Shown: positions 1 to 64,000 of the stretch, piece after piece
How the letters are laid out: each line of letters starts with the position of its first letter
How positions within the stretch are numbered: position 1 is the first letter of the stretch
Assembly: GCA_963796105.1 (NCBI GenBank)
Contig: CAWCKJ010000002.1
Span: 128,001 to 192,000 of the forward strand
Source of the DNA: a candidate division FCPU426 bacterium
GTDB taxonomy: Bacteria; Oederibacteriota; Muellerivitia; Muellerivitales; Muellerivitaceae
Reading direction: 5' to 3'
Length of the DNA stretch: 64,000 nt
Made by a program: the position numbers and the translations under genes
The notes under the pieces: model-generated
Databases searched by the model: none
The model's input: only the letters and a program-made list of their open reading frames with translations
Told to the model about the DNA's origin: nothing

Positions 1-374
1 CCAAGGAGTTCGACCGCACCCAGGTCAAGAGAAAGACCCGTTCCGATAAAAAAGTACGGATCCCGCGCAATCAACGGCAGGGGGTTAGCGGCGGGGAGTC
101 GGGGACTTCCATAGGGCAACCGGGAGAAAGGGAAGAAGAAACCCAATATCCGGAGTGGGTGCTGAAAATCCGCGCGTTTTTGGAAAAACTGGATAAGTGG
201 GAGCAAAGCGATCCGGTGGATAGGTTCATTGAGAAACATGCCGGACTGTTATTCTTCATCCTTCTAGTGCTTATATTCGCGAGCTGTAGGGTGACCCATT
301 GCGGCAAGTCCCAACAACCTGAGGCCCAGCCCCCGGCGGCGGTCTCAACCCCGGCCCAAGATACCAAGCCATAA
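1..374 (+). CDS. Partial hypothetical membrane protein (5' end outside window)
   Basis: Frame is open from base 3 (KEFDRTQVKRK...) through the listed 159..374 ORF; one C-terminal hydrophobic segment (LLFFILLVLIFA). Confidence 0.55.
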   Translation, partial: KEFDRTQVKRKTRSDKKVRIPRNQRQGVSGGESGTSIGQPGEREEETQYPEWVLKIRAFLEKLDKWEQSDPVDRFIEKHAGLLFFILLVLIFASCRVTHCGKSQQPEAQPPAAVSTPAQDTKP

Positions 375-381
375 CCAAAAG

Positions 382-418
382 TTGACAACATGACCTCTAT
401 AGGTCATCATAAGGTCAT
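382..418 (+). promoter_or_regulatory. Putative TA promoter/operator
   Basis: TTGACA at 382-387, then palindrome ATGACCT-N4-AGGTCAT (390-407) and a third half-site AGGTCAT (412-418) at the antitoxin start; typical of TA autoregulation. Confidence 0.6.
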
Positions 419-686
419 GATTAAAAATGATAAAACCTCCGTGCGAATGGCTGACTTTAAGGCCCACTTGAGCCGGTATATCCGCGATGTCCGGCAGGGC
501 CGTCCCTTGACCCTTATGGACAGGGAAACACCCGTGGCGCAAGTTATTCCCTATCCCGGGAAGCCCGGGAATTTGGCGGTTCGTCCGGCCGTCCGCCGGC
601 CGGGCCAGGTGCGTTTTCCAGCGCCCCACAAGAAAAAGCTGGATGTGGTCCAATACGCCGCGGAGGAAAGGGAAAGATACCGTTGA
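417..686 (+). CDS. Phd/YefM-family antitoxin
   Basis: VRMADFKAHLSRYIRDVRQGRPLTLMDRETPVAQVIP matches the Phd/YefM pattern; overlaps the downstream PIN gene. Start 417 preferred to 390, which lies in the operator. Confidence 0.85.
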   Translation: MIKNDKTSVRMADFKAHLSRYIRDVRQGRPLTLMDRETPVAQVIPYPGKPGNLAVRPAVRRPGQVRFPAPHKKKLDVVQYAAEERERYR

Positions 687-1099
687 ACGCCTACTTGGAC
701 ACCTCAGTCGTATTGAGGCTTCTCCTGGGCCAGCCTGACGCGCTCAAGGATTGGGGAAATTACGAGAAACTGGTCGGAAGCGCCCTGGTGGAGGTGGAAA
801 GCCTGAGGACCCTGGACCGAATGAGGCTCAAGGGGGAAATATCAGAGCCGGAATCGCAGGAATTCCGGGCCGGGTTGTATGAATTCCTTGAAACGATGGA
901 ATTGGTGGAACCCTCCGGGGCCATTCTGCGAAGGGCGTCGGGATCTTTTCCCGCGGTCCTTGGCACGTTGGACGCCATTCACCTATCCACGGCCTTGGCC
1001 TGGCAGGACGAGCGCGCGTCATTCCTGACAGTGGCCACCCATGACAAGACGTTCGGAAAAGCCGCCAAGGCCCTGGGCTTTAAAACCGTGGGATTTTAA
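683..1099 (+). CDS. vapC: VapC-family PIN-domain toxin
   Basis: YLDTSVVL...E...TLDAIHLSTAL...ATHD PIN motifs. Confidence 0.9.
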   Translation: MNAYLDTSVVLRLLLGQPDALKDWGNYEKLVGSALVEVESLRTLDRMRLKGEISEPESQEFRAGLYEFLETMELVEPSGAILRRASGSFPAVLGTLDAIHLSTALAWQDERASFLTVATHDKTFGKAAKALGFKTVGF

Positions 1100-1200
1100 T
1101 TATCCATTGCCCAGTGGTGAACCTGTCGAACCATTCATTTTTCATTGTTTTTTCGTCAATTCCTAACTGCTAATTCCTAATTGCTTTTCAGAGTGTTCCT
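1100..1200. repeat. Left copy of ~100-bp inverted repeat (partner 4788-4888)
   Basis: Reverse complement aligns to 4788-4888 with few mismatches; built from heptamer repeats plus a TGGTGAACCTGTCGAACCA REP-like hairpin. Confidence 0.9.
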
Positions 1201-1250
1201 GAATCGCCTTTTGTATTTGCGGCCAATTTCTAATTACTAATTCCGAATTC

Positions 1251-2729
1251 CTAATTTATTAGTTGTTCTATGGCTTCGACCATTTTCGTCAAATCCTTTT
1301 TCCATTTCCCCCAAGCTACCTTTCCTGATGCCTCTTGGACCAGCATCGGGGCGGAAAGGGCGAACCGCAGGCCCCAATATTCCGGGCCGCCTGGTTTTTT
1401 CGCGTCGGGGGGGGAAAGCCTTACGGGCTTACCGAGAAGGTAACCAGCCTGGAACAGTTTTTTCCTTAATTCGGCGAGTTTTTCCTGGCTCATCCGGTCC
1501 CGCTCATTTTTCCTATCAGAGGAATAGACCAAGACGGTAAAGATGGACCGGCAATGATTATCAGTCCCGTCCACCAGGGTGAGACGTTTGGATTTTTGAA
1601 CCGCGTTGGATGCTTCCCGGGACATCCGGCAAAGAACCGCCTCCCTTTTTGGCTGGGGGATGGAGAAGTAAGCCTTCATCTCCGCCAGCGCGGCCTCCCA
1701 ACGCAGAAGCAAGCCCAAGTTCCAGGAACCCAAGGGGTGCTTCGAATTTAATAGGGGAGAGAATTCCGGCCCAAAATCAGCTTTTGTAAGGTAAGGGGAA
1801 AGTAGTCGCGGGAACAGGGAATGGTTCGGGCGGCGCAGGAGCGAATCCAGCTTTTTCCGGGGCATGAGCAGGGCCCCGCAAAAGGGAGGCCCTCCGAAGA
1901 ACTTGGAACCGCTGATAAGGACAAAATAACCCTCCTTAAGGTAGGCCTTGAAACCATCCGGTCTCCACCGGCCCTGAGCCGCGTCCACCAGGACGGTCAC
2001 CTTGCCGGGGTGGGCTTCACGGAGGCGTTTGACGAAACCCAGCGAGGGCGAGGAGGCCCCGGTCTTCGAGGAATCCACGAGCCGCAGAAGGATATGCTTG
2101 CCGGCCTTGATAGCCTGGCCCACAGCCTGATGGAGGCGTTGCTCAACCGTTCTGGCTGGCAGGAATTTTCCTTTGGGGTTCCGGATATGGATTTCGGTGT
2201 TCCAGATGCGCTTGAATTCCTTGCCCACGAAAGGCTTACCATGGACCGCGGAGCGCCCGTTGGGAAGCATGGAGTCGAAATACCTCCCGGAACCGGCCAG
2301 GGCGGAGCCTTGTCCCAGTTCCAGGGGAGCCATGAAGATGTTCCGGATAGGGCCGGGAAAAGCGGTCAGGGTCCAGGCCAGGGGTATCGCCTCGGCGTCG
2401 GTCCCGCTGGGGGAAAGGATGATCTCGTAATCGTCCAGTTCCTTGTAGGCGAGTATTTCCCTCAAACGATCCCGGACCAGGCGCGCGGCCTCAACCGCCC
2501 CAAAAGACGTGGAGTGTTTTTTCTGGGACAGTTTTTTCCAAAGTCCTTGGGCAGCCTTGAATCCCCTGGGAGAGGGGGGAACGGCGGTGCAGGAGGACCA
2601 AATCGAGAGGTTTTTCATGGGATAAGGGGCGCAGTAATAGGGGTTCAACCCGGTGTTGGGGTCCGTGACGGCCCTGCTGTCAGCGCCCTGGCCTAATAGG
2701 ATTGAAAGGGAAGGAATGGAGGAAGACAT
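1251..2729 (-). CDS. PLP-dependent transferase-fold protein, function unknown
   Basis: SPSGTDAE, VLVDAAQGR and ISGSKFFGGPPFCGA are fold-type I PLP motifs including the Schiff-base Lys. Confidence 0.7.
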   Translation of the reverse strand: MSSSIPSLSILLGQGADSRAVTDPNTGLNPYYCAPYPMKNLSIWSSCTAVPPSPRGFKAAQGLWKKLSQKKHSTSFGAVEAARLVRDRLREILAYKELDDYEIILSPSGTDAEAIPLAWTLTAFPGPIRNIFMAPLELGQGSALAGSGRYFDSMLPNGRSAVHGKPFVGKEFKRIWNTEIHIRNPKGKFLPARTVEQRLHQAVGQAIKAGKHILLRLVDSSKTGASSPSLGFVKRLREAHPGKVTVLVDAAQGRWRPDGFKAYLKEGYFVLISGSKFFGGPPFCGALLMPRKKLDSLLRRPNHSLFPRLLSPYLTKADFGPEFSPLLNSKHPLGSWNLGLLLRWEAALAEMKAYFSIPQPKREAVLCRMSREASNAVQKSKRLTLVDGTDNHCRSIFTVLVYSSDRKNERDRMSQEKLAELRKKLFQAGYLLGKPVRLSPPDAKKPGGPEYWGLRFALSAPMLVQEASGKVAWGKWKKDLTKMVEAIEQLIN

Positions 2730-2754
2730 GGATTCAATAATACAACATAAAGGA

Positions 2755-2786
2755 AAGTTAGGAATTAGAAGTTAGGAGTGAGGAAT
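2755..2786. repeat. Heptamer repeat arm (AGTTAGG/AATTAGA/AGTGAGG) left of the four-helix-bundle gene
   Basis: Imperfect 7-mer tandem, inverted relative to 3314-3345. Confidence 0.8.
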
Positions 2787-2897
2787 GGACGACTAAAATC
2801 GCCATTATAAAATTTGTTGAAAACCACAAAAAAATCAAACAACCGTGAAAACATACCTATAAAATACGATAATTACATTTGGGGAGGTAATTGAAAA

Positions 2898-3272
2898 TTG
2901 GCTTCTAATAGCATTATCCGGGAAAAAAGCTTCGCTTTTGCTTTGAAAATAATCAAACTTTACAAAACACTTCTTAATCAAAAAGAGTTTATTTTATCTA
3001 AACAATTATTGAGGAGTGGAACCAGTATCGGAGCTAACGTAGAGGAGGCATTGGCCGCCCAAACCCGCAAGGAATTTCACTCGAAAATGACCATTGCGTT
3101 CAAGGAAACGCGCGAAACCCGTTATTGGCTTCAATTACTCAAAGAATCAGAATTGGTGGTATTTGATTTTTCTATTTTTTTGACGGATGTTGATGAACTG
3201 AATCGAATATTGTCGTCTATTACAAACTCTACAAAAATTACTTCTGACAAATCAAACAATTCCCATAACTAG
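2898..3272 (+). CDS. Four-helix-bundle protein (23S rRNA-IVS protein / TIGR02436-like)
   Basis: KSFAFALKIIKLY...LSKQLLRSGTSIGANVEEA...KMTIAFKETRETRYWLQLL signature; GGAGG RBS upstream. Confidence 0.92.
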   Translation: MASNSIIREKSFAFALKIIKLYKTLLNQKEFILSKQLLRSGTSIGANVEEALAAQTRKEFHSKMTIAFKETRETRYWLQLLKESELVVFDFSIFLTDVDELNRILSSITNSTKITSDKSNNSHN

Positions 3273-3313
3273 TTGGTCTTTTGACTTTTTCCCGGACTTT
3301 GCTTATTTTTAAA

Positions 3314-3345
3314 AACTCCTAACTTCTAACTCCTCACTCCTAACT
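3314..3345. repeat. Heptamer repeat arm (AACTCCT/AACTTCT/CACTCCT) right of the four-helix-bundle gene
   Basis: Inverted counterpart of 2755-2786. Confidence 0.8.
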
Positions 3346-3350
3346 GAAGT

Positions 3351-4706
3351 TTATTCTTCTTGGTCGAGTTTATCTTCCATTTCTTTCACCATCTTTTCCA
3401 CCGCGCCTTCCCCCGGCTTGACCGCGAAGAGGGTCCCGTAGGCCCCTCCAGTCTTTTTCCTTTTTTTCACGCCGGGGTATTTCCCGGCTATTTTCACGCA
3501 TTCCGCCAGATCCTTGAGGAACTCACCGGCGACAGGCCCGTGGACGGGGGTAATGACCATGTGGATGGCGGGAGGGTCCATCAGGCAGTCCAGGTTCCAT
3601 TTTCTTTTTTCCAGCTCGTCCGCGACCCTAAAGATGTCCAGGGCAGGGTTGGAGGAGCCAAAGGCGAACACGCTCATCTCGGGCTTGCCCAGGATTTCCA
3701 GGCCCTGGATGGCCTTGATGCCCTCCTGGAGTTTCCGGGTGGTCCTCATGATCCCCTCGAAAAGCCCGAGATAACCTTCCTCGCCCAGAGCCCTCAAGGC
3801 GGCCCAGGCGGAGGCGGCGTTGCCGCCGGACCTTGTTCCCAGCAAGCCGGGGCTCGCGAAGGGGCCGCCGGACCATTGGGTGTCGGCAAAGAATTGATGG
3901 CGCCTGAGATCCGGGTTTTTATAAAGCAGGACCGAGGCGCCCTTGGCCGAGAAGCCGTATTTGTGCAGGTCCAGGGCCAGGGAAGTCACGCCCGGAACCT
4001 CGAAACCGAAAGCCGGGATGGGTTGGCCTAATTTCCGCAGGAAGGGAAGGGCAACCCCGCCAAGGCAGGCGTCCACGTGAAGGCCGATTTTACGCTTCAA
4101 GGCGATTTGCCCCAGGGCGCCGATGGGGTCCAAAGTCCCGTGAGGGAAACTGGGGGCCGAGGCGATGATGGCGGCGGTATTGGGGCGGATTCGTCCCGCG
4201 ATGGCCTTGGGATCAGCCCGGAGATCTGGGCCGCAGTCCACAACCACGGTTTTCAAACCCAGGTATTGGGCCGCCTTGAGGTGGCAGGGGTGGGTGTTGC
4301 GGCTCAGGATGATTACAGGATGGGTCGCGCGGTTTTTTTGGGAATCCCTGTAGGCTTTCAAGGCCAGAAGGGCGCTTTCCGTCCCGCCGGACGTGAAACT
4401 GCCGCGAACCTTGGAATAACCAGGCTGGGCTTTCGGGCCTGCCAGGAGGTTCCGGACCATGGAAACCACCTCGGACTCGATTCTCGCCACGCTGGGGAAG
4501 GCCCTGGCGCTCAAGGCGTTCTCGGACTGGTAAAGCGCGAAGGCCTTTTCCAAAAGGGCCTGGTGCTTTTTGCCGGCGAAGTAAACCAGGCTGAAGGACC
4601 GGCCGGTTTTCCAGTCCCAATCGTCCTTTTTTAGTTTTTGAAGCTCCGCCAGGATCTTTTTGGGGTCCTGGGAACGGGGAGGGAATGGGGGCATAAACAT
4701 AATCAT
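3351..4706 (-). CDS. Group II PLP-dependent decarboxylase / sphingosine-1-phosphate lyase-like
   Basis: FTSGGTES, SAPSFPHG, LHVDACLGG, DLHKYG and GTRSG motifs typical of the SPL/GAD family. Confidence 0.85.
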   Translation of the reverse strand: MIMFMPPFPPRSQDPKKILAELQKLKKDDWDWKTGRSFSLVYFAGKKHQALLEKAFALYQSENALSARAFPSVARIESEVVSMVRNLLAGPKAQPGYSKVRGSFTSGGTESALLALKAYRDSQKNRATHPVIILSRNTHPCHLKAAQYLGLKTVVVDCGPDLRADPKAIAGRIRPNTAAIIASAPSFPHGTLDPIGALGQIALKRKIGLHVDACLGGVALPFLRKLGQPIPAFGFEVPGVTSLALDLHKYGFSAKGASVLLYKNPDLRRHQFFADTQWSGGPFASPGLLGTRSGGNAASAWAALRALGEEGYLGLFEGIMRTTRKLQEGIKAIQGLEILGKPEMSVFAFGSSNPALDIFRVADELEKRKWNLDCLMDPPAIHMVITPVHGPVAGEFLKDLAECVKIAGKYPGVKKRKKTGGAYGTLFAVKPGEGAVEKMVKEMEDKLDQEE

Positions 4707-4787
4707 ACAATCAAAACTTCAATTTAAAATGAATAATGAACAATGAACAATCGACAAACGGAAATCAGGAACATGCCGAAGGCAATT

Positions 4788-4888
4788 AGGAACACTCTGA
4801 AAGGCAATTAGGAATTAGAAGTTAGGAATTAACTGAAAAACAATGAAAAATGAATGGCTCGACAGGCTCACCACTGGGCAATGGAAAA
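4788..4888. repeat. Right copy of ~100-bp inverted repeat (partner 1100-1200)
   Basis: aggaacactctga...ggaattag...aatgaaaaatgaatggctcgacaggctcaccactgggcaatgg is the reverse complement of 1100-1200. Confidence 0.9.
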
Positions 4889-4951
4889 TGAATACCCGAC
4901 AAAAAGAAATTAGAAGCAACTTCAAAAGAAATTGCTGGTTCAGTAAAACAC

Positions 4952-5350
4952 TTAAGGAATGCAATGAAAACCATGTTCTCGAAAATGCTTATCGAAGGTG
5001 AGGATGTTCTTGATCCCTTTCTTCCGCATCACTTCAAAACTTACACAATCCACCAAGCTTAAATCCCTTTTTTTAACCGCCAGCACGGCGGCAAGGCCCG
5101 CTTCATGCGAGTATTCGTCAATCCATTCCACCGATAGGATTGGGACGACATCATTTTTAAAATCAGATACGGCCTCAAGGCCTAAGCGGTTTTGGAGCAG
5201 GGAAAAAGTCTCCAAAATGATGTAATTGCTGCAAACAAGTGTGGTATCCGACTCCAGCAAGGATTTCCACGCCTGGTCCGCTCTTGAATGAAACCGGTCT
5301 TCCTTAGTTAGAAGGGCGATAAAAAAAGAAGTGTCAACAAAGGTGGTCAC
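4952..5350 (-). CDS. vapC: VapC-family PIN toxin (paralogue of 40803..41201)
   Basis: FVDTSFFIA...ILE...SLVDCVSF...LTFDKHF. Confidence 0.9.
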   Translation of the reverse strand: MTTFVDTSFFIALLTKEDRFHSRADQAWKSLLESDTTLVCSNYIILETFSLLQNRLGLEAVSDFKNDVVPILSVEWIDEYSHEAGLAAVLAVKKRDLSLVDCVSFEVMRKKGIKNILTFDKHFREHGFHCIP

Positions 5351-5592
5351 TTGGCGTAGTTCTCGGCCAAGTATTTATCGTGGTTAATGGAGAGATCGGA
5401 ATAACGAGAATGGAATTTCCCCGAAATGGCGATAGCGCGTTCCCGCCTTTCCTCTGGGCTGGGGGTGCCGTTTTTAAGGTATGCATCAACCCCTTGGCGG
5501 ATGACCTCGGCCATGGAGATGTGCCGTTCCATGGCGATTCTTTTCAACGAAGCGGATTGTCTCTTAGTCAGTTGAATTTGGGTGCGAACCAT
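5347..5592 (-). CDS. Ribbon-helix-helix (CopG-like) antitoxin
   Basis: MVRTQIQLT...ISMAEVIRQGVD RHH, C-terminal DLSINHDKYL; 4-bp overlap with vapC. Confidence 0.85.
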   Translation of the reverse strand: MVRTQIQLTKRQSASLKRIAMERHISMAEVIRQGVDAYLKNGTPSPEERRERAIAISGKFHSRYSDLSINHDKYLAENYAK

Positions 5593-5606
5593 CGAGACCC
5601 CCTAGG

Positions 5607-5635
5607 TGATAACACATTGACTATAATGATAACAC
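5607..5635 (-). promoter_or_regulatory. Putative RHH operator (two TGATAACAC boxes)
   Basis: Direct repeat at 5607-5615 and 5627-5635 upstream of the antitoxin; a similar pair lies upstream of the paralogue near 41458-41486. Confidence 0.5.
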
Positions 5636-5649
5636 GTCACTCGAAAATC

Positions 5650-6570
5650 TCAAACCCTTGTTTTTCGGGTGGCTAAAAGGACGTTCTGTAGCAGTTTGCG
5701 GCTGAATTCCTTGTCGCGGAAAGGCAACAGCCCCCCGTTGGGCGTGAAGGTGAACTCGCTGAAGTAAACCCCGTCCGGCAGGTCGTACAGATCCACCCGC
5801 ACGAAATCGAAGGGCTTGGACAGGTCGCTGGCGATTTTAAGCATTTGTTTCCAATGCCTGGGCTTTCTGGGCAGGGGATCTGGCAGGGGATTGATGTCGT
5901 CAATGGGGATATGGCGGAAGCCGGGGACCGTGAAAAGGGCCTGCCGGTGGTCAATGAAGCGGTCCTGGTCATATTGGCAGAAAAAGACCTTTCCCCGAGA
6001 GCAAAAGAGCCGGTAATCGGGGGGATTTCCGTCCCCCAGCATTTCCTCAATGATAATTTTCCAGGGAAGGCGCTTGTATTGAACCTCCCGGTCATTAAAA
6101 AAGAAATTCCTTTGGGCTGATTTATAAAGACGTTTCAATTCCTCAAAGCCGGACTTTTTTAAATAAATAACACCACCCGTGACATGGGTTGGCTTTGCCA
6201 CGAGGTTTTTCCCTTTATAGGGAAGAAGGAAGCGTTCCACGTCTGACAATTTGGTTTGTTTTGACAACTCCATGACGGCGATGGTGCGGGGCGCTTTGAC
6301 AGCGGGGCAAAGGGATTGGGCGATAAGTTTAGCGTTCTGCTTGTCCACGCAGATTTCGTGTAAAAGCGGGCAAGGACGGATTTTTCGTGAAAATATAAAG
6401 TCCTCAAAGGCTGCGTCCGGCGCGTGGATAGGTCTTGGAAAGCGCTTGTGATATTTGAGGAAAGGTCGAATGACGAATAACCAATTTAAAACCACGAAGT
6501 CAGGAAGGCATTTGGATATTGTTAATTTGGCCCAATTGAATAATGTGTGAATAATATTTTTCAATCGCAT
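5650..6570 (-). CDS. TupA-like ATP-grasp amidoligase
   Basis: AKPTH, IIIEEML, DYRLFC, FDFVRVDLY and YFSEFTFTP motifs. Confidence 0.88.
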   Translation of the reverse strand: MRLKNIIHTLFNWAKLTISKCLPDFVVLNWLFVIRPFLKYHKRFPRPIHAPDAAFEDFIFSRKIRPCPLLHEICVDKQNAKLIAQSLCPAVKAPRTIAVMELSKQTKLSDVERFLLPYKGKNLVAKPTHVTGGVIYLKKSGFEELKRLYKSAQRNFFFNDREVQYKRLPWKIIIEEMLGDGNPPDYRLFCSRGKVFFCQYDQDRFIDHRQALFTVPGFRHIPIDDINPLPDPLPRKPRHWKQMLKIASDLSKPFDFVRVDLYDLPDGVYFSEFTFTPNGGLLPFRDKEFSRKLLQNVLLATRKTRV

Positions 6571-6656
6571 TTAACCCTTAAAGTTAGAAGGACTGTTAAG
6601 TAACTTTATTTTGAAGATTATAAAGACGAATAATTTTAAAATTATAAAATCAATAA

Positions 6657-7757
6657 TCATCCCCCCATAAATGGATAGGGTTTTTCAATAGGTCTTTTTA
6701 TCAAATTTCCTTCGTTCCTTATTTTGTTAATCTTTGCACGTTCCCGGCCCTCTCTGGTTTTGTAAAGCTCCAAATCCCGGTACATGTCACATTTTGAGCA
6801 AGTAGAGTTCAATTGATCAGTTCCAAAACTCTTTCGGATATTTTTTAGTTTTTGGCCAATCCAAATTTCACTTAATCTCTCATCGTGTATGTTTCCGATG
6901 GAAAGATCTTTTTCTGAGTCCATAGCCGCGACGCATGAACACGCCAGCACTGTACCATCCCGCAAAACCATGGGGCCATTGTAGGTATTGACGCAGGGTT
7001 CTTTTTTCTTTCCCACAGTCCTTAATTTCATGGTTTTGGGCAGATTATCACTGGTGATACGCCCCCCTGCTGATGTGAAGGACCAGGTAAAATCAAATAA
7101 AGGTTTATATTTGCATATCTTTTGAAAATCCGGATGTTTTTCAACCTCAGCCAACGAAATATCTGGACGCAGGGCAATGGTAATTGGGATGGGAGTCGGC
7201 CTTTTTGAGTTTTCTTCCAAAAGGTTAACAACATTTTTAAGCATAATCTCATAAGAGGAGACGCGATAAACACGCTTATACATTTCTTTGTCGAATCCCG
7301 CCGTACTGATATTAACGAAACTTATGCCGGAATTCAAAAACTCGGTAACCCCGTGTTTGTGAAGCAGAATAGCGTTGGTAGTTACGATTATCCTATCTAT
7401 TTGTGGTAATGCCCTTAGGAATTTCACTCGTTTGATGAATTTCGGATCAATAAGAGCGTCTCCAACTATTGGTGTTAGATCCACCGATCCTCCACCGGTT
7501 TCACAAAAATCGCGAACTGCCTTATCGAATACTTCATCCGGCATAAATTCAGTACTACGTTCCTGGTACTGAAACGGGCAAAAAACACAATTTGCGTTAC
7601 AAAGATTTGTTAACTCCAAATGCAGTTCAAATGGTTTAATCTCAATTTGTGCCAAGGTGGCAGCAATCGGGAATAATTTGCCTACAAAAGCGTCAGTTTT
7701 GCGGGCTAAAATTCGGTAAATCTTATTTAAAAAGATTTTTGTCATTCCTAGTTCCAT
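6657..7757 (-). CDS. Radical SAM / SPASM-domain protein
   Basis: ELTNLCNANCVFC (CX3CX2C); C-terminal PC...DGTVLAC...GNI...CSKC. Confidence 0.88.
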   Translation of the reverse strand: MELGMTKIFLNKIYRILARKTDAFVGKLFPIAATLAQIEIKPFELHLELTNLCNANCVFCPFQYQERSTEFMPDEVFDKAVRDFCETGGGSVDLTPIVGDALIDPKFIKRVKFLRALPQIDRIIVTTNAILLHKHGVTEFLNSGISFVNISTAGFDKEMYKRVYRVSSYEIMLKNVVNLLEENSKRPTPIPITIALRPDISLAEVEKHPDFQKICKYKPLFDFTWSFTSAGGRITSDNLPKTMKLRTVGKKKEPCVNTYNGPMVLRDGTVLACSCVAAMDSEKDLSIGNIHDERLSEIWIGQKLKNIRKSFGTDQLNSTCSKCDMYRDLELYKTREGRERAKINKIRNEGNLIKRPIEKPYPFMGG

Positions 7758-7842
7758 TCCAAATGCTGAACAAAATTTCTGCGATTGTAAATCTAATAAT
7801 CAAAAACAGTGCTTATGAATTAATCACTTTTACGTTCAGAAT

Positions 7843-8637
7843 CTATTCTCTCATTTTGATTGTAATCATGAATTCATAAAAACTTTGAAGAACGCAATAG
7901 ACTAAGCCAGGGGTCCCATCCAGGAAACCACGTTTTAAAAAGTACAAGTAGATAAATTTGAGCATTGGACGGAATGGCATTCGAAAGGACAAAGCTTTTA
8001 GGAATTTCCTGCGCTCATAAGGATCTGAATTCAGAAAACCTTTCAAAGAAATTGGCGTATTAAGTGCTTTTATTCCCTCTGATGCCTCGAATGATGAATA
8101 TCGATTGTGTTTCGCGAACCATTCCTCCAAGCCCTTGCTGAAATTATAGTGGTCGAAATAATTTCTTAAATATCCATAAGAACCGGAAATGACCGGGGTT
8201 GGATTCACCAACCGCTCGAAACGGACATGCTTTGGCTTGAAAAATCGAAGGATATGGCTGGGTGGATAGGCGTGTTTGATCCATTTCCCCTGAAAAAAAT
8301 TCCGGCGCCCGCAGAAATACGCTACTTCTGTTCGAGTTGAATTGGCGGCAAGGGAAAGCAATTCATCTTTCAATTCAGGTGTCATCCGCTCATCGGCGTC
8401 CAGGTAAAAGACCCAGGGGTGGTTGAATTTGATGTTTTTCATGGCCCAATTTTGGTGAGAGGCCCAATTATCGAAAGATCTTTTGACTATCCGGCCATGC
8501 TTCTTTCTTGCCAATGAGATGGTTTTATCGGTGCTCCCTGAATCGAGTACGACGATATCATCGGACCAGGCCACTGAATCCAAACAGTCCTTGATATTGA
8601 TTTCCTCGTTTAAAGTAAGAATAAGTATGGAAATCAC
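7843..8637 (-). CDS. GT2 glycosyltransferase (beta-1,4-glucosyltransferase-like)
   Basis: ILTLNEE, VLDSGSTDKT, LDADE, GFLDG. Confidence 0.9.
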   Translation of the reverse strand: MISILILTLNEEINIKDCLDSVAWSDDIVVLDSGSTDKTISLARKKHGRIVKRSFDNWASHQNWAMKNIKFNHPWVFYLDADERMTPELKDELLSLAANSTRTEVAYFCGRRNFFQGKWIKHAYPPSHILRFFKPKHVRFERLVNPTPVISGSYGYLRNYFDHYNFSKGLEEWFAKHNRYSSFEASEGIKALNTPISLKGFLNSDPYERRKFLKALSFRMPFRPMLKFIYLYFLKRGFLDGTPGLVYCVLQSFYEFMITIKMRE

Positions 8638-10109
8638 TGGTTATTCACCTCGTATAAAACCCAGTTTTGACCACCGGGTAATGTGATTCTTTTTGCCGTT
8701 GCCAAGCGGTCCTTCACAGATTGAAGGATGAAACCAGGGATATCAGATGTTGTTTTATCCCCCAATGTTTTGACTTTATCGAGAGTGAAATTTTTGTATT
8801 CAAGCAAATCAACAAACAGTCGGATTTTTCCAACGGCTGATTGCATTTGGCTAATTTCCTCGGAATTAAAACTTTTTTTTGCCAGTATCGGATGAAAGTA
8901 TGAATATTTCCAAGGTGAGAATATTTTAGAATGGTAATAAATACCCGCCTCATTTCCCCATAACAGGACCTCACTATTTTTATAACCTTTATTATGGATA
9001 TAATCCACGGTTTCCCAATAGGATTGCCAGCGGGGCTTGGCGCGATCCACACGAGCGATGAAACGATAAAAGCCTAAAACGAAAACGATGAGAATAGCAA
9101 TGCCGAAAATTAATCGCCGGCCCATGAGAAACTGGGACAAATCATTTAGGCCCTCCGCGTGACGCAACACGCCAAAAACTAAAGGTATCATCGGGACTAA
9201 AAAATAGTGCGGGGTGGCTCTCCAGGATAGAGAAGATAAAGCCACCTCGATTACAAAAACCAGAGCCAAAAACAGATCTTTTTTATCAAAGAAGGTATTC
9301 CGTCGATAGATTGCGCCTATGTATAAAACTATGAAAGGGGAGAGATATAAAAGGCATTTGATGACGGAAATGAATCTCGATAAAAACGTAACGTCGGAAT
9401 AATGGAGGTTGTATTTGAGAACCGCGTCAATTAAGGCGGACCTGGAAGCAGGGTCCCAAAACCAAACTATAAAGGGAAACGAACCAATAACCAGACCCAT
9501 TAAAACATATAAGGTGGTTTTGATTGGTTTATTAGAAAATAGAATTAACCATACCAAGCATAATGCAGTCGATGCGCCTAAATTGGGGCGAAGCATTATT
9601 TGAGCGATGAGACCTACGGAAAGTGAAAAGGTAACAAGAAAACTCTTTTTATTTTTAATTAGCATGGCCAAAGCCCAAGCTTGGAACGGCAATGCCCATT
9701 GCTCAGTTAAATTCCCGCTTTGCACTAAAAAGGCGAATTCCAAGGAGAAAATTGACAAAATCAAGAAAATAGTCAGAGAGTTTGTTTTTGATTCATTCAC
9801 TATCAAGATAATCGGAATAAAGGTTAAAACCAAAAATAATAATTGAAGCCCCCATACTCCCCAATCACCCCCTAGAAATATACCAAGGGCGTTTATGGCG
9901 AATACGAGTGGCCCTTTGTGGTCCCAAAAATCAATATACGCCCTTTTGCCCTCAAGCAAACTCCAACCCGAGTAAAGAAATACCCCAGGGTCGCTTAAAG
10001 GGGCTTTGCGTAAAAGGGGAAAAAAAAGAGTTGCGAGTATTATTGCGAATACAAAACTTGAAGAAATGACCGGTATGCGGTCTCTGGCAAATAATCCTTT
10101 ATCAAACAT
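8634..10109 (-). CDS. Polytopic membrane protein, GT-C (ArnT/GT39-like) glycosyltransferase
   Basis: D.GVFLY.G...YIDFWDHKGPL motif and many TM segments. Confidence 0.65.
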   Translation of the reverse strand: MFDKGLFARDRIPVISSSFVFAIILATLFFPLLRKAPLSDPGVFLYSGWSLLEGKRAYIDFWDHKGPLVFAINALGIFLGGDWGVWGLQLLFLVLTFIPIILIVNESKTNSLTIFLILSIFSLEFAFLVQSGNLTEQWALPFQAWALAMLIKNKKSFLVTFSLSVGLIAQIMLRPNLGASTALCLVWLILFSNKPIKTTLYVLMGLVIGSFPFIVWFWDPASRSALIDAVLKYNLHYSDVTFLSRFISVIKCLLYLSPFIVLYIGAIYRRNTFFDKKDLFLALVFVIEVALSSLSWRATPHYFLVPMIPLVFGVLRHAEGLNDLSQFLMGRRLIFGIAILIVFVLGFYRFIARVDRAKPRWQSYWETVDYIHNKGYKNSEVLLWGNEAGIYYHSKIFSPWKYSYFHPILAKKSFNSEEISQMQSAVGKIRLFVDLLEYKNFTLDKVKTLGDKTTSDIPGFILQSVKDRLATAKRITLPGGQNWVLYEVNNQ

Positions 10110-10749
10110 TCTTGATTATTCTTTTTGCGATTTTTTGGGCGGGGTTTCCACCGGCGATTGTCCATGGATCTACATTGTGAACGACCACAGCTCGAGCGGC
10201 TACTACCGCGCCATCTCCAATCTTGATCCCGGGTCCGATATAGGCTTCCGCGGCAATCCAGGCCTTTTCACCGATAAAAATGGGGGCGGTTAACAAATCA
10301 AAGGTTGAGGAACGAATATCATGAGTCGCGGTACATAAGAATGTTCTTTGGCTGACTGTAGTCCAAGCGCCAATAGTTATCCTATCCACGCAATAACAAT
10401 CAACTCCTGGGGCTAAACTTGAGCCTTCCGCCATTGTGAGATTCCACGGTGCCCAAATGCGAACACTGGGATAAATATGAACATGGGGGCCGATATATGC
10501 GCCAAATAGTTGTAATAGCATTCTCCGCCAGCCATGGAAGGGAATAGGCGATGGACGAAATAAAATCATCCAAATCAAACCCCATAAAATACGGATAAAT
10601 CTTGAGCCAAAATCAAAATGGCTTGAATAAGCATGAAGTTTTAAGGAATCCAATGAGTCATTTGATTTGGTGTTCAAAACAATTTCCTTACCTTTGAAAA
10701 TTATTCGGGTAATAAAAAAGGTGGTTTTATGCCTTTGCCCAAGATCCAT
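10102..10749 (-). CDS. wcaF: WcaF-like hexapeptide acetyltransferase
   Basis: WRRMLLQLFGA.IG..VHIYPSVRIWAPWNL, LCTATHD, GGNPA; true start may be slightly downstream. Confidence 0.85.
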   Translation of the reverse strand: MDLGQRHKTTFFITRIIFKGKEIVLNTKSNDSLDSLKLHAYSSHFDFGSRFIRILWGLIWMILFRPSPIPFHGWRRMLLQLFGAYIGPHVHIYPSVRIWAPWNLTMAEGSSLAPGVDCYCVDRITIGAWTTVSQRTFLCTATHDIRSSTFDLLTAPIFIGEKAWIAAEAYIGPGIKIGDGAVVAARAVVVHNVDPWTIAGGNPAQKIAKRIIKNV

Positions 10750-11861
10750 TCATATAATATTTTCATTTTTTTACCGGTGGATTTCCATGTGTATTTGGAC
10801 TCAACCAATTTTCGACCCCTGAGTCCCATATTCTGGAGTTCTTTTCCAGATATTTCAGTAGCCTTTCTCAAAGCTTGCGATAAAGATTCCGAACCGATAG
10901 GGATCCACCAACCGCAATCATGGGTATTCAGTTCTTCCCAAGGTGTTCCTTGGGTCGTAATGACTGGAATTCCATGAGCCAGGGCCTCTGTGACCGCGTT
11001 CCCGAAATTTTCATTGAAAGAGGGTAGGATAAACAAATCTGATTTTCGATAAAGATTCGATAATTCTTTTCCATAAACCGGGCCGAGATATACAAAATCA
11101 TCTTTCAAACCATATTTTTGAATTACTTTTTGGATGACGGCCATATATCCATTTTCATCCGGGCCTACCAAGATCATCCGCCAGTTTATCGGTCTGACCT
11201 CGGCCCATGCTTTAACGAGGTTTAATAAACCTTTTTTGGGGTGGATACGGGAGACGAAAAGAGCTGTTTTGGTTTTTCTTTTTTTAAAACGCGGATTTTG
11301 ATATTTGGGGATGATCACGCCATGGGGAATAACAGCGATTGCCCCCCTATACCCGAATTTTCTCAAGTCTTCACCCTCGCTTTTGGAAGTGACATGAATG
11401 GCTTTGGCGTTTTCCAAATCTTTTTGTTGATAGAGCCGCCAGGCGAGTTTTTTCTTTAAGTTTTTGTATTGGAAACTCCATTGTGTCAGCATCCCATGGG
11501 GGGTGACAACCATGGGTATTTTTAACTTTTGGGATATTTTGGAGATTGAATGGTTAATGGGCAACCAAACGCCATGATTGTGTATTAAATCAATATTTTC
11601 TTTAACGCAGATTTGCTCGAGCGTTAAATCCAACTGTGGTGAATAAAATTTATTAGAAAAAATAGAGCGAGTACTATTGATTGATATGAGTTTGACCGCG
11701 GTTTCATCTAAAAAATCTGATGTTTCTTCTTTATCTTTTTGAATGGTTACTAAAATTCTTTTGACTTTAAGTTTTGCTAATTCATTACTCCAGGATGGAA
11801 CGCTATAGGAAGTTCCCCCTCCGGATTTAGATAAACCTCCAACAACTGCCAAAGTATTCAT
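10701..11861 (-). CDS. GT4 glycosyltransferase
   Basis: SRIHPKKG, PSFNENFGNAVTEALAHG. Confidence 0.9.
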   Translation of the reverse strand: MNTLAVVGGLSKSGGGTSYSVPSWSNELAKLKVKRILVTIQKDKEETSDFLDETAVKLISINSTRSIFSNKFYSPQLDLTLEQICVKENIDLIHNHGVWLPINHSISKISQKLKIPMVVTPHGMLTQWSFQYKNLKKKLAWRLYQQKDLENAKAIHVTSKSEGEDLRKFGYRGAIAVIPHGVIIPKYQNPRFKKRKTKTALFVSRIHPKKGLLNLVKAWAEVRPINWRMILVGPDENGYMAVIQKVIQKYGLKDDFVYLGPVYGKELSNLYRKSDLFILPSFNENFGNAVTEALAHGIPVITTQGTPWEELNTHDCGWWIPIGSESLSQALRKATEISGKELQNMGLRGRKLVESKYTWKSTGKKMKILYEWILGKGIKPPFLLPE

Positions 11862-13126
11862 TTATGATTTCTTTTGAAGTCGGTATTTTGATTAAGGGTA
11901 TATTGCCTCTTAAGAAGTTTTTGTTGAATGACGCAAAAAATATAAAAAGCGAAAATAGGAAAAGCTAAATTGCTTAAGATATATCCTTCGAAGATGGCTC
12001 CGATGAAATAAGCAATAAAACTGGCGAAAATCATTTGGGCGAGATTTATCATATGTGGATCGCCGGTAGTTTGCCGTAAGCCGCGGTAAGAAGTTTTTAA
12101 GGCGGAAAACGCCAGCAAAGTCACGAGCACAAGTCCGAAAAATCCTCCGCGCGCGGCAATGAGAAGGTAAGAACTTACCGACTCTTTGATTTCGTCCAAA
12201 GGAGCGCCGAAAGCAGGTTTACTAAGAAAGGTATTCATGAGGTTTGACCAATGAGAACTGCGGGTATCCTGGGCCGAAAAAATATGGGTAAGGGCGGTGG
12301 AAAAATTGGGGTAAACCAATGTCACTACATATATGGCGAGAATCGTGGAAATTATTATTATTTGCGTTATTAACCGTAAATTCCTGTGGAAATAAAATAT
12401 GAAAGCGATGAACAACATTACAAAACCTGTTCTTGATCCAGTCCAAATGAGGAAGATGAAAAATAGTGTCTCGATTAGATACCAGATAATCGGTTTTAAC
12501 CTTCCACTGGCGGTTTTGGCCATCCAGTGACAAGGTAAAATCAATAAAGCCAGTATGACAGCCGCGTGTTGGGGACTACCGGTGGTTCCGAATAAACGTC
12601 CTTGCCAAATGATTGCGGTGGGATTTAAAAAGAGTTGAGTAGATGAAAAAAGAAGAAAAATTATGCCGCTTCCCACAAAACTCCTTATCAAATCCCGCAT
12701 ATTCTCACCGGATTGGATCCAACTCGGTAGATTCATGGCAAAGACCAGGAATAGCAGGAAATTGAGGATAAGGCGTATTAACGAATCTGATTCATTGCCC
12801 CTGAATAATTCTAGAAAATTAATGTAAAACTGGAGAAAAAAGAAAAGGATAACAGGCGCAAAAACATTTCGGGTCATTTTCTTATTTTTCAAGAAGAAAA
12901 ATAAAAAAAGGGCTAATAAGCACCCGACGCTAATTGGGCGGCTTAAATTCCTGAGTGTTTCAAGTGGACGGATGAGGTGATTGTCCAAGCCTTGGATACC
13001 GGTCGTTTCCATCGAGGAAAGATATACGGTAAATGAAAGGACAAGCCATTTGGCTTTCGGGAAAAATAAAAGAATGGGGTAAGTGAAGAGGCCGAACAAA
13101 AGGAGAACTTCTATCATTTTTTGCAT
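11858..13126 (-). CDS. wzy: Wzy-like polymerase / O-antigen ligase family
   Basis: About 11 TM segments, TGSRTG motif, low GC, within a Wzx/Wzc cluster. Confidence 0.7.
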   Translation of the reverse strand: MQKMIEVLLLFGLFTYPILLFFPKAKWLVLSFTVYLSSMETTGIQGLDNHLIRPLETLRNLSRPISVGCLLALFLFFFLKNKKMTRNVFAPVILFFFLQFYINFLELFRGNESDSLIRLILNFLLFLVFAMNLPSWIQSGENMRDLIRSFVGSGIIFLLFSSTQLFLNPTAIIWQGRLFGTTGSPQHAAVILALLILPCHWMAKTASGRLKPIIWYLIETLFFIFLIWTGSRTGFVMLFIAFIFYFHRNLRLITQIIIISTILAIYVVTLVYPNFSTALTHIFSAQDTRSSHWSNLMNTFLSKPAFGAPLDEIKESVSSYLLIAARGGFFGLVLVTLLAFSALKTSYRGLRQTTGDPHMINLAQMIFASFIAYFIGAIFEGYILSNLAFPIFAFYIFCVIQQKLLKRQYTLNQNTDFKRNHK

Positions 13127-13200
13127 GATTGTTTTTTAACTTTCAATGAAATGTTGATTCGCGCAAGAATTATTGATTTTCTTGAAACATATTCACTGCT

Positions 13201-14370
13201 TTACCTTTTTGCCAGTAAATATAAAAACACCGAATCAATTAAGTTTGGCTTTTTTCTTATCGATAACAAAGCCTTTTCCATCGTTTTATGAGCGCCTTGG
13301 GCAAAACGGTTAGGCCCCCATTTGGAGATGATTTTAAGGCCGTTAGATGCCCATGTCTTTCGCAATTTATTATCACTTGCCAGTTTCACCATTAACGCTG
13401 ATAAAGATTCAGCGTCACCAGGGGAGAAGGTAGTTCCCGTGTTTTTATCCATTACCAATTCCGGCGCGCAACCACAAATATTTGAGATGATGACAGGCGT
13501 GCCGCAAGCCATACTCTCATTTACGACCAAACCCCAAGGTTCGATTTTACTGGGTAGGATTGTGGCGGCCGCCAGACTATAAATCGCTGGTAAGTTTTCA
13601 TAACCGCATTTACCTAAAAAATGAATATTATTTTCAATTTTCAAATTGCTTGCTTGTGCTTTCAATTTTTCTAATAGGGGTCCATGACCGGCAATGACCA
13701 AATGCCATTGATTTCCAAGACCTTGATTAATAGCGTTAGAAAAAGCCTGGATTGCTGTACTTATGTTTTTTTCTTCGGAAAGGCGGGCGACAATTAAAAA
13801 ATATTTTTCCGGCAAATTTAAACGTTTTCGTGTTTGGCTTCTTTTAAGCCGGGCTGATTGGGCTTGTTTAAAAAAATAAGTGTTGTCCACGACATAAAAA
13901 CCTTTTTGAATGCCGCCTCGAAAACCGAGCTCAATCAAGTATTTTTCCTGCGAGACGCCCGCGACTAACGCCGCGGAAAATAAGTTCACGATCCTGGATT
14001 TGACCCATTCCCCCAAAAAATTCCTAGGCCGGTCCATTTCCGTCGTATCGCTCATGACGATAGACGGCACTTTATTCTTCAAACACCACCCCAAAGCCCG
14101 TAAAGAAAATGGCGAAAACCAGCCCAATATAAACAGGGCATCAGGCTGTAATGTGTTTAACCAAGTGAATAACTCATGACAGGATTCGGAATTCGTGTCA
14201 TCAAACAATCTGGCCTTCAGGCCCCCTGAAAAATCACTTGTTTCATAAGCCACTTTTTTGTTTTTGTTGCTGAAAATTCCCACATGTAATGATACGAGCT
14301 TGGATAATGCTTTAATTCGGGCCCAATGATAGGGACCCGCGTTATTGAATAATAGAACGACTTTTTTCAT
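13201..14370 (-). CDS. GT4 glycosyltransferase
   Basis: ARLSEEKN, PSKIEPWGLVVNESMACG. Confidence 0.9.
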   Translation of the reverse strand: MKKVVLLFNNAGPYHWARIKALSKLVSLHVGIFSNKNKKVAYETSDFSGGLKARLFDDTNSESCHELFTWLNTLQPDALFILGWFSPFSLRALGWCLKNKVPSIVMSDTTEMDRPRNFLGEWVKSRIVNLFSAALVAGVSQEKYLIELGFRGGIQKGFYVVDNTYFFKQAQSARLKRSQTRKRLNLPEKYFLIVARLSEEKNISTAIQAFSNAINQGLGNQWHLVIAGHGPLLEKLKAQASNLKIENNIHFLGKCGYENLPAIYSLAAATILPSKIEPWGLVVNESMACGTPVIISNICGCAPELVMDKNTGTTFSPGDAESLSALMVKLASDNKLRKTWASNGLKIISKWGPNRFAQGAHKTMEKALLSIRKKPNLIDSVFLYLLAKR

Positions 14371-14394
14371 GTGAAACCCCGTGATAAACCTTTT

Positions 14395-15357
14395 TTAAGT
14401 TGTTCGATCTGATTTATGGTCGATGGATTGATTCATGCTGGGAGAGGACTCATATTCCTTAAAGTAGGTATTTTTCCCAAATAACGTGCTGAGTTGTCCA
14501 CAAGCCCCGCAAATATAAGTCAGCAATCTAACAAAGGCGGGAAAGGATAAAATAAGGTAAATAGGCGTGATCAATATACCCCCAAGTATTTGGGTGATTT
14601 TTAACATCAACCAATATAATTTTCGGGGAAGGGAATACTCTTTCATATAAATCCTCGCGTTAGTTTGGCCACTGCGGAAACCGCGTCTGCAAACCCAGCC
14701 GATTGTCAGGCGCTGATTCGGCACAGGTTCATTCACGATTCCTTCATTTCCCTGGATCAATTTTCCGCCTAATTTCGATAAACGATAAAAGAATTCCGTA
14801 TCCCCTCCGCCTGTCAACCCATAGGCCGGATCGAATAACTGGGGGGGAGTTCCCAATGCCGCGGCGTGAATGAGTACATTTGAGGTATAACCGGTGGTAA
14901 CCACTTTTCCAGTTACCAATATAGGCCTAACGAAGCAGGGATGGCTTTTGGCCCATTTTGGGGCATTTCCCGGTAGAATGCTTTGTACTTTACCAAACAC
15001 CACATCCACGTTGGACTTATTCATGGCATTAAACAATTCCATAAGCCAATTCGGTTCCGCGATTTCGTCATCGTCGATAAAAGCGAAGTATTCGGATTTG
15101 ACGTTTTGGATAGCCCGATTGCGGGCGTAGGAAATGCCTTGCCGTGGCTCTATATCATAAATGACATCAAAAGTAGAATTGGTTTTGAATGTTTCAGCAA
15201 CACTTCGGGCGCTTGCCGCGGAATCATTATCCACTACGATAACTCGCATGTTTAAACCCGTTAACTTTTGTCCGGCTAGGGAAACCAATAAATTCTTAAG
15301 CCCATTGGGCCGTTTGTAAGTCGCGATACAAACATCAATTGTTAATTTATGGTTCAA
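14395..15357 (-). CDS. GT2 glycosyltransferase (ExoM-like)
   Basis: CIATYKRP, VVDND, FIDDDE, TGGGDTEFF. Confidence 0.85.
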   Translation of the reverse strand: MNHKLTIDVCIATYKRPNGLKNLLVSLAGQKLTGLNMRVIVVDNDSAASARSVAETFKTNSTFDVIYDIEPRQGISYARNRAIQNVKSEYFAFIDDDEIAEPNWLMELFNAMNKSNVDVVFGKVQSILPGNAPKWAKSHPCFVRPILVTGKVVTTGYTSNVLIHAAALGTPPQLFDPAYGLTGGGDTEFFYRLSKLGGKLIQGNEGIVNEPVPNQRLTIGWVCRRGFRSGQTNARIYMKEYSLPRKLYWLMLKITQILGGILITPIYLILSFPAFVRLLTYICGACGQLSTLFGKNTYFKEYESSPSMNQSIDHKSDRTT

Positions 15358-15385
15358 AATCTTTTTCCCTTGTAAATGAATCGAT

Positions 15386-16402
15386 TCAGTTTATTTCCGG
15401 AATTTGGACTGATTTCGTGCGTATTCTTGTGATTGTTTTCCAAAGCCAATGGTTATTGACCCAAAATCTTAAAAATAATCGGGCGATCTTGGGTGAATTT
15501 CGCAACAAATATACGCCAGCAATGCCAAGCTTCATCCTGAATGAAGGAATGGTGAATAGCGCTTGCCAATTCCATTCTTGGAACCCATCAAACCCATCGC
15601 AACTCTTCATTAATTTTTCAACTTTGGAAACCATCTCTACTCGGCTCCGGTAGATGGATATACTTTCAGGGTTACATCCCTTGGATTCAGCGAATTCAGC
15701 CACGTATTTTTGCCCCATCAGCACTTCTTTGGTTCTCGCCGAGAAAATTCCGACTCCAGAGCGATAGATGCCCAGGTATTCATCGATATACCCAACAGAA
15801 CCACATAGGGCGCGGTCAATATACAATAGCCTGTCTATGATTGGCTTCTCAGATTCCCATAAAGTTTGACGGTTTTTCCGAAACATGGTGGAACTGTTCA
15901 CGAAAGGCAGTCTTTTTAATAATAAGTCATCAACGGATAATGAATTCCACGCGATTCCCAATTCCAGGGGAATAAAACTTCCATCCGGGTTCAATTGCCA
16001 TACTTTATGCCCAACCATGCTGAAATCCGGGTGGGAGTCCAAATAATCAGCCTGCCTCTGGAGTTTTCCTGGGAGCATCTTGTCATCCCCATCACATTGG
16101 GCGATATAGGCGCCCTTGGACCGGCGGTATAAATCCAGGACATTATTGGAGGAACCGATGTTTTTCTTCCGCCAAATAGGGATAACCAAATTCGGGAACC
16201 GGCCCGCGTAATCCTTCAAAACACGCCGTGACGGCAAATCAGTCGAGGAATCATCCCCGACCAAAATCTCAAATGGGAAGCTTGTTTTCTGCGTGACAAT
16301 ACTTTCCAGGCATTCAGCCAGCCAATTCCCTTGGTTAAAAGTGGGAACGGTGACAGTCACCTTTGGCTTGGAAATATTTTTGCCATTATTCGCCTTCGGC
16401 AC
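15386..16402 (-). CDS. GT2 glycosyltransferase
   Basis: TFNQ, GDDSSTD, CDGDD...KLQRQ. Confidence 0.88.
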   Translation of the reverse strand: MPKANNGKNISKPKVTVTVPTFNQGNWLAECLESIVTQKTSFPFEILVGDDSSTDLPSRRVLKDYAGRFPNLVIPIWRKKNIGSSNNVLDLYRRSKGAYIAQCDGDDKMLPGKLQRQADYLDSHPDFSMVGHKVWQLNPDGSFIPLELGIAWNSLSVDDLLLKRLPFVNSSTMFRKNRQTLWESEKPIIDRLLYIDRALCGSVGYIDEYLGIYRSGVGIFSARTKEVLMGQKYVAEFAESKGCNPESISIYRSRVEMVSKVEKLMKSCDGFDGFQEWNWQALFTIPSFRMKLGIAGVYLLRNSPKIARLFLRFWVNNHWLWKTITRIRTKSVQIPEIN

Positions 16403-17921
16403 GCGCTGCCCCCAATAATTGTGATGTTTTTTTTATAATCAATGAAATTTCATCCCTACCCTCACGCGTCACCAAAGAAGTAAAGATGAGAGTCGCGATA
16501 GACCATAGGGCCAACAGGGAAATTGTCCATTTCCGGGATTCGCAGTTTAAGGGCGCCATGCTCATCAGAAAAGCCATAAAAGCCAAGGCTCCGACAACCG
16601 GCAAAATATCTTTTATCAACCAAGTCATATGTTGTTTCGGCAAAAAACGATGATGAACAATGGGTGTCCATCCCAGGAGGAAGAGAAGGTTAATCATCAT
16701 CCACATGAATGACGCCCCCGCCATGCCGTAATGGATTGCGGCCCAAATGATGCTTGGCACCAGAACAATGGGGAAAATAATGTTTCCTTTTATATGAAGA
16801 CGAAGGTCGCCATGCGCGAACTGGAGGTTGTATTGCAGTCTTGAGACGGCCAGGAAAAAATTTCCCAGAGCGTAGAATAAAAGGACTTTTGCAGCTTGGG
16901 AGGCAATGGACAGATCCCCCGTCCAGGCCCATAAGAGAGGTTGGGCGTACATCACCAATATGACGGCCGCGGAACCGGAAATAACGCAGTTGATCCTGGT
17001 CGTTTTCCGGTAAAGGGCGCATAAGTCATCCGGCTTTTTTTCCGCCACGAGGCGGGTAAGCCTGGGCAAAACCGCTTGGGTGATGGGGTTGATCAATATC
17101 ATGATCCCCCCTGCCGCCGTCACCGCGATGGCGTAACAGGCGTACTTGGAAAGGGGGAGTAACTTGGTCAGGACCAGCTTGTCGGTTTGTGTGACCATGG
17201 TCCAAACGAACGATAAAAACGCCACGCTCAGCGCGAACCGCCATATATTCTTGAGGGGGGCCAGGGTCCAGGGGCGTTTAAAACCTTCCGGCCAGGATGG
17301 AAGAAACCGATAGTTTAAGCTGGTCAAAAAAATAAGTTCCAACAACGCGACTAGGGCCTGGTAGGTGAAAAAGACTCGGGGGGTGGCTCCCAGCCAATTG
17401 AAAACCGGGATGATGCCCACGAACCGGATCGTCGCGATCGTGATATTGACGGTATTTAACCACACCTGACGCTCGAAACTGGTGATTACGCTCCGGAATA
17501 TGCCCGACGGCCACTTGAGGGCGAAAACGATGCCCATCAACGCGATTGCCAGGCTGACTTCGTCATAGGGAAGGTTCTCCACCTTGAGCCAATGCTTGGC
17601 GATGATTTCCGATGAGAACCCCACGGCTGTCACGATTACCAGGCCGATACCAGAAAACAACATTAACATCGCCCGTTCAAGGGAGCGCAGTTCGCCCGCG
17701 TCAATCGCTCCGCCCCGGAAACGCGCCACTTCGCGGCCCAAGGCCGGCGTGAAACCCATGTCAATCAAAGCCAGCCAAGTGGTCATAATCCCGAAAAACC
17801 CGACCAGTCCATAGGCTTCCTTGCCCATGAAACGCAAATAGACCGGCAGCATGATGATGCCGATAATAGTCACATAGAATTGTCCTATGTAGTTGGCGAT
17901 GACATTGTGTTTAATCGACAT
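16386..17921 (-). CDS. wzx: Wzx O-unit flippase
   Basis: NVIANYIGQ...G.EAYGLVGF, TQTDKLVL, 12-14 TM segments. Confidence 0.88.
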   Translation of the reverse strand: MSIKHNVIANYIGQFYVTIIGIIMLPVYLRFMGKEAYGLVGFFGIMTTWLALIDMGFTPALGREVARFRGGAIDAGELRSLERAMLMLFSGIGLVIVTAVGFSSEIIAKHWLKVENLPYDEVSLAIALMGIVFALKWPSGIFRSVITSFERQVWLNTVNITIATIRFVGIIPVFNWLGATPRVFFTYQALVALLELIFLTSLNYRFLPSWPEGFKRPWTLAPLKNIWRFALSVAFLSFVWTMVTQTDKLVLTKLLPLSKYACYAIAVTAAGGIMILINPITQAVLPRLTRLVAEKKPDDLCALYRKTTRINCVISGSAAVILVMYAQPLLWAWTGDLSIASQAAKVLLFYALGNFFLAVSRLQYNLQFAHGDLRLHIKGNIIFPIVLVPSIIWAAIHYGMAGASFMWMMINLLFLLGWTPIVHHRFLPKQHMTWLIKDILPVVGALAFMAFLMSMAPLNCESRKWTISLLALWSIATLIFTSLVTREGRDEISLIIKKTSQLLGAARAEGE

Positions 17922-17988
17922 GTATTCTTTCCGTCGAAAATGTTATTTGAGGTTTAAGCTTTAATTGGCGGCACAATGGGAACGTCTG

Positions 17989-19284
17989 TTAATCAACCCT
18001 GTTGATCAGGGCCTCGATCATACCGCAATCGAAAGTTGGTATGGAACATTTAGCGCTCACTTCAAGTCTTTCCGAGAAACTATCGTCCACGAAAATTGAG
18101 TTTTTATCTTTGACATAATTCGATTTTTTCGCGGTTTCGGGCAAAACATTCACCGTGTCGAAAAGCTCCGAGATGCGGTGTTGTTTAAGGGTTTGGCGGA
18201 TATCCCCCCGATGCCTTGTTAATAGATGGACTTTTTTTCCTGCTTCCACGCACATATGAATCAACAGCATGGCTTGTGAATTTAATTGCCCATGTAGGAT
18301 GAGGGTGTCGTCCAAATCGATATAAAGGGAAGAGTATTCGATGCTCATTTTATAGCGGACGCTATTGAGCGCCCGATCCATCTCAATGGATCCATTGTTG
18401 GTTAAAATGGAAATTGGCTGGCGTTCCTCCTCGAATAGGCTGAGTAAGGGGAAATTCACGCCCATGGCCCGATGAACCGCCATAGCTCCCGCTATCCGCG
18501 GGGCGACCTCCAAGAGCACAAGCTTTCCATCCGCCGCGCGCTTAAGCTGGAAAAACCAGGCGCCTCTCATCCTCAAAGTTTTTCCTATGATTTCGGCGAA
18601 TTCATTGGCACCCGGAAGGTCAATGGTGCGGGTATTGACGGAAATGCCGTTTCTGATTCGGCCGCGAGTCCGAGCGCCATAAAACAAAAGCCCTTGGTCG
18701 CGGTCGGAAAAACAATCGACGGTGAACTCATCCCCGGGTAGGTACTCGCAAATGATGGGATCATTCAATAATTTCATGTTGTAGGCAAGCTCATATTCAT
18801 TCGATACGCGAACAACCCCTTGTGAGCCCTGGCCGCTATCCGGTTTCACGAAAACAGGGTAAGAGGATACATCCGATGGGCTTGAAAACAATTTTGGAAC
18901 TTTGAGCAGGTTGGAAAGCTTATCGTAGGTTTTGGATTTTGAGCGGCATATGACACAGGCGGGGGTCGGGGAAGTAATGACGCGGGCAGGAATATTATCC
19001 TGGTTCAACGCCAAGGCGACTATAGCGTCATCATGGCCTGGAAAGATGTAATCAATGTGAAGCTGTCCGCATAAGGCGGATAATTGCCCCAGCCATCCTT
19101 CCTCATGGACACTTTTTAAAAGGTGGTATTTCTTGTATATAAAGCGCGCGTGGTTGGAGACATCCTGGCCCGCGCCGAACAGGTTTACTTCCTTGCACAT
19201 CGATAAGGAACGGTGAATCTCAAGGCCTATCTCACTGCCAGCCGGGAATAATAAGACATTCCTTTTTTTTATGGCTATTCCCAT
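17989..19284 (-). CDS. ATP-grasp (carbamoyl-phosphate-synthase-like) enzyme fused to C-terminal HAD-like domain
   Basis: FVKPDSGQGS, EYLPGDEFTVD and LLEVAPR, then IDLDDTL and FVDDSFSE. Confidence 0.78.
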   Translation of the reverse strand: MGIAIKKRNVLLFPAGSEIGLEIHRSLSMCKEVNLFGAGQDVSNHARFIYKKYHLLKSVHEEGWLGQLSALCGQLHIDYIFPGHDDAIVALALNQDNIPARVITSPTPACVICRSKSKTYDKLSNLLKVPKLFSSPSDVSSYPVFVKPDSGQGSQGVVRVSNEYELAYNMKLLNDPIICEYLPGDEFTVDCFSDRDQGLLFYGARTRGRIRNGISVNTRTIDLPGANEFAEIIGKTLRMRGAWFFQLKRAADGKLVLLEVAPRIAGAMAVHRAMGVNFPLLSLFEEERQPISILTNNGSIEMDRALNSVRYKMSIEYSSLYIDLDDTLILHGQLNSQAMLLIHMCVEAGKKVHLLTRHRGDIRQTLKQHRISELFDTVNVLPETAKKSNYVKDKNSIFVDDSFSERLEVSAKCSIPTFDCGMIEALINRVD

Positions 19285-20453
19285 TAATGACCGCTGTTGG
19301 AAATGATTTTTACGACAAGGTCCACTTCTTTTACCGTCATCGAGTCATAGATCGGCAGGCAAATGACTTGCTCGGCGATCCTATTCGCGCTTAGGAGATT
19401 ATTGCGCGCAGAGGATTGCAACGCGCGGTACATTTGCATATTGCTGATGAGGGGGTAGAAATACCGGCGGGCATAGATATTGTTTTGTTTTAAATGCGCG
19501 TACAAGGCATCCCTTTTCATGGGATAATTTTCCTCAATTAAGACCGGGAAATAAGCGCCGTTGATGGATATGTTTTTTTGCGGTTCCAATAAACGGATAC
19601 CTGGAATGGCTTTTAACCTGGCGCGATATTGGGCATCCAAAGCCCTTCGCTTTTCCAGGACCTCTTCCATATGCTTCAACTGCATCAGGCCGAAAGCCGC
19701 CTGGACCTCGCACATTTTCCCATTGATTCCCACCTCCGCGATACTGAGCTCATCGACAAAGCCGAAGTTTTTCAAATGATCGATATAACGCTTGGTTTCT
19801 GCGTTCGGGCTGATGATGGCCCCGCCTTCGAATGTGGTGAATACCTTGGTGGCGTGAAAGCTGAGAACGGAAAGGTCGCCGTGACGCAGGACACTGCCGC
19901 CGGTATCCCGGATGCTAAAAGCATGGGCGGCGTCATAGATTAATTTCAAACGGTGTTTTTTGGCGATTTCCGCGAAACGGTCCACATTGCATAATCTTCC
20001 ATAACAATGTACCGGCAGGATGGCCCTGGTTTGGGGGGTGATGGCCGACTCGACCTTTTTCGGGTCAAGATTCATGGTCTCAGGATCGATATCCGCGAAA
20101 ACAGGCGTAAGGTTGTTCCATTTGATCGCGTGCGCCGTGGCGACGAAAGAGAAAGGCGTCGTAATGACCTCGCCTGTAACGCCAAGCGCCTGCAAGGCGG
20201 TTACCAACGCGATGGTGCCATTCGCGAAAAGGGAAATATGCTCAACGCCTAAATAGGATGATAAATCCTTCTCTAGACGTTGGTGGAAAGGCCCATTGTT
20301 GGTAAGCCACTGGGTGTCCCAAATCTCACGAAGATAGGGAATGAATTCTTCCAAAGGAGGCAAATATGGTCGTGTCACAGGAATGATATTTTTATCCAAT
20401 TCGGGAATTCCATAAATTGAAGGTTGAATAGAATTTTTGTAATTTTGATCCAT
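19284..20453 (-). CDS. vioA: DegT/DnrJ family sugar aminotransferase (VioA-like)
   Basis: LTNNGP, TTPFSFVAT, YDAAHAF, SFHATKVF, GINGKM, RRYFYP. Confidence 0.85.
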   Translation of the reverse strand: MDQNYKNSIQPSIYGIPELDKNIIPVTRPYLPPLEEFIPYLREIWDTQWLTNNGPFHQRLEKDLSSYLGVEHISLFANGTIALVTALQALGVTGEVITTPFSFVATAHAIKWNNLTPVFADIDPETMNLDPKKVESAITPQTRAILPVHCYGRLCNVDRFAEIAKKHRLKLIYDAAHAFSIRDTGGSVLRHGDLSVLSFHATKVFTTFEGGAIISPNAETKRYIDHLKNFGFVDELSIAEVGINGKMCEVQAAFGLMQLKHMEEVLEKRRALDAQYRARLKAIPGIRLLEPQKNISINGAYFPVLIEENYPMKRDALYAHLKQNNIYARRYFYPLISNMQMYRALQSSARNNLLSANRIAEQVICLPIYDSMTVKEVDLVVKIISNSGH

Positions 20454-20493
20454 GAAATGAATAACCTCGGTTTTATTTTGATGGTAATTAGTT

Positions 20494-21222
20494 TTATTTG
20501 GGTTTTTTACATTCTAACGCCAATGCTTTACCAAATCTTTCCGCTCTTTCTACTTCCTTAAAATGCTTATCGGGGCAATCATTGAATTTGCACTTCCTAA
20601 TTTGAATAAAACCGGCCTTATCTAATGCGTCACGTAAGCTATAATAATCCCACATCCATTTGTGGCGTGAACCCCGTATTGCTTCGTAAATAATTCCCCG
20701 AATTCCAACCGCCTCTTGCTCGATTCCTAAACCGGACGATTTAATAAAATTCATGGAGGCATTCTTATTATGCCTGGAATATTGATGTTGGTACTCTTTC
20801 ACGATATGAAATAAATCCGGCACTACCAATCGGAATATTCCTTCGGGTTTTAAATATGCATAAGTGTTATTTAGTGCTTTTCTGAAATTTTCAAGAGAAA
20901 GATGCTCCAACACGTGACTACAATAAATACCATCGCATGTATCTTTGCTGATGGGTAATCCGGTAACAATATTTCCGTATTTGATATGTTTGGGAAATCG
21001 TATTTTATTTTTTGTATAAAGATTCCCGATTAATGGCAGTCTTTCAAAACGCAGTGTCGGGGACGAGTCGAAATTGAGCCACGTTTCCGGCGCGTCGAAA
21101 CCACAACCATATTGAACGTATTTTGAAATTTTATTATTCAAACAATCCCACTCATTACATTTATTTAAGTAAGGGGTAAGTGTTACATTGAAACATTTAA
21201 AATATTTTTCACGGATTGCCAC
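20494..21222 (-). CDS. Class I SAM-dependent methyltransferase
   Basis: QYGCG...WLNFD, IYCSHVLEHL, LKPEGIFRLVVPD; true start likely downstream of 21222. Confidence 0.8.
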   Translation of the reverse strand: MAIREKYFKCFNVTLTPYLNKCNEWDCLNNKISKYVQYGCGFDAPETWLNFDSSPTLRFERLPLIGNLYTKNKIRFPKHIKYGNIVTGLPISKDTCDGIYCSHVLEHLSLENFRKALNNTYAYLKPEGIFRLVVPDLFHIVKEYQHQYSRHNKNASMNFIKSSGLGIEQEAVGIRGIIYEAIRGSRHKWMWDYYSLRDALDKAGFIQIRKCKFNDCPDKHFKEVERAERFGKALALECKKPK

Positions 21223-22040
21223 CAGTCAATTTGGGCATCAAAAGGTTGTCCTTTTTTAACCGCGTCCCAAATAATGACTCCATCCGCGTATTCCTTCACG
21301 GTTTGCAATTCCATCTCCCAATAGGTCTTTGGTACATACGTATGAGACAACTTTTTAACTAATTCATGGTACCGAGGCCATATATATGGATAAACGGGTT
21401 TGCCGTATTTAGCGGATTCCTTAAGTCTCGTTATAGATGATTTTTTCCATTTTTCGGAATCGGTGGTGATGGAATAGAGGCTTGGAAAAATGACATCCAC
21501 CATTTGAGCGACGGGGTCCATCCGTTTATTCTCGACTTCCCAATCTTTATAAGATTGGGAAGTCGGGTCTTTTAAAGAATGGGGGAAGTCGAGAGTGGGA
21601 GGAAATCCATAGATACCCAATTTTACATTGGGCGCTTCATCCTTGATCCAGCCGAGGACCTTCTTGAATTTATTCACCGTCCCTAAAACCTTTTCATCAC
21701 TTCCGGTAATGGGCCACCGCTCAATATCCAGGCAGACGAGATCAATATTTTTGATTTTCCAAGTTTTAGCCAAGGCCCGAATACGGTTCTCGTCTTTTAT
21801 GGAAAGATCGTCTTGGGACGAAACGCCGTTTATTGATTTCTGTTTTGGGCTCAAAAGGGAGCTTTCATAAGCAACCACTAATCTTTTGATTTTAGGGTTA
21901 ATGAAGGAAGGACCATTCTGATACCCCGCTGTCCCGTCGAATATTTTGAAATCCGCGCCCGCGGCTGAGCTGGAGACGGGAAATAGTCCCATGAAAATAA
22001 ACAACAAGGTTATTTTTAGGAAAGTTTTTAACTGGTTCAT
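21183..22040 (-). CDS. Secreted TIM-barrel glycoside hydrolase, hyaluronidase/GH56-like
   Basis: Signal peptide; CLDIERWP, GIYGFP, IFPSLY and DGVIIW resemble the GH56 motifs DWE, GYY.FP, FPSIY and GVVLW. Confidence 0.55.
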   Translation of the reverse strand: MNQLKTFLKITLLFIFMGLFPVSSSAAGADFKIFDGTAGYQNGPSFINPKIKRLVVAYESSLLSPKQKSINGVSSQDDLSIKDENRIRALAKTWKIKNIDLVCLDIERWPITGSDEKVLGTVNKFKKVLGWIKDEAPNVKLGIYGFPPTLDFPHSLKDPTSQSYKDWEVENKRMDPVAQMVDVIFPSLYSITTDSEKWKKSSITRLKESAKYGKPVYPYIWPRYHELVKKLSHTYVPKTYWEMELQTVKEYADGVIIWDAVKKGQPFDAQIDWWQSVKNILNVSM

Positions 22041-22111
22041 TTAATGACCCCTTTTCAATTTTTCTTAGAAATTTTAAATTCTAAAAGGTGTTAAGCAAGA
22101 CCAAGCCCTTT

Positions 22112-22205
22112 GCCACGGATTCAGGGGATGCACTTGGATAGAATCTAGAAAACAGGCTTTAAGCTTATATTTTTTAAATCCCATGTATCCCATGCATCTG
22201 TGGCT
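22112..22205. repeat. Inverted nonamer-type repeat bracket (GCCACGGAT...ATCTGTGGC)
   Basis: gccacggattcaggggatgcac ... aaatcccatgtatcccatgcatctgtggc; related arms at 26431-26538, 26729-26759 and 33917-33945. Confidence 0.7.
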
Positions 22206-22328
22206 AAATTTTATTTTGGACAGATGTGAATCCTTTTCAATTTTTCCAGGAATCATATTTAGGAATTGATCTCGATAGTTACAATGAAATGCGGAGGGAA
22301 TCAACAATTTCCTCAATGCTGGAAATGC

Positions 22329-24095
22329 TCAGGCTTTTTTCCCTTTGCTTTTTCCGTTTCCGTTATGGTTCTCCTGCCCGTAAACCTTTTTTCCGTAGCC
22401 ATAGCCGTAACCATAACCATAGCCGTAGCCATAACCATAGCCATAACCCAGCCCATAGAGGCCCCGGCTGGCTTCGGCCCCGTTCAGGACGGTGCCCAGG
22501 CACTGGGCCTTGATTCCGATCAGGTGCTCATGGGCATTCCGGAGAACTGAGCGCCGGGTGGAACCCCAGCGGGCCAAAAGAATCACGCCATCCAGCTGGG
22601 TAGAAAGAACTACCGAATCCGTGACAGGCAGAAGGGGAGCGCCGTCAAAGATAACGTAATCAAATTCCTTGCGCATGGCCACGATGCATTGTTTCAAGGA
22701 ATCCGAGCCCATGAGTTCAGCGGGATTGGGGGGAACCGTCGCGTTGGGTAAAAGCCATAAGTTTTTGTAGCCTGACTCAACGGTCATTTCATTTAGCTTA
22801 CCCTTGCCCGCCAATAGGAAAGGCAAACCGCCATTTTCCGGCACGGAAACCCCGAACATCACGTTGATAGTGGGTTTTCTCAAGTCCGCGTCCACCAAAA
22901 GAACCTTGTAACCGGCGTCCGACAAGGTCAAGGCCAAATCCGAGTTTACTAGGGTCTTGCCTTCCTCGGGACCGGGTGAGAGAACAGCCAGGACCCTCGG
23001 GTTCTTATCCACGAGCGCGAAAGTCAGGTTCGTTCGTAGGACCTTGAAGCTTTCCCGGTAAAAGGAAAACTCGAATTGGGGGTCCACGATCAAATGCTTG
23101 GGTGAGAAGCGTTCGGCAATCGGGAAAAGCTGTTTTTTGCCCTCTTTCCGGAAGTTTGGCACCACCGACAGGCTCGGAAGACCCGTGGCGTGTTTCATTT
23201 CCTCGCTGGATTTCACCCGGTCCTGGATCTTGTCCAGGATGAAGGCGAATTGGATACCGAAGAACAAACCCAAAAACAATCCGGCCGCGAGGCACAAGAA
23301 TTTATTGGGCCAAATAGGTCCTTCCGGTACGAAGGCCTTGTCCAGCACCACGATGCCGGGATCTTCAGCCTTGGCCTCGATCTGGGTTTCCTGGTCTTTT
23401 TCCAACAGGACACTATAGATGAGCTCATCGGCTTGGGACTCGCTGGAGGGGTTGAGGTAGTATTTCTTGACCTGTTTATCCTGTTCCATCTTGTCTTTCA
23501 TTTCCTGAAGCTGGTTGTGGATGAACTCATACCGAGTGAGTGCGCTTTCACGGGCGATCTGTGTGTTTTCCATGATGAAACCCTGTGCCCAGGTGTTGGC
23601 GATGTCCGCGGCCAAATGCGGGTCCTTGGTCTTGGCCCTGATTGTGATAATGTTTGATTCCTTGGGGTTTTCAACCTTGATGATACCCTTGAGTTTGTTA
23701 ATGATTCCTTGGTCGGAGAAATTCTCCGGGGGACGGCCCTGTGTGAAAGCGGGCCTGGACCTAAGATCCAAAGCTTTGAGCGTGTAGGCGGCCACGGTAT
23801 TGGACTGGGCGATTTCAAGGTAAGTTTCGATGGGGTCACCGGCTGTGGGCATGAAGGCTAGGGCGCGGATGGCGTTTTCAGTGGCTTGGGAGGATTCCGG
23901 TACCTTGACGGTCGTGATGGCCTCGTAGGTGGGGGGCCAGAAATAAGCGTAAAGACCGAAAACCGCGAGAAAGAATAAAGTGAATCCTAAAATGAGCCAC
24001 AGGTGTTGAAAAATAATACGGAAGGCATCCCCGATGGAGAATGACTCGTCCTGTTGCGGCTGATATAGGGGTAAGTTGTTTTCCATGGAGCTCAC
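22329..24095 (-). CDS. wzc: Wzc polysaccharide co-polymerase / BY-kinase
   Basis: Wzz N-terminus, P..P.WP before TM2, Walker A PEEGKT, LVDADLRKP, VIFD.PLL.VTD, C-terminal (GY)9 tail. Confidence 0.93.
   Translation of the reverse strand: MSSMENNLPLYQPQQDESFSIGDAFRIIFQHLWLILGFTLFFLAVFGLYAYFWPPTYEAITTVKVPESSQATENAIRALAFMPTAGDPIETYLEIAQSNTVAAYTLKALDLRSRPAFTQGRPPENFSDQGIINKLKGIIKVENPKESNIITIRAKTKDPHLAADIANTWAQGFIMENTQIARESALTRYEFIHNQLQEMKDKMEQDKQVKKYYLNPSSESQADELIYSVLLEKDQETQIEAKAEDPGIVVLDKAFVPEGPIWPNKFLCLAAGLFLGLFFGIQFAFILDKIQDRVKSSEEMKHATGLPSLSVVPNFRKEGKKQLFPIAERFSPKHLIVDPQFEFSFYRESFKVLRTNLTFALVDKNPRVLAVLSPGPEEGKTLVNSDLALTLSDAGYKVLLVDADLRKPTINVMFGVSVPENGGLPFLLAGKGKLNEMTVESGYKNLWLLPNATVPPNPAELMGSDSLKQCIVAMRKEFDYVIFDGAPLLPVTDSVVLSTQLDGVILLARWGSTRRSVLRNAHEHLIGIKAQCLGTVLNGAEASRGLYGLGYGYGYGYGYGYGYGYGYGKKVYGQENHNGNGKSKGKKA
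22393..22446. repeat. Hexamer tandem repeat (CCRTAR)x9 encoding the Wzc Tyr cluster
   Basis: ccgtag ccatag ccgtaa ccataa ccatag ccgtag ccataa ccatag ccataa. Confidence 0.9.
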
Positions 24096-25195
24096 TTTTT
24101 TGAGAGGGCGTTGGCGGCGATGGTTGCCGTATAGAGGACAGTCACCACTATGGCTAGTTCACCCAGGGTGGGCCAGGGATTTTTGGGGACATAAATAATA
24201 TCCCCCGGGTAAACCAAAGGCCCATCCTGGTGATAATTCTTGTCGTTCAAAAGACGGCCCAAGTCGGCTTTGATTTTCTTGCTTCCGTGAGTAATGAGCA
24301 CTCCTCCTAAGTCGGCGTCGGGCATGGGGCCGTTAGCCAGGGCCACCATGTTCACCAGGTTTGGCTGTCCCCGGATCATGTATTGTCCCGGCCTGACGAC
24401 GTCCCCCAGAACTGAGATGTTATAGGTATTAGTCTGCGTGATAAGCACTGTGACTTGCGGGAATTTCATGTAGGGCCTGAGTTTTTTCATGAGAAAGGTC
24501 CCTGCCTTGTTGGGAGCTAGACCCGAGAGCTTGACCATGCCCACAAAGGGGAAAAGGATGCATCCATCGGTATCCACCATATAGTCCGTGGGAAGCGCGG
24601 AATTCTGGTTGGAGGCCTGGCCTGAACCTCCGCCGCTTGGGGAAAGGCCCGCCCCTGAGATCTGGTGCTCATAACCCACCACGTTGATGGTGAGAAGGTC
24701 CCCTGGGCCGATCAGGAGGGGAGGGTATTTGGCGGCTTCTTCCTTAGGCATGGCGCCAATTTTATGTTTGGAAATTGGCACACCCAAGGCTCGCTTCTCG
24801 GCTTGAGACCTCGAAGCAGGGGATTTTTTCACTACAGTTTTCTTAACTTTTTTCTTGTCTTTATGGGTCTTGATAGCGGATTCGACACGTTTTGTTTGCT
24901 CACCGTTCGCTGGGGTAGGGGTACCAATTTCTTTTTTGGAAATTGGCACACCCAAAGCTTGCCCCTCAACTTGAGATTTCGGGGCAGGGGTCTGCGCGAA
25001 AGCGGAAGGGGATATCATTAATAAGGAAAGGACGAGAGCGGTCGAGCGCTTGAAAAAAGAGAAATGAAAAATGGACAATGAACAATAAACAATAAAAGCA
25101 AAGGCGGAAAAGGTATTTCCCTTTAATTTAAAATTTTGAGTTTTAAATTTTGAATTGTCTTTAAGATGTAGGCGTCGAGAGGCGTTTAGTTTCAT
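24092..25195 (-). CDS. wza: Wza/OPX polysaccharide export protein
   Basis: LIGPGDLLTINV, VDTDG.I.FPFVG.V, VLGDVVRPG SLBB, PGDIIYVP; C-terminal hydrophobic helix. Confidence 0.85.
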   Translation of the reverse strand: MKLNASRRLHLKDNSKFKTQNFKLKGNTFSAFAFIVYCSLSIFHFSFFKRSTALVLSLLMISPSAFAQTPAPKSQVEGQALGVPISKKEIGTPTPANGEQTKRVESAIKTHKDKKKVKKTVVKKSPASRSQAEKRALGVPISKHKIGAMPKEEAAKYPPLLIGPGDLLTINVVGYEHQISGAGLSPSGGGSGQASNQNSALPTDYMVDTDGCILFPFVGMVKLSGLAPNKAGTFLMKKLRPYMKFPQVTVLITQTNTYNISVLGDVVRPGQYMIRGQPNLVNMVALANGPMPDADLGGVLITHGSKKIKADLGRLLNDKNYHQDGPLVYPGDIIYVPKNPWPTLGELAIVVTVLYTATIAANALSKK

Positions 25196-25338
25196 CTTTA
25201 TTCCTATATATTCAATTTAACAACTACATTTAACCAGCAGACTCAGAGACTCAGCCGCGTGAACCGAAGGAATCATTGCTTCGATTCGCTATGTTTACTC
25301 ACCATCCGTCCCACAATTTACACTTTTGCTGTTTGCCA

Positions 25339-25875
25339 TTAACAAACACGATAGGCTGCCTTTGGCTCTTCAAGAAAACCAATCCGATGTTTGGGTTTCT
25401 CCGGTGTTTTCATCAGCTCTCGAATAGCGTTAAATACACCCTGGATTTGGGAATCGTGGACCCCCACTTTCTTTTCCAAATCATCAAGTTTTCGGGCCAG
25501 GTCTTTATGTGTGGACAAAACCTGGCGAAGGCGTACAAAGGCACGCATAATCTCAATATTCACTCGTACGGCCTTCTTGCTCCTTAAAACACTGGAAAGC
25601 ATAGCCACACCTTGCTCCGTGAAAACCCTAGGTAATTTGCGAGTGCCACCCCAACTTGATGTTCCATTCTGGAACATCAAGTTTTCGAACTCGATTTTAT
25701 TAATGAAAAACGAGAAATCATCGGGAAACCGATCCTTGTTCCTGGTAACAGCTTTGTTTAAATTCCGCGTTTCAACGCCATACAATTGAGCCAAATCACT
25801 ATCCAGCATGACCTTTCGTCCCCGGATCAAATGAATTTTTTTCTCGATACCGGAAACCGGGATTAATTCGGCCAT
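25339..25875 (-). CDS. ORF6N-domain DNA-binding protein
   Basis: IRGRKVMLDSDLAQLYGVET..LN.AV.RN..RFP.DF, FTEQGVAMLSSVL.S, IMRAFV, C-terminal RIGF. Confidence 0.92.
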   Translation of the reverse strand: MAELIPVSGIEKKIHLIRGRKVMLDSDLAQLYGVETRNLNKAVTRNKDRFPDDFSFFINKIEFENLMFQNGTSSWGGTRKLPRVFTEQGVAMLSSVLRSKKAVRVNIEIMRAFVRLRQVLSTHKDLARKLDDLEKKVGVHDSQIQGVFNAIRELMKTPEKPKHRIGFLEEPKAAYRVC

Positions 25876-25910
25876 AAGCGGTCCTTTTTCAAGAACACTT
25901 CACACACAAA

Positions 25911-25937
25911 GGGGTCAGGCTTACATTTTACACTTTA
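25911..25937 (+). repeat. Solo copy of the tyrosine-transposase TIR
   Basis: GGGGTCAGGCTTACATTTTACACTTTA, one mismatch to 31088-31114. Confidence 0.9.
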
Positions 25938-25949
25938 GGCTAAAACCCT

Positions 25950-26760
25950 TCTCACCACAGGTTCCTGCGGAACCACAGAGTACACGGTAAAGCGTCCTCT
26001 TGGGTACGGCTAAAAACATCAAAACAACAACTTCATCTCACCACATGCCAGCCCTCCATAAAACTAATAGGGGGCTGGTATCGTACCAATCTCCACATAT
26101 GCTTAAAGGAAGATTGGCACAGGGACTCATGCCGAACCACCGTAAGGCTTTAAAGGAAAGTTCGGTACAGATTTACTATAAATCTGCCCCGGCAATCCTC
26201 TCACTCGGCTGGTAGCCTCATGCGGCCTGTATAGCACCGATTTCATTAACTGATTTATGGAAAATCGGCGCAGAGACTCAGCTAAAACAACCATCTTTTA
26301 CCACAGGTTTCTTCGAAACCACAGAGTACACGGTAAAGCGTCCTCTTGGGTACGGCTAAAACATCAAAACAACTACGTCATCTCACCACAGTTGTGCTTC
26401 GCACAGCACAGAGACTCAGCTACTACTTTTGCCACGGATGTAACGATCAACCATAAAAACATATAGAGAGATCGGCACTATACCAGCCCCCGTATCAGCC
26501 TTATGGAAGGCTGGCATGCATGGGATACATGGGATTTTAAGCAACTTCAGATCGTGACAAGAGCTTTGCTCTTGCGCCCGTTGGGCTTTATGGCGCATCC
26601 GCAGGCCTCGGAAAAATGGATTTTCCCGGTGGCCGTCGGTTCCGCCATAGTACACGATCAATAACCAAGGCTTCATTTAAAACTTAGAATTCAAAACTCA
26701 AAATTCATTCTGTAAAGAATGCCTTGCCCATCCCCCTGCATCCCCTGAATCCCAGCTAAA
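25950..26760. repeat. Nested hairpin-repeat cluster 1
   Basis: CCACAGGTT..AACCACAG scaffold units; twin-hairpin elements at 26046-26121 and 26441-26518; 143-bp composite at 26130-26272; 110-bp element at 26550-26659. Confidence 0.85.
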
Positions 26761-26792
26761 ACTCAGTTATTAACTGTTATCGTACGCACAAA

Positions 26793-26841
26793 GGGGTCAG
26801 TGGTTCGAGAACCTCACCATCCGCAGGCATTTTACACTTTA
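26793..26841 (+). repeat. Interrupted solo TIR copy
   Basis: GGGGTCAG [tggttcgagaacctcaccatccgcagg] CATTTTACACTTTA; the insert resembles the REP-like hairpin at 1115-1133. Confidence 0.75.
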
Positions 26842-26936
26842 GCTAATTTTTTATAACTATCGGTAAACCAATGGGTATTCCTACATGAAGGCCGGAATTA
26901 TAGCATAACCATCTTGGAAATGACGTGAAAACCTTA

Positions 26937-27922
26937 CATGCTTCTGTATTAAGTGACCCTTGAAATAAAGGAATACATAGGTATACTGTCCGCTACGGGA
27001 GGTGGTACATGAGCTACCAGCGGATGAAAAGCATTAAAATTCTGAGGAAAATCCACACGGAAGAAGAAGCCCGCCAATGGGTGTGGAGATGCCGTTTCGG
27101 CGGGAAAGACTTTGTTTGTCCCCAATGTGAGGGCGAAAGCTTCTGGCAACACCAGGCCAAGCCTGAAGTGAGGGAATGTGACTATTGCCGGAAACGTCTT
27201 CGGCTTCGCGCCGGGACGATTTTTGAAAGCTCCAAGCTGCCTCTTTTAACCTGGGTCAGGGCCATCAGTTTGATGATGCAGGGCAAACGGGGTATTTCGG
27301 CCCTGGAACTGAAGCGGCATTTAAATCTTTCGGATCATTCGGCATGGCTTCTATTGCATAAGATCCGGGAAGGTCTTAGGCAAAAGGACGAAAGCTATAC
27401 TCTAAAGGGCGTCATTGAGTTGGATGGGGCGGTTTTTGGGAAAAAGGCCAAGGAAAACCAAGTGGAAGTCTTGGTGGCGGTGGAAAGCAAGGAATGGGTG
27501 GATGAGAATGGTTGCAAGAAGGAAAAAGCGGGTTTTGCCAAGGTGAAGGTAGCTATGGAAACCAAGTGGGAGAGCCAGGAATTCGTGAATCAGACTATGG
27601 AAAAAGGCTCTTTCCTCAACACAGATGCTTCGCCAGCCTTGCGTGAACTCAAAGGAGTGGAGGCAGACTACCGGGTGATGGCCAATGACCCGAAAGAGTT
27701 GGAAAGTTGGTTGCCCTGGGTACACCGGTTCATTTCCAACGCCAAGGCCTGGATCATTGGAACTCATCATGGCGTTGATGCTAAGTATTTAGGCCGGTAT
27801 CTAAGTGAATATGCCTATCGGTTCAACCGTCGTCATGATCCCGATTCCTTATTTCACCGTGCTTTGACCGCATGTGCCTTAGCAAAACCCATTACAGCAC
27901 GGTCACTTTGTGCATAAGCATA
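26937..27922 (+). mobile_element. IS1595-family insertion sequence, apparently intact
   Basis: Imperfect TIRs ATGCTTCTGTATTAAGTGACC and GGTCACTTTGTGCATAAGCAT (17/21 match); flanked by 8-bp direct repeat AAACCTTA (26929-26936, 27923-27930). Confidence 0.92.
27009..27917 (+). CDS. tnp: IS1595 (ISXO2-like) DDE transposase
   Basis: Zn ribbon CPQC...CDYC, AGTIF..SKLPL, IELDG, NTD, GTHHGV..KYL..YL.E..YRFNRR. Confidence 0.95.
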   Translation: MSYQRMKSIKILRKIHTEEEARQWVWRCRFGGKDFVCPQCEGESFWQHQAKPEVRECDYCRKRLRLRAGTIFESSKLPLLTWVRAISLMMQGKRGISALELKRHLNLSDHSAWLLLHKIREGLRQKDESYTLKGVIELDGAVFGKKAKENQVEVLVAVESKEWVDENGCKKEKAGFAKVKVAMETKWESQEFVNQTMEKGSFLNTDASPALRELKGVEADYRVMANDPKELESWLPWVHRFISNAKAWIIGTHHGVDAKYLGRYLSEYAYRFNRRHDPDSLFHRALTACALAKPITARSLCA

Positions 27923-28191
27923 AAACCTTATGTTAACTGTTTAACTTTTCTCCCTTCTTTACATTTTTAAGAGTAAAATTCAAGCCATGGGGGGATTTCC
28001 AGAGGGTGTTTTCAGGTCTTTGGGATATGAGATTGACGCCATCAAATGGACGTCGGATTAAGCCTTACTCCTAATTCCTAATTTCTTTTCAGCGGTTCTT
28101 AACTCCTAACCCCGCCATGAAAGCGCCGCCGATACCCCCGGCGTCCGCTTCAGGGTCCTCATTTTTAATGCCTAACTGCTCTTGAGGGGGG

Positions 28192-28593
28192 TTATTTCTT
28201 TTTGCGGGGGCGGGTTTTTGATTTGGATTTACTCACCTTGTATTCAGCGTGGGGTTCTTGAAGACCTGGCGGCAGTATGTTTTGGAGCTTCTGTTTTAAA
28301 ACCGGAAGATCCTTTACCGTTACTCCCCAAACAACTTCAAGGTCTACTTGGAAATAATCATGGACCAGTATATGCCGCATTCCCTGGATGGCATCCCATG
28401 GTACCTCGGAATGTTTATTCCGGAATTCAGGGGGTACTTTATATGCCGCTTCACCCAAGATTTGGAGATAGTGGAGGATATAAACCTGAATCAATTCGTC
28501 TGCATTGAAGGCTTTGCGGCCCTGCGAAGAATATTTCTCGATCCGATGGATGGCATCAAGCATATCCTGGACCCGATTCAAATGGTCCCTCAT
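28192..28593 (-). CDS. hepT: HepT-like HEPN RNase toxin (DUF86) with basic C-terminal tail
   Basis: LQILGEAA, VPW..I.GMRHILVHDYF (RX4HXY). Confidence 0.9.
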   Translation of the reverse strand: MRDHLNRVQDMLDAIHRIEKYSSQGRKAFNADELIQVYILHYLQILGEAAYKVPPEFRNKHSEVPWDAIQGMRHILVHDYFQVDLEVVWGVTVKDLPVLKQKLQNILPPGLQEPHAEYKVSKSKSKTRPRKKK

Positions 28594-28880
28594 AACCGAA
28601 CGGCCTCCTGAAGGACTCTATCACGGAAGGAATCCCGAAGGCCTTTTTCAGATACGACATCAACCGGACGGCCTAAGAGATGTTCCAGGTCCGTTAAAAG
28701 CCCCCCCATATCCAATAAGGTGCGGCCTGGTTCCATGCGGACGAGAAAATCCACATCACTTCGTTTATCCGAGTCTCCGCGAGCAACTGAGCCAAAAACG
28801 CTTATTTCGCGGGCACCATGGCTGCTGGCAAGTTTAAGGATCTTGTTGCGTTTTTTTTGGAGGATTTGACCGATTGTCAT
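28590..28880 (-). CDS. mntA: MNT minimal nucleotidyltransferase antitoxin
   Basis: VFGSVARGD....SDVDFLV, L...LGRPVDVV. Confidence 0.92.
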   Translation of the reverse strand: MTIGQILQKKRNKILKLASSHGAREISVFGSVARGDSDKRSDVDFLVRMEPGRTLLDMGGLLTDLEHLLGRPVDVVSEKGLRDSFRDRVLQEAVRL

Positions 28881-28883
28881 GTT

Positions 28884-29072
28884 TTATCCCGCTCGGTTAA
28901 CTTGCTGAAGGCCTTCCAGGTAACAAGTAATAGCTTCTTTCGCGTTTTCCAAGGCCTCCTTGATGGTCTCACCTTGGGAGAAGCAACCGTCCAAAGCCGG
29001 GACTCGGACATTGAAACCGCCCTCATCGGCATGTGCCAATCGGACATGAAAATAAATCGGGATTGGTACCAT
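28884..29072 (-). CDS. hicB: Short HicB-like antitoxin (no cognate hicA adjacent)
   Basis: DEGGFNVRVPALDGCFSQGETIKEALENAKEAI; ATG at 29072 preferred to the longer ORF start. Confidence 0.8.
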   Translation of the reverse strand: MVPIPIYFHVRLAHADEGGFNVRVPALDGCFSQGETIKEALENAKEAITCYLEGLQQVNRAG

Positions 29073-29187
29073 ACCAGCCACATTAAAGTTTTGTGGAAGG
29101 CTTGCATGTTCCAGAACAACGTCAAGGGACGACCCATTGGGTCGCCACTTGGCCGGGACATGGTCCCCGGCCAAGTACACGGCTTGT

Positions 29188-29205
29188 CCCCGGCTAAAGC
29201 CGGGG
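29188..29205. repeat. IS200/IS605-type end hairpin remnant
   Basis: CCCCGGCTAAAGCCGGGG followed by CCTGAAGGC resembles IS200/IS605 subterminal palindromes; no tnpA/tnpB/iscB adjacent. Confidence 0.45.
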
Positions 29206-29349
29206 CCTGAAGGCAGCCGGTCAAATTTCATGTTGACACCTTTCTAAAAGGCTTCTGATGGCTTCCATCAATCTGCCTTTGAATTGGAATTATAACCTGG
29301 TAAGACACTCATATGGCCAGGGAACATAAAACAGAAGGGGGTCTCTATT

Positions 29350-29994
29350 TTATGTATTCGGCCCTTTGTTATTCGCTTTTTTGAGAAGTTTTCGATAGAG
29401 ACCGCCAAAAGGGCCTTCCAGGGCGCTTTTCTCGAAATATTCCGCTTCTTCCCTCCAAGTCATGCCTTTAGTCGCCTTGTGGATTTTGCGTTGGATCTCT
29501 TCTTTCATTTTTAAGGCATCGAAACCCTTGATGGGCTTAATTTTTTTAATTTTGCGATGCCGCGTTTTTGGTTTGGGTTTACCTGGTTTATATATGGAAT
29601 GGATTTCGTGGAAGCCGGGTGGATTGAATTCTCCAATAGGTAGACGCCGGATTCGGACATCATCTTTCTCAATAATGATGATGGCGCCATTTATAAGAGG
29701 TTCCTCGATGATTGACCAATTTTTTTCAAGGTTACCGGCCAGGTTAGCGACGGTCATTTTTTGCGTGCGGAATATCACGACTGAAGGCCTGGATTTTCCT
29801 GAAAAAGCCAATATTTTCCCAAAATCCAAATCGTGGGTTAAAAGTACAGAACCCCTTGACTCAGCGAGGGATAAAATAACCTCGTCGCCCGCTTTACTAT
29901 GACCAAGTTTTCCTGAGTGTATGGCTTGATGACCAAGGCGGGCCAAGTGCTGGCAAAGTGATGGGGAAAGGTTGTTATCTAAAAAGAATTTCAT
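29350..29994 (-). CDS. DUF5615 PIN-like toxin with long C-terminal extension
   Basis: MKFFLDNNLS...D..IL..A.....LLTHDLDFG...RIRRLPI, followed by about 90 extra aa. Confidence 0.85.
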   Translation of the reverse strand: MKFFLDNNLSPSLCQHLARLGHQAIHSGKLGHSKAGDEVILSLAESRGSVLLTHDLDFGKILAFSGKSRPSVVIFRTQKMTVANLAGNLEKNWSIIEEPLINGAIIIIEKDDVRIRRLPIGEFNPPGFHEIHSIYKPGKPKPKTRHRKIKKIKPIKGFDALKMKEEIQRKIHKATKGMTWREEAEYFEKSALEGPFGGLYRKLLKKANNKGPNT

Positions 29995-30230
29995 GGACGA
30001 GAAGGTATGAAGCGTTCCTCGGCCTCAAGGGAGCAATAGGCCAGGGCCTGAAGGATGTCCTCTTCCTCGAGTTCGGGCCATTCTTTTAGGATTTGGCGAA
30101 TGGTCATACCACCGCTCATGTAAGCCAATATACTGGCCACCGGCATGCGGTAACCCCGAACGCAGGGTTTCCCGAAACATTTTTCCGGATCGAATGTGAT
30201 TCGCTCAAATTTGTAATGGTGGTGTTCCAT
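29991..30230 (-). CDS. DUF433 antitoxin
   Basis: RITFDP..CFGKPCVRG.RMPV..IL...GGMT...IL..WPELEEEDI..AL.Y. Confidence 0.9.
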   Translation of the reverse strand: MEHHHYKFERITFDPEKCFGKPCVRGYRMPVASILAYMSGGMTIRQILKEWPELEEEDILQALAYCSLEAEERFIPSRP

Positions 30231-30322
30231 AACGCTGCCTTTCAGCGGTAATTATAACATTGGATGGGAATGAATGGTATTCGGCAACTCCTAATTCCGA
30301 ATTGCTAATCGTTCTTTAGGAG

Positions 30323-31084
30323 TTATTTCTTTTTACGGGGCCGCGTTTTTGGTTTTCTTTGCCTTTGCACAGATTTACTATAAATCTGCGCCGATCTACC
30401 GTGAAGAGACATTGAGATCGGTGCAATACCAGCCTCTTTAAAGTTTTTTGGAGGGCTGGCATGCGCCGATCTACCGTGAAGAGACATTGAGATCGGTGCA
30501 ATACCAGCCTCTTTAAAGTTTTTTGGAGGGCTGGCATGCGCCGATCTACCGTGAAGAGACATTGAGATCGGTGCAATACCAGCCTCTTTAAAGTTTTTTG
30601 GAGGGCTGGCATGCGCCGATCTACCGTGAAGAGACATTGAGATCGGTGCAATACCAGCCTCTTTAAAGTTTTTTGGAGGGCTGGCATGCGCCGATCTACC
30701 GTGAAGAGACATTGAGATCGGTGCAATACCAGCCTCTTTAAAGTTTTTTGGAGGGCTGGCATGCGCCGATCTACCGTGAAGAGACATTGAGATCGGTGCA
30801 ATACCAGCCTCTTTAAAGTTTTTTGGAGGGCTGGCATGCGCCGATCTACCGTGAAGAGACATTGAGATCGGTGCAATACCAGCCTCTTTAAAGTTTTTTG
30901 GAGGGCTGGCATGCGCCGATCTACCGTGAAGAGACATTGAGATCGGTGCAATACCAGCCTCTTTAAAGTTTTTTGGAGGGCTGGCATGCGCCGGCAATCT
31001 TCTCCTTCGGCTGGTGGCCTCAGGAGGCCGGTATTCAGCGGGGGATTCGTGGACGGCGCCGCCGGACGGCAGGATTTCCAGAAC
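30323..31084 (-). pseudogene. 3' remnant of a HepT-like gene, split by the repeat array and truncated by the transposase TIR
   Basis: 31084-31031 reads VLEILPSGGAVHESPAEY and 30369-30323 reads ...QRKPKTRPRKKK*, mirroring LQNILPPGLQEPHAEYKVSKSKSKTRPRKKK* of 28192..28593. Confidence 0.7.
30387..30986 (-). repeat. Perfect tandem array, 8 x 75 bp, twin-hairpin unit
   Basis: Identical units tgcgccgatct-accgtgaagagacattg-agatcggtgc-aa-taccagcctctttaaagttttttggagggctggca, period 75 bp. Confidence 0.97.
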
Positions 31085-31087
31085 AAA

Positions 31088-32102
31088 GGGGTCAGGCCTA
31101 CATTTTACACTTTACAAATAATTCGCCATTTTTAGAATATGCTTATGCCAAGACCCAGGCGAATTCATTATGAGGGGGCTGTTTACCACGTGACCTCCCG
31201 AGGGAACGAGCGGCGCGAGATTGTCAAGACCGACTCGGACCGATGGATGTTTTACAGACTATTGGGGGAAATGATCGAGGAAAATAAGGTGCTTTGCCAC
31301 GCCTGGGTACTGATGAACAACCATTACCATCTCTTGCTGGAGACGCCCGCAGCCAATCTTTCCATCGCGATGAAGCATTTAAACAGTATTTATACCCAGC
31401 GTTTTAATAAAAAATATCAAAGGGCCGGCCATTTATTCCAGGGGCGGTTCAAGGCCATTGTGGTTGAGAAGGATAGCTACTTGAAAGAGTTATGCCGGTA
31501 TGTGGTTTTGAATCCCGTGAGGGCGAAGGCGGTCAAGGCTCCGGGGGATTGGAAGTGGAGCAGTTACCGCGCGACTGCCGGCCTGGAAAAGGGGGAACCG
31601 TGGCTGGAAACGGATTGGATTCTCAGTCAGTTCGGAAGTACCCTCAATGAGGCACGGAAAAGCTATCGGGCTTTTGTGGCTGGCGGAATCGGGAGCAAGG
31701 TTTCCCCCTGGGAAGAACTTTATTCCCGCGTATATTTGGGAAAAGAGAAATTTTTGATCAAGGTGCATGAGGCGGGGCGAAAGCATAGGCATTTGGATGT
31801 CCCGAAGTACCAGAAACAAGTGGTGAAGGCTGACCCGGAAAAGATTCTCGGGAAAATCGCCGAAGTCTATGGGGGAAAACCCGAGGAGATTTTGCAAGCC
31901 GGAAGAAGGGGGATGGATTCCCGGGACGCGGCGATCTATTTGCTGAAGAGGGAAGCGGGGCTAAGTTTGAGGGAGATCGGCAAAAGGATGGGAGTGGGTT
32001 TTTCGGCGGTTGGGAACCAATGGACCAGGATCAAGAAGAGGATGCCGGTGGACCGGGAATTCGCCAAAAAAGTGCTAAAGTGTAAAATGTAGGCCTGACC
32101 CC
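31088..32102 (+). mobile_element. TIR-flanked Y1 tyrosine-transposase element (TIRYT/RAYT-like)
   Basis: Perfect 27-bp inverted repeats GGGGTCAGGCCTACATTTTACACTTTA (31088-31114) and its reverse complement (32076-32102); the transposase stop codon lies in the right TIR. Confidence 0.9.
31139..32092 (+). CDS. HUH/Y1 (REP-associated-type) tyrosine transposase with C-terminal DnaA-like HTH
   Basis: YHVTSRGN, LMNNHYHLL (HUH), GHLFQGRFKA, YVVLNPVRA, WKWSSY; C-terminal RDAAIYL...GLSL.EIG..MG. Confidence 0.93.
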   Translation: MLMPRPRRIHYEGAVYHVTSRGNERREIVKTDSDRWMFYRLLGEMIEENKVLCHAWVLMNNHYHLLLETPAANLSIAMKHLNSIYTQRFNKKYQRAGHLFQGRFKAIVVEKDSYLKELCRYVVLNPVRAKAVKAPGDWKWSSYRATAGLEKGEPWLETDWILSQFGSTLNEARKSYRAFVAGGIGSKVSPWEELYSRVYLGKEKFLIKVHEAGRKHRHLDVPKYQKQVVKADPEKILGKIAEVYGGKPEEILQAGRRGMDSRDAAIYLLKREAGLSLREIGKRMGVGFSAVGNQWTRIKKRMPVDREFAKKVLKCKM

Positions 32103-32135
32103 ATTGTGGTGTGGGGGGAATGGAGGTTTAAATTG

Positions 32136-32873
32136 ATGGATTTAATCAAGGGGGCGGTGAGGCGCTTGGCGGGGCTTTTCGGGCTGGAGGTCAGGCTCGC
32201 GCCGACCAGGACCGGGGAATACGGGAACGTGTTCGCCCGCGCGATCTACAATCCCTGGAACCTGGACAAGGCCTTCCAGGAGGTTTACGCCTCCCTGGGG
32301 CCCGCCACGGTGGTGGACGAGTACTGCTGTTACGAGCTCTGGAAGCTGGTGGAGCAAAGCGCGAAGCTGAGGGAGGGGTGCCTCATCGAGGCCGGGGTCT
32401 GGCGCGGGGGGTCCGCCGCCCTCATCGCCCGGCAGGCCAGGAATTGCGGGATCAAGGACAAGGTCTATCTCTGCGACAACTTCAAGGGGGCGGTCAAGAC
32501 AGGGGAAAAGGACACCTATTACAAGGGCGGGGAATTCACCGCCAACAGGCTGGAGCCGGAGGAACTGATCTTCAAAAAGATGGGGTTGGACAACGCCGAG
32601 ATACTGGAGGGCATCTTCCCCGAGGAGACGGGGCACAGGGTCAAGGACCTGAAATTCCGGTTCTGCCACATCGACATCGGGGTTTACCAGGCGGAGAAGG
32701 ACATCGCGGACTGGATCTGGGAAAGGATGGTTCCCGGGGGGATGGTGGTCTTCGGCTGTTACGGCTTCAAGGGGTGCGAGGGGACCACGAGGTACGTGAA
32801 CGAGCGGATGGACAGGCCGGACAGGCTGGTGATCCAGAACCTCAACGGCCATGCGATATTCGTGAAGATTTGA
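32136..32873 (+). CDS. TylF/MycF/NovP-family O-methyltransferase
   Basis: EAGVWRGGS, LCDNFKG, GIFPEET, FCHIDI, GG...F..YG; ATG at 32136 follows a GGAGG RBS. Confidence 0.85.
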   Translation: MDLIKGAVRRLAGLFGLEVRLAPTRTGEYGNVFARAIYNPWNLDKAFQEVYASLGPATVVDEYCCYELWKLVEQSAKLREGCLIEAGVWRGGSAALIARQARNCGIKDKVYLCDNFKGAVKTGEKDTYYKGGEFTANRLEPEELIFKKMGLDNAEILEGIFPEETGHRVKDLKFRFCHIDIGVYQAEKDIADWIWERMVPGGMVVFGCYGFKGCEGTTRYVNERMDRPDRLVIQNLNGHAIFVKI

Positions 32874-32904
32874 TAAGGAAAATTAAAACTTAAACAACTT
32901 CAAT

Positions 32905-34005
32905 TTCACCACAGGTTTCTTCGAAACCACATGCCGAACCTCATTTAAGCATTCAATGAAAGTTCGGTACAGATTTACTATAAATCTGCCCCTGCAATCC
33001 TCTCACTCGGCTGGTAGCCTCATGCGGCCTGTATAGCACCGATTTCTTTAACTGCTTTATGGTGAATCGGCGCAGAGTACACGGTAAAACATTCTCTTGG
33101 GTACAGCTAAAACATCAAAACAACTACGTCATCTCACCACATGCCAGCCCGCCATAAAACTAATAGGGTGGCTGGTATCATACCAATCTCCACATATGCT
33201 TAAAGGAAGATTGGCACAGGGACTCAGCTACTTCAACAACATTTAACCACAGGTTCCTGCGGAACCACATGCCGAACCTCATTTAAGCATTCAATGAAAG
33301 TTCGGTACAGATTTACTATAAATCTGCCCCTGCAATCCTCTCACTCGGCTGGTAGCCTCATGCGGCCTGTATAGCACCGATTTCTTTAACCGCTTTATGG
33401 TGAATCGGCGCAGAGTACACGGTAAAACATTCTCTTGGGTACAGCTAAAACATCAAAACAACTACGTCATCTCACCATCCCACTATGCTCTATGAGCTTC
33501 GATGGACAGGCAGCTTCAGATCGTGACAAGAGCATGGCTCTTGCGCCCTGCGGTCTTTATGGCGCATCCAAAGGCCTCGGAAAAATGGATTTTCCCGAAG
33601 GCCGTCGGTTACGCCATAGTACACGATCTATACATAACCTCTAACCTCTGAAAAAGTCGGCCATCGCCTCCTTTTTCAGAAAACAAATTATGGAAACCCC
33701 ACGATTTCCTGCGGAAATCTTTGGGGTCGAAACCTCTGTTGGCCGCTTTTAATAGTTTTTCAGAGGTTTCAACCTTTTAAATCTTCTACTGTGATGCGTT
33801 AGCACTGTGGTTCCCGTAGGAACCTGTACCGATCATCCATAAAAATTTAGAGAGATCGGCACTATACCAGCCCCCATATCAGCCTTATGGAAGGCTGGCA
33901 TGTGGTTAATCTGTTTATCCCCTGCATCCCCTGAATCCCAGCTAAGATACTTTTTTTTCCTGTGTTGCGTTAGCACTGTGGTTCTGTAAGAACCCGTGGT
34001 GAATC
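32905..34005. repeat. Nested hairpin-repeat cluster 2
   Basis: 143-bp composites at 32932-33074 and 33270-33412; twin-hairpin elements at 33142-33218 and 33827-33902; 110-bp element at 33519-33628; TIR-bounded segment at 33643-33768. Confidence 0.85.
33643..33768. mobile_element. Putative MITE
   Basis: 13-bp terminal inverted repeat AACCTCTGAAAAA...TTTTTCAGAGGTT, internal hairpins, no ORF. Confidence 0.5.
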
Positions 34006-34095
34006 CGGGCATTGGCGGAAACCTTTGTTCCCCCAGTGGAAAGTTGTACAATGATTTTGATGGTTTTGGTGGTTGAAAATCGGAAAGGGGAAGCC

Positions 34096-34302
34096 ATGCG
34101 ACAAGTTCTTATTTACCCAGGAGAAGACGGTTATTGGGTGGCTGAATGTCCCAGCCTTCCGGGCTGTATTAGCCAAGGAAAGACACGGGAAAAAGCGATT
34201 CAAAACATCAAGGAAGCCATTGAAGGTTATATCGCCTCATTGAAAGACGACCATATCAGCATTCCCAAGGAACATTTCGAGGCCATGTTAGTAGCCATAT
34301 GA
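34096..34302 (+). CDS. hicB: HicB antitoxin
   Basis: EDGYWVAECPSLPGCISQGKTREKAIQNIKEAIEGY. Confidence 0.9.
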   Translation: MRQVLIYPGEDGYWVAECPSLPGCISQGKTREKAIQNIKEAIEGYIASLKDDHISIPKEHFEAMLVAI

Positions 34303-34520
34303 GTAAACTCCCCCGTTTATCGGGAAGGGAATGCGTTCAGGCACTTTCCAAAGTCGGCTATGTTTTTGTCCGGCAACATTCTTCCCATATCATCCTCCGC
34401 CGTAAAGAACCCTTTTCACAATTGACAGTGCCGGACCACAAGGAATTGGACCGAGGCACACTCCGCGCGATCATCCGGCAAGCTGGTTTGCAGGTGGAGG
34501 GTTTTACAAAATTATCATAA
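34299..34520 (+). CDS. hicA: HicA toxin
   Basis: LSGRE..QAL.K.G..FVRQ.SSHI.L...LTVPDHKELDRGTLRAII. Confidence 0.9.
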   Translation: MSKLPRLSGRECVQALSKVGYVFVRQHSSHIILRRKEPFSQLTVPDHKELDRGTLRAIIRQAGLQVEGFTKLS

Positions 34521-34647
34521 AAACCGTGTCTTAAAATCTGCTTCTTCGCCGCCAACCTGCCTTGATTAGTTCTGCGGACTATCGATTGCACTGCCACTCG
34601 AAGCGTTGGGTGCGGACTGCTTTATACAAGTTTTGGTTTGGAGATGA

Positions 34648-35964
34648 ATGAATAAGGCCCAAAACACCGCCGCGGGGTTCCTTGTAAAGTCCCTCGCGAG
34701 CCTGCTATCCAAGAAGCAGATGCTCAACAAGGCCGCCCTGATGACGGGGGCCAAGGTCCTGGGCATGGGCATCGGGGCGGCGGGAACCATCTACGCGGCC
34801 AGGTGCCTGGGGCCCCGCAGCCTGGGACTGTCGGGAATGGTCCAGAACATCGCGGGGCAGGGCATGCTCGCCACGGAATTCATCTCCACCACGGTCCTGA
34901 TCCGCGAGTACAAGAACGCCAGGGACGCCGGGGACAGGGACAGGATCGTCCAGGCCGCCAACGGCTTTTGGCTCCTGCCGGGCCTGGTTTTCTCGGTCCT
35001 GGCGGCGTTGTTCTTGATCCTCAAATGGGTCCCAGGCGATTACCAGACCGCCGGCTGGTTTTTCATTCCCTTGATCCTCCTGAGTTCCGTCCAGCCGGAT
35101 TGGATCTTCCAGGCGGAGGAGAAACAGCAACACCAGTCGCTTTTCGCGCTCATCCAGCCCCTGCTGATGACGGGCCTCTACCTCATCTGGTTCAAGCCGG
35201 GCGCGCAGGCCAGCGCCGATTTGTTCGTGAAATCCTCGGCGGCGGCGGTGATGTTCTTTGTTTACTGGCGGGGAATTTTCAAGCTTAGCTCCCTCAAGGG
35301 GTTCTTCATCCGGATCGATTTTTTCAGGGACATGAGGGACCTGGTCCTGAAATCCCGCTGGCTTTTCATTTCAGCAATCGCCGTTTACGTCTACAGCACC
35401 CTGGAACAGCCCCTTTTGGGCTGGCTTTTCTCGGTGGAGGAGCTCGGGAAATACCGCACAGCCTCCTCCGCGACGAACGCGGCCTGCTCCTTTTTCAACC
35501 TGATCCCCCTCATCCTTTACCCGAGGTTCATCGAGTGGCGGAAAAGGGGGGAAGAGGTCCTTTGGGTGAGGCAGTTGAAGCTCACGGCGCTTTTCTCGGC
35601 GGGCGGGGGCATCCTGGCCCTGGGAGGGTTTTGGCTGATCCCGCTTCTTTACCCCTACGTCTTCGGGCCTTCCTTCGCGGGAGCGGCGGTGCCCTGCGCC
35701 CTGCTGCTTCTATCGGAAATCATCGTGGTCATCAGCGGGCTCTTCAGCTGGGGCTTGTTGACGGACCACACCTACGACAAATTCGTGTCCTCCACCCTGA
35801 TCGGCACGGCGGTTTTCTCCCTCGCGACGAACCTTTTGTTCATCCCGAGGTTCGGGATGATGGGGGCGGCGCTGGTGCATTTGGCGAGCGAGATTCTGAT
35901 ATTGGGGGTGTTCTTCGGGCTGGCTTACAGGAGAATCGGGAACATTAGGAAGAAACAGGTTTGA
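34648..35964 (+). CDS. Second Wzx-like oligosaccharide flippase
   Basis: AR.LGP...G, WIFQ..EK, LLG......LG.Y, LIP.FG..GAA; multi-TM. Confidence 0.82.
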   Translation: MNKAQNTAAGFLVKSLASLLSKKQMLNKAALMTGAKVLGMGIGAAGTIYAARCLGPRSLGLSGMVQNIAGQGMLATEFISTTVLIREYKNARDAGDRDRIVQAANGFWLLPGLVFSVLAALFLILKWVPGDYQTAGWFFIPLILLSSVQPDWIFQAEEKQQHQSLFALIQPLLMTGLYLIWFKPGAQASADLFVKSSAAAVMFFVYWRGIFKLSSLKGFFIRIDFFRDMRDLVLKSRWLFISAIAVYVYSTLEQPLLGWLFSVEELGKYRTASSATNAACSFFNLIPLILYPRFIEWRKRGEEVLWVRQLKLTALFSAGGGILALGGFWLIPLLYPYVFGPSFAGAAVPCALLLLSEIIVVISGLFSWGLLTDHTYDKFVSSTLIGTAVFSLATNLLFIPRFGMMGAALVHLASEILILGVFFGLAYRRIGNIRKKQV

Positions 35965-35971
35965 AGAAATT

Positions 35972-36213
35972 CTTTTCTTTTTTTGTCCCCATCATTCAAA
36001 CCCTCATTTAAACAATGGGGTTTCGTTATAAAATGTATTTATTGCTGGCTCGCTCCACACATTCCCCTGTGGGTTTCTAGTTATCTGAACTTGCGAATTT
36101 CCTTTTAATATTCCTAGCGATAAGGCCTAGAGGGCTCCCCTTACGCTTATATGAGTTGATCCTTTATGCCGCTTGGGTGGGGTTTTCATGAAGGGGACGG
36201 GGTTTTTTAAAAC
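35972..36213. repeat. ~240-bp structured non-coding repeat, copy 1 (copy 2 at 39709-39952)
   Basis: Shared blocks CCCCAT..ATGGGG, CGCTCCACACATTCCCCTGTGGGTTTCT, TAGAGGG.TCCCCTT.CGCT and TTCATGAAGGGG.CGGGGTTTT. Confidence 0.8.
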
Positions 36214-36344
36214 AAAAGCAAACCTTACCTTGCGGCCTACGAGACTTTGATACTGGGGGGGGTGTTCTTCGGGCTGGCTTACAGGAGAATCGGGAAAATA
36301 CGTAGAAAAATATAATTTTGAATTGAAGGAAAAAACCACATATC

Positions 36345-36850
36345 AACACAGGTTCTTTCAGAACCACAGCAACAACCTTGATTTAATACGGCTAAAAAAT
36401 ATCAAAAGCAACAACTTCAACATTTAACCACAGGTTCTTTCAGAACCACAGTAACATCCTCAATTTGGTACGGCTAAAAACATCAAAACAACAACATCAT
36501 CTCACCACAGGTTTCTTCGAAACCACATGCCGAACCTCATTTAAGCATTCAATGAAAGTTCGGTACAGATTTACTATAAATCTGCCCCGGCAATTCTCTC
36601 ACTCGGCTGGTAGCCTCATGCGGCCTGTATAGCACCGATTTCCTTAACCGATTTATGGAAAATCGGCGCAGAGACTCAGCTAAAACATTCTATGGGTTGC
36701 GGCTAAAAACATCAAAACAACAACATCATCTCACCACGGGTTCCCGCGGAACCACAGCAACAACCTCGATTTAAAACGGCTAAAAAATATCAAAAGCAAC
36801 AACTACAGATAACCCCTTACCAAGGCACGGGTTTCTTCGAAACCACAGTA
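36345..36850. repeat. Nested hairpin-repeat cluster 3: about five ~80-bp scaffold units, one carrying the 143-bp composite (36528-36670)
   Basis: Recurring CAC(A/G)GGTTYY-N3-RRAACCACAG ... CGGCTAAAAA(C/AT)ATCAAAA(G)CAACAAC. Confidence 0.85.
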
Positions 36851-36914
36851 AGACAAACATATTCCGGTTTACCACAGGGTTTTTTTAACGCAAATGCAAA
36901 CCGGCATTTAAAAT

Positions 36915-37205
36915 TTATTTTGATTTTGGGGATAAATCCATGGCGCCGTGGACAACAGCCAAGACATCTATTTGATCGGATTTAATCCGGTAAAAAATGC
37001 GGTAGGGGCCTTCTATGACTTCTCGTATTTGATCCGCGTCAAACTCCGGTACTCTGCGGCCGGATGTGGGAAAATCGGCAATTTGTTTGGACCTGCCGGT
37101 AAGGCGATCGACCATCCGTTTAGCGTAATCCGCTGAATCCCGAGCGATATGGGCGTGGAGCGCGTTGAGATGGTCTTCAGCCGAGTGAGTCCAACGGACC
37201 CTCAT
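36915..37205 (-). CDS. RelE/ParE-family toxin
   Basis: VRWT..A...L..L...IA.DS...A, FP.SGR.VPE, RE.I...YRI.Y, VLAVVHG. Confidence 0.9.
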   Translation of the reverse strand: MRVRWTHSAEDHLNALHAHIARDSADYAKRMVDRLTGRSKQIADFPTSGRRVPEFDADQIREVIEGPYRIFYRIKSDQIDVLAVVHGAMDLSPKSK

Positions 37206-37390
37206 CCAGGAAGACCGTATTTGGCCCGGATATCTCCTACGTCTTTAGTAAGACCAGCTTCGCTATCGGAAAGCCCCCGCTCAATGGCTTCCAAGACATA
37301 GATCTTGTGCATTAAATCATCCCATGTGGCGTTTGAGGGCATTTGGTCAATCAGTTTGTGAGCCTCTTCTTTTTTCATGATCTTGGACAT
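37202..37390 (-). CDS. Antitoxin partner of the ParE toxin
   Basis: KEEA.KLID.MP.NATWDDLM..IYV...IERGL.D..AG; overlaps the toxin start. Confidence 0.8.
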   Translation of the reverse strand: MSKIMKKEEAHKLIDQMPSNATWDDLMHKIYVLEAIERGLSDSEAGLTKDVGDIRAKYGLPG

Positions 37391-37508
37391 GGGTTGCCTC
37401 CCGCTTTCATAATGTAGTTTATCAAGATGAAATACCCAAATCAATTCGGGCTGAAATGATTGAAAAGGCCAATCCCCGCGTTTAAAACTATAAATCGAGA
37501 AACAGGAA

Positions 37509-38324
37509 TTACGCGAATAGTCTCAAGAGAAGCCTGACGAATTTCCCGAGGGCCTGGTAGCCAGGCAGGGCATTCAAGCGCAGGCAGAAGCCGCTGGTTT
37601 TCACCCGGTACTCGAGAAGGCTGGTCCAGGAGAAAACCATGATCCTTCGGATCTCCAACAAGTCCTTCGCGAAGAGGACCGGGCCGCTGTCCACCGCCAC
37701 GCCGAAGGAAAAACCTTCCCGGGCCGCGGCCGCCTTGATTCCGGAATTCACCGCCCCATAGGGATAGGCGAAGGAAACCACTGGTATTTTGAGGAAGGAC
37801 TCCAGCGCTTTTTTGGAGCCGCCGATCTCCTTACGAATTTCCCCCGGGCTTAACGCCGTCAAATCCGAGTGGCTCATGGAATGGGCGCCGAATTCCACCA
37901 GCCCGCTCCTGAGCATCTCCTTGATCTGGGAAGGTTTCAGGAGGGAAGCCTCTGGGTAGCCATCTTTCAGGTCCCAGAAATTGTTCCTGGGGCGCCTGTT
38001 ACCGAGGAGGTAAAGCACGGCCTTCATCCGGTACTTTCCCAGCAGGGGGAATAAATAATGATAAAGGTCCTCATAACCGTCATCGAAGGTGAGGATGACG
38101 GGTTTCCTGGGGAGGGGGCGGCCCAGGAGATCCATGAAGCCGATGGACACGAAGCCATGGCTCCTCAGGTAACACAACTGCCGGTCCATGGCGGACTGGG
38201 AAACATGCAGGTTGAATCCAGTAGGGGGAGGTTCCTCCGCCGCCACGCGGTGGTACATCAGCACCGGAAGCTCGCGGACGCGGGAAAGGTTGTCTTTCAA
38301 TATTTCCGGATTGGGTTTAAACAA
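37509..38324 (-). CDS. Polysaccharide deacetylase (CE4/NodB)
   Basis: VLMYHRV, LTFDDGY, FGAHSMSH, FAYPYG. Confidence 0.9.
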   Translation of the reverse strand: MFKPNPEILKDNLSRVRELPVLMYHRVAAEEPPPTGFNLHVSQSAMDRQLCYLRSHGFVSIGFMDLLGRPLPRKPVILTFDDGYEDLYHYLFPLLGKYRMKAVLYLLGNRRPRNNFWDLKDGYPEASLLKPSQIKEMLRSGLVEFGAHSMSHSDLTALSPGEIRKEIGGSKKALESFLKIPVVSFAYPYGAVNSGIKAAAAREGFSFGVAVDSGPVLFAKDLLEIRRIMVFSWTSLLEYRVKTSGFCLRLNALPGYQALGKFVRLLLRLFA

Positions 38325-38460
38325 GGAATACCTTCGCGCGGGGATAACGGCTTTGTGTATTATATAGCGGCTTTTGCCGAAGAAATGATAGCCGCCGCGA
38401 GGAATTTTTGAGAAAAGAAACCCACTCCTATTTCCAGGGACACTTGAGAGGACGCCGGCC

Positions 38461-39663
38461 GTGAAAATCCTCGTGGTCCACGATTTTTACAGCTCCATCA
38501 GCCCCTCCGGGGAAAACGGGGTCGTCCTGGCCGAGATCAAACTGCTGAAATCCCGGGGCCACAAGGTTGAATTGTTCGCGCGCGCCAACGACGGCCTCAG
38601 GGTCATGGGAACCAGGGGCTTGATCCTGGGGGGCCTTTCCACGCCCTGGAACCCCTGGGCGGCCTCCGCCCTCCAGGAGAAGGTCCGGGATTTCCGGCCG
38701 GATGTTGTCCATGTCCACAACACTTTCCCCCTTTTGTCCTCGGCGGTCTTCCACGCGATTGGAAAAAGCGCCGCGAGGGTCCTGACCCTCCACAACTTCC
38801 GGCTTTTCTGCCCCAACGCGATCCCACTGCGGGACGGCGGTATCTGCACCGAATGCCTGGACCGGCGCTCGGTCTGGCCCTCTTTGAAATACGGGTGCTA
38901 CCGCGGGAGCCGGATCGGGACCGTCCCGCTGGCGCTCAGCGTCGCCCTGCACCGCTTGATCGGCACCTGGAAAAACCAAGTGGAGGTTTTCATCGCCCTG
39001 ACGGAATTCCAGAGGCGCAAGATGATCCAGGCGGGCCTGCCGGGGGAAAAGGTTCATTTGAAGGCGAATTTTTTCCCGGGCAATCCGAGGCCCATGCCCT
39101 GGGCCAAGAGGAATTCCGGCGCGGTTTTCGTGGGGAGGCTCAGCCAGGAGAAGGGGCTGGAAACCCTCACTCGGGCCTGGGCCCTTTGGGGAAAGGATGC
39201 CCCCGAGCTGCGGGTGGTGGGAAGCGGGCCCCTGAGAAAAAAATTGGAGCAGGCGGCCAAGGGTCTGCCAATCAGGTTCCTGGGGCAGTTGAGCTTGAAA
39301 GAAACACACCGGCAGATCGCGGGGGCCAAGATCCTGATCCTGCCCTCGGAATGGTTCGAGGCTTTCCCGATGGTGTTGGCGGAATCCTTCGCCTTCGGAA
39401 CGCCGGCTGCTGTGTCGGATATCGGGGGGCTTTCCACGATCATCCAGGATGGGAAAAACGGGCTGGTGTTCAAGCCGGGGGACAGCGACTCCCTGGCCGG
39501 GGTCCTCCGGAAAGGCTGGAACAAGCCGGGCTTGCTGGAAAGGCTGGGGGAGGGGGCCAGGAAATCCTTCGAGGAGTCCTACACCATGGAGGCCAACTAC
39601 CGGCAGCTCATCGCTATTTATGAGAAAGCTGTCGGAGCGGGACGGGCCCAAGAAAACGGTTGA
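38461..39663 (+). CDS. GT4 glycosyltransferase
   Basis: VHVHNTFP..S, GRLSQEKG, PSEWFEAFPMVLAE. Confidence 0.9.
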   Translation: MKILVVHDFYSSISPSGENGVVLAEIKLLKSRGHKVELFARANDGLRVMGTRGLILGGLSTPWNPWAASALQEKVRDFRPDVVHVHNTFPLLSSAVFHAIGKSAARVLTLHNFRLFCPNAIPLRDGGICTECLDRRSVWPSLKYGCYRGSRIGTVPLALSVALHRLIGTWKNQVEVFIALTEFQRRKMIQAGLPGEKVHLKANFFPGNPRPMPWAKRNSGAVFVGRLSQEKGLETLTRAWALWGKDAPELRVVGSGPLRKKLEQAAKGLPIRFLGQLSLKETHRQIAGAKILILPSEWFEAFPMVLAESFAFGTPAAVSDIGGLSTIIQDGKNGLVFKPGDSDSLAGVLRKGWNKPGLLERLGEGARKSFEESYTMEANYRQLIAIYEKAVGAGRAQENG

Positions 39664-39708
39664 TTCCATCTTCCCGCACTTTAGATAAGCAACCCACCAG
39701 CAAGAGCT

Positions 39709-39952
39709 TTTTTCTTTTTTTCGTCCCCATCACTCAAGCTTTCATATAATCCATGGGGATTCGTTATGCAAAGGGAGCACGCTAGTTCGCTCCACACATT
39801 CCCCTGTGGGTTTCTCGATATGAAACTTTTAGATATTCCCTTTTAGATTGCTAGTTGAAATAAACTTAGAGGGTTCCCCTTGCGCTCATTTAAAATTGTT
39901 CCAATAGGCCTTTTGCAGGAAGCTTTCATGAAGGGGCCGGGGTTTTTAAAAC
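39709..39952. repeat. ~240-bp structured non-coding repeat, copy 2
   Basis: Same conserved blocks as 35972-36213 with diverged linkers. Confidence 0.8.
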
Positions 39953-39989
39953 CGACAATAAAAGATTTTCCAATACAAAATATAACGAC

Positions 39990-40775
39990 TTGGAGAGAAC
40001 GGTGAAGTCTTCGACGGAAAACATGTTGGGATACGCCGTGGACAAGAGGGAACCGGCCTTGTACGTGGACGAGGTCTCCGACTGGATCGCGAAAGGGGAC
40101 CATTGCAAATGGCTGGCCTGCGTCAATCCCTACTCCTACATGGTGTCCCTCAAGGATGAGGTATTCTCCAAGGCCCTGCGCGACGCGGACTGGCTGATCC
40201 CCGACGGGATCGGGATCGTGATCGCCTCGCGGCTGTTGAGGGGCGACATCCGTGAGAGGGTGACGGGCTTCGACTTGTTCGACCTTCTCCAAAAGAGGCT
40301 GGATGAGGCCGGGGGATACAGGGTGTTCATCCTGGGCTCCACCGAGGTCAACCTCTCGGATATCTGGGAGAAGATGAAGAAGGATTACCCCCATTTCAAG
40401 GTGGGGGGAATCTACTCCCCGCCGTACAAGAGCGAATTCACCCGCGAGGACACCCAGGCCATGGTGGATGCCGTCAACGCGTCGGGCGCCGACGTGCTCT
40501 GGGTGGGCATGACGGCCCCCAAGCAGGAAAAATGGATTTTCGAGAACCGCCACAAGCTCAAGGTGAAGTTCGCCGGGGCCATCGGCGGGGCCTTTGACTT
40601 CTACTCGGGCCGCAAGATGAGGGCGCCGAGGCTTATCCAGAAGGTGGGAATGGAATGGGTGGTCAGGCTGGCCCAGGAGCCCTTCCGGCTATGGCCCAGG
40701 TTTTTCCTGTCCCTGCTTTTTTTCTGGAAGCTGTTCCTGGCCATGATGTTCGGCAAAAAGCCGATGAAGGAATAG
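39990..40775 (+). CDS. WecB/TagA/CpsF (GT26) glycosyltransferase
   Basis: PDGIGIV, ERVTGFD, WVGMTAPKQEKW, GGAFDF, RAP, EW..RL..EP.RL. Confidence 0.92.
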   Translation: MERTVKSSTENMLGYAVDKREPALYVDEVSDWIAKGDHCKWLACVNPYSYMVSLKDEVFSKALRDADWLIPDGIGIVIASRLLRGDIRERVTGFDLFDLLQKRLDEAGGYRVFILGSTEVNLSDIWEKMKKDYPHFKVGGIYSPPYKSEFTREDTQAMVDAVNASGADVLWVGMTAPKQEKWIFENRHKLKVKFAGAIGGAFDFYSGRKMRAPRLIQKVGMEWVVRLAQEPFRLWPRFFLSLLFFWKLFLAMMFGKKPMKE

Positions 40776-40802
40776 GCTTGGCCGCTGAAGCGGAATTTTA
40801 AA

Positions 40803-41201
40803 TCATGGGATGCAACGGAAACCATGCTCCCGAAAATGTTTGTCGAAGGTAAGGATCTCTTTAATCCCGTTCCGGCGCATTACCTCAAAACTGACACAAT
40901 CCACCAAACTTAAATCCCTTTTCTTGGCCGTCATTACGGCGGACAGCCCCGCGTTATGCGCTGCCTCGTCCACCCAAACCACCGATAGGATGGGGACGAC
41001 ATCCTTCTGGAAATCGGATAGGGCCGCGAGACCCAGCCGGTTTTGGATAAGGGAACAGGTCTCCAAAAGAATGTAATTAGTGCAAACTAGCGCCGGGTCC
41101 GTTTCCATCAGGGATTTCCACGACTGGTCCGCCCTCTCGTGAAAACGGTCGTTCATGGTTAAAAGGGCGATGAAAAAAGAGGTGTCGACAAAGACGCTCA
41201 C
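40803..41201 (-). CDS. vapC: VapC-family PIN toxin (paralogue of 4952..5350)
   Basis: Close protein similarity to 4952..5350; PIN motifs. Confidence 0.9.
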   Translation of the reverse strand: MSVFVDTSFFIALLTMNDRFHERADQSWKSLMETDPALVCTNYILLETCSLIQNRLGLAALSDFQKDVVPILSVVWVDEAAHNAGLSAVMTAKKRDLSLVDCVSFEVMRRNGIKEILTFDKHFREHGFRCIP

Positions 41202-41443
41202 TGGGCGTAATCCCCGGCCAGGTACTTGTCATGGCGCAGGGAAAGGTCGGAATGGCGGGAATGGAATTTCCCGGATATGGCGATGGCGCGTTCCCGCCTT
41301 TCCTCCGGACTCAGACTTCCGTTTTTCAGGTATAAATCAACCCCTTGGCGGATGGCCTCGGCCATTGAGATTTTTCGCTTCCGGGATAATTTTTTCAAGG
41401 AAATGGTTTGTTTCTGGGTCAATTGGATCTGGGTGCGGACCAT
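41198..41443 (-). CDS. RHH antitoxin (paralogue of 5347..5592)
   Basis: MVRTQIQLT...ISMAEAIRQGVD...DLSLRHDKYL. Confidence 0.85.
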   Translation of the reverse strand: MVRTQIQLTQKQTISLKKLSRKRKISMAEAIRQGVDLYLKNGSLSPEERRERAIAISGKFHSRHSDLSLRHDKYLAGDYAQ

Positions 41444-41566
41444 CGGAACCTCCTCGGTGATAACACATTACTAATTATGATATCACTTTGGTTCAAGGCT
41501 TCAAGCCCCGTCAAGGGTAGGCCTTTCGGTGAAATCCTTGGCCCTGATACGCCCGCGGGTTATTGG

Positions 41567-42715
41567 CTAAATCAAAACACCTTTTATCAAATCTCGGACT
41601 TTCTCGCCCGAGGTTTTCCAATTCAACCTTTGGGAATATTCCCCGAAAGAGGAAAGGGCCAGCCGCTCATATTCCTTGGGGTCTGTCATGAGCCTGGTGA
41701 TGAAATCGCAATAGGCTTCGGGGCCGGCATTGACCGGGAAGGTTTGGCCGTTTTTGCCGTTGAGGATGACGGAGGGGACCCCCCCGATCCGGGGCGCCAG
41801 GGAGGGCAGGCCGAAGGACGAGGCCTCGGCGAAGACGATGCCGAAACACTCAGCCCTGGTCGGCACCACCAGGAAATGGGCCTGGGAGTACAAGTCGTCC
41901 AGCTTTTTCCGGCCCTCGCCCGTCTTTTTGGATAGGACTCCATGCCGTTTCACGAAATCAGGCAGGGGGCCTGGCGGCTCGCAGCCTACCACGTCCAATT
42001 GGGTCTTGATCCCGCGGTTGTTCATTTCCTCCGCGATTTTCAGGGCGGTGTCCCCGCCCTTCCAGCGCCAATTCCCGCCGATGAAAAGCAGTTTGCAGGA
42101 ACCGAAACTTTTGGAAGCGGTGATTTTCTTGACCATGGAAGTGTCCCGGCCGCATTCCAGGTTCGCCCCAAAGGGCACGACCTTCACCTTCGCTGGGTCC
42201 AGGCCGTAGTCCTTGACCGCGGAGTCCGCGGCCCATTTCGTGCTGAAAATGGCCAGGCGGCACTTGTTGAGGAACAATTGTTCCGTCAGGTTCCCATCCC
42301 TCAGGGATTCCGCCGGCAGGTTGGAATCATAGGCCGGGATGAACTCACCCCATCCGGCGAAGGTGAAATCGCTCCAATAGATAACGGGTTTGGTTGTTTG
42401 CAAATAAGAAAAAGGCGCGGAACCGCCGATCACGAAAACGGCGTCGCTTTCGACTTTCAAGAGGGCTTGATCCGCCCGGCGGCACAAATGCCGGACCAAG
42501 GGCGGGTATCGCAGCCGGTCGAAATCCCTTCGCTGGAAGGCCTTGTACAGAAGCTGTTTTGCCCGGGAAGTCAGGAAATGGAATCCCTCGCCCAGGTTTC
42601 CGATGGGGATGGTGGTTATACCGGCGCCGGTCAAGGCGCGGTTCATGTAATAGGCCGTCCCGGACCAGACCGACAGGTTCGAGGAATCGTCCTTGGTGAT
42701 GTAGGCTAAACGCAT
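41567..42715 (-). CDS. GT4 glycosyltransferase, tandem paralogue 3
   Basis: MRLAY...WSG, KVVPFGANL, KGG..A, PTRAECFGIVFAEASSFG; start moved to MRLAY because the ORF extension is heptamer repeat. Confidence 0.9.
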   Translation of the reverse strand: MRLAYITKDDSSNLSVWSGTAYYMNRALTGAGITTIPIGNLGEGFHFLTSRAKQLLYKAFQRRDFDRLRYPPLVRHLCRRADQALLKVESDAVFVIGGSAPFSYLQTTKPVIYWSDFTFAGWGEFIPAYDSNLPAESLRDGNLTEQLFLNKCRLAIFSTKWAADSAVKDYGLDPAKVKVVPFGANLECGRDTSMVKKITASKSFGSCKLLFIGGNWRWKGGDTALKIAEEMNNRGIKTQLDVVGCEPPGPLPDFVKRHGVLSKKTGEGRKKLDDLYSQAHFLVVPTRAECFGIVFAEASSFGLPSLAPRIGGVPSVILNGKNGQTFPVNAGPEAYCDFITRLMTDPKEYERLALSSFGEYSQRLNWKTSGEKVRDLIKGVLI

Positions 42716-42732
42716 GGAACCTCGGTAAAAAA

Positions 42733-42832
42733 CAATGAAAAATGAACAATGAAAAATGAAAATCGAAAAGATTTCTTCTTTCACTTTTCGCATAGCCGCT
42801 CATTATCAATTGTTCATTATACATTTTTCATT
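42733..42832. repeat. Inverted heptamer bracket between GT4 paralogues
   Basis: (C/A)AATGAA x4, a ~36-bp core, then a TTCATT-type arm; near-identical to 44001-44107. Confidence 0.85.
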
Positions 42833-43983
42833 ATATTCTTCGTACCGCAGTGCTTGTGGATGAGATCCCTCACCTTTTTTCCCGAGGTTTCCCAGTTTAA
42901 CCGTTGCTGGTATTCCTTTAAGGAGGAAAGGCACAGCTTTTCATAGAGGTTCTTGTTTTTCATGAGACCCGCGATGTACCCGCTGTAGGCCTCAGGGCCG
43001 GCTTTGAGCGGGAAGGTCCGGCCGTTTTTACCGTCCCGGATGACTGAGGGAACGCCCCCGATCTTGGGCGCGAGGGAGGGAACCCCGAAGGACGAGGCCT
43101 CGGCGAAGACGATCCCGAAAGCCTCCGACCGGGTGGGCAGGATCAGGAAATGGGCTTTGGCGTACAGCTCATCCAATTTCTCCCGCCCTTGCCTGGTTTT
43201 CTTGGAGATGAAACCGTGGGGTTGGACGAAGCCGGGGACGGGGCTAGGCGGTTCGCAGCCAACGACATGCAATACAGTCTTGATCCCGCGCCGGTTGAGA
43301 AGCTCCGCAGTTTTCAAGGCGGTTTCCCCGCCTTTCCAATGCCAATTCGTCCCAACGAACAACAATTCGCAGGCATGGGCGCTTTTCCCCGCGATGATTT
43401 TCCTGACAGAGGAAGAGTCCCGATCACATTCCAGGTTCGCCCCGAAAGGCACGATTTTGACTTTCTTGGGATCGAGATCATAGTGCCGGAAGGCGGTCTT
43501 CGCGGCCCAATCGGAGCTGAAGACGACCAAACGGCATTTGGAAAGGAACTCCTGCTCCATTTTTATTTCGTCCCGGATCGTCTCGGAACAAAGACGGGAG
43601 TGGTAGGGATTAAAATCCACCAGGGAGGCGAGTGTGGAGTCCGCCCAAAAAACGATGGGATTATCCGTCCGGGAAAAGGAAAGGGGAAGGGGATCCACGC
43701 AAAAAATCGCGTCATAAGTCTGGGATAAAAGGGCCTTCTCGATTTGCCGGTAAAAGTGCCGGTTCAGCGCGGGATCGCCTTGCCGAAGGTATTCCCTGGA
43801 AAGAACAAATTTATAGAGGACTTTCTTGATTCCGGTGGATAGGTAATGCCAGCCCTCCTTCAGGCGATCGACCGGGAGGATCTGGAGACCTGCTTGCTCC
43901 AACGAGTGCCTCATGTAGAAGGCGGTGCCGGACCAGTAGTTGATATCGGAAGAATCCCCGATGGAAACGTAGGCTAGGCGCAT
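42817..43983 (-). CDS. GT4 glycosyltransferase, tandem paralogue 2
   Basis: Same motifs as neighbours (PTRSEAFGIVFAEASSFG). Confidence 0.9.
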   Translation of the reverse strand: MRLAYVSIGDSSDINYWSGTAFYMRHSLEQAGLQILPVDRLKEGWHYLSTGIKKVLYKFVLSREYLRQGDPALNRHFYRQIEKALLSQTYDAIFCVDPLPLSFSRTDNPIVFWADSTLASLVDFNPYHSRLCSETIRDEIKMEQEFLSKCRLVVFSSDWAAKTAFRHYDLDPKKVKIVPFGANLECDRDSSSVRKIIAGKSAHACELLFVGTNWHWKGGETALKTAELLNRRGIKTVLHVVGCEPPSPVPGFVQPHGFISKKTRQGREKLDELYAKAHFLILPTRSEAFGIVFAEASSFGVPSLAPKIGGVPSVIRDGKNGRTFPLKAGPEAYSGYIAGLMKNKNLYEKLCLSSLKEYQQRLNWETSGKKVRDLIHKHCGTKNIMKNV

Positions 43984-44000
43984 GAAACCTCGGTAAAAAA

Positions 44001-44107
44001 CAATGAAAAATGAACAATGAAGAATGAAAAATGAAAATCGAAAAGATTTCTTCTTTCGCTTTTCGCATTGCCGCTCATTATCAATTGTTCATTATACATT
44101 TTTCATT
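44001..44107. repeat. Inverted heptamer bracket between GT4 paralogues
   Basis: Same as 42733-42832 with one extra heptamer (GAATGAA). Confidence 0.85.
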
Positions 44108-45258
44108 GTAACTTTCGGTTTGCAGTGCTTGAGGATGAGATCCCTCATCTTTTTACCGGAGGTCTTCCAATTCAAGCGCTCCTCGTATTCCCTGAAGGAG
44201 GAAAGGCATAGTCTTTCATAGCGCTTCCTCTCTTTCATGAGCTTGGCAATGTAACCGCAATAGGCCTCGGGAGGGGCGCCGGGGGGGAAGATCTGGCCGT
44301 TCTTACCGTTATGCACGGCCGTGGAATTACCGCCCACGTCCGCGGACAAGGAAGGCAGGCCGAAAGAGGAGGCCTCGGCGAAGGTGACGGCGCAGCAATC
44401 CGCCCTGGAGGGAAGCAGCAAGAAATGGGATTCGGAATACAATGCGTCCAAAAACCTGCGGCCCCTTCCGGTATTTTTGGACAGGAACCCATGGCGCCGA
44501 ACGAAACCAGGCGTGGGGCCAGGCGGTTCGCATCCCACCACGTGCAACAGCGTCTTGATGCCGCGCTGGTTGAGAAGCTCCGCCGTCCGCACCGCCAAAT
44601 CCCCGCCTTTCCTTTCCCACTGAACCCCGACGAACAATAATACGCAGGGATCGAAATAGCGGCCCGCGATGATTTTCTTGACCGCGGGAAGGTCCCGGCC
44701 GCATTCCAGGTTTGCCCCGAATGGAACGACTTTCACCTTTTTAGGGTCGACATCATAGTGCTGGAGGGCGGTCTCGGCCGCCCAGTCGGAACTGAAAACG
44801 GCCAGGCGGCACTTGGAAAGGAGCTTCCGCTCCATATTCATCTCATCGCGGATCGTCTCGGCGCACAGGCGGGTGTGCTGGGGATAATAATCCACCAAAG
44901 CCGGGAAGACGCAGTCGTGCCAATAGACGACCGGTTTATCCGTTTCCAGGGAGGAGAGGGGAAGGGTGTCCACGCCGAAAACAACGTCGGGCTCTATGGC
45001 GGAGATGGCTTTTCCGGCCTGGCGGCTTAAGCTTTTAAGCAGGGAAGGGTCCCCATGCCTGTGATAATTTTTCCGCAGGAACAGTTGATAAAGGAATTTT
45101 TTCAAATGGGTCGTCAGGTATAGGAAGCCTTCTTTCAATGGACCGGCGGGGATGACCTCCAGTCCGCTTTCCCGCAGGGAGCGGTGGATATAGTGGGTCA
45201 AGCCGGACCAATCATCCTGATCCGAGGGATCTTTACGAGTCAAATACGCTAATTTCAT
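44092..45258 (-). CDS. GT4 glycosyltransferase, tandem paralogue 1
   Basis: MKLAY...WSG, PSRADCCAVTFAEASSFG. Confidence 0.9.
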   Translation of the reverse strand: MKLAYLTRKDPSDQDDWSGLTHYIHRSLRESGLEVIPAGPLKEGFLYLTTHLKKFLYQLFLRKNYHRHGDPSLLKSLSRQAGKAISAIEPDVVFGVDTLPLSSLETDKPVVYWHDCVFPALVDYYPQHTRLCAETIRDEMNMERKLLSKCRLAVFSSDWAAETALQHYDVDPKKVKVVPFGANLECGRDLPAVKKIIAGRYFDPCVLLFVGVQWERKGGDLAVRTAELLNQRGIKTLLHVVGCEPPGPTPGFVRRHGFLSKNTGRGRRFLDALYSESHFLLLPSRADCCAVTFAEASSFGLPSLSADVGGNSTAVHNGKNGQIFPPGAPPEAYCGYIAKLMKERKRYERLCLSSFREYEERLNWKTSGKKMRDLILKHCKPKVTMKNV

Positions 45259-45382
45259 ATGGAAATAATCCTTTGCGTCCGAGGCCAGTATCGCGAAACA
45301 CCCGGGGTCTAAGGGCAAATCTTAATAACTGTGCCAAAGGGTGTCGGCTGAGAAATACCTGAAATTCAAACAAGGAAAAAGG

Positions 45383-47059
45383 CTAGTTCAGGCGGGAATG
45401 GTCGTTCAGCGAGACCTCGCCGCTGGCCGCCAAGGGAACCTTGGCCCGCTTGGAACGGTGGCGGCGCCGAAGCAGGCTGGAAGTCAGGCGGGGAGAAGGA
45501 ATCCGGACGGGCTGGCTGTCAGTGGAGGGGACCGGCGCTGGTTTCAAAAAGGCGATCCGCTCCAGGGCCTCCCTCATGAACTCGCTCAACAAAACGTGGT
45601 ACTCCACGTCCAACTCATCCTCCACGGTGTGGGGTTCGAAGATCCAATTCGCGGCTCCCAAGGTGGGCTTGTGCTCGACGCGGTCCTTGAACACGCTGAA
45701 GTTTCCCGTCAGGATTTCCGTCTTGATCTCGGTCAAATATTGCTTTTGCTCGTGCATGGGCTTTTCCCAGAATGCGGCGCAGGGATACTGACCGGGTCCG
45801 GCTGGCACTTGGAGGCGGTAGGCTTGCACGCCGAATTCCAGGCAAACCTGGTTGATGAGCTGGAGCACGTCATCCTGGTGGATGACTAGGCCGAGTTTCG
45901 CTTTTTGCATGGAAATAAAATGGTGGGAGATCAGGAAATGAGGCCGCGTGAAATTGATGACATGCGGCTTCAGGAAGTCCAAAAAACCCAGGATGGGAAA
46001 GGAAAGGCCCAAGAGGGCTCCCGAAACAACCAAGAGCCAAGTGGCCCTCCCGAACTCGTGCCCGATAATGGCGAAGGCGCTCCAACCCGTGAGGAGGGTG
46101 AAGGACAGGGCGATCAGGCAGATCCATTTTTTCTGGAGGCCCAGGGCCAGCATGCGGTGATGCAGGTGGCCGCGGTCCGCGCGGCCGAGGGGACGCCCGT
46201 GAAGGGACCGGCGGGCGACCGTCAGGAGGATTTCCAGGGCCGGATAGGCAACCAGAAGAGTGAGCACGAAAACCTGGTAATGGAAGGGCTGTCCGGCGGT
46301 CTCGGGGTTATGGGCGATTCCGGGAAGCCAGTTATGGGTTTGGCCCAGGCCGATTAGCAAGCCGCCCAAAAGCATGGCCAAGCCGTTGGAGCCGCAATCC
46401 CCCAGGTAAATCTTGGCAGGGGCCCAGTTGAATTTCAGGAAACCCAGGACCGCGCCGAAAGCGGCCAGGCAAAGAAGCATTCCCCCCGGGTTGTCAGCCA
46501 GGGCGGAGGCCGCGCTCAGCGATAGGAGTGAACCCGCGAAAATGGTGGAGGCCAAGCCGTCCAATCCATCCACCATGTTGAAGGCGTTGATGACGGAAAG
46601 GAGCCAGAAAACCGTCAAGGGAACCGACATGAAACCCAGTGGAAAGGGAGGGAGGCCCGGGACGTGCATGACCTCGAAGCGGAAACCAAAAACAGCGAAA
46701 AGCGCCGTGAAAAAGACCTGCCCGATGAGCTTGTACCTGGCGCGGACCTGGTGAAGGTCGTCCCAAAGGCCCACAACGGCGAGCCCCAAACTGCAGGCCA
46801 GGATAATGGCGATTTTTTCGAAAGCCTGTGTTTCCATGTTGGACAAAAAGCCGAGGGCCCAAGCCAGAAAGAGGGAAAGGAGGATGGATGTGAAAACGGC
46901 CGCGCCGCCCAGGTAGGCGACGGCTTGGGAATGGTGCTTTCGGTGGCCCGGCTGGTCCAGCCAGCTGAAGCGGTGCGCCAGGCGGATGGCCAGGGGCGTC
47001 AGGATGAATCCTAACCCCAGGCTCGACAAGAAAATGAAAATATACTCGTTATAAATCAT
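45383..47059 (-). CDS. wecA: WecA/MraY-family UDP-GlcNAc:undecaprenyl-phosphate GlcNAc-1-P transferase with C-terminal extension
   Basis: D.PG.RKHH, GLWDD, NAFNMVDGLDGLA, NWAPAKIYLGDCG, DRGHLHHR. Confidence 0.9.
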   Translation of the reverse strand: MIYNEYIFIFLSSLGLGFILTPLAIRLAHRFSWLDQPGHRKHHSQAVAYLGGAAVFTSILLSLFLAWALGFLSNMETQAFEKIAIILACSLGLAVVGLWDDLHQVRARYKLIGQVFFTALFAVFGFRFEVMHVPGLPPFPLGFMSVPLTVFWLLSVINAFNMVDGLDGLASTIFAGSLLSLSAASALADNPGGMLLCLAAFGAVLGFLKFNWAPAKIYLGDCGSNGLAMLLGGLLIGLGQTHNWLPGIAHNPETAGQPFHYQVFVLTLLVAYPALEILLTVARRSLHGRPLGRADRGHLHHRMLALGLQKKWICLIALSFTLLTGWSAFAIIGHEFGRATWLLVVSGALLGLSFPILGFLDFLKPHVINFTRPHFLISHHFISMQKAKLGLVIHQDDVLQLINQVCLEFGVQAYRLQVPAGPGQYPCAAFWEKPMHEQKQYLTEIKTEILTGNFSVFKDRVEHKPTLGAANWIFEPHTVEDELDVEYHVLLSEFMREALERIAFLKPAPVPSTDSQPVRIPSPRLTSSLLRRRHRSKRAKVPLAASGEVSLNDHSRLN

Positions 47060-47085
47060 TCCAACTGCCTCTTCTCTTTCCTGGG

Positions 47086-47643
47086 TTACTTGCCGCCGAG
47101 GGTTTGCCCGATATTCCAGGTCACGCCAGCCTTGATCCCGACATCATGAAGGGGAGCGAGGAGAATGACCGGGGTGTAGATGTCGTACTTGAGGCCCAGG
47201 TCGAGCGCCATGCCGGGCCCGAGTACGAAGGCGCTGTAGCCGAGAGCCGCCCCACCGTGGAAGTTGCCGGGAGCCGAGTGGTTGAGGGAGTCTTGAATCA
47301 GGTTATAGCCGAACATTGGCTGGATGTAAAACTCGCCGCTGTTGTCAGAACCAAATGGAAAGATTTTCCCGCCTAAGTCAAAGGAGCAGGTCTGCCAGGA
47401 TCCTGTGAGGTAGTCCGCGAAGGAGAACCCCCCGCCAAAGGCGATGGACTCCAGGGGGCGCCAGTCCGCGAAAATGGAGCCGCCGACCCCGCTGGTGAGG
47501 CTGATGTTGGAAGGTCCTCCGAGGGCTCCCTGGCCCGACACGTCGAGGGTCAGGTTGTACTCCGAATAAGTCCCTGCTTGTGCGCTTTGGCCAGCGAGGG
47601 CCAGGAACGCGAAGGATGCGGCGATTCTCAAGAATTTTTTCAC
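47086..47643 (-). CDS. Small outer-membrane beta-barrel-like protein
   Basis: Signal peptide; alternating Gly/aromatic strands; homologous to domains in the two upstream genes. Confidence 0.65.
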   Translation of the reverse strand: MKKFLRIAASFAFLALAGQSAQAGTYSEYNLTLDVSGQGALGGPSNISLTSGVGGSIFADWRPLESIAFGGGFSFADYLTGSWQTCSFDLGGKIFPFGSDNSGEFYIQPMFGYNLIQDSLNHSAPGNFHGGAALGYSAFVLGPGMALDLGLKYDIYTPVILLAPLHDVGIKAGVTWNIGQTLGGK

Positions 47644-47780
47644 GACAATCTCCTTTTATTACACTTTTTTAAGATCCCCTACCAGCCCGGGGTTTTAATC
47701 AGGCCCCGGATTCAGAACCGTTCAGCACTGAAACTTATCTTCTACTTGTCCCTAAACCCTCCCCGGGTCGAAGCTGCGGG

Positions 47781-49427
47781 TTACTTGGTGTCGAACATCC
47801 AGGCTAAGCCCGCCTTGACGCCCATGTCGTAGAGGGGCGAGGAGGTGGCAGTCCTGCTGTAATAGTTCAACTGGAGGCCCAAGTCCAGGCCCATCGTGGG
47901 ACCGAAGACGAAGGCGCGGTATCCGCCGCCGGCAAACATGTGGTAATTCCCGGGCGTCATGTAGCTGAGGGATTGTGTGACCAGGTTAAAGCCAAGCCCA
48001 CCCATCAGGTAGCCCTCGCCGTCCCTGCCGGTTCCGAAGGGGAACAACCGACCTCCCAAATCCACTGGACCGACCTGCCAAGTCTTGCTTCCCGGGAAAT
48101 CAATGTAGTTGATACCAACCCCGAGTGAAATGTACTCGATGGGGCGGAAATCCGCGAAGAGCAAGCCCCCGAAACCGCCCGTGGAGCCCATGTTGGAGCT
48201 TCCAAAAGCGCCGTGACCTGTCACATCGAGGGTCAGGCTAAATTGGGAATTGAAGGAACTCCTTGAGGTTTTCCGGGACGCCACCTGAACTGGGGAAGAT
48301 TTTACCGGAGCGGCTGTGGGAACCGGGGTCGCGGGGGCTTTCGCCTGGGCTTGGGCGGCGGCCATTTGGGCCGGGGCGGCCGATTGGACCGGGGCGGTTG
48401 ATTGGGCCGGAGCGGCCGAAGAGGGAGCGGGGACCGAGGCCAAGGGGTTGGACTTGGGTTGGACAGTCACCCGGGCCAAGGGGTTGCCCCTTTCCAAAGC
48501 CGGAACCGATGAGTTGGAAACCGAGGGGACATTGGCGGCGGCCGGAGCCCTGGCCAGGGCCGGAGCGTTGACCGGCACTGAAGGCATGGAAGCCACTACG
48601 AAAGGCATGTAATTCAACCGGCCCAGGGCGGGGTTGCTGGTGTTGTCGTAAATGCCCCTCGCGATTTCCTGGGAGTTGGTGGCGTTGAAATTGTTGTTGG
48701 GAATGCCAAGGGGTTTCGCCGTTGAGTTCACGATATTGTATTTGAGGTTGTCATAAATCCGGTTCTCGGTGATGACCGGGGCCCCCATGGCTTTCATGTA
48801 AATCCCGTATTGGTTGCCGACGATGTCGTTGTTCTGGACGACCGGGCTGGCCGTGTCAGCCATCAGGACCATGCCGTAGCCGTTGCGCTTGATCTGGTTG
48901 CCGATGATTTTTGGCTGGGAGTTAGTGGAGACCTCGATGCCCCTCTTGCCCTCCGAGATCGAACAGGAGGTGATGGTGGGGGATGAATTGTTGCAGGATA
49001 TGCGGCCTCCGATGATCCTACAGCCGTCGAGCAAGGAATTGGCGGAATCACATTTGAAGAAATATAAAGCTCCCCAAGGTTTGCCGGCTTCCGCTGAGAC
49101 AAAGGTTATCCCTGCATCGTGGCTAGACACGGCCTTCAAGCCTCCCTCGATCACCAGGTTGGGGCCTGTCCCAGCCTTGTCGCCCGGCAAGGGGACGAAA
49201 CGCACTGTAACGCCTGGGTCAATGGTCAAGACGGCCCCGGGGGAGACGGTGATGTCGTTCTGGATCACGTAAGGGCTGTTTTCCGGGGTCCACTCGCTCG
49301 AGACGGTGATGTTATTCTGGACATAGGAGGGTCCGGCGGAGACAGGCTTGCGGGATAAAACCGCCGCCAGACTAACTCCGATCAAAAGTACCAAGCCGAC
49401 AAAAATGAGGATGTCCCTGAGTTTCAT
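47781..49427 (-). CDS. Parallel beta-helix domain + Ala/Pro linker + C-terminal beta-barrel protein
   Basis: WT..NSPY, LTIDPGV.V.F, repeated I..N.I..N..GI; C-terminal domain like 47086..47643. Confidence 0.7.
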   Translation of the reverse strand: MKLRDILIFVGLVLLIGVSLAAVLSRKPVSAGPSYVQNNITVSSEWTPENSPYVIQNDITVSPGAVLTIDPGVTVRFVPLPGDKAGTGPNLVIEGGLKAVSSHDAGITFVSAEAGKPWGALYFFKCDSANSLLDGCRIIGGRISCNNSSPTITSCSISEGKRGIEVSTNSQPKIIGNQIKRNGYGMVLMADTASPVVQNNDIVGNQYGIYMKAMGAPVITENRIYDNLKYNIVNSTAKPLGIPNNNFNATNSQEIARGIYDNTSNPALGRLNYMPFVVASMPSVPVNAPALARAPAAANVPSVSNSSVPALERGNPLARVTVQPKSNPLASVPAPSSAAPAQSTAPVQSAAPAQMAAAQAQAKAPATPVPTAAPVKSSPVQVASRKTSRSSFNSQFSLTLDVTGHGAFGSSNMGSTGGFGGLLFADFRPIEYISLGVGINYIDFPGSKTWQVGPVDLGGRLFPFGTGRDGEGYLMGGLGFNLVTQSLSYMTPGNYHMFAGGGYRAFVFGPTMGLDLGLQLNYYSRTATSSPLYDMGVKAGLAWMFDTK

Positions 49428-49771
49428 TTACTACGCTCCTTAAAATTAAAAATTACATCCATCACTATTCGATAAAGTGATTTTGATCCGATCTCGTTTA
49501 TAAATTGTTTAAGAGGTTAGTATTGTAAATAAACGAGGTATAATGATTTGAAAATATTAGGTTTCTACTGAGTTAACCCTTTAACCTTCATGTGTTTTTA
49601 AATTATAGTCAAACATTCCTTTTTGGGAACTCATTTGTGAAATATTTTGTTTTTGCGAGAAAAATACTTAAAAAAACAGGGTTTTGAAGGTTTTGGTTAA
49701 GGGGGAACTTTGTTTAAAGAATATTTAAGACGCTCCAAGGGTGGTGAACCCGGCGCCGGAGGCGGGTTTGG

Positions 49772-51013
49772 TTATTCGGAAGGTTTGAGGTATTTCCTGG
49801 CGGTTTTAGTATTGGGAAAGATTCGAAGGGCCTCACGGTAATTAATTTGAGCTGCCTTGGGCTGGTGGAGGTAGAACTGGCAGGTCAAACCCAGCATGGT
49901 GTAAATCTCGGCCGTAAAGGAATTCGGGACCTTCGGACTTTTTTCACGCAGGGCCTTCTTAAAAAGACTGGCGGCCTTTTTGAAATGTTTTTTCCTGTAA
50001 GCCTCGATACCCGCGTCAAAATCAGCCATCATCCGCACCGACCCGATATATTTCCTGGCCGTACCGGTCAAGGGGTCGATTTTCAAGGCCAACCGGTAGT
50101 ATTTGGCGGCCTTGGCCGCCTGGAGCAAGTTGAATTCGTACATCAAGCCAACCATGGCATAGGCTTCAGCCCTGTAGTAACTCGGAACGGAGGAATCCTT
50201 CATCCGCGTTGACTTCAATAAACACTCGATTGATTTGGAATAGGATTTTTCATGGTAAGCCTGGATGCCCCGTTTATAAGCCCCCAACAATGACGTTGGA
50301 CTGGCCTGAGGAACTTCGGCCGCCGCGACACTGGGCCCATTCGCGGTTTCCGGCTTGGCTGATGAGTTCTCAAGGTTGACCTCGACGGCCTCCGCCCCTT
50401 CCGGCTCCATGGAAGCCGCAGGTGTTTTTTCGGCGGGGGCTTGGGCTGTCTTTTTAACAGGTTCTCCCGCGGAGTTCTTGGTCCCAAAGAAGAAGGTCAG
50501 ACCCGCCTTGATTCCGGCGTCATAGAGGGGCGGGAGGTTGGCCAAACGGGAGTAATAGTCGCATTGGGCGCCCAGGTCCAAGGCCATGTCAGGGCCGAAG
50601 ATGAAAGCCCGATAGCCGGCCCCGAGATACATGTGGTAATCGCCGGAGGTCTTAGCGGATGAGGACAGGCTCAAGAGATTGTAGCCAAAGCCGCCCTGCA
50701 GGTAAACCTCGCCGGACTTGGACGAGCCGAAGGGGAAGATTCTTGCGCCCAGGTCAAAGGGGGCGATCTGCCAATTGTTGGTACCTGGAAAATTCAAGTA
50801 ATTGACTCCGATCCCGAGGGAATAATACGCAGTGGGCCGCCAGTCGGCAAAGAGGGATCCTCCGACTCCGCTGGAAAAATTAAGATTGGAGGCGTTGTTG
50901 AAACCCTCGCGCCCAGTCGCGTCCAGGGTTAGGCTGAAGGGAGAATAGGAACCGGAGTCAGCGGCAGCTGGGATTGTCAGAAGGAGAAGGGAGGCGGCGA
51001 GGTAAGGTCGCAA
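49772..51013 (-). CDS. N-terminal beta-barrel + C-terminal TPR-like repeat protein
   Basis: Barrel domain as in neighbours; two G..AY....Y..A...AE.Y.MLG..Y...A..YY..AL.I.P units. Confidence 0.7.
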   Translation of the reverse strand: MRPYLAASLLLLTIPAAADSGSYSPFSLTLDATGREGFNNASNLNFSSGVGGSLFADWRPTAYYSLGIGVNYLNFPGTNNWQIAPFDLGARIFPFGSSKSGEVYLQGGFGYNLLSLSSSAKTSGDYHMYLGAGYRAFIFGPDMALDLGAQCDYYSRLANLPPLYDAGIKAGLTFFFGTKNSAGEPVKKTAQAPAEKTPAASMEPEGAEAVEVNLENSSAKPETANGPSVAAAEVPQASPTSLLGAYKRGIQAYHEKSYSKSIECLLKSTRMKDSSVPSYYRAEAYAMVGLMYEFNLLQAAKAAKYYRLALKIDPLTGTARKYIGSVRMMADFDAGIEAYRKKHFKKAASLFKKALREKSPKVPNSFTAEIYTMLGLTCQFYLHQPKAAQINYREALRIFPNTKTARKYLKPSE

Positions 51014-51833
51014 ATGATTCTTCAGGATGAACTCCTTAAACTAAAACCCGTCAATAAATCCAGACGACGGCTTTGTGACAGGGGCCGAAACACGGCTGTT
51101 GATTTTGGCAAATGGTTAATTCTATTGGGGAAACCATTTAACTAATCGTGTTTTGCTGATTATATTGACAAGATAAAAAAGCACAATATTTTTTTAAATT
51201 ATGATCAATACCAGGGGACAGGCAAGTTCACGAGAAAAATAAGCAACAACATAAACCTCATGTGGCCAAATGGAACCGTTTTTCACACTTTTGAGCTGGT
51301 TTTTTTATTTTTACTTTGAAAGGCGGATGGGCGGGAGCATGGAATCGCGGGCCTCTTTCGCGGTCCGGACCGGCCCTCCGGCCGGCCCGCAACCCAGTTT
51401 CGGATCTCCCGGGGCGGAGGGAATCCAGACGGCTTATTCCTCGGATATTCCCACCGGAAAATTCCGGAAGCTGACCCCAACCGGGACCTCGCGGGTTTCC
51501 CAGCACTCCCCTGTTTAACCCCTTCAATTCGGTATCTCTTTGAAACCACTATTGCTATTTTTTCCGTAACAGGGTTAGGGTATGCGCGGTTGATCCCATC
51601 AAAAAAACGGAGCCAAATCCATGGATCGAATCAAGCACCTTTTGTTCATTTATCAGTCCCCGGATAAACCCCGCGCCAAGCGGACGAAAAAACTGAGGGT
51701 TCTCGGGACCCAGGGAGCGGCCGCCGTGAAAAAGCGGAGAAAAAAACTGGCGGGAAGCGAGAATTAAGAAGTTCCCGACGCCGCAAGACTTCGGAATTGA
51801 ACGAACAACATCAAAGTGATCCGTTAAAGGCAT

Positions 51834-52355
51834 TTGGATGCCAAACGGACCTCGCATCACTTGATTCGAGGATTGCGCATGAGGGATCGAAAAGACATTA
51901 AGGAAGTAGCTTTCAATAGGATATTGAATGCGCCCAGAGAGCTAGTGTTCATGGTCTGGACGGAACCAGACCGGTTGAGGCAGTGGTGGGGACCAGCGGG
52001 ATTCACCAATCCTGTTTGCGAGGTTGACCTGAGGCCGGGAGGATCGATACTAATTCATATGAGGGGACCTGACGGAACCGTTTATCCCATGACGGGAATT
52101 TTCAAGGAAATTGCCCCGCCTGGGAGGCTGGCCTTCACCAGTTCCGCGTTAGATGACCAGGGGATGCCCCTTTTCGAGGTTTTAACCACCGCGATTTTCA
52201 CTGAAGACGGGAAAAAGACCCTTCTTTCACTCAGCCAGTGTGTTATTCACGCGACCGCGGGGGCTACCCGTCATTTAGCCGGCATGGAGTTGGGCTGGAC
52301 CCAAGGCCTGGACCGATTGTCGGAGCATATCGCGAATGGGAAAGGCCCGGCCTAA
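51834..52355 (+). CDS. SRPBCC/AHSA1 START-like protein
   Basis: R.LNAPRELVF.VWTEP..L.QWWGP.GF, DLRPGG, GW...LDRL; start probably at the second Met. Confidence 0.88.
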   Translation: MDAKRTSHHLIRGLRMRDRKDIKEVAFNRILNAPRELVFMVWTEPDRLRQWWGPAGFTNPVCEVDLRPGGSILIHMRGPDGTVYPMTGIFKEIAPPGRLAFTSSALDDQGMPLFEVLTTAIFTEDGKKTLLSLSQCVIHATAGATRHLAGMELGWTQGLDRLSEHIANGKGPA

Positions 52356-52459
52356 AATGGCGCAGGTTTCATGGGCCGATTCCACGGTCATTTCCCGGGT
52401 TGCCTCTGGTCGCAAGTGTGGATAAGCTATAAGTATTAAATGACAGCATCAGCCCGAGG

Positions 52460-53686
52460 GTGAAGATGTTTCGTTTTCCTTTCCTTGCCGCATTACTCCC
52501 CCTGTTCTTGTACGCGCTTCTTCCTATCGCCTGCAATGACAACCCCACCTCGGCCCCGATCCGCTATCTTCCCACCCCCACGAGCGTCTGCTATCCGCTG
52601 ACCTGCACGCCGACCATTACCTTTTCCCCGACTCAGACCCCGACGCTTACTCCTTCTCTCACCCCTTGCGGGTATCCCGGAAACACCTGCACGCCTAACC
52701 CGACCAACAGCGGGTACGTGTCCACCCTGGCTGGCTCGGCGGGAGTCAGCGGTTTTTACAACGCTCAGGGGACGAACGCGACTTTCAACTACCCGGAGGG
52801 CGCCGCAGCCGACTCCTCAGGAAACGTTTATATCGCGGACTGGGCCAACCACGCGATCCGGAAAATCGCGCTGGGCGGCCAAGTCTCAACGCTGGCGGGA
52901 AACGGGCTGTCAGGGTCGGAGGACGGGAAGGGCGTTTCCGCGTCATTCGATTATCCCTCGGGAGTCGCGGTGGATTTATCAGGGAATGTCTATGTCGCGG
53001 ACACTTACAACCAATTGATCCGGAAAATCAACTCCGGGGGCCAGGTGTCAACCCTTGCCGGTGTGGCGGGCGTATCCGGGCACACCAACGGGCAAGGCGC
53101 CACGGCGACTTTCAATTATCCGGTGGGAATCGCGGTGGATTCCTCGGGGAATGTCTATGTCGCGGACACCTCCAACCAATTGATCCGTGAAATCACTTCC
53201 GGGGGTGTTGTATCCACCCTGGCCGGGAAGGGAACCAGCGGAAGCGCGAATGGACCGGCCACAGCCGCGACTTTTTACAATCCTCAGGGAATCGCGGTGG
53301 ATTCCTCGGGAAATGTCTATGTCGCGGACACTTATAACAACATGATCCGTGAGATAACGCCAGGGGGGACGGTATCCACCCTGGCTGGTTCAGTCACGGC
53401 GGGATTCAACAACGCGACCGGATCCGCGGCTAAGTTTCATAGTCCAGTGGGTATCGCAGTTGATTTATACGGGGTGGTTTATGTCGCGGATTCATTCAAC
53501 AACATGATCCGGCAGATTGCTCCGGGGGGAGCGGTTTCGACCTTAGCGGGCACCGGATCCGGCGGTTCCGGAAACGGGCCCGGGACGAGCGCGACATTTT
53601 ATAATCCGGAAGGAGTAGCCGTTGATCCGTCCAGGATTGTTTACGTCGGGGACACCGACAATGATTTGGTTCGGATGATTCAATAA
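52460..53686 (+). CDS. NHL-repeat beta-propeller lipoprotein with short Thr/Pro stalk
   Basis: Lipobox-like PIAC; six F..P.G.AVD.SGNVYVAD..N..IR.I...G.VSTLAG repeats. Confidence 0.88.
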   Translation: MKMFRFPFLAALLPLFLYALLPIACNDNPTSAPIRYLPTPTSVCYPLTCTPTITFSPTQTPTLTPSLTPCGYPGNTCTPNPTNSGYVSTLAGSAGVSGFYNAQGTNATFNYPEGAAADSSGNVYIADWANHAIRKIALGGQVSTLAGNGLSGSEDGKGVSASFDYPSGVAVDLSGNVYVADTYNQLIRKINSGGQVSTLAGVAGVSGHTNGQGATATFNYPVGIAVDSSGNVYVADTSNQLIREITSGGVVSTLAGKGTSGSANGPATAATFYNPQGIAVDSSGNVYVADTYNNMIREITPGGTVSTLAGSVTAGFNNATGSAAKFHSPVGIAVDLYGVVYVADSFNNMIRQIAPGGAVSTLAGTGSGGSGNGPGTSATFYNPEGVAVDPSRIVYVGDTDNDLVRMIQ

Positions 53687-53974
53687 ATTAAAACGACCTA
53701 TTTATCCCCTCATTCCCAGCTGGGTGGTCCGGACTGCAATTCCATCAAGAACCATCCTTTTATGTGAATTATAAATGGTTTGTTTTGTATTGTTTTCATA
53801 GCAAATTGGTAACCAGAAGTAACCAAATGATTTATACCCAAAATGAGGTAAAAACACGGGATGAAATCAAAATGTGCAAAATGAAGCCACGGTAGCGCTT
53901 TTTTCTGTTTCCGCGAAGTTTAGTTAAATTTTCGTAAAATCTCAGACGTGAAGGTTTTCCGTTTACCTTTTTCA

Positions 53975-54003
53975 TTGACTGAAGTTTTTTTAAAAAGTAA
54001 TAT
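53975..54003 (+). promoter_or_regulatory. Putative sigma70 promoter
   Basis: TTGACT-N17-TAATAT just upstream of 54021. Confidence 0.4.
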
Positions 54004-54020
54004 GCGAAAACACTCTACCT

Positions 54021-55064
54021 TTGCCCACCCATTTATCCCTCAGCTTGGAAAATAATTTGCGACAGAAACTTTCAACCTCTTTGGTCAACCTTCGCTTGCT
54101 CTTCGTTTTTTTCCTAGCGGCTGGTTCCTTCTATTGCTTTTTCTTCCTATCCATAGCCAAAGCACAAGCTGCGGATGACGCTTCCAAGGCTGGCGCAAGT
54201 GTTTCACCCCAACCTGGGATGGTGGACTTATATAGGAAAGCTACCGATGCTTATAAAGGCAAAGATTTTGAGACAGCCTTAAACGATTACAAACAGGCTT
54301 TGGCCATCCAGGATCCCAAGGTCAAGCCCCTTTATTACGCCGAGTCCAACGCCATGCTTGGAGCGATTTACGAGTATTACCGCCAAGAGCCGGGCCATTT
54401 GGAAAAGGCCCTGAAGTATTACATGGAAGCCCTCAAAATAGACTCTGCCAATTTCATCGCCAATAAGCATTTGAAACCCCTGGAGGTCAAGATCAAGAAG
54501 GCCCAAGAGCAAGCCCCGGTTTCCATGGTGAAAGCCGAAGCGACGACTCCGATGGCTCAGTCCTCATCGCTGAGCTCACCCACAGTTAGGCTGGCGGGGA
54601 ACACTACGGTCCGCCAGGCCGTCAGGAACGCCGTGCCGTCACCGAAATCCAACTCGAACATCAACTCAGGTTTGAGTATCGGCGTGGGTTATCCCTACTT
54701 CAGCTTGAAATATTATTTCGACCAGGATTTCGGGACCGAGTTCAGGTTCGCGTTCGGCGACGGCATCAACGTTTTCGCGGGAAGGGGCTACTGGAGTTTC
54801 GAGAAGATCAGCGACTTCAGCCTTTTCACGGGATTGGAAGCCGGTTACATCACCTTCAACACGATGAACTCGGACAACACCATGAGAGTCAACGGGACGG
54901 GATACGAGTTCTCCCCGTTCGTCGGTGCTGAGTACTTCCTGGACAAGAAAATCTCCTTCATGATTGATTTCGGAATGCCGGTCATTGGGGTGACTTCCCG
55001 GGACATCAGCCTGGGCGGTATCGAATGGGTTACCAACGGCGCTTTATATTTCTATCCCTTTTAA
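54021..55064 (+). CDS. TPR + C-terminal outer-membrane beta-barrel protein
   Basis: Signal/TM segment, TPR unit like that of 49772..51013, barrel strands ending in YFYPF. Confidence 0.72.
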   Translation: MPTHLSLSLENNLRQKLSTSLVNLRLLFVFFLAAGSFYCFFFLSIAKAQAADDASKAGASVSPQPGMVDLYRKATDAYKGKDFETALNDYKQALAIQDPKVKPLYYAESNAMLGAIYEYYRQEPGHLEKALKYYMEALKIDSANFIANKHLKPLEVKIKKAQEQAPVSMVKAEATTPMAQSSSLSSPTVRLAGNTTVRQAVRNAVPSPKSNSNINSGLSIGVGYPYFSLKYYFDQDFGTEFRFAFGDGINVFAGRGYWSFEKISDFSLFTGLEAGYITFNTMNSDNTMRVNGTGYEFSPFVGAEYFLDKKISFMIDFGMPVIGVTSRDISLGGIEWVTNGALYFYPF

Positions 55065-55067
55065 GGA

Positions 55068-58000
55068 ATGAATCAATTGATTAAATTGAATCGGATATTT
55101 TTAATCACGGTGCTTTTGCTTTTCCCTGCGGCGATTACGCTCGCCGACTTCAACCTGGGCATCATCTCGGCAATAAAAAATGAGCTGAAGTTCAAGCCGG
55201 AAGCAACTCCCCCGACCCCAACCCCGACCAATTTCGGGGGCTACACCAGCACCCCGACCGACACCCCCATGCCTACCTTGACTGACACCCCTACTTACAC
55301 GTTGACGGAAACTTCGACCGAAACGCACACCAAAACCCCGACGCTCACTAACACCTCCACCGACACATTCACAAAAACACCCACTCCTACGCTGACGGCG
55401 TCAAATACTCCTACGGACACGATGACGCCGACTTCATCCTTTACTGCCACACCCACCGCCACGGCAACCCCGACGCCTACCGCCACCTCCACCTTTACAT
55501 TCACTCATACCCCAACCAATACTCCTGCGGTTACAAACACTCCTACTGACACAATGACGCCCACCTTAACGGATACGACTACGCCGACACCGTCGGCTAC
55601 GTCCACCGCTACGGCAACGCCGACCTATACCAACACGTTTACAAACACATTAACGCCCTCGAACACAATAACGAATACCCCGACTGTCACCAATACGCCA
55701 ACGACCACCGATACCCCGACTAACACACCGACCGTTACAAACACACCCACCAACTCGCCTACGGTCACGAACACTCCGACTCAAACCCCGACTATCACGA
55801 ACACCCCTACCAACACACCGACCATTACGAACACGCCCACCAATACGCCAACGACCACCGATACCCCGACTAACACACCGACCGTTACAAACACACCCAC
55901 CAACTCGCCTACGGTCACGAACACTCCGACTCAAACCCCGACTATCACGAACACCCCTACCAACACACCGACCATTACGAACACGCCCACCAATACGCCA
56001 ACGACCACCGATACCCCGACTAACACACCGACCGTTACAAACACACCCACCAACTCGCCTACGGTCACCAATACCTCGACTCAAACCCCGACTATCACGA
56101 ACACCCCTACCAACACACCGACTATCACCAATACCCCAACTAACACACCGACCATTACAAACACACCCACCAACTCGCCTACGATCGCAAACACTTCGAC
56201 TCAAACCCCGACTATCACGAACACCCCTACCAACACACCGACTATCACCAATACCCCAACTAACACACCGACCATTACAAACACACCCACCAACTCGCCT
56301 ACGGTCACAAACACTTCGACTCAAACCCCGACTATCACGAACACCTCTACCAACACACCAACTATTACTAACACGCCCACCAACACGCCAACGACCACCA
56401 ATACCCCGACTAACACACCAACCATTACCAACACGCCAACGATCACCAATACCCCGACTAACACACCGACCGTTACAAACACAACCACCAACTCGCCTAC
56501 GGTCACAAACACTTCGACTCAAACCCCGACTATCACAAAAACCCCTACCAACACACCGACTATTACAAACACGTCTACAAATACCGTAACTAATACTCCG
56601 ACAGCCACTCCCACCTATACGAACACTTCCACTTACACCTACAGCTACACCCAAACGGCGACGGATACGACTACGCCGACACCGTCGGCTACGCTCACCG
56701 CAACGCCAACGCTGACCGATACCAGTACATCAACAAATGCTCCTACGGATACGCCCACGAACCTGGGAGGATATACAAGTACGCCAACTGACACTCCCAC
56801 GCCTACCCCGACCAATTTCGGGGGCTACACCAGCACCCCGACAAACACCCAGACTCCAACGGATACCCAAACCGACACTACAACCAATACTCCAACGAGT
56901 ACTTCCACGAACACTTTGATACCCACGGATACTCCTTCCAATTCGCCAACGAATTCAACCACCGCGACGCCTACAACTACTAACACCTTCACGCCCTCCA
57001 GCACAAATACCTCCTCAAACACCTCGACTCCAACCGCGACTTCTACTTCCACGACAACAGCCACGAACTCGCCCACCAATACATTTACCATTACTCCTTC
57101 ACCCACGGTCACGAGCACTCCGACGGTCACCTATTCGCCCACGAATACCTTCACGCCGACGAATACTTCCACGCCGACGCCGGATCCTTATGTCATCACG
57201 GGAACAGCGCAATACACTGGACCCAACAATACCTCAGGGAAATATCTGCTGGTGTGGGCAACCACCAACCTCAACGGAAACGGCAACTCGGCGTCCGTGG
57301 CGTTGACACCTTCCGCCAGCCCCATTCCATACACGCTTAATCTTCCCGGACCGGGGAATTACATCGTTCTGGCTTTCTTGACGAGCTCGCAAAATTTCAA
57401 TAACGGGGGGCCGTCCGCTGGCGACCCCTATATGATTTACGGCGGAACCACCAACGCCTGTCTTACATCCGGAACGCCTACAACCCTAGTATTTGCCGCG
57501 CCGGGGCCCTCGACGCAAACCGCCAACCTGAGTTTCGACAACGGGTGCATGATATACGGAGTTTCAGGGCCCATTACCTTCACCGGAACCGGCGCTGTCA
57601 ACGGGCACAATTCTTTGTACGTCCAGGGGTATATTGATCAGAATTACTTGACCCCGGTGAGCGGAGGGTCCAAATCGGCTACGGTGAATGGGGGCACTTA
57701 CAGCGTGTTGAGTCTGTCCGGGGCCGCTTCGATCTGGCTCCAGGCCTATTACGATCAATCTGGAAACGGGGGCAACGGGCCGGCGACCTGCGATCCCGTG
57801 ACGAACTGGGGGCCTGTGTCGGTGGGAAATACAGCTGTCTCGAATTACGGGATTACCTTGACCAGCCAAAACCTATACAACTGCAATAGCAGTTTATCCG
57901 GGCTCGTCTATTATTCAGGAATCGGGTCTGTCGGGCCGTCACATCCCATCGTGATCAGGGCCGTTACCTGCTCAGGAAACGGGGGATGCAATACTATCGC

Positions 58001-61000
58001 GGACGCGGTCGTGACTCAAAGCGGGGGGACATATTTCGTGGGCCTCCCTAACGGATCCTATTACATCACTGAGGAATACGTGGCAGACGCTGGGGCCTCC
58101 TGGTCAAACGGATCCTATGCCATGGGCAGTTATGTGCAGAATTCCGACGGGTCCTGTTGCGGGAGCGGGCCTAGTGGCTACAGCACCCCGGTTGTAGTTA
58201 ACAATTCCACTGTGAAGGACCTGAGTTTCTCGAGCAGCTGCCAGCAAATAGAGGGCTTCACAGGAACCCTGACCTATACCGGTTCCCAGGGAAGCCCAAC
58301 CTGCAACAACGGACCCAACACGGAAATATGGGTCATGGCAGTGACCCAGGCCGCCCCTGACATTGAAAACGGTAATATGGCGAATGTCTGCGATAACGGT
58401 GACACTTACTCGATTGAGATAGGCGGTTTGTGCTCTGGACCGATTACCTCCACCTATTACCTGAGGGCCTGGTTCGACAATGCGGGGGCCAACGCGACAA
58501 GCTGCTGCCAGGGGCCTGTGGCAGGGGAGCCATGGACGGTGCTGGGGCCATATACGCCCAGCGCCAATCCCACGCCGATCAATATCAGCATCGGCGATTC
58601 CAACACCTGGGTACCGCCGGTCAGCACTCCCACGGATATCACCAACAATATCAATGGTTCATGTGTGTTTGGAAACACCAATGGACTCGCCGACAGCTAC
58701 AGCGTGACGGTTTACAGCCAAGCCGACAGCATCACCACCACTTACGGATCCGGGGCGGGCGACGCCGTATACTCCTTCACGCTAAGCCAGCCCACCAACC
58801 TATTCTTGAACCTCTGCGGGGCGTCCGGCAACGGTTTCAATTCACCGGTGCTATACCTGATGACGGATTTGACGCATACCAGCACGACGTTCGCCTTGGA
58901 TGAGAACTCGGCGTACTGTTCGGATCATTCCCCCGCGTTGGTGACAGGGCTCCTTCAGCCGGGGACCTACTACGCGATAGTGGACGGGACGCAAGCGGGT
59001 GATTCAGGAAACTTCAACTTGTGCGTAAACACCTTCAATCCCAACTGCTCGCTGAACCCCGTATCGACTCCGGTGACGCTGGGGGCGGGAGTCACGACCG
59101 GGGGATTGGGGACGGTGACGGCGGACGCGGCGGGAGCGGGACATGTGGATTGGAATTTCGAGTACACGAACAGCTGGACCTTCACTCCAGGGGTTGCGGG
59201 CAACTACCAGATTTCGCTGGACTGTTTCGACGACGGATCAAACAAGGCCCAAGTGGCTTACGATTTGTACGACTCAACCGGCAACCCCATAGCGACCTCC
59301 AACGGGAATGACAACCTGGACCAATTGACGCTGAGCTTGACCCAACAGCAATACACGGTGGTGGTATTCCCGCCGAACGAGAATGAGCCGAGCGGGGACT
59401 ATCGACTGGTGATCCAGACATCAAACTCCACGCCGACACTTACCCCCACACCGACCAACTCTCTCACCTCCACCCCGACAGGTTCAGCCACGGCCACGCC
59501 CACGATTACGCCAACGATTACTCTGACTCCGACTCAAACCTCCACCCCGACCGTGACGAGCACTCCGACCCAGACCTCCACGCCCACCATCGATCCCTAC
59601 GTTATCACCGGGCAGATCACCTACAACGGCGGTAATTCCCAAGCAGGACTAAATCTGCTGGCCTTCGCGACCACCTGCCTAAACGGTTGCAACGGCAACG
59701 GCAAAATGGTTTTTGATCTCCACTCTCCTCCCGGCCCCGTCGACTACACTCTAAACCTTCCGGGACCTGGCCAATACACCTTGGGCGTCTTCCTGACTGC
59801 CAATACGAGTCTTCAAAACCAATCTCCTAACGTAGGGGATTCTTACGCGGTTTATAACAGCTCGGGGAACGTGTGCTTAGGTCAAAGCCCTACGACCATC
59901 GATATGAGTTCTCCCTCTACCCAAACAGTGAACCTTACCTTCGGGGATTCCTGCCAGTTCTATGGGGTTTCTGGAACCATTCATTACAACGGCAGCGGTC
60001 AGGTAAATGGCAGTAACCGACTCAGGGTGATGGGTTATCTTGATTCCAATTATTTGACGCCCGTGGCCGGCGGGGGAAATGACGGAGTCTCGGTTAATGG
60101 CGGATCCTACCAAGTGGTCAATATGTCGGGCTCGAGTCAGATGTACCTTCAGGCTTATTACGACGCTGGCGGCAACGCCAGCAACGGCGTGACCAATTGC
60201 GATCCATATATCAACCTCGGTCAAGTCACATCAAATCCGCCCAGCACCGGATATAACATCACCTTTGATGGTTCCAACCTATACAACTGCACGAATACCC
60301 TGTCAGGAAATGTCAACTTTAATGGAACAGGATCGGTCAGCCCATCGAATCCCATTATCGTGCGGGCATGGTCCTGCACCATATCAGGACCCTCCACCAA
60401 TTGCGGTCCGGCGGCTTACAGCGTTGTGACTTCTAACCACGGAAGTTACTTTATGGGAATGCCCAATACGGGCAATTACTACGTGACCGAGGAATACGTT
60501 GCCTCCGCGGGCGCTTCTTGGTCCCCAGGGAGCTACGCCATCGGGAGCTACATCCAAAACTCTAATGGCGCCTGTTGCGGTGGACCCAACGGAATGGGAA
60601 ACCCTATCAATGTCAGCAGCGCGGTGGTAACCAATTTGACCTTTAGCGACTCCTGTACGCAAATCAAGGGCTTTATTGGAACCCTTAGCTACAACGGCTC
60701 CCAGGGCGGTCCTTCCTGTAACAACGGAGCGAGTACTCAAATTTGGGTTATGGCGGTTACTCAGACCGCCCCGGACACCGAGAACAATTACATGACCAAT
60801 GTCTGCGATAACGGAGACAACTACTCGATGGAGATGGGCGGTTTGTGCTCGGGTCAGTATGGGACCTCCTATTATCTGAGGGCTTGGTTTGACAGCGCTG
60901 GGGTGAATTCGAACAGTTGTTGCCAGGGGCCTGCGGCAGGTGAACCCTGGACGGTGCTGGGGCCTTTTACCGTTACGGCAAACCCAACCCCCATCAATAT

Positions 61001-61730
61001 CACCATTACGGATAATAATGTCTGGAGTATTGGGGGAAGTACTCCTACCATTACACCCACGGCTACCCCGAACTGCGGAGGCCCTTATTCCATGTCAGGG
61101 AGTGTTACCTATACCGGGCCGACTAGTAGTGGGTCCAGTCTTCTCGTGGTAGTGCCACCAGCAAATGGTGGGAATTGCAGTACTCAAAATTCTGTGGTAT
61201 CCGGAACACAAGGACCCTACAACATTTCAAATTTAGGGCCTGGCTCATACAACGTCATAGGCCTTTATGGAACATTCAATAATGGGCCGAATCTAGGGGA
61301 CTATATCGCTTTTTATAACGGCGGAGGGGCGGGAACTTGCGCGAATCCTTTTCAGTCAACCATCACGAATTCCAGCTTATCGGGGATCGATCTCACTTTT
61401 GACAATACATATCAGTTATATGGAATCAACGCCAACTTGAGCTACACCGGATCCCATACGAGTTGGGTTAATGTCGGGATTTTTACTGACAGCGCTTATA
61501 CCAACAAAATTAACAGCAAGTCCTTGAACAACGGTGTTTATACCGGCACCATCACCCTCGTCGACAACAATCTTCTGTGTGGTTCTGAAACAGTGTATGT
61601 CATGGCGTGGGTCGGGACTAACAACAACGGACCAAACACGGGAGATCCTTACGTTCAGCTTGGCCCTACCACCACTGTGGCTGACTCAACTTCTCTCACA
61701 ATTAATTTTGCGGACGGAAATATCAAATAA
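55068..61730 (+). CDS. Giant secreted Thr/Pro-rich (mucin-like), Cys-rich repetitive surface protein
   Basis: Signal peptide; ~650-aa TNTPT repeat stalk; two ~480-aa homologous Cys-rich modules starting DPYVITG. Confidence 0.88.
55680..56580 (+). repeat. Coding tandem repeat, 30-bp subunits in 150- and 120-bp periods
   Basis: caatacgccaacgaccaccg at 55691, 55841, 55991; acacacccaccaactcgcct at 55741, 55891, 56041, 56161, 56281. Confidence 0.9.
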
Positions 61731-61975
61731 GATTCTCAAGTTAAATCCTAACTGCCCTTTTCTGATATGGATTGGAGCTTTTTTATTGTAGTGTTCGGAC
61801 TACATATAGGGACGAGGGTACTCAACCCTCTTGATGGAAAGGGCTGGGAACTGAGAGAAAACACACTATTTTTGTTGAAACTTTTTTCCGGCTCCTTGCG
61901 TCCTAATTGTGGCTTGCTGAAAAGGTGGCTTCAAAGAGGCCTTTCCGGAAAAAGGCCAAATCTAGGAGGAATAAA

Positions 61976-62320
61976 ATGAAAAAGTTCATCGTGGTGTTGT
62001 GTGGGTTGATGTTTCTGGGAGCCGCTGGCATGGCTATGGCGCAAGATGCTAACGGAAAAAATCCGGCTATGAGCCCGAAGGCTAGGCTTCACCGCCAGCA
62101 TAAAAGGATCATGCAGGGAGTGAAGAGCGGGAAGATCAGCAAAGCCCAGCACAAGCAATTAGCCCAAGAGGGAAAGATTATCAACAAAGAGCGCAAGGCC
62201 GACCTGAGGAAAGACGGCGGAAAACTGGACAAGCAAGACCGCGCGAATTTGGAATCCCAGGAGAATCTTCGCTCCAAACAGATTTATGATGACAAGCATC
62301 CAGCTCCTGCGAATCAGTAA
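61976..62320 (+). CDS. Small secreted basic helical protein
   Basis: GGAGG RBS, MKKF signal peptide, R...Q..RI.QGVKSG.I...E pattern. Confidence 0.8.
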   Translation: MKKFIVVLCGLMFLGAAGMAMAQDANGKNPAMSPKARLHRQHKRIMQGVKSGKISKAQHKQLAQEGKIINKERKADLRKDGGKLDKQDRANLESQENLRSKQIYDDKHPAPANQ

Positions 62321-62363
62321 GGTTTAAAAACATCAGCTTCGGTGAATTATTCCGAGGCACCAG

Positions 62364-62395
62364 AAGGGCGGGGAATTATATCCCCGCCCTTTTTT
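62364..62395 (+). terminator. Rho-independent terminator
   Basis: AAGGGCGGGGA-attata-TCCCCGCCCTT followed by a T run. Confidence 0.85.
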
Positions 62396-62551
62396 ATTTC
62401 GGGTCAAATCGATTAAATATCCGGGGTTTCTATGGAATCCATGGGGGCGTCTTCCGCTCCGCAAAGAGAAGGCCTTCCTTTATTAGTAAAGAGATGTAAC
62501 CTTTTTCATGGGTTGAAACGTCTAAATATTACACGGATTTGAACATTATCC

Positions 62552-63787
62552 ATGAAGAAGAGGTGCGCCATGAATAAAACTGTCTTGATCCTTTCCTTGA
62601 TTTTCCTTTTTCCCTGTTCAATGGCGTTGGCTCTTCATGAATCTGGAGGTGGATTTTCCGGAGGAGGAAGTGGAGGAGACCGCGGGAATTCGGGGGCCGG
62701 GGGCGGTGGGTATAACGGAACTGATACCACTAGGTCCACGGCTGTGGACAATAAAACCGACGCCAGGGAATCAACCGGCACCACCCGGGTCCGGTCCGCA
62801 GGCAATAAAACATTGGGCAATAGAACCCTTGGAAACTCATGGCGTATCGGAAACTCGTGGAATCGATCCAGGCTAAACGGGACGAGCCGTTTCAGGGCGA
62901 ATAATACCCCGCACCATTTCAACCATTCCAACGGAACCGCGGGATACAACGGCTCATCCTTTTCCCGGAGGGTAAACACGAACCACTTCGCAAGCTCAGG
63001 CTCTGCCGCGAAAGGAAAAACGCTTCCCATGAGCTTACAACATTCCTCCATGGGTCTACCAACAAAGGGGCCGGGTGGAAAACCTTTCTCCGCTTCCCTC
63101 GTATCACCCAAACTCATGAGCTCTTCCGCTATGAAGGTGCGTATGTCTTCGATTGCTCAAAGCAAGGGTTTAATCGGAAAGATTGGAGCTTTCAACAAAG
63201 CCGAAACCCTAAGAAACCATTATTATTGGCATACTTGGGGTGGTTACCCTTACGCCCACTATTGGGATGGGTGGGGAGGCAACTGGTACGGCTGGTGCTG
63301 GGGAAATTCTTTCTTTTGGACGCAATTTTACGGGGACAACTGGTGGTGGTACGACCCCTATGGGGCCCGCTGGTGCTATTGGTGGAATAACGGCTGGTGC
63401 TGGAACGATCCCGAGACTACAGTGGTTTATGTCTATCAGAACGGAAATTATAGTCCAGCCAACGGAAGCGAAAATGACAACTACCAAGCGAACCAATCGC
63501 AACAAGAGGAAAGCAGCAATAGCGTCGGCGAGCAACAGGCTGATGGAGCCGTGGCCTTCCACAGCCCCGATGGGTCTCTTATGGTCAAGGTGCTCACAGG
63601 CGGGGATGCCTTCCTTTACAACCAGGAAAATCCCGGTTCAAAACCAGTCTTCCTTGATTCCCATGTTTCAGACGTGAAGTTCAGCAATCAGGGCAGAGGA
63701 ACCACGAGGGTTCTCCTGATCATGGACGACGGCAGTTTTGAGACTTATGGTTCTGATGGTATACCGGAGGGGCAAGCCAAGAGCTGA
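62552..63787 (+). CDS. Secreted protein with Gly/Ser/Asn-rich N-terminus and Trp/Tyr-rich central region
   Basis: Signal peptide, low-complexity region, HYYWHTWGG...WWWYDP...WCYWW segment. Confidence 0.75.
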   Translation: MKKRCAMNKTVLILSLIFLFPCSMALALHESGGGFSGGGSGGDRGNSGAGGGGYNGTDTTRSTAVDNKTDARESTGTTRVRSAGNKTLGNRTLGNSWRIGNSWNRSRLNGTSRFRANNTPHHFNHSNGTAGYNGSSFSRRVNTNHFASSGSAAKGKTLPMSLQHSSMGLPTKGPGGKPFSASLVSPKLMSSSAMKVRMSSIAQSKGLIGKIGAFNKAETLRNHYYWHTWGGYPYAHYWDGWGGNWYGWCWGNSFFWTQFYGDNWWWYDPYGARWCYWWNNGWCWNDPETTVVYVYQNGNYSPANGSENDNYQANQSQQEESSNSVGEQQADGAVAFHSPDGSLMVKVLTGGDAFLYNQENPGSKPVFLDSHVSDVKFSNQGRGTTRVLLIMDDGSFETYGSDGIPEGQAKS

Positions 63788-64000
63788 TGCCAAGAGATAA
63801 TAAGACAGTAATCGATCTTGAATAAAAATTGGTTTATAATTTCAGGTAAGTTTTTAAAAAATTAATAGTTGGACTAAAGGAATCAGAAAAAACTGGTTCC
63901 TTTGTCGTTTATGGCGTGGTGAAAAACTGGGTGGACTGGTCTATACACCAGTAGTCAGAATTGAAGGATTCCACGATTAAATTGTATTGGGTTTTTGAAG

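Follow-up and report, generated by a model that had tools for sequence, protein, structure and literature searches.

Twin-hairpin mini-elements with a linker that follows the flanking dinucleotide in a family of uncultured bacteria

The closest described systems are the REP sequences and BIMEs with their TnpA-REP (RAYT) transposases (PMC3333891, PMC3479197, PMC8266576). REPs are extragenic imperfect hairpins that form inverted pairs and tandem arrays. They carry stem irregularities, and at the 5′ foot of a hairpin stand four bases of which the second and fourth match the C|A site. In vitro, one TnpA-REP enzyme picks CA via T2 and G4 of the GTAG tag and is retargeted when the tag is changed (PMC8266576); the cut falls inside the dinucleotide (PMC3479197). 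REPINs (Bertels and Rainey 2011, PMC3116915) have the inverted doublet as their unit, with rare singlets and tandem clusters. The PATEs and SMR-A of Haloquadratum (Dyall-Smith 2011, PMC3119063) are short and gene-less; PATEs have near-terminal palindromes and make no duplication, and SMR-A use other mobile repeats as targets and have no known mobiliser. Finally, some of the TIR families associated with TIRtrons are self-complementary dimers at short distance (Di Nocera 2013, PMC3733652).

Apart from the cleavage seen in vitro, these features recur in the twin-hairpin elements that we describe here from the window, a 64,000-nucleotide stretch of a candidate division FCPU426 genome, with the differences set out below. 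Compared with REP/BIMEs, the element has no GT[AG]G tag, and its tag, A-T-N-G, is fused between two hairpins and shared by them; its junctions are fixed at the hairpin feet, whereas REP junctions lie at variable CT sites; its stems and loops are longer and AT-rich; it has three natural target classes; and no REPtron (a tnpA-REP gene flanked by these repeats) was found in the genome or its relatives. Both of its strands fold alike, in contrast to the strand-specific REP and IS608 substrates. Where a REPIN is one long hairpin with asymmetric deletions and a RAYT, the element has two separate hairpins around a 3-nt spacer, symmetric and precise empty sites, and no cognate or linked RAYT that we could find. 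Its target is 2 nt rather than the 4–5 nt of PATEs, it does not resemble the ends of the IS200-type element of the source genome, and it sits in GxxExxY-type arms and further hairpin repeats, not in IS605 ends. It also has no motif in common with the GGGGWSAS-type repeats of this family's own TIRYT genes. An Rfam search of the window gave no match to a known RNA family, and none of the published REP, REPIN, PATE/SMR-A or TIR families compared corresponds to the element, as the first-pass annotation had supposed. It is apparently an undescribed REP/REPIN-like variant with natural retargeting.

Elements and empty sites

Each element consists of hairpin 1 (TGCC..GGTA), a 3-nt linker (T-N-G) and hairpin 2 (TACC..GGCA), has imperfect terminal inverted repeats of ~17 bp and is flanked by the same dinucleotide on either side. 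The linker, first given as 2 nt, shrinks to 1 nt when the A:T and G:C pairs that close the stems are counted with them. On the plus strand of the window, elements lie at 26046..26121 (linker TCG, CA before it at 26044-26045 and CA at its end) and at 33142..33218 (CA/CA flanks; its linker, TCA, is an exception to the rule described below). Those on the minus strand occupy 26439..26516 (core 26441-26516, linker TAG, degenerate 3′ foot, leading CA 26517-26518, trailing CA 26439-26440) and 33825..33900 (core 33827-33900, linker TAG, leading CA 33901-33902, trailing CA 33825-33826). Four 143-bp composites lie on the plus strand at 26130..26272, 32932..33074, 33270..33412 and 36528..36670. The first consists of hairpin 1, a ~66-nt repeat module (about 26168-26233), the linker TAG, hairpin 2 and CA. 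Composites are ordinary elements with this separate module lodged at the linker: the T beside hairpin 1 is lost, the T-A-G ahead of hairpin 2 and the CA flanks are retained, and an uninterrupted version of the subtype occurs elsewhere in the genome (G000:C2:63815).

These eight copies had all been listed by the first-pass annotation, with the coordinates of the two minus-strand ones 2 nt off, but the list was incomplete. It overlooked a tandem array of eight identical 75-nt elements (30387-30988, elements at 30387..30986, minus strand; linker TTG, single CA joins), which is situated within a copy of the ~66-nt module, and a minus-strand copy at 29032..29106 (linker TGG, leading CA 29107-29108), whose 75 nt insert 25 codons in frame into a hicB-like ORF (28884-29231, minus strand).

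Empty counterparts are present side by side with filled sites. The plus-strand repeats at 26301..26337 and 25955..25991, each with one CA, match exactly the flanks of the composites at 32932..33074 (filled site 32909-33087) and 33270..33412 (33247-33425), as had been reported. The third pair proposed earlier, the reverse complement of 22176..22204 (plus strand, in a GxxExxY-type repeat arm) against 26431-26538, is genuine and differs by one base. All three pairs are paralogous repeats, not alleles. Across 89 junctions, empty versions were found for 45 at ≤1 mismatch, 15 of them exact, and none had a doubled dinucleotide: empty sites hold one, filled sites two. Insertion sites, which fall into 54 target clusters, have only these two bases conserved.

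Iterated nhmmer searches identified 197 loci in the source genome, 159 of them full length. Only 14 of the 197 lie inside ORFs >150 aa by crude ORF calls, eight of these in the spurious ORF of the array itself, and no replichore bias was evident by eye. The high copy number, the mainly extragenic location and the size of the imperfect palindromes (about 20–40 nt) are thus those of REP/BIMEs, and, as in REPINs, it is the inverted doublet that is conserved, with few singlets. The two hairpins are obligately paired. They covary separately, with compensatory change in 12 of 19 named pairs (a level reached by 0 of 500 shuffles), and five of six circular folds likewise have two separate hairpins. 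Folding was measured on 60 elements, the first of 126 distinct ones, against 30 shuffles each: the mean z was −3.7 for the top and −3.9 for the bottom strand, so both strands fold equally well. A stem irregularity is conserved near each foot (G.T in 51/55, unpaired in 42/55) and is reminiscent of REP stems.

The linker follows the flanking dinucleotide

The junctions are conserved genome-wide, which bears out the earlier description of a REP-like, non-autonomous, precisely inserting family: 130 of the 159 full-length copies are flanked by CA/CA. The placement at CA therefore holds for the majority, but 13 copies are flanked by CG/CG and four by TA/TA, and the linker changes with them. Copies at CA have T-N-G, those at CG have C-N-G and those at TA have T-N-A (119, 12 and 3 copies with called linkers, respectively), with two exceptions among copies with matched flanks. 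None of the 159 is flanked by TG/TG; the element thus has a single orientation relative to CA. Of 126 distinct copies, 116 have a linker that fits all four flank bases and ten do not. L208 and L215 keep CA/CA flanks with a first linker base other than T, and L066 has CG/CG flanks and the linker TCG. Two T-N-G copies with CA..CG flanks (G000:C4:499469 and L219) are compatible with a cut inside the dinucleotide, whereas several chimeric-flank copies are at odds with a C|A cut.

The rule was recovered in relatives, where searches for this retest selected solely on non-TNG linkers: G047, from another genus, has TA/TA with TTA, and G066 has CG/CG with CTG or CAG and TA/TA with TCA. Pattern scans of genome and metagenome contigs, which demanded CA and T-N-G, were kept out of the rule test. 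On the element tree, the CG and TA classes each require three changes, at least two of each being forced by supported branches. Independent retargeting events are few (two non-tandem target clusters for CG, three for TA).

Where the linker was called, 101 of the 122 distinct elements have A-T-N-G at the foot of hairpin 2. The earlier statement that a GTAG-type tag is lacking is thus right as to the full GT[AG]G, of which G1 and R3 are missing, but T2 and G4 are kept. Since the match between linker and flank follows the T2/G4 rule of TnpA-REP, the linker is likely a degenerate REP-type guide. The covariation is compatible with cleavage-site choice by tag pairing, but plain extension of each hairpin predicts the same pairings, so that the guide role is putative.

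We favour, with a probability of about 0.45, a reading in which the elements are gene-less fused hairpin pairs that move as single-stranded DNA and are cut at C|A in trans by an HUH enzyme of the TnpA-REP type, likely not the neighbouring transposase. The putative guide would be the tetranucleotide A-T-N-G at the base of hairpin 2 on its 5′ side, its G4 pairing with C and its T2 with A as in TnpA-REP Mb, and a single guide would serve both element ends plus the target. Cuts at C|A at both ends, followed by joining, would yield a closed dumbbell whose new C-A junction could pair with T-N-G around a one-base bulge. Excision would leave one CA behind in the donor DNA, and insertion at another C|A would create CA..CA without a true duplication. 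Tandem arrays could arise by insertion at the element's own end or by rolling-circle copying, and a change of linker would retarget an element lineage. Counting against this reading are the enzyme searches described below, which yielded none, the exceptions to the linker rule, the equal folding of both strands, the lack of an evident replichore bias and the lack of a precise empty allele at the orthologous sites compared.

Candidate mobilisers

The usual landing sites are other hairpin repeats between genes, above all GxxExxY-type arms: of 89 junctions, 58 fall within the kind of repeat arm that flanks GxxExxY nuclease genes (control 6.5%). Part of the copy number likely comes from riding these hosts. 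This could point to a non-HUH enzyme, possibly the GxxExxY-cassette machinery or a host nick-and-seal activity, which captures and releases the self-paired dumbbell. GxxExxY genes are indeed present in 17/17 high-quality genomes of the family, including those without Y1. The equivalence of both strands in folding would suit such an enzyme, as would the host positions that element clades have in common and the orthologous sites in G066, where no precise empty allele was found and six of six intergenic regions lack the whole host block. However, an element lies within about 1.5 kb of only 2 of 30 GxxExxY loci, GxxExxY also occurs in the element-negative genomes G059 and G070, and both the 54 target clusters and the in-frame hicB insertion, in unique coding DNA, speak for insertion outside the arms. 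PD-(D/E)XK nucleases are not known to religate DNA, which also counts against the GxxExxY machinery. We consider this explanation unlikely.

The same single-strand guide-directed mechanism might instead be performed by the TIRYT transposases of the family, including the adjacent Y1 gene that the first-pass annotation had named as probable mobiliser. This gene is part of a TIRtron (31082..32107, plus strand) whose ORF (31139-32092) encodes Y1_Tnp and a C-terminal DnaA_C-like HTH. By sequence, the protein carries His-Tyr-His and a Tyr that is a candidate for the catalytic residue; a PDB search with the protein gave no match. Its inverted repeats of about 30-31 bp (31082-31113 and 32077-32107) fit GGGG[AT][CG]A[CG], and the gene fits the TIRtrons of subclass 2.1 (Di Nocera 2013, PMC3733652; Quentin 2018, PMC6006769). 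Apart from the TIRYTs, which pass the NF047646 cut-off, no TnpA-REP-like protein is common in the family, and an HTH could bind the imperfect element termini. In the source genome they are also nearer to elements than average genes, with 4 of 16 copies within 500 bp (7% of genes; binomial p 0.024) and 7 of 16 within 2 kb (13%; p 0.002). Some TIRYT loci are, however, duplicates of one region, and such closeness is common to unrelated hot-spot genes such as AAA ATPases (5/9 within 2 kb); the comparison with IS1595 (11/57 within 2 kb) gives a Fisher p of 0.056. Moreover, the gene's own terminal repeats, of GGGGTCAG-type, bear no likeness to the element, and Quentin et al. reportedly found no REP-like repeats near this subclass (PMC6006769). 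In the co-occurrence check proposed earlier (31 genomes), Y1 and elements do not co-segregate: 3/3 element-negative genomes carry TIRYT-like genes, a PF01797 (Y1) match is absent from 9 of 28 element-positive genomes, three of which are 98-99% complete, and G015 (99%, 5 contigs) has elements without a TIRYT, with the caveat that fragmented assemblies often miss multi-copy IS. None of 20 Y1 loci of relatives has an element nearby (15 with TIRYT genes, five of those from the element-rich G066 and G067). The adjacent gene is thus a weakly supported and distinctly improbable mobiliser.

Our searches for another enzyme covered several candidates. ORF clustering beside elements in the source genome gave no recurring transposase, and loci from relatives and metagenomes revealed no gene family recurrent beside elements. 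Tyrosine recombinases (36 matches), IS1595 and the single IS110 of the source genome had no special link to elements. The subclass 2.4-like RAYTs of G071 and G079 come with GTAG-type repeats, but no element lies close to them. Weak NF047646 matches proved to be a conserved Y1-like protein that lacks the His-x-His motif as well as the Tyr and is present in the element-negative G059 too. A Y2 search returned no matches anywhere, controls included, and so carries no weight. As for a parent element with the same ends, half-models gave few matches in the source genome, and lone-half patterns gave three and five in 31 genomes, mostly degenerate full elements; five of these eight were inspected with about 100-130 nt of flank. 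L319 is a lone hairpin 1 and L323 a lone hairpin 2.

Alternatively, a small circle could be integrated at a matching dinucleotide by an IS110/IS1111-type or serine recombinase that uses a 2-bp core, linker complementarity then reflecting folding selection only. Equal left and right dinucleotides, a single one at empty sites and a junction of two-fold symmetry whose inverted arms measure ~17 bp would all agree with this, as would the IS110 gene in the source genome and the insertion of IS110 into REPs with formation of gene-less minicircles (bioRxiv 2025.01.17.633520). Yet the target flanks, with their 54 clusters, vary more than a long target guided by RNA would allow, the IS110 ends compared are unlike the element, and a core model needs no match between the linker and target-derived bases, which makes this reading highly improbable. 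A MITE of the conventional kind, moved by a DDE transposase and bounded by short terminal inverted repeats and a 2-bp target duplication, would account for the TG-starting, imperfectly inverted termini and the identical flanking dinucleotides, but is hardly credible given the single orientation at CA, the linker–flank covariation that it leaves unexplained and the lack of a parent IS with these ends in the half-model and lone-half searches.

Bearing on guided targeting and range of the family

Genomic REP junctions are too variable for the mechanism to be read from them. The fixed ends, precise empty sites and natural co-variants of linker and target in the element family thus provide genomic support for DNA-guided target choice, shown in vitro for one TnpA-REP enzyme. 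With its 75 nt, the element is also a substrate for which explicit predictions can be made (a cut at C|A, a circular dumbbell and two-base retargeting), could act as bait for finding the enzyme, and connects two poorly described systems, TIRYT and the GxxExxY repeat cassettes. Should the enzyme prove new, few self-programming mobile elements would be as small. That the elements form a class of their own among minimal mobile DNA, in which a 75-nt strand excises as a covalently closed dumbbell with a two-base self-programmed target round a one-base bulge, has been retargeted repeatedly, parasitises nuclease-cassette arms and owes its movement to an enzyme that is not one of the known Y1 transposases, appears doubtful to us.

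General impact is limited by range, which so far is one family of uncultured bacteria: the search of genome and relatives suggested by the first-pass annotation gave matches in 28 of the 31 family genomes, and no element match was found in the plasmids, phages and viral contigs searched. The three copies in G084, an 8.9-Mb genome, are not evidence of spread outside the lineage because the flanking proteins are 56-75% identical to those of the source genome. In public sequencing data, no RNA run was listed, and one DNA run had a share of 0.07.

Copies, structure and junctions of the twin-hairpin element

The twin-hairpin element is a gene-less repeat of ∼75 nt, in which hairpin 1, a linker and hairpin 2 lie between identical dinucleotides. 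All eight copies listed for the window in the first-pass annotation were confirmed, as were three pairs of empty and filled sites, apart from small corrections: the minus-strand copies are present but had been placed 2 nt off, and the linker, described as 2 nt, is in fact 3 nt long. A tandem array of eight copies (30387–30988, minus strand) had been overlooked, as had a copy lying in frame within a hicB-like ORF (29032–29108, minus strand). The latter lengthens the ORF by exactly 25 codons, placed between VVLEH and ADEGG at a point immediately preceding the block that aligns with the window's other HicB. Using an iterated profile search, we found 197 element loci in the 4.98-Mb source genome, 159 of them full length, with 126 distinct sequences; there are nine head-to-tail arrays of 2–8 copies each. 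Lone halves were rare both here and across 31 family genomes, so we consider the doublet to be the unit.

The core, mostly 73–78 nt, reads TGCC-(hairpin 1)-GGTA followed by the 3-nt linker and then TACC-(hairpin 2)-GGCA. In an alignment of 55 copies, 91.6% of cells were paired and 12 of 19 pairs showed compensatory changes, as high a value being reached in none of 500 shuffles; the structure scored for covariation was defined in this analysis from those same 55 sequences. An irregular pair is kept near the foot of each hairpin (G·T in 51/55; unpaired in 42/55). The ends also form imperfect inverted repeats of ∼17 bp, and the top and bottom strands fold equally well. The 143-bp composites are ordinary elements that carry, at the linker, a distinct repeat module of ∼66 nt (window 26168–26233, with source-genome copies at C2:410638, C4:1119879, C4:1195430 and C4:1322522); the module is also found by itself and is in turn split by elements.

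Junctions had been proposed to be conserved at CA/TG. Genome-wide, this held for the majority of the 159 full-length copies (CA/CA, 130), but CG/CG (13) and TA/TA (4) occur besides; flanks were mixed in 12, and TG/TG was found in none of the 159. We examined 89 distinct non-tandem junctions. For 45, the flanks joined across one dinucleotide exist elsewhere in the genome with at most one mismatch, 15 of them exactly, and none of the 89 had an empty version with a doubled dinucleotide.

Linker bases and the flanking dinucleotide

The linker covaries with the flank: CA/CA goes with T-N-G (119 copies), CG/CG with C-N-G (12) and TA/TA with T-N-A (3), where N is any base; two copies with matched flanks are exceptions, and the linker was not called in 12. 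In 116 of the 126 distinct copies, the linker agrees with every one of the four flank bases. Family-wide patterns selected on an unusual linker alone recovered, outside the source genome, TA/TA with TTA in two copies from another genus (G047). In a congener (G066), they yielded four copies of TA/TA with TCA, plus one CA/TA, and four of CG/CG with CTG or CAG. In addition, one CG/AG copy carried CAG, while CA/CA was retained in two copies whose first linker base is not T; the remaining matches were ordinary copies read from the opposite strand. Pooled non-tandem target clusters numbered 54 for CA, two for CG and three for TA. Since the CG and TA classes each require three changes, at least two of them forced, on a tree of 115 elements that is poorly resolved and left the linker unmasked, retargeting has occurred more than once, yet independent events are few.

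There is a precedent in TnpA-REP Mb, which picks C|A (cut between the two flank letters) via positions T2 and G4 in the GTAG tag that marks the hairpin's 5′ foot, an altered tag giving an altered site (Corneloup et al., PMC8266576); the cut is reported to fall inside the dinucleotide (Messing et al., PMC3479197). In 101 of 122 elements, hairpin 2 is preceded by A-T-N-G, which obeys the same T2/G4 rule. C|A cuts at both ends would release A-hairpin1-TNG-hairpin2-C, which could close as a dumbbell that carries a single-base bulge, a form present in five of the six circular folds shown; re-insertion at C|A would then give CA..CA with no true duplication. Circle excision and tandem amplification have been put forward as the models for BIMEs (PMC3333891). 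Because composites retain CA flanks though T no longer comes after hairpin 1, the likely determinant to which the sequences point is the foot of hairpin 2. Three points count against this mechanism: plain extension of the hairpins predicts the same linker–flank pairs as a guide would, the element's strand symmetry is unlike REP substrates, and chimeric flanks leave the cut position unsettled.

In behavior, the element resembles a fused version of the REP doublet or REPIN (PMC3116915), in keeping with the initial view of a REP-like non-autonomous family. It fails the defining tag test and the cognate-gene test, and we therefore do not class it as a REP family. Its host behavior is reminiscent of the SMR-A repeats of Haloquadratum, whose targets are other mobile elements and for which no mobiliser is known (PMC3119063). 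We found no match in Rfam and no description in the literature searched, which covered the text of mainly open-access papers.

Host repeats

Of the 89 junctions, 58 lie within a motif, defined in this analysis, that opens GxxExxY-type repeat arms, compared with 6.5% of intergenic CA sites in a random set of 5000; the remainder fall in hairpin repeats of other kinds or in unique sequence. Inverted arms of this type border most of 30 GxxExxY genes examined in 28 family genomes (L259–L288, including source-genome C4:1488850–1489197), and these genes are not specially linked to elements, which occur at 2 of the 30 loci. Six intergenic regions that hold elements were compared with the congener G066: at all six, the whole 200–500-bp block or its equivalent was missing or replaced, and none had a precise empty site at the orthologous position. 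Near-identical copies occupy the same host context in two relatives (G051 and G076). Together with the missing blocks, this makes it likely that part of the copy number reflects movement of the host repeats.

On either side of the GxxExxY (PF13366) genes, which are located between core genes, short CAC-containing units form inverted arrays. Gene-less arms (e.g. window 22113–22215 and 26384–26420) build large intergenic mosaic blocks, absent at the congener's orthologous sites. Host arms also carry single-hairpin modules between CA dinucleotides, with a 6–7-bp stem, a 3-nt loop (TTC or TGC) and then ACA (window 25958, 26304, 26389, 32912, 33250, 36349, 36431 and 36508), possibly a second class of mini-insert. 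The polysaccharide gene cluster at 25339–37444 of the window has toxin–antitoxin-type genes (HepT/nucleotidyltransferase, HicB-like, DUF5615/PIN and ParE) and an ORF6N gene interspersed among its members. An IS1595-family element at 26929–27930 has an 8-bp direct repeat (26929 and 27923) and 57 copies in the genome.

Family range and candidate mobilisers

The covariance search of relatives proposed at first pass gave element matches in 28 of 31 family genomes. In the phylum sample, the model matched 9 of 10 family members besides the source genome and, marginally (E 1e-3), 1 of 50 genomes that belong to other families. Pattern scans found at least 16 loci in genomes and 117 in metagenomes; 95 of 98 scanned loci examined have a protein match to the source genome, 71 of them at ≥55% identity, consistent with the same lineage. 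Phage, plasmid and viral collections contained no matches.

The adjacent gene (window 31139–32092, plus strand) combines Y1_Tnp with a DnaA_C-like HTH, scores above the NF047646 cut-off and is enclosed by inverted repeats of ∼31 bp whose core is GGGGTCAG; we assign it to TIRYT subclass 2.1.2, for which PMC6006769 and PMC3733652 report no REP-like repeats. That this transposase mobilises the elements, as first suggested, is a tentative proposal. Proximity in the source genome favors it, where 4 of the 16 TIRYT copies are within 500 bp of an element (against 7% of genes) and 7 are within 2 kb (against 13%), but AAA ATPase genes from the same hot spots are also near elements (5/9), and none of 20 Y1 loci of relatives has one. 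Distributions across the family are discordant: 9 of the 28 element-positive genomes, three of them 98–99% complete, have no PF01797 match, whereas all three element-negative genomes have a TIRYT-like gene. The proposal is made less likely by these findings but keeps some probability, since fragmented assemblies can drop IS present in many copies and an element may persist after its enzyme is lost. Searches of genes beside elements and of recombinase and transposase families yielded no other candidate.

Lone, gene-less TIRYT terminal repeats lie at window 25911 and 26793; a small hairpin insert splits the second. An element of the IS110 family (source-genome C13:24756–25859; L245, L247) has inverted repeats in sub-terminal position and an end sequence that adjoins TIRYT terminal repeats in G066. 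A Y1-like protein of ∼105 aa, single-copy, syntenic and kept across the family (source-genome C4:794779–795093; L304–L310, L312), is without the His-x-His motif and catalytic Tyr, and is possibly a domesticated, catalytically dead TnpA-REP relative. A second degenerate Y1-like protein is encoded at C4:597424–597873 of the source genome.

Follow-up and report, generated by a model that had tools for sequence, protein, structure and literature searches.

Repeats and genes in the analysed window

The analysed window (64 000 nucleotides of a contig from a candidate division FCPU426 bacterium, whose genome is labeled G000) carries two gene-less repeats, a twin hairpin of ~75 bp (TH) and a 64-bp module (M). 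An uninterrupted TH with a CA core and a TATCGTA linker lies at 26045..26120 (+ strand). Two others are on the − strand: a variant at 26440..26517, in which hairpin 2 has G.T at its base in place of A.C, and a copy at 29033..29107, located in the 5' part of a HicB-like ORF (28884-29231). For the region 25500-37200, Rfam gave no match beyond one chance hit (E 0.32).

The palindrome of M, CAGATTTACTATAAATCTG, has five exact matches in the window (at 26168, 30370, 32970, 33308 and 36566), four of them inside the linkers of 143-bp TH::M composites. An earlier reading of the sequence alone (the sequence-only reading) had noticed a 64-bp module in the linker of all four composites, and the coordinates confirm this. 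The composites, all on the + strand, occupy 26129..26271 (79-bp TH plus 64-bp M, at C^A; M, with corrected boundaries, at 26166..26229 on the + strand, at G^TA in the TH linker), 32931..33073 (M at 32968-33031), 33269..33411 (M at 33306-33369) and 36527..36669 (M at 36564-36627).

At the remaining palindrome the order is reversed. The left part of M (30368..30387, +), consisting of YA and the palindrome as far as the T^G cut point, and the right part (30988..31031, +) enclose a TH array (30388..30987, −), whose insertion site is a C^A in the minus strand of M. As had been read from the sequence, the array holds eight twin hairpins; all eight (8/8) are identical 75-bp units arranged head-to-tail. 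The same unit is represented by a cyclic 105-nt contig in 3/3 soil runs; these data, which consist of contigs, show neither a free circle nor an excision event.

This M in turn interrupts a remnant of the 3' tail of a HEPN/HepT-type gene, mapped by alignment to the left (30289..30367, −) and to the right (31032..31081, −) of the module. Once M is removed, the remnant can be aligned with the window's HepT gene, over its 3' tail and the DNA downstream of it, with a score of 129 (the maximum over 300 shuffles is 85), and the intact HEPN/HepT tails in genomes G011 and G072 are continuous across the equivalent G^TA point. Both results bear out the earlier view that M interrupts a HepT-like remnant. 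The similarity is confined to the Lys-rich HepT tail and does not reach the Pfam HepT domain (residues 11-106), and a protein-level comparison of the 18-aa remnant stretch found nothing. The remnant is frameshifted and ends at the inverted repeat, at 31083, of a TIRYT/TIRtron (31083..32107, +). This element, assigned with reference to PMC3733652 and PMC6006769, has GGGGTCAG inverted repeats and an ORF (31139-32092) with Y1_Tnp and Bac_DnaA_C; it is a neighbour of TH and M and a candidate source of their trans-acting enzyme.

Structure and distribution of TH

There are 197 TH matches at 141 loci in G000. Only 7/141 loci were flagged within long ORFs, and TH can be described as an intergenic, high-copy doublet of inverted hairpins. 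TH is also present in 15 of the 30 other genomes of the family, while the reversed pattern, used as a control, had no matches across all 99 genomes. A viral scan for TH returned no matches and a metagenome scan returned one.

The ends of TH are imperfect inverted repeats (TGCC-N4-TTCCATAA), the linker has the layout TA-L3-N-L5-YA, and the 2-bp flanks match in 83 of 85 strict copies. At the two stem bases, 110 and 98 of 117 copies have a non-Watson-Crick first pair. This pair alternates between A.C and G.T, and a comparison of G.T with A.C counts (68 vs 48, p=0.08) picks out no active strand. TH circles are predicted to fold as dumbbells (z −3.9 to −5.1), and tandem arrays reach 7-8 units.

Boundaries and targets of M

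A perfect head-to-tail array of 64-bp M in the relative G072 (L140/L217), together with empty host sites, fixes the boundaries of M at 26166-26229 and, for the split copy, at 30368-30387 plus 30988-31031. The sequence-only reading thus had the 64-bp module right, but both of its ends shift 2 bp to the left. With the boundaries corrected, the few-base ambiguity that it had reported for the junction in the remnant is removed and the target becomes G^TA. More generally, M is inserted at G^Y without target duplication, and its flanks do not match in 17 of 26 copies.

A search for solo modules, their empty sites and their target preference had also been suggested. M is solo at 7 of its 16 loci in G000, and further solo loci are found in the relatives G001, G072 and G075; empty hosts were found as well, the preference being G^Y. 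Other insertions are in tandem arrays or adjoin another M. The stem-base motif GYAC...GCRC is common to M and TH hairpin 2, and both repeats form perfect head-to-tail arrays. A scan of the genome collection gave 13 matches to M, of which one is real (L027) and 12 look like chance or coding matches; the metagenome scan gave none. The predicted circle fold is strong for M from the 30368 locus (z −6.9/−7.7) and weak for the composite type (z −1.5/−3.5).

Mutual nesting of TH and M

An empty-linker copy of the composite TH subtype, with identical flanks, is present at G000:C2:63815. Neither of the two conditions that would have refuted the earlier reading holds, as the uninterrupted version exists and M occurs alone, which supports its view that both types move independently. 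Since TH and M are each found solo with empty sites and in arrays of their own, we rejected a reading of the nesting as nothing but an artefact of how alternating single hairpins are parsed.

Insertions of TH into M are found in six loci, always at one particular C^A of M. These are the window array at 30388, G000:C2:120582-121187, G001 L101/L215, L213, L099/L216 and the degenerate L165; at least two TH lineages are involved. In the opposite direction, seven in-TH copies of M form one supported clade in the tree. By this sequence evidence, the four composites probably stem from a single M insertion and not from four events. It seems to be the whole 143-bp composite that spread, reaching different C^A sites, and the composites lie within larger repeated blocks.

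Reciprocal nesting thus recurs, but the claim that the two types target each other is overstated, as both also enter other repeats. For 20 of 38 distinct TH sites the empty 14-mer is found elsewhere in the genome, compared with 112 of 600 control CA sites. Hairpin stems are not enriched among the TH sites (both bases paired in 8/38 vs 205/600).

Covariation of the target core and the linker

The dinucleotide XY flanking TH is CA, CG or TA, and its complement is encoded in the TH linker, where L3 pairs with Y and L5 with X. We compared flank and guide in two sets. The first comprises 117 distinct G000 copies, selected from the 197 matches as near full length and having at least 5/6 of stem positions paired; flank and guide agree in 107 of them (95 CA, 9 CG and 3 TA). 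The second, which includes relatives of G000, comprises the 118 distinct sites that remained of 169 copies after removal of tandem-internal and duplicate sites, with agreement at 109. Fisher p-values for this agreement are overstated because the copies are kin. A TH alignment containing two reverse-oriented rows was not used for counts. The middle base N of the guide is free (C in 51, A in 38, T in 22 and G in 6 of 117 copies), and extended pairing at position −1 is suggestive only (p=0.057).

The origins of CG-core copies were read from a tree of 133 distinct TH copies of up to 84 nt, since the tabulated groups set CG against TA only. CG-core copies make up at least two groups split by supported branches, and up to four, while the TA-core class may represent one event. 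Empty host sites hold one copy of XY; hosts with a single CA, TA or CG are present in 13, 6 and 20 exact copies, respectively. The targets share only the 2-nt core, plus a weak Y-R preference upstream, with no extended consensus.

Mismatched insertions provide a further view of the junction. Three of the five (L092, G000:C4:499471 and L039:1917) keep inner bases from the guide and outer bases from the target, which fits the predicted cut between X and Y; the other two (G000:C4:1347907 and L054) do not fit it. Taken at the sequence level, these data suggest that TH, in the form of a small single-stranded circle, likely uses base pairing to choose where it inserts.

Search for a cognate enzyme

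G000 has 16 Y1_Tnp matches. Searches with Y1_Tnp and NF047646 identified its Y1 genes as TIRYT or IS200 with ends other than those of TH, and none of the Y1 genes examined in G000 has TH as a terminal repeat. Of 30 Y1 loci from the family, none (0/30) matches a TH central motif, and the presence of Y1 does not track TH (13/16 vs 9/15 genomes, p=0.25). Y1 and GIY-YIG surveys of 31 family genomes revealed no gene linked to TH or M. Equally, none of the 36 Phage_integrase, two resolvase and one IS110 matches in G000 is linked to them. The reverse transcriptase search gave no matches, nor did the Y2 search, for which the control was likewise silent.

There is no consistent neighbour gene across the 141 TH loci, and the ORFs between paired TH copies include none linked to TH. 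Clustering of k-mers showed many multi-copy IS-like ORFs in G000. No autonomous IS with TH-type ends was present among the matches listed for unpaired ends in this genome, and none was seen beside TH in relatives.

Proposed mechanism and alternative explanations

We lean towards the view that TH and M likely move as single-stranded dumbbell circles, cut and rejoined by a putative trans-acting HUH nuclease (Y1, TnpA-REP-like). Both repeats would circularize as small single-stranded DNA with the predicted dumbbell fold. In the TH circle XY would pair with the T-N-G guide, leaving N bulged out, and the cut would be placed between X and Y. The guide would then choose a matching target, so that a mutated guide would redirect insertion from CA to CG or TA. 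M would be cut at G^Y, with no duplication and looser pairing. The 8-unit arrays might come from a rolling-circle-like process or repeated self-insertion, and mutual nesting would arise because, among many targets, M offers C^A and the TH linker offers G^TA. We are doubtful about a bolder version, in which TH and M would constitute an undescribed class of 60-80-nt gene-less dumbbells, with their own 2-base guide, natural retargeting by guide mutation, rolling-circle amplification and an enzyme outside known RAYT/IS200, and would live in this lineage as a community of parasites that nest in each other.

Alternatively, the dumbbell might be a folded single-stranded substrate of a tyrosine recombinase, like attC for the integron integrase, with inverted arms, a 6/7-nt overlap, one extrahelical base and exchange of one strand. 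We regard this as unlikely, even though the TH tandem junction does have inverted arms around a 6-bp centre, its opposite strand shows a 1-nt bulge and conserved mismatches, and G000 has 36 Phage_integrase matches. Sites of the attC type are defined by RYYYAAC/GTTRRRY boxes and accompany cassette ORFs. The boxes are absent from the TH consensus, cassette ORFs are absent around TH loci, and the targets have just two bases in common.

A slightly poorer candidate is that no dedicated mobilisation operates now. Old insertions would have been multiplied and shuffled by slippage, template switching and recombination, and covariation would reflect hairpin correction or selection on RNA structure. The repeated blocks around the composites, the single clade of in-TH M copies, the intergenic position of TH and the ability of slippage to lengthen arrays would all suit this explanation. 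It is at odds with the 141 dispersed loci, with precise filled/empty pairs in unrelated hosts and with the outer core bases, which are unpaired in the linear twin-hairpin fold and yet covary with the guide.

It is improbable that TH is an ordinary DDE-transposase MITE making a 2-bp YR duplication, with M as a separate MITE. The matching flanks, the imperfect terminal inverted repeats and the many IS-like ORFs are what such an element would show. A duplication, however, gives internal bases no reason to track the flank and leaves the strong CA-over-TG polarity unexplained. Moreover, the chimeric cores fit a mid-dinucleotide cut, most M flanks are unmatched, and no full-length partner with TH ends was among the matches listed. 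Least probable of all is exchange of double-stranded circles at a matching 2-bp core by a serine recombinase (IS607-like) or IS110 enzyme, which agrees with the circle junction being palindromic around the core, the identity of the core in element and target, and the resolvase and IS110 matches, but accounts neither for the chimeric cores and the unmatched M core nor for the way in which linker bases pair with the core. The TH targets, which have no extended consensus, also speak against it.

Comparison with known systems

We found no published description of TH or M families or of guide-core covariation in a search mostly outside subscription journals, so novelty is unproven. TH resembles non-autonomous IS200/IS605 derivatives in having two hairpins, an element-encoded guide and a putative single-stranded circle. 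IS200/IS605 elements such as IS608 have a 4-5-nt target motif at the left end. The guide-target pairing of this family is described in PMC8266576. TH differs in its 2-nt target (not 4-5 nt) and in having the same core at both ends, and the two IS200-type genes of G000 have unrelated ends.

Insertion of small repeats into other repeats is not peculiar to TH and M. Elhai et al. reportedly described in 2008 cyanobacterial small dispersed repeats whose positions within other repeats are fixed. Fixed positions are also taken by REPs that nest in other palindromes, as they are by TH and M; the portion of the source available has this nesting going one way and mentions no covariation between guide and core (PMC3733652). 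Ssn nucleases with their SRM/NTS hairpins are another case of hairpin repeats handled as single-stranded DNA, and the available text presents Ssn as a nuclease, with no mention of joining activity (PMC11893778). The Ssn-like genes of the family have neither TH nor M at their flanks but GTCATTGCGAG-type repeats, into which TH inserts. One TH lies within 1.5 kb at 3 of 31 GIY-YIG loci, and M at none; at L173, TH is among the GTCATT-type repeats flanking a GIY-YIG gene.

The closest parallel is with REP/BIME/REPIN and TnpA-REP (RAYT), especially the group 3 REP-Mb of Marinomonas. As far as the accessible parts of these reports go, both are intergenic high-copy hairpin doublets (PMC8266576, PMC3333891, PMC3116915), and both form tandem arrays and insert into or beside one another. 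TnpA-REP cuts C^T, and a ssBIME circle with rolling amplification has been proposed (PMC3333891, in the part available). TnpA-Mb cuts CA picked by guide bases T2 and G4, and guide mutation retargets it (PMC8266576). In TH, similarly, the cut would fall inside C^A, chosen through the second and fourth bases of a tetranucleotide that lies 2 nt 5' of a palindrome. In the literature consulted, dissemination of REP-like repeats is called unresolved, and guide-directed cleavage is reported in vitro only.

TH differs from REP in several respects. No RAYT flanked by TH was found in G000 or at the 30 family Y1 loci. The tetranucleotide is A-T-N-G, with no GTAG/GTGG/CGTC foot; both ends of the element, a tail-to-tail heterodimer, share a single central guide; and a second family, M, follows a different cut rule. 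With its sharp boundaries and filled/empty sites, TH documents in nature what looks like the REP guide rule, and it supplies a 75-nt substrate of defined extent along with a few candidate enzymes. Finally, it has natural retargeted variants, CG and TA: mutated guides are found at the new target that the rule would predict, and mismatched insertions indicate where the cut would fall.

Distribution and anatomy of the twin-hairpin repeat

In the source genome (G000), the twin-hairpin repeat (TH) gives 197 profile matches, of which 172 reach 60 nt; they fall at 141 loci, which are almost all intergenic and share no consistent neighbour gene. Among other genomes, the pattern is present in 15 of 30 from the same family and in none of 68 from other families of the phylum (reversed-pattern controls, 0 matches). 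An Rfam search of 25500-37200 gave no match to the elements. The layout is X^Y-TG-hairpin1-TA-L3-N-L5-YA-hairpin2-CR-X^Y, where X^Y is the core dinucleotide with the proposed cut at ^ and linker bases L3 and L5 form the guide. Flanking dinucleotides are identical at both ends in 83 of 85 strict copies, and empty hosts with a single CA, TA or CG are represented by 13, 6 and 20 exact copies, respectively. At both stem bases the first pair is mismatched in most copies (110/117 and 98/117), and this conserved mismatch alternates between A.C and G.T; no active strand could be inferred from G.T versus A.C counts. Computed folding makes TH circles dumbbells (z -3.9 to -5.1). One TH (29033-29107) has entered a HicB-like ORF in its 5' part, and the reading frame stays open. 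A seven-unit array (G000:C2:112810-113344) mixes two sequence variants; the 8-unit arrays are perfect.

Covariation of core and guide

L3 is complementary to Y, and L5 to X. Core and guide agree in 95 CA, 9 CG and 3 TA copies of 117 distinct G000 copies, and at 109 of 118 sites in G000 and relatives; since the copies are kin, p-values for this agreement overstate it. With the guide masked, the tree splits CG-core copies by supported branches into at least two and up to four groups; the TA class may be a single event. In the linear fold the guide pairs with inner core bases only, and the outer ones vary too. In a circle, the two cores would merge, and the single core would pair with L5 and L3, leaving N bulged. 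Three mismatched insertions, two with cores CA...CG (L092 and G000:C4:499471) and one with TA...CA (L039:1917), have the inner core bases of the guide and the outer ones of the target, which is explained only by a cut at X^Y. Two others (G000:C4:1347907 and L054) do not fit this cut, and several further mismatched copies are decayed.

The 64-bp module and its insertion sites

By exact search, the window (G000:C2:128001-192000) contains five copies of the palindrome that marks the module (M). Four copies lie, as the sequence-only reading had it, in the TH linkers of 143-bp composites (26129-26271, 32931-33073, 33269-33411 and 36527-36669). The fifth M is split: between its two parts, at 30388-30987, the minus strand carries eight identical 75-bp units of TH, an arrangement that bears out the reversed order reported around 30370-31033. 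A profile search found 16 M loci in G000: eight, one of them partial, lie within or next to a TH linker, one is at 30368 and seven are solo, so the solo modules that this reading had left to a search do exist. Empty sites were found as well, as the unoccupied TH linker GG^TATA (8 matches). Among 30 other genomes of the family, pattern searches detected M in four, including two relatives: G072 has a head-to-tail array of five perfect 64-bp units, and in G001 M interrupts a short tandem array whose adjacent units show the empty junction. These set the start of M at YA, the dinucleotide just ahead of the palindrome, and its end at the last G; the module proposed earlier thus stands, with coordinates shifted by 2 bp. 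Among 26 copies with clear flanks, the insertion point is G^Y in 21, and the flanks do not match in 17.

The redrawn ends also settle at G^TA the junction in the HepT-like remnant, previously thought ambiguous by a few bases. The remnant scores 129 against the 3' tail of the window's HepT (maximum of 300 shuffles, 85), and a DUF5615 tail scores 87 in the same comparison; intact HEPN/HepT tails in G072 and another relative, G011, match too. The HepT-like remnant that M interrupts covers no more than the Lys-rich tail, carries a frameshift and has the TIRYT as its boundary. An E-x-x-A-x-Y and/or Lys-rich C-terminal tail is common to unrelated toxin-antitoxin and ORF6N genes (28192-28593, 29350-29994 and 25339-25875).

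Reciprocal nesting

The same C^A on the M minus strand holds TH at six loci: the split M of this window, G000:C2:120582-121187 (8 units of another TH subtype) and four loci in G001; at two of these, M holds an additional TH at a different C^A. The second G000 locus (L016; G000:C2:120535-121206) has three levels, TH enclosing M enclosing eight TH units, followed by more tandem TH copies. By tree, TH inside M comprises at least two lineages. Seven M copies inside TH form one supported clade across three TH subtypes, outside which fall the G001 composite L005 and the 30368 copy; M therefore probably entered TH once or twice and afterwards spread as a passenger or moved between TH copies. TH also inserts into many other repeats: the empty 14-mer is found elsewhere in the genome for 20 of 38 distinct sites versus 112 of 600 controls, and the same sites show no preference for hairpin stems. 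The earlier claim that the two types target each other thus goes too far: mutual nesting is real, yet not exclusive.

Genomic surroundings

Besides toxin-antitoxin genes, the polysaccharide locus that holds the elements encodes an IS1595 transposase (27009-27917), whose related ORFs form k-mer clusters of about 31 and 25, and a DnaA_C-tailed Y1 transposase. The last is assigned to TIRYT (31083-32107) because of its GGGGTCAG inverted repeats (as described in PMC3733652, section 16, and passages of PMC6006769). K-mer clustering groups many other multi-copy IS-like ORFs in G000. Lone or miniature TIRYT ends are broken by small hairpins (25906-25937, 26788-26851; G001 L005, L007 and L009; L139), some carrying TH or TH::M. 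The composites are hosted by blocks in which ACCACAGG-type hairpins and AAAACAACA-rich repeats form a mosaic (25954-26390, 32903-33479 and 36331-36870), and these blocks also recur. A third element joins a stem like TH hairpin 2 to the inner arm of M (24756-24822, 24924-24990; G000:C3:535357 and C4:697018) and lies within a polysaccharide export gene without breaking its frame; the shared parts suggest a wider superfamily. A long coding tract at 55200-56850 consists of Thr-Pro repeats of period 30 bp.

Candidate enzymes and comparison with known systems

None of the Y1 genes examined in G000 appears cognate, their ends differing from TH. The TH motif is found at 0 of 30 Y1 loci of the family, Y1 presence does not track TH across family genomes (13/16 versus 9/15), and an RT search found no candidate. 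Ssn-like genes (compared with part of PMC11893778) are flanked by a repeat other than TH or M: in family genomes, small Ssn-like GIY-YIG genes lie between GTCATTGCGAG-type (CGTC-class) repeats (L169, L170, L173, L176, L181 and L185), for which their products are candidate enzymes. By eye, IS110-transposase-like ORFs adjoin two of three TH::M composites (G001 L007 and L009).

The closest match for the movement of TH and M would be HUH chemistry on single-stranded DNA. In the relevant passages of PMC8266576, TnpA-Mb cleaves CA, a dinucleotide picked out by T2 and G4 in the tetranucleotide that precedes the palindrome by 2 nt, and mutating the guide retargets the enzyme; TH is alike in geometry, with a tetranucleotide reading A-T-N-G. 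The window's 75-bp unit recurs unchanged, as a 105-nt cyclic contig, in three of three soil runs, which shows a tandem or circular TH form in other samples. Passages of PMC3333891 describe cleavage by TnpA-REP within C^T and propose circle excision and rolling amplification for BIMEs; REPINs go into or beside one another (part of PMC3116915). In having no GTAG foot and no cognate RAYT by the test made, TH and M differ from REP/BIME elements, which they otherwise appear to resemble in the way they work; the two mini-element families are real and apparently undescribed.

Follow-up and report, generated by a model that had tools for sequence, protein, structure and literature searches.

An eight-unit array of a CA-targeted hairpin element beside a TIRYT gene: insertion followed by local duplication as the favoured reading

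MITEs of DDE-type IS are short, non-coding elements that carry inverted ends, are flanked by a 2-bp direct repeat and have recognizable empty sites. A second group of small repeats is built from hairpins. In Escherichia coli, BIME-2 elements are REP/iREP doublets with two inverted homologous hairpins, which are present in many extragenic copies and form arrays that are uniform at each locus and differ between loci, as expected from spread followed by local amplification (PMC3333891). The same account calls both the mechanism and the frequency of BIME array formation unknown. In Pseudomonas fluorescens SBW25, the doublet acts as the unit, and REPINs form two sorts of cluster, some of ordered tandem units and others of unrelated copies that are inserted into or beside each other (PMC3116915). 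The TIRYT/TIRtron class is described in PMC3733652 and constitutes subclass 2.1.2 of TnpA-Y1 in PMC6006769; in what the latter reports, no REP-like sequences were found near subclass 2.1 genes. General background is available in 10.1101/2021.07.10.451892 and PMC5581495.

The array described here is located in a window of 64,000 nucleotides (the whole stretch of DNA that was analyzed), which is part of contig C2 of a 4.98-Mb genome in 16 contigs. It consists of a short repeat, element A, and lies beside a TIRtron.

30387..30986, minus strand: tandem array of 8 identical 75-bp units (73-bp element A plus CA), from the sequence and TRF
30389..30461, minus strand: one element A, with hairpin H1 (30461-30427), a 3-nt centre and hairpin H2 (30423-30389), the inverted homologue of H1
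30987..30993, minus strand: target CA and 5 flanking bases, a 7-bp perfect match with the unit end
31083..31114, plus strand: left TIR of the TIRtron, with a GGGGWSAS core
31139..32092, plus strand: TIRYT-type Y1 HUH transposase of 317 aa, with the HUH motif at 61-64, Tyr121 and a C-terminal DnaA_C-like HTH
32076..32107, minus strand: right TIR, 31 of 32 bases complementary

The units share a single distinct sequence and are followed by a 7-nt partial unit, TGCGCCG; TRF reports 8.1 copies with 100% matches and a score of 1214. The initial annotation had described eight invariant 75-bp copies beside a tyrosine transposase, about 100 bp from its left TIR, and this description holds, with 96 bp between the last full unit and the left TIR and 153 bp between the array and the nearest TIRYT gene. 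Its minus-strand junction rule is likewise borne out, as every junction consists of element end, CA and element start. Because CA stands on both sides of the element, the unit is more precisely a 73-bp element plus one dinucleotide. On either strand, the fold of the array unit is better than that of any of 200 shuffled sequences (z -4.2 and -3.7). Its sequence is unique to its locus, and the best copy elsewhere in the genome reaches 59.5 of 73; given this lack of a close copy, the eight copies derive from a local one. A coding array was rejected: 75 is divisible by 3 and two frames are open, yet the sister eight-unit array, which lies within G000:C2:120560-121210, has a period of 76. A CRISPR array was also rejected, because the units are identical end to end and leave no unique spacers.

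What is element A? An iterated profile search finds 198 copies at 169 loci of the genome, of which 160 are single and nine are multi-unit (2, 7, 2, 3, 8, 8, 3, 3 and 2 units). The element of ~73 bp contains two hairpins with 8-bp stems and AT-rich loops of ~20 nt, separated by a 3-nt centre. The two hairpins are homologous and inverted relative to each other, with similar arm profiles, and the stems vary by compensating pairs. At stem pair 2, hairpin 1 has G-T in 83 of the 91 units that could be parsed and hairpin 2 has A-C in 71 of them, with 27 of 118 distinct units left without a parse; each strand thus carries one wobble-paired hairpin. Tandem arrays of element A are uniform inside a locus and differ between loci. 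Five solo copies surround the array in the window.

26046..26119, plus strand: solo element A, CA on both sides
26444..26516, minus strand: solo element A
29034..29105, minus strand: solo element A, degenerate
33142..33216, plus strand: solo element A
33828..33900, minus strand: solo element A

The element A pattern was built from this genome and favours its kin. It is present in 22 of 30 members of the same bacterial family and in 0 of 68 genomes outside it, and a reversed-pattern control gives 0. The plasmids and viral contigs searched contain no match, and the five Rfam matches are all far below the gathering threshold. No description of the family was found in a literature search that covered main texts, largely outside subscription journals. 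At one site in this genome (G000:C3:306772-307985), a 282-aa ORF lies between two identical elements in inverted orientation. In three loci of relatives (L038, L039 and L040, near 5000), element dimers sit at CATG joining the stop and start codons of operon genes, and both codons are apparently preserved by the repeated bases.

Element A is a true insertion: the dinucleotide is doubled at filled sites and single at empty sites, and the element takes one orientation. The flanks form a 2-bp YR repeat, with CA on both sides in 106 of 132 distinct copies, CG in 11, TA in 3 and other pairs in 12; thus, the earlier claim that the array occupies a CA target like the solo copies stands as a family rule. 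Twenty of 84 flank joins were found elsewhere in the genome with one dinucleotide, none with two and none without any. When orientation was assigned from the interior alone, which left 33 copies beyond assignment, 104 copies comprised 88 CA/CA, 9 CG/CG, 7 other and 0 TG/TG. The CG/CG copies are one related group at one target type and may therefore reflect one event. In relatives, CA is on the left in 48 of 49 pattern matches (a count in which one locus appears two times and dimers contribute their second units as well), and the pattern itself did not demand CA.

The insertion site of the array is the centre of another small repeat, element B, which adds to the initial annotation.

30370..30388, plus strand: element B hairpin half, palindrome CAGATTT...AAATCTG, ending in the dinucleotide that borders the array
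30989..31032, plus strand: second, diverged half of element B, from comparison with uninterrupted copies
32970..33032, plus strand: uninterrupted element B (empty-site paralogue), itself within the centre of an element A
26168-26230, 33308-33370 and 36566-36628: further uninterrupted element B copies

Element B is also uninterrupted elsewhere in the genome. Insertion of A in B is found at two loci in this genome, at two in the sister genome G001 and at none in 29 other family genomes. Both loci in this genome are perfect eight-unit arrays; their units differ, and at each locus 7 bp of the flank match the unit end. Arrays of at least 7 units thus occupy 2 of 2 A-in-B loci and 1 of 167 other loci (p 2e-4, post hoc). 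The A-in-B copies of G001 are both single and mismatched at the end-match position, in an assembly of 60 contigs whose single copies may be collapsed arrays. One sister-genome copy at the same site type is 91% identical, and the 20 and 15 kb examined there contain no TIRYT. An end match of at least 6 bp is present at 3 of 5 clean multimers and 2 of 76 solos in this genome (p about 0.001, with a post hoc threshold and 4 of 85 loci dropped). The same comparison is weak in relatives (2 of 4 multimers and 9 of 41, p 0.25), where some multimers were miscalled as single, and the 7-unit array has an end match of just 3 bp.

Small hairpin modules also accumulate around the array. The window contains intergenic stacks of such modules at 25900-26800, 32880-33480 and 36330-36760, mostly CA-bounded and nested (A in B, B in A, and short hairpins set into a simple-repeat skeleton). 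Two TIR-like remnants lie in the first stack, at 25905 and at 26786, the latter split by a short hairpin at CA. The 25905 remnant is 94% complementary to the right TIR (32075-32108), and a 6.2-kb composite of toxin-antitoxin genes, an IS1595 gene and the array between them (25905-32107) is formally possible. Small toxin-antitoxin-like pairs surround the array (28192-30230, 34012-34520 and 36915-37444), with Pfam assignments of HepT/nucleotidyltransferase and DUF433/DUF5615; the pairs at 34012 and 36915 have no NCBIfam match. Farther along the window, 41586-44943 and 55200-61100 contain three diverged 1.27-kb repeats, two with 7-bp tandem-repeat flanks, and long Thr/Pro-rich coding repeats. The whole genome has at least 83 non-coding tandem arrays, which belong to several families unrelated to each other and have periods of 42-53 bp, among others. 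It also has two CRISPR-like arrays, on C2 near 364 kb and on C16 near 43-46 kb, and about 53 copies of one IS1595-type gene.

How did one element become eight? We propose a single insertion, after which the end match seeded local duplication in steps; the adjacent transposase gene would probably have played no part in making the array. We give this reading a probability of roughly 0.55. In general, hairpins and short matches favour slippage. The element would have been inserted by a strand-specific enzyme acting in trans, with an HUH enzyme as the leading candidate. The 7 bp that unit end and flank share, drawn close by the two hairpins, would then seed the first duplication by replication slippage, and further slippage or unequal recombination would expand the perfect 75-bp repeats, recently enough that no unit has mutated yet. 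Slippage via the TGCGCCG microhomology, which the initial annotation had listed as the alternative, fits better than a rolling circle in view of the end matches at multimers. The 7-unit array has the order BBABBAA, mixed and not periodic, which requires several duplication steps and which one circle cannot template. The 4-unit array in the related genome G014 is a mosaic, and unrelated non-coding repeat families of this genome form near-perfect arrays of up to 12.6 copies. Against slippage alone, all clean arrays keep the exact element phase, and an enzyme cutting at CA would give the same result. The proposed account also offers no reason for two independent arrays of exactly 8 units, and the 7-bp match may be a result of exchange instead of its cause, as the G001 solos are mismatched there.

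Repeated insertion may make a separate contribution to the family. Unlike neighbouring units in relatives have identities of 0.64-0.71, compared with a background mean of 0.65; at the level of sequence identity, this demonstrates that element A copies arise next to existing ones by insertion or by very ancient duplication. For the present array, serial insertion of free copies is unlikely, since its unit is found nowhere else in the genome. Of the two enzymatic routes first suggested, serial re-insertion therefore survives as a property of the family, and a single rolling circle fails as a general route on the order BBABBAA.

The main rival to local duplication, which we consider possible but doubtful, is that insertion of the element and in-place addition of units are both the work of an HUH enzyme, likeliest a TIRYT whose gene may lie anywhere in the genome. 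A nick at CA, extension by the host polymerase, and a second nick with strand transfer would add one unit, as in the nick-primed BIME model of Fig. 7B in PMC3333891. Strict orientation (88 CA/CA and 0 TG/TG), compensating stem pairs with a G-T wobble kept on one strand of each hairpin, and the exact phase throughout all arrays speak for such an enzyme, and a TnpAREP with cleavage at CA is known (PMC8266576). Matched CG/CG and TA/TA flanks, however, fit a 2-bp target duplication better than single-strand cut-and-join.

The Y1 domain of the gene next to the array matches PF01797 (5e-13) and exceeds the NF047646 cut-off, the HUH and Tyr motifs are intact, and the HTH matches PF08299 with an E value of 2.8e-5, which is below the curated cut-off. 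By its Y1 domain, weak DnaA_C-like HTH and TIRs, the gene matches a TIRYT/TIRtron member of subclass 2.1.2; solved structures give no sequence match. We know of no substrate of TIRYT enzymes. The genome has 12 full-length TIRYT-type genes over the NF047646 cut-off, in addition to fragments and two IS200-type genes, and the distance tests use 13 TIRYT loci (12 full and 1 truncated). TIRYT-type and IS200-type genes are the only Y1 genes detected in this genome (G000), and TIRYT is the only Y1 class detected in G000, G001 and G014 together, which favours action in trans. TIR-like remnants among the CA-delimited modules at 25905 and 26786 point the same way. However, element arms and TIRs have no sequence in common: the TIR search matches no array unit, and the arm profile is unlike the TIR. 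One TIRYT copy (G000:C4:1337272-1338930) has TIR-bounded tandem duplications of 377 bp and 119 bp, and copies in relatives (L014, L016 and L017) have such duplications of 13-188 bp, which suggests one-ended or replicative events at TIRtron ends. A 25-bp hairpin lies inside one TIR of several TIRYT copies (8 matches, e.g. C3:665958 and C11:133279).

Searches for another cognate gene returned no candidate. No family dominates among the 327 ORFs neighbouring element A, close element pairs enclose no such gene, and the 41 element loci of relatives have none in common. A longer form of element A that carries a gene was not seen, and inspection of 48 arm-like hits outside elements revealed no gene-bearing partner. 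A non-autonomous IS200/IS605 derivative was rejected on two grounds, that is, the resident IS200 end hairpins differ on inspection from those of element A, and the dinucleotide is repeated. A MITE of a DDE IS was rejected as well; the target duplication and empty sites are present, but strict orientation is maintained (88 CA/CA, 0 TG/TG of 104) and no IS has matching ends among the 7 multicopy DDE-type families compared. Integron attC sites differ from element A, which has two hairpins and is free of cassette-like gene association.

Seventeen element loci lie within 3 kb of TIRYT genes versus 3.0 expected under a uniform null, which did not serve as the main test, since IS and elements are concentrated in shared islands. 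Elements near TIRYTs (5 of 13) are marginally enriched over all ORFs (16.5%, p 0.049) and do not differ significantly from those near IS1595-like genes (12 of 53, p 0.29). Non-coding arrays of any family abut TIRYTs in 4 of 13 cases and other IS pooled in 8 of 90 (p 0.043), and they abut at the same rate the elements that we take to be IS21-like (4 of 13) and IS3-like (3 of 10), the IS labels other than IS1595 being our assumption. In G001, an element is 77 bp away from a TIRYT fragment of 35 codons. Across 31 genomes, the numbers of elements and Y1 genes correlate weakly (rho 0.40, p 0.027; 0.34, p 0.068 without G000), in kin that are not independent, and the counts are discordant in G067 (20 Y1 matches and 3 elements) and in G069 and G004 (98-99% complete), where elements are present but Y1 matches are absent. 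Element A is missing within 1.5 kb of all 19 TIRYT loci of relatives, 7 of them from element-carrying genomes, a further point against action in trans. A fair reading is that elements and TIRYTs share residence in variable islands, with TIRYT action in trans possible. If TIRYTs do act on it, element A would be the first identified non-autonomous substrate of TIRYT (subclass 2.1), in a GTAG-independent, CA-targeted BIME system with the enzyme in trans, nested hairpin modules, a 2-bp duplication and in-place amplification, perhaps by doubling (1-2-4-8); we regard this larger claim as speculative.

It is improbable that the copy number is an assembly product in which the 8 units stand for a dimer or short array in the actual DNA. 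Such an error could explain the same count of 8 in two perfect arrays, and a strict junction pattern matched this genome alone among 31. That pattern was too strict, though, and missed the multimers of G014 and G001. Moreover, 30 full-length, ~100% identical IS copies were placed, all of them at least 2 kb away from contig ends, near-perfect arrays that range from 2.6 to 12.6 copies argue against a cap at 8, and the mixed-variant array was resolved. Near-identical IS away from contig ends and arrays of varied size suggest that the assembly was made from long reads. Short reads bear on the junction directly. A 105-bp contig from a run that may not be independent of the assembly's sample matches 30870-30974 at 100% identity and crosses a head-to-tail junction, covering 42 bases on one side and 63 on the other. 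Its length equals 75+30, as would be expected from a looped 31-mer graph, and would imply at least two adjacent copies in real DNA; its depth of 3.9 was not used as a copy number, as one read pair can yield 3.9. The best sequencing run contained 0.11 of the words, as contigs only, and in the region of the second array two runs cover an IS1595-type gene and not the array, which is neutral as to its copy number.

A stronger form of the HUH account, advanced in the initial annotation, has the adjacent TIRYT acting in cis and the array as one rolling-circle concatemer. The short distance of 96 bp to the TIR, eight identical units, intact catalytic motifs and the TIR-bounded partial duplications at other TIRYT copies would suit it. 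A link between such arrays and related transposases, which the initial annotation named as a check, was not supported across loci. Among the nine multi-unit loci, the distance to a TIRYT is less than 1 kb for the present array alone, 2 kb for another and at least 13 kb for the other seven. None of 10 tandem-junction loci from two public collections has a TIRYT in the 2-10 kb examined, nor does any of the 41 element loci of relatives that include these 10, and 0 of 19 TIRYT loci of relatives have the element within 1.5 kb. Arrays abut TIRYTs no more often than IS21-like or IS3-like elements, and BBABBAA is not periodic. The second perfect eight-unit array, 20.9 kb from the nearest TIRYT, largely refutes a rolling circle in cis, which we consider very unlikely, and the neighbouring transposase gene is probably a bystander. 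Least credible is maintenance of the array by selection, as a tract that binds protein or blocks transcription upstream of the transposase: the array does lie between a DUF433 gene and the TIRYT gene, whose starts diverge, but its undiverged units mark it as recent, it is not conserved beside the TIRYTs of relatives, and 160 of 169 loci are single.

With insertion and local duplication as the preferred reading, the family offers clean boundaries, empty sites, strict orientation, and single and amplified forms of one site type. The mixed array records its own duplication steps, and the choice between enzyme and slippage becomes testable. If slippage alone explains the array, it is an ordinary variable-number repeat, and the novelty is confined to the repeat family. 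Element A shares the short length, non-coding character, inverted ends, direct repeat and empty sites of MITEs but is strictly oriented at an asymmetric target, and each of its arms is itself a hairpin. The BIME analogy drawn at the outset is supported by the inverted hairpin doublets and by arrays uniform within loci. In comparison with BIME-2 as described in PMC3333891, element A lacks the GTAG tag (GTAG near the hairpin foot in 2 of 132 copies, CGTC in 1 of 132), is bounded by CA or another YR on both sides and not by CT, has its hairpins at its very ends and forms units without a linker, and no REP-flanked RAYT was found in its genome. No REPtron, that is, a cognate RAYT flanked by repeats, was found, and 0 of 19 TIRYT loci of relatives are flanked. 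The SBW25 clusters described in PMC3116915 lie beside their cognate single-copy RAYT and their tandem units include flanking DNA, whereas element A flanks no gene family consistently and its units contain no flank. The neighbouring gene resembles the TIRtrons of PMC3733652 in its Y1 domain, C-terminal DnaA_C-like HTH and GGGGWSAS TIRs; the repeat families of those TIRtrons are TIR copies, unlike element A. Thus, while the element differs in its tag, its boundary and the absent REPtron, the arrangement is already known in kind from uniform BIME-2 arrays and REPIN clusters.
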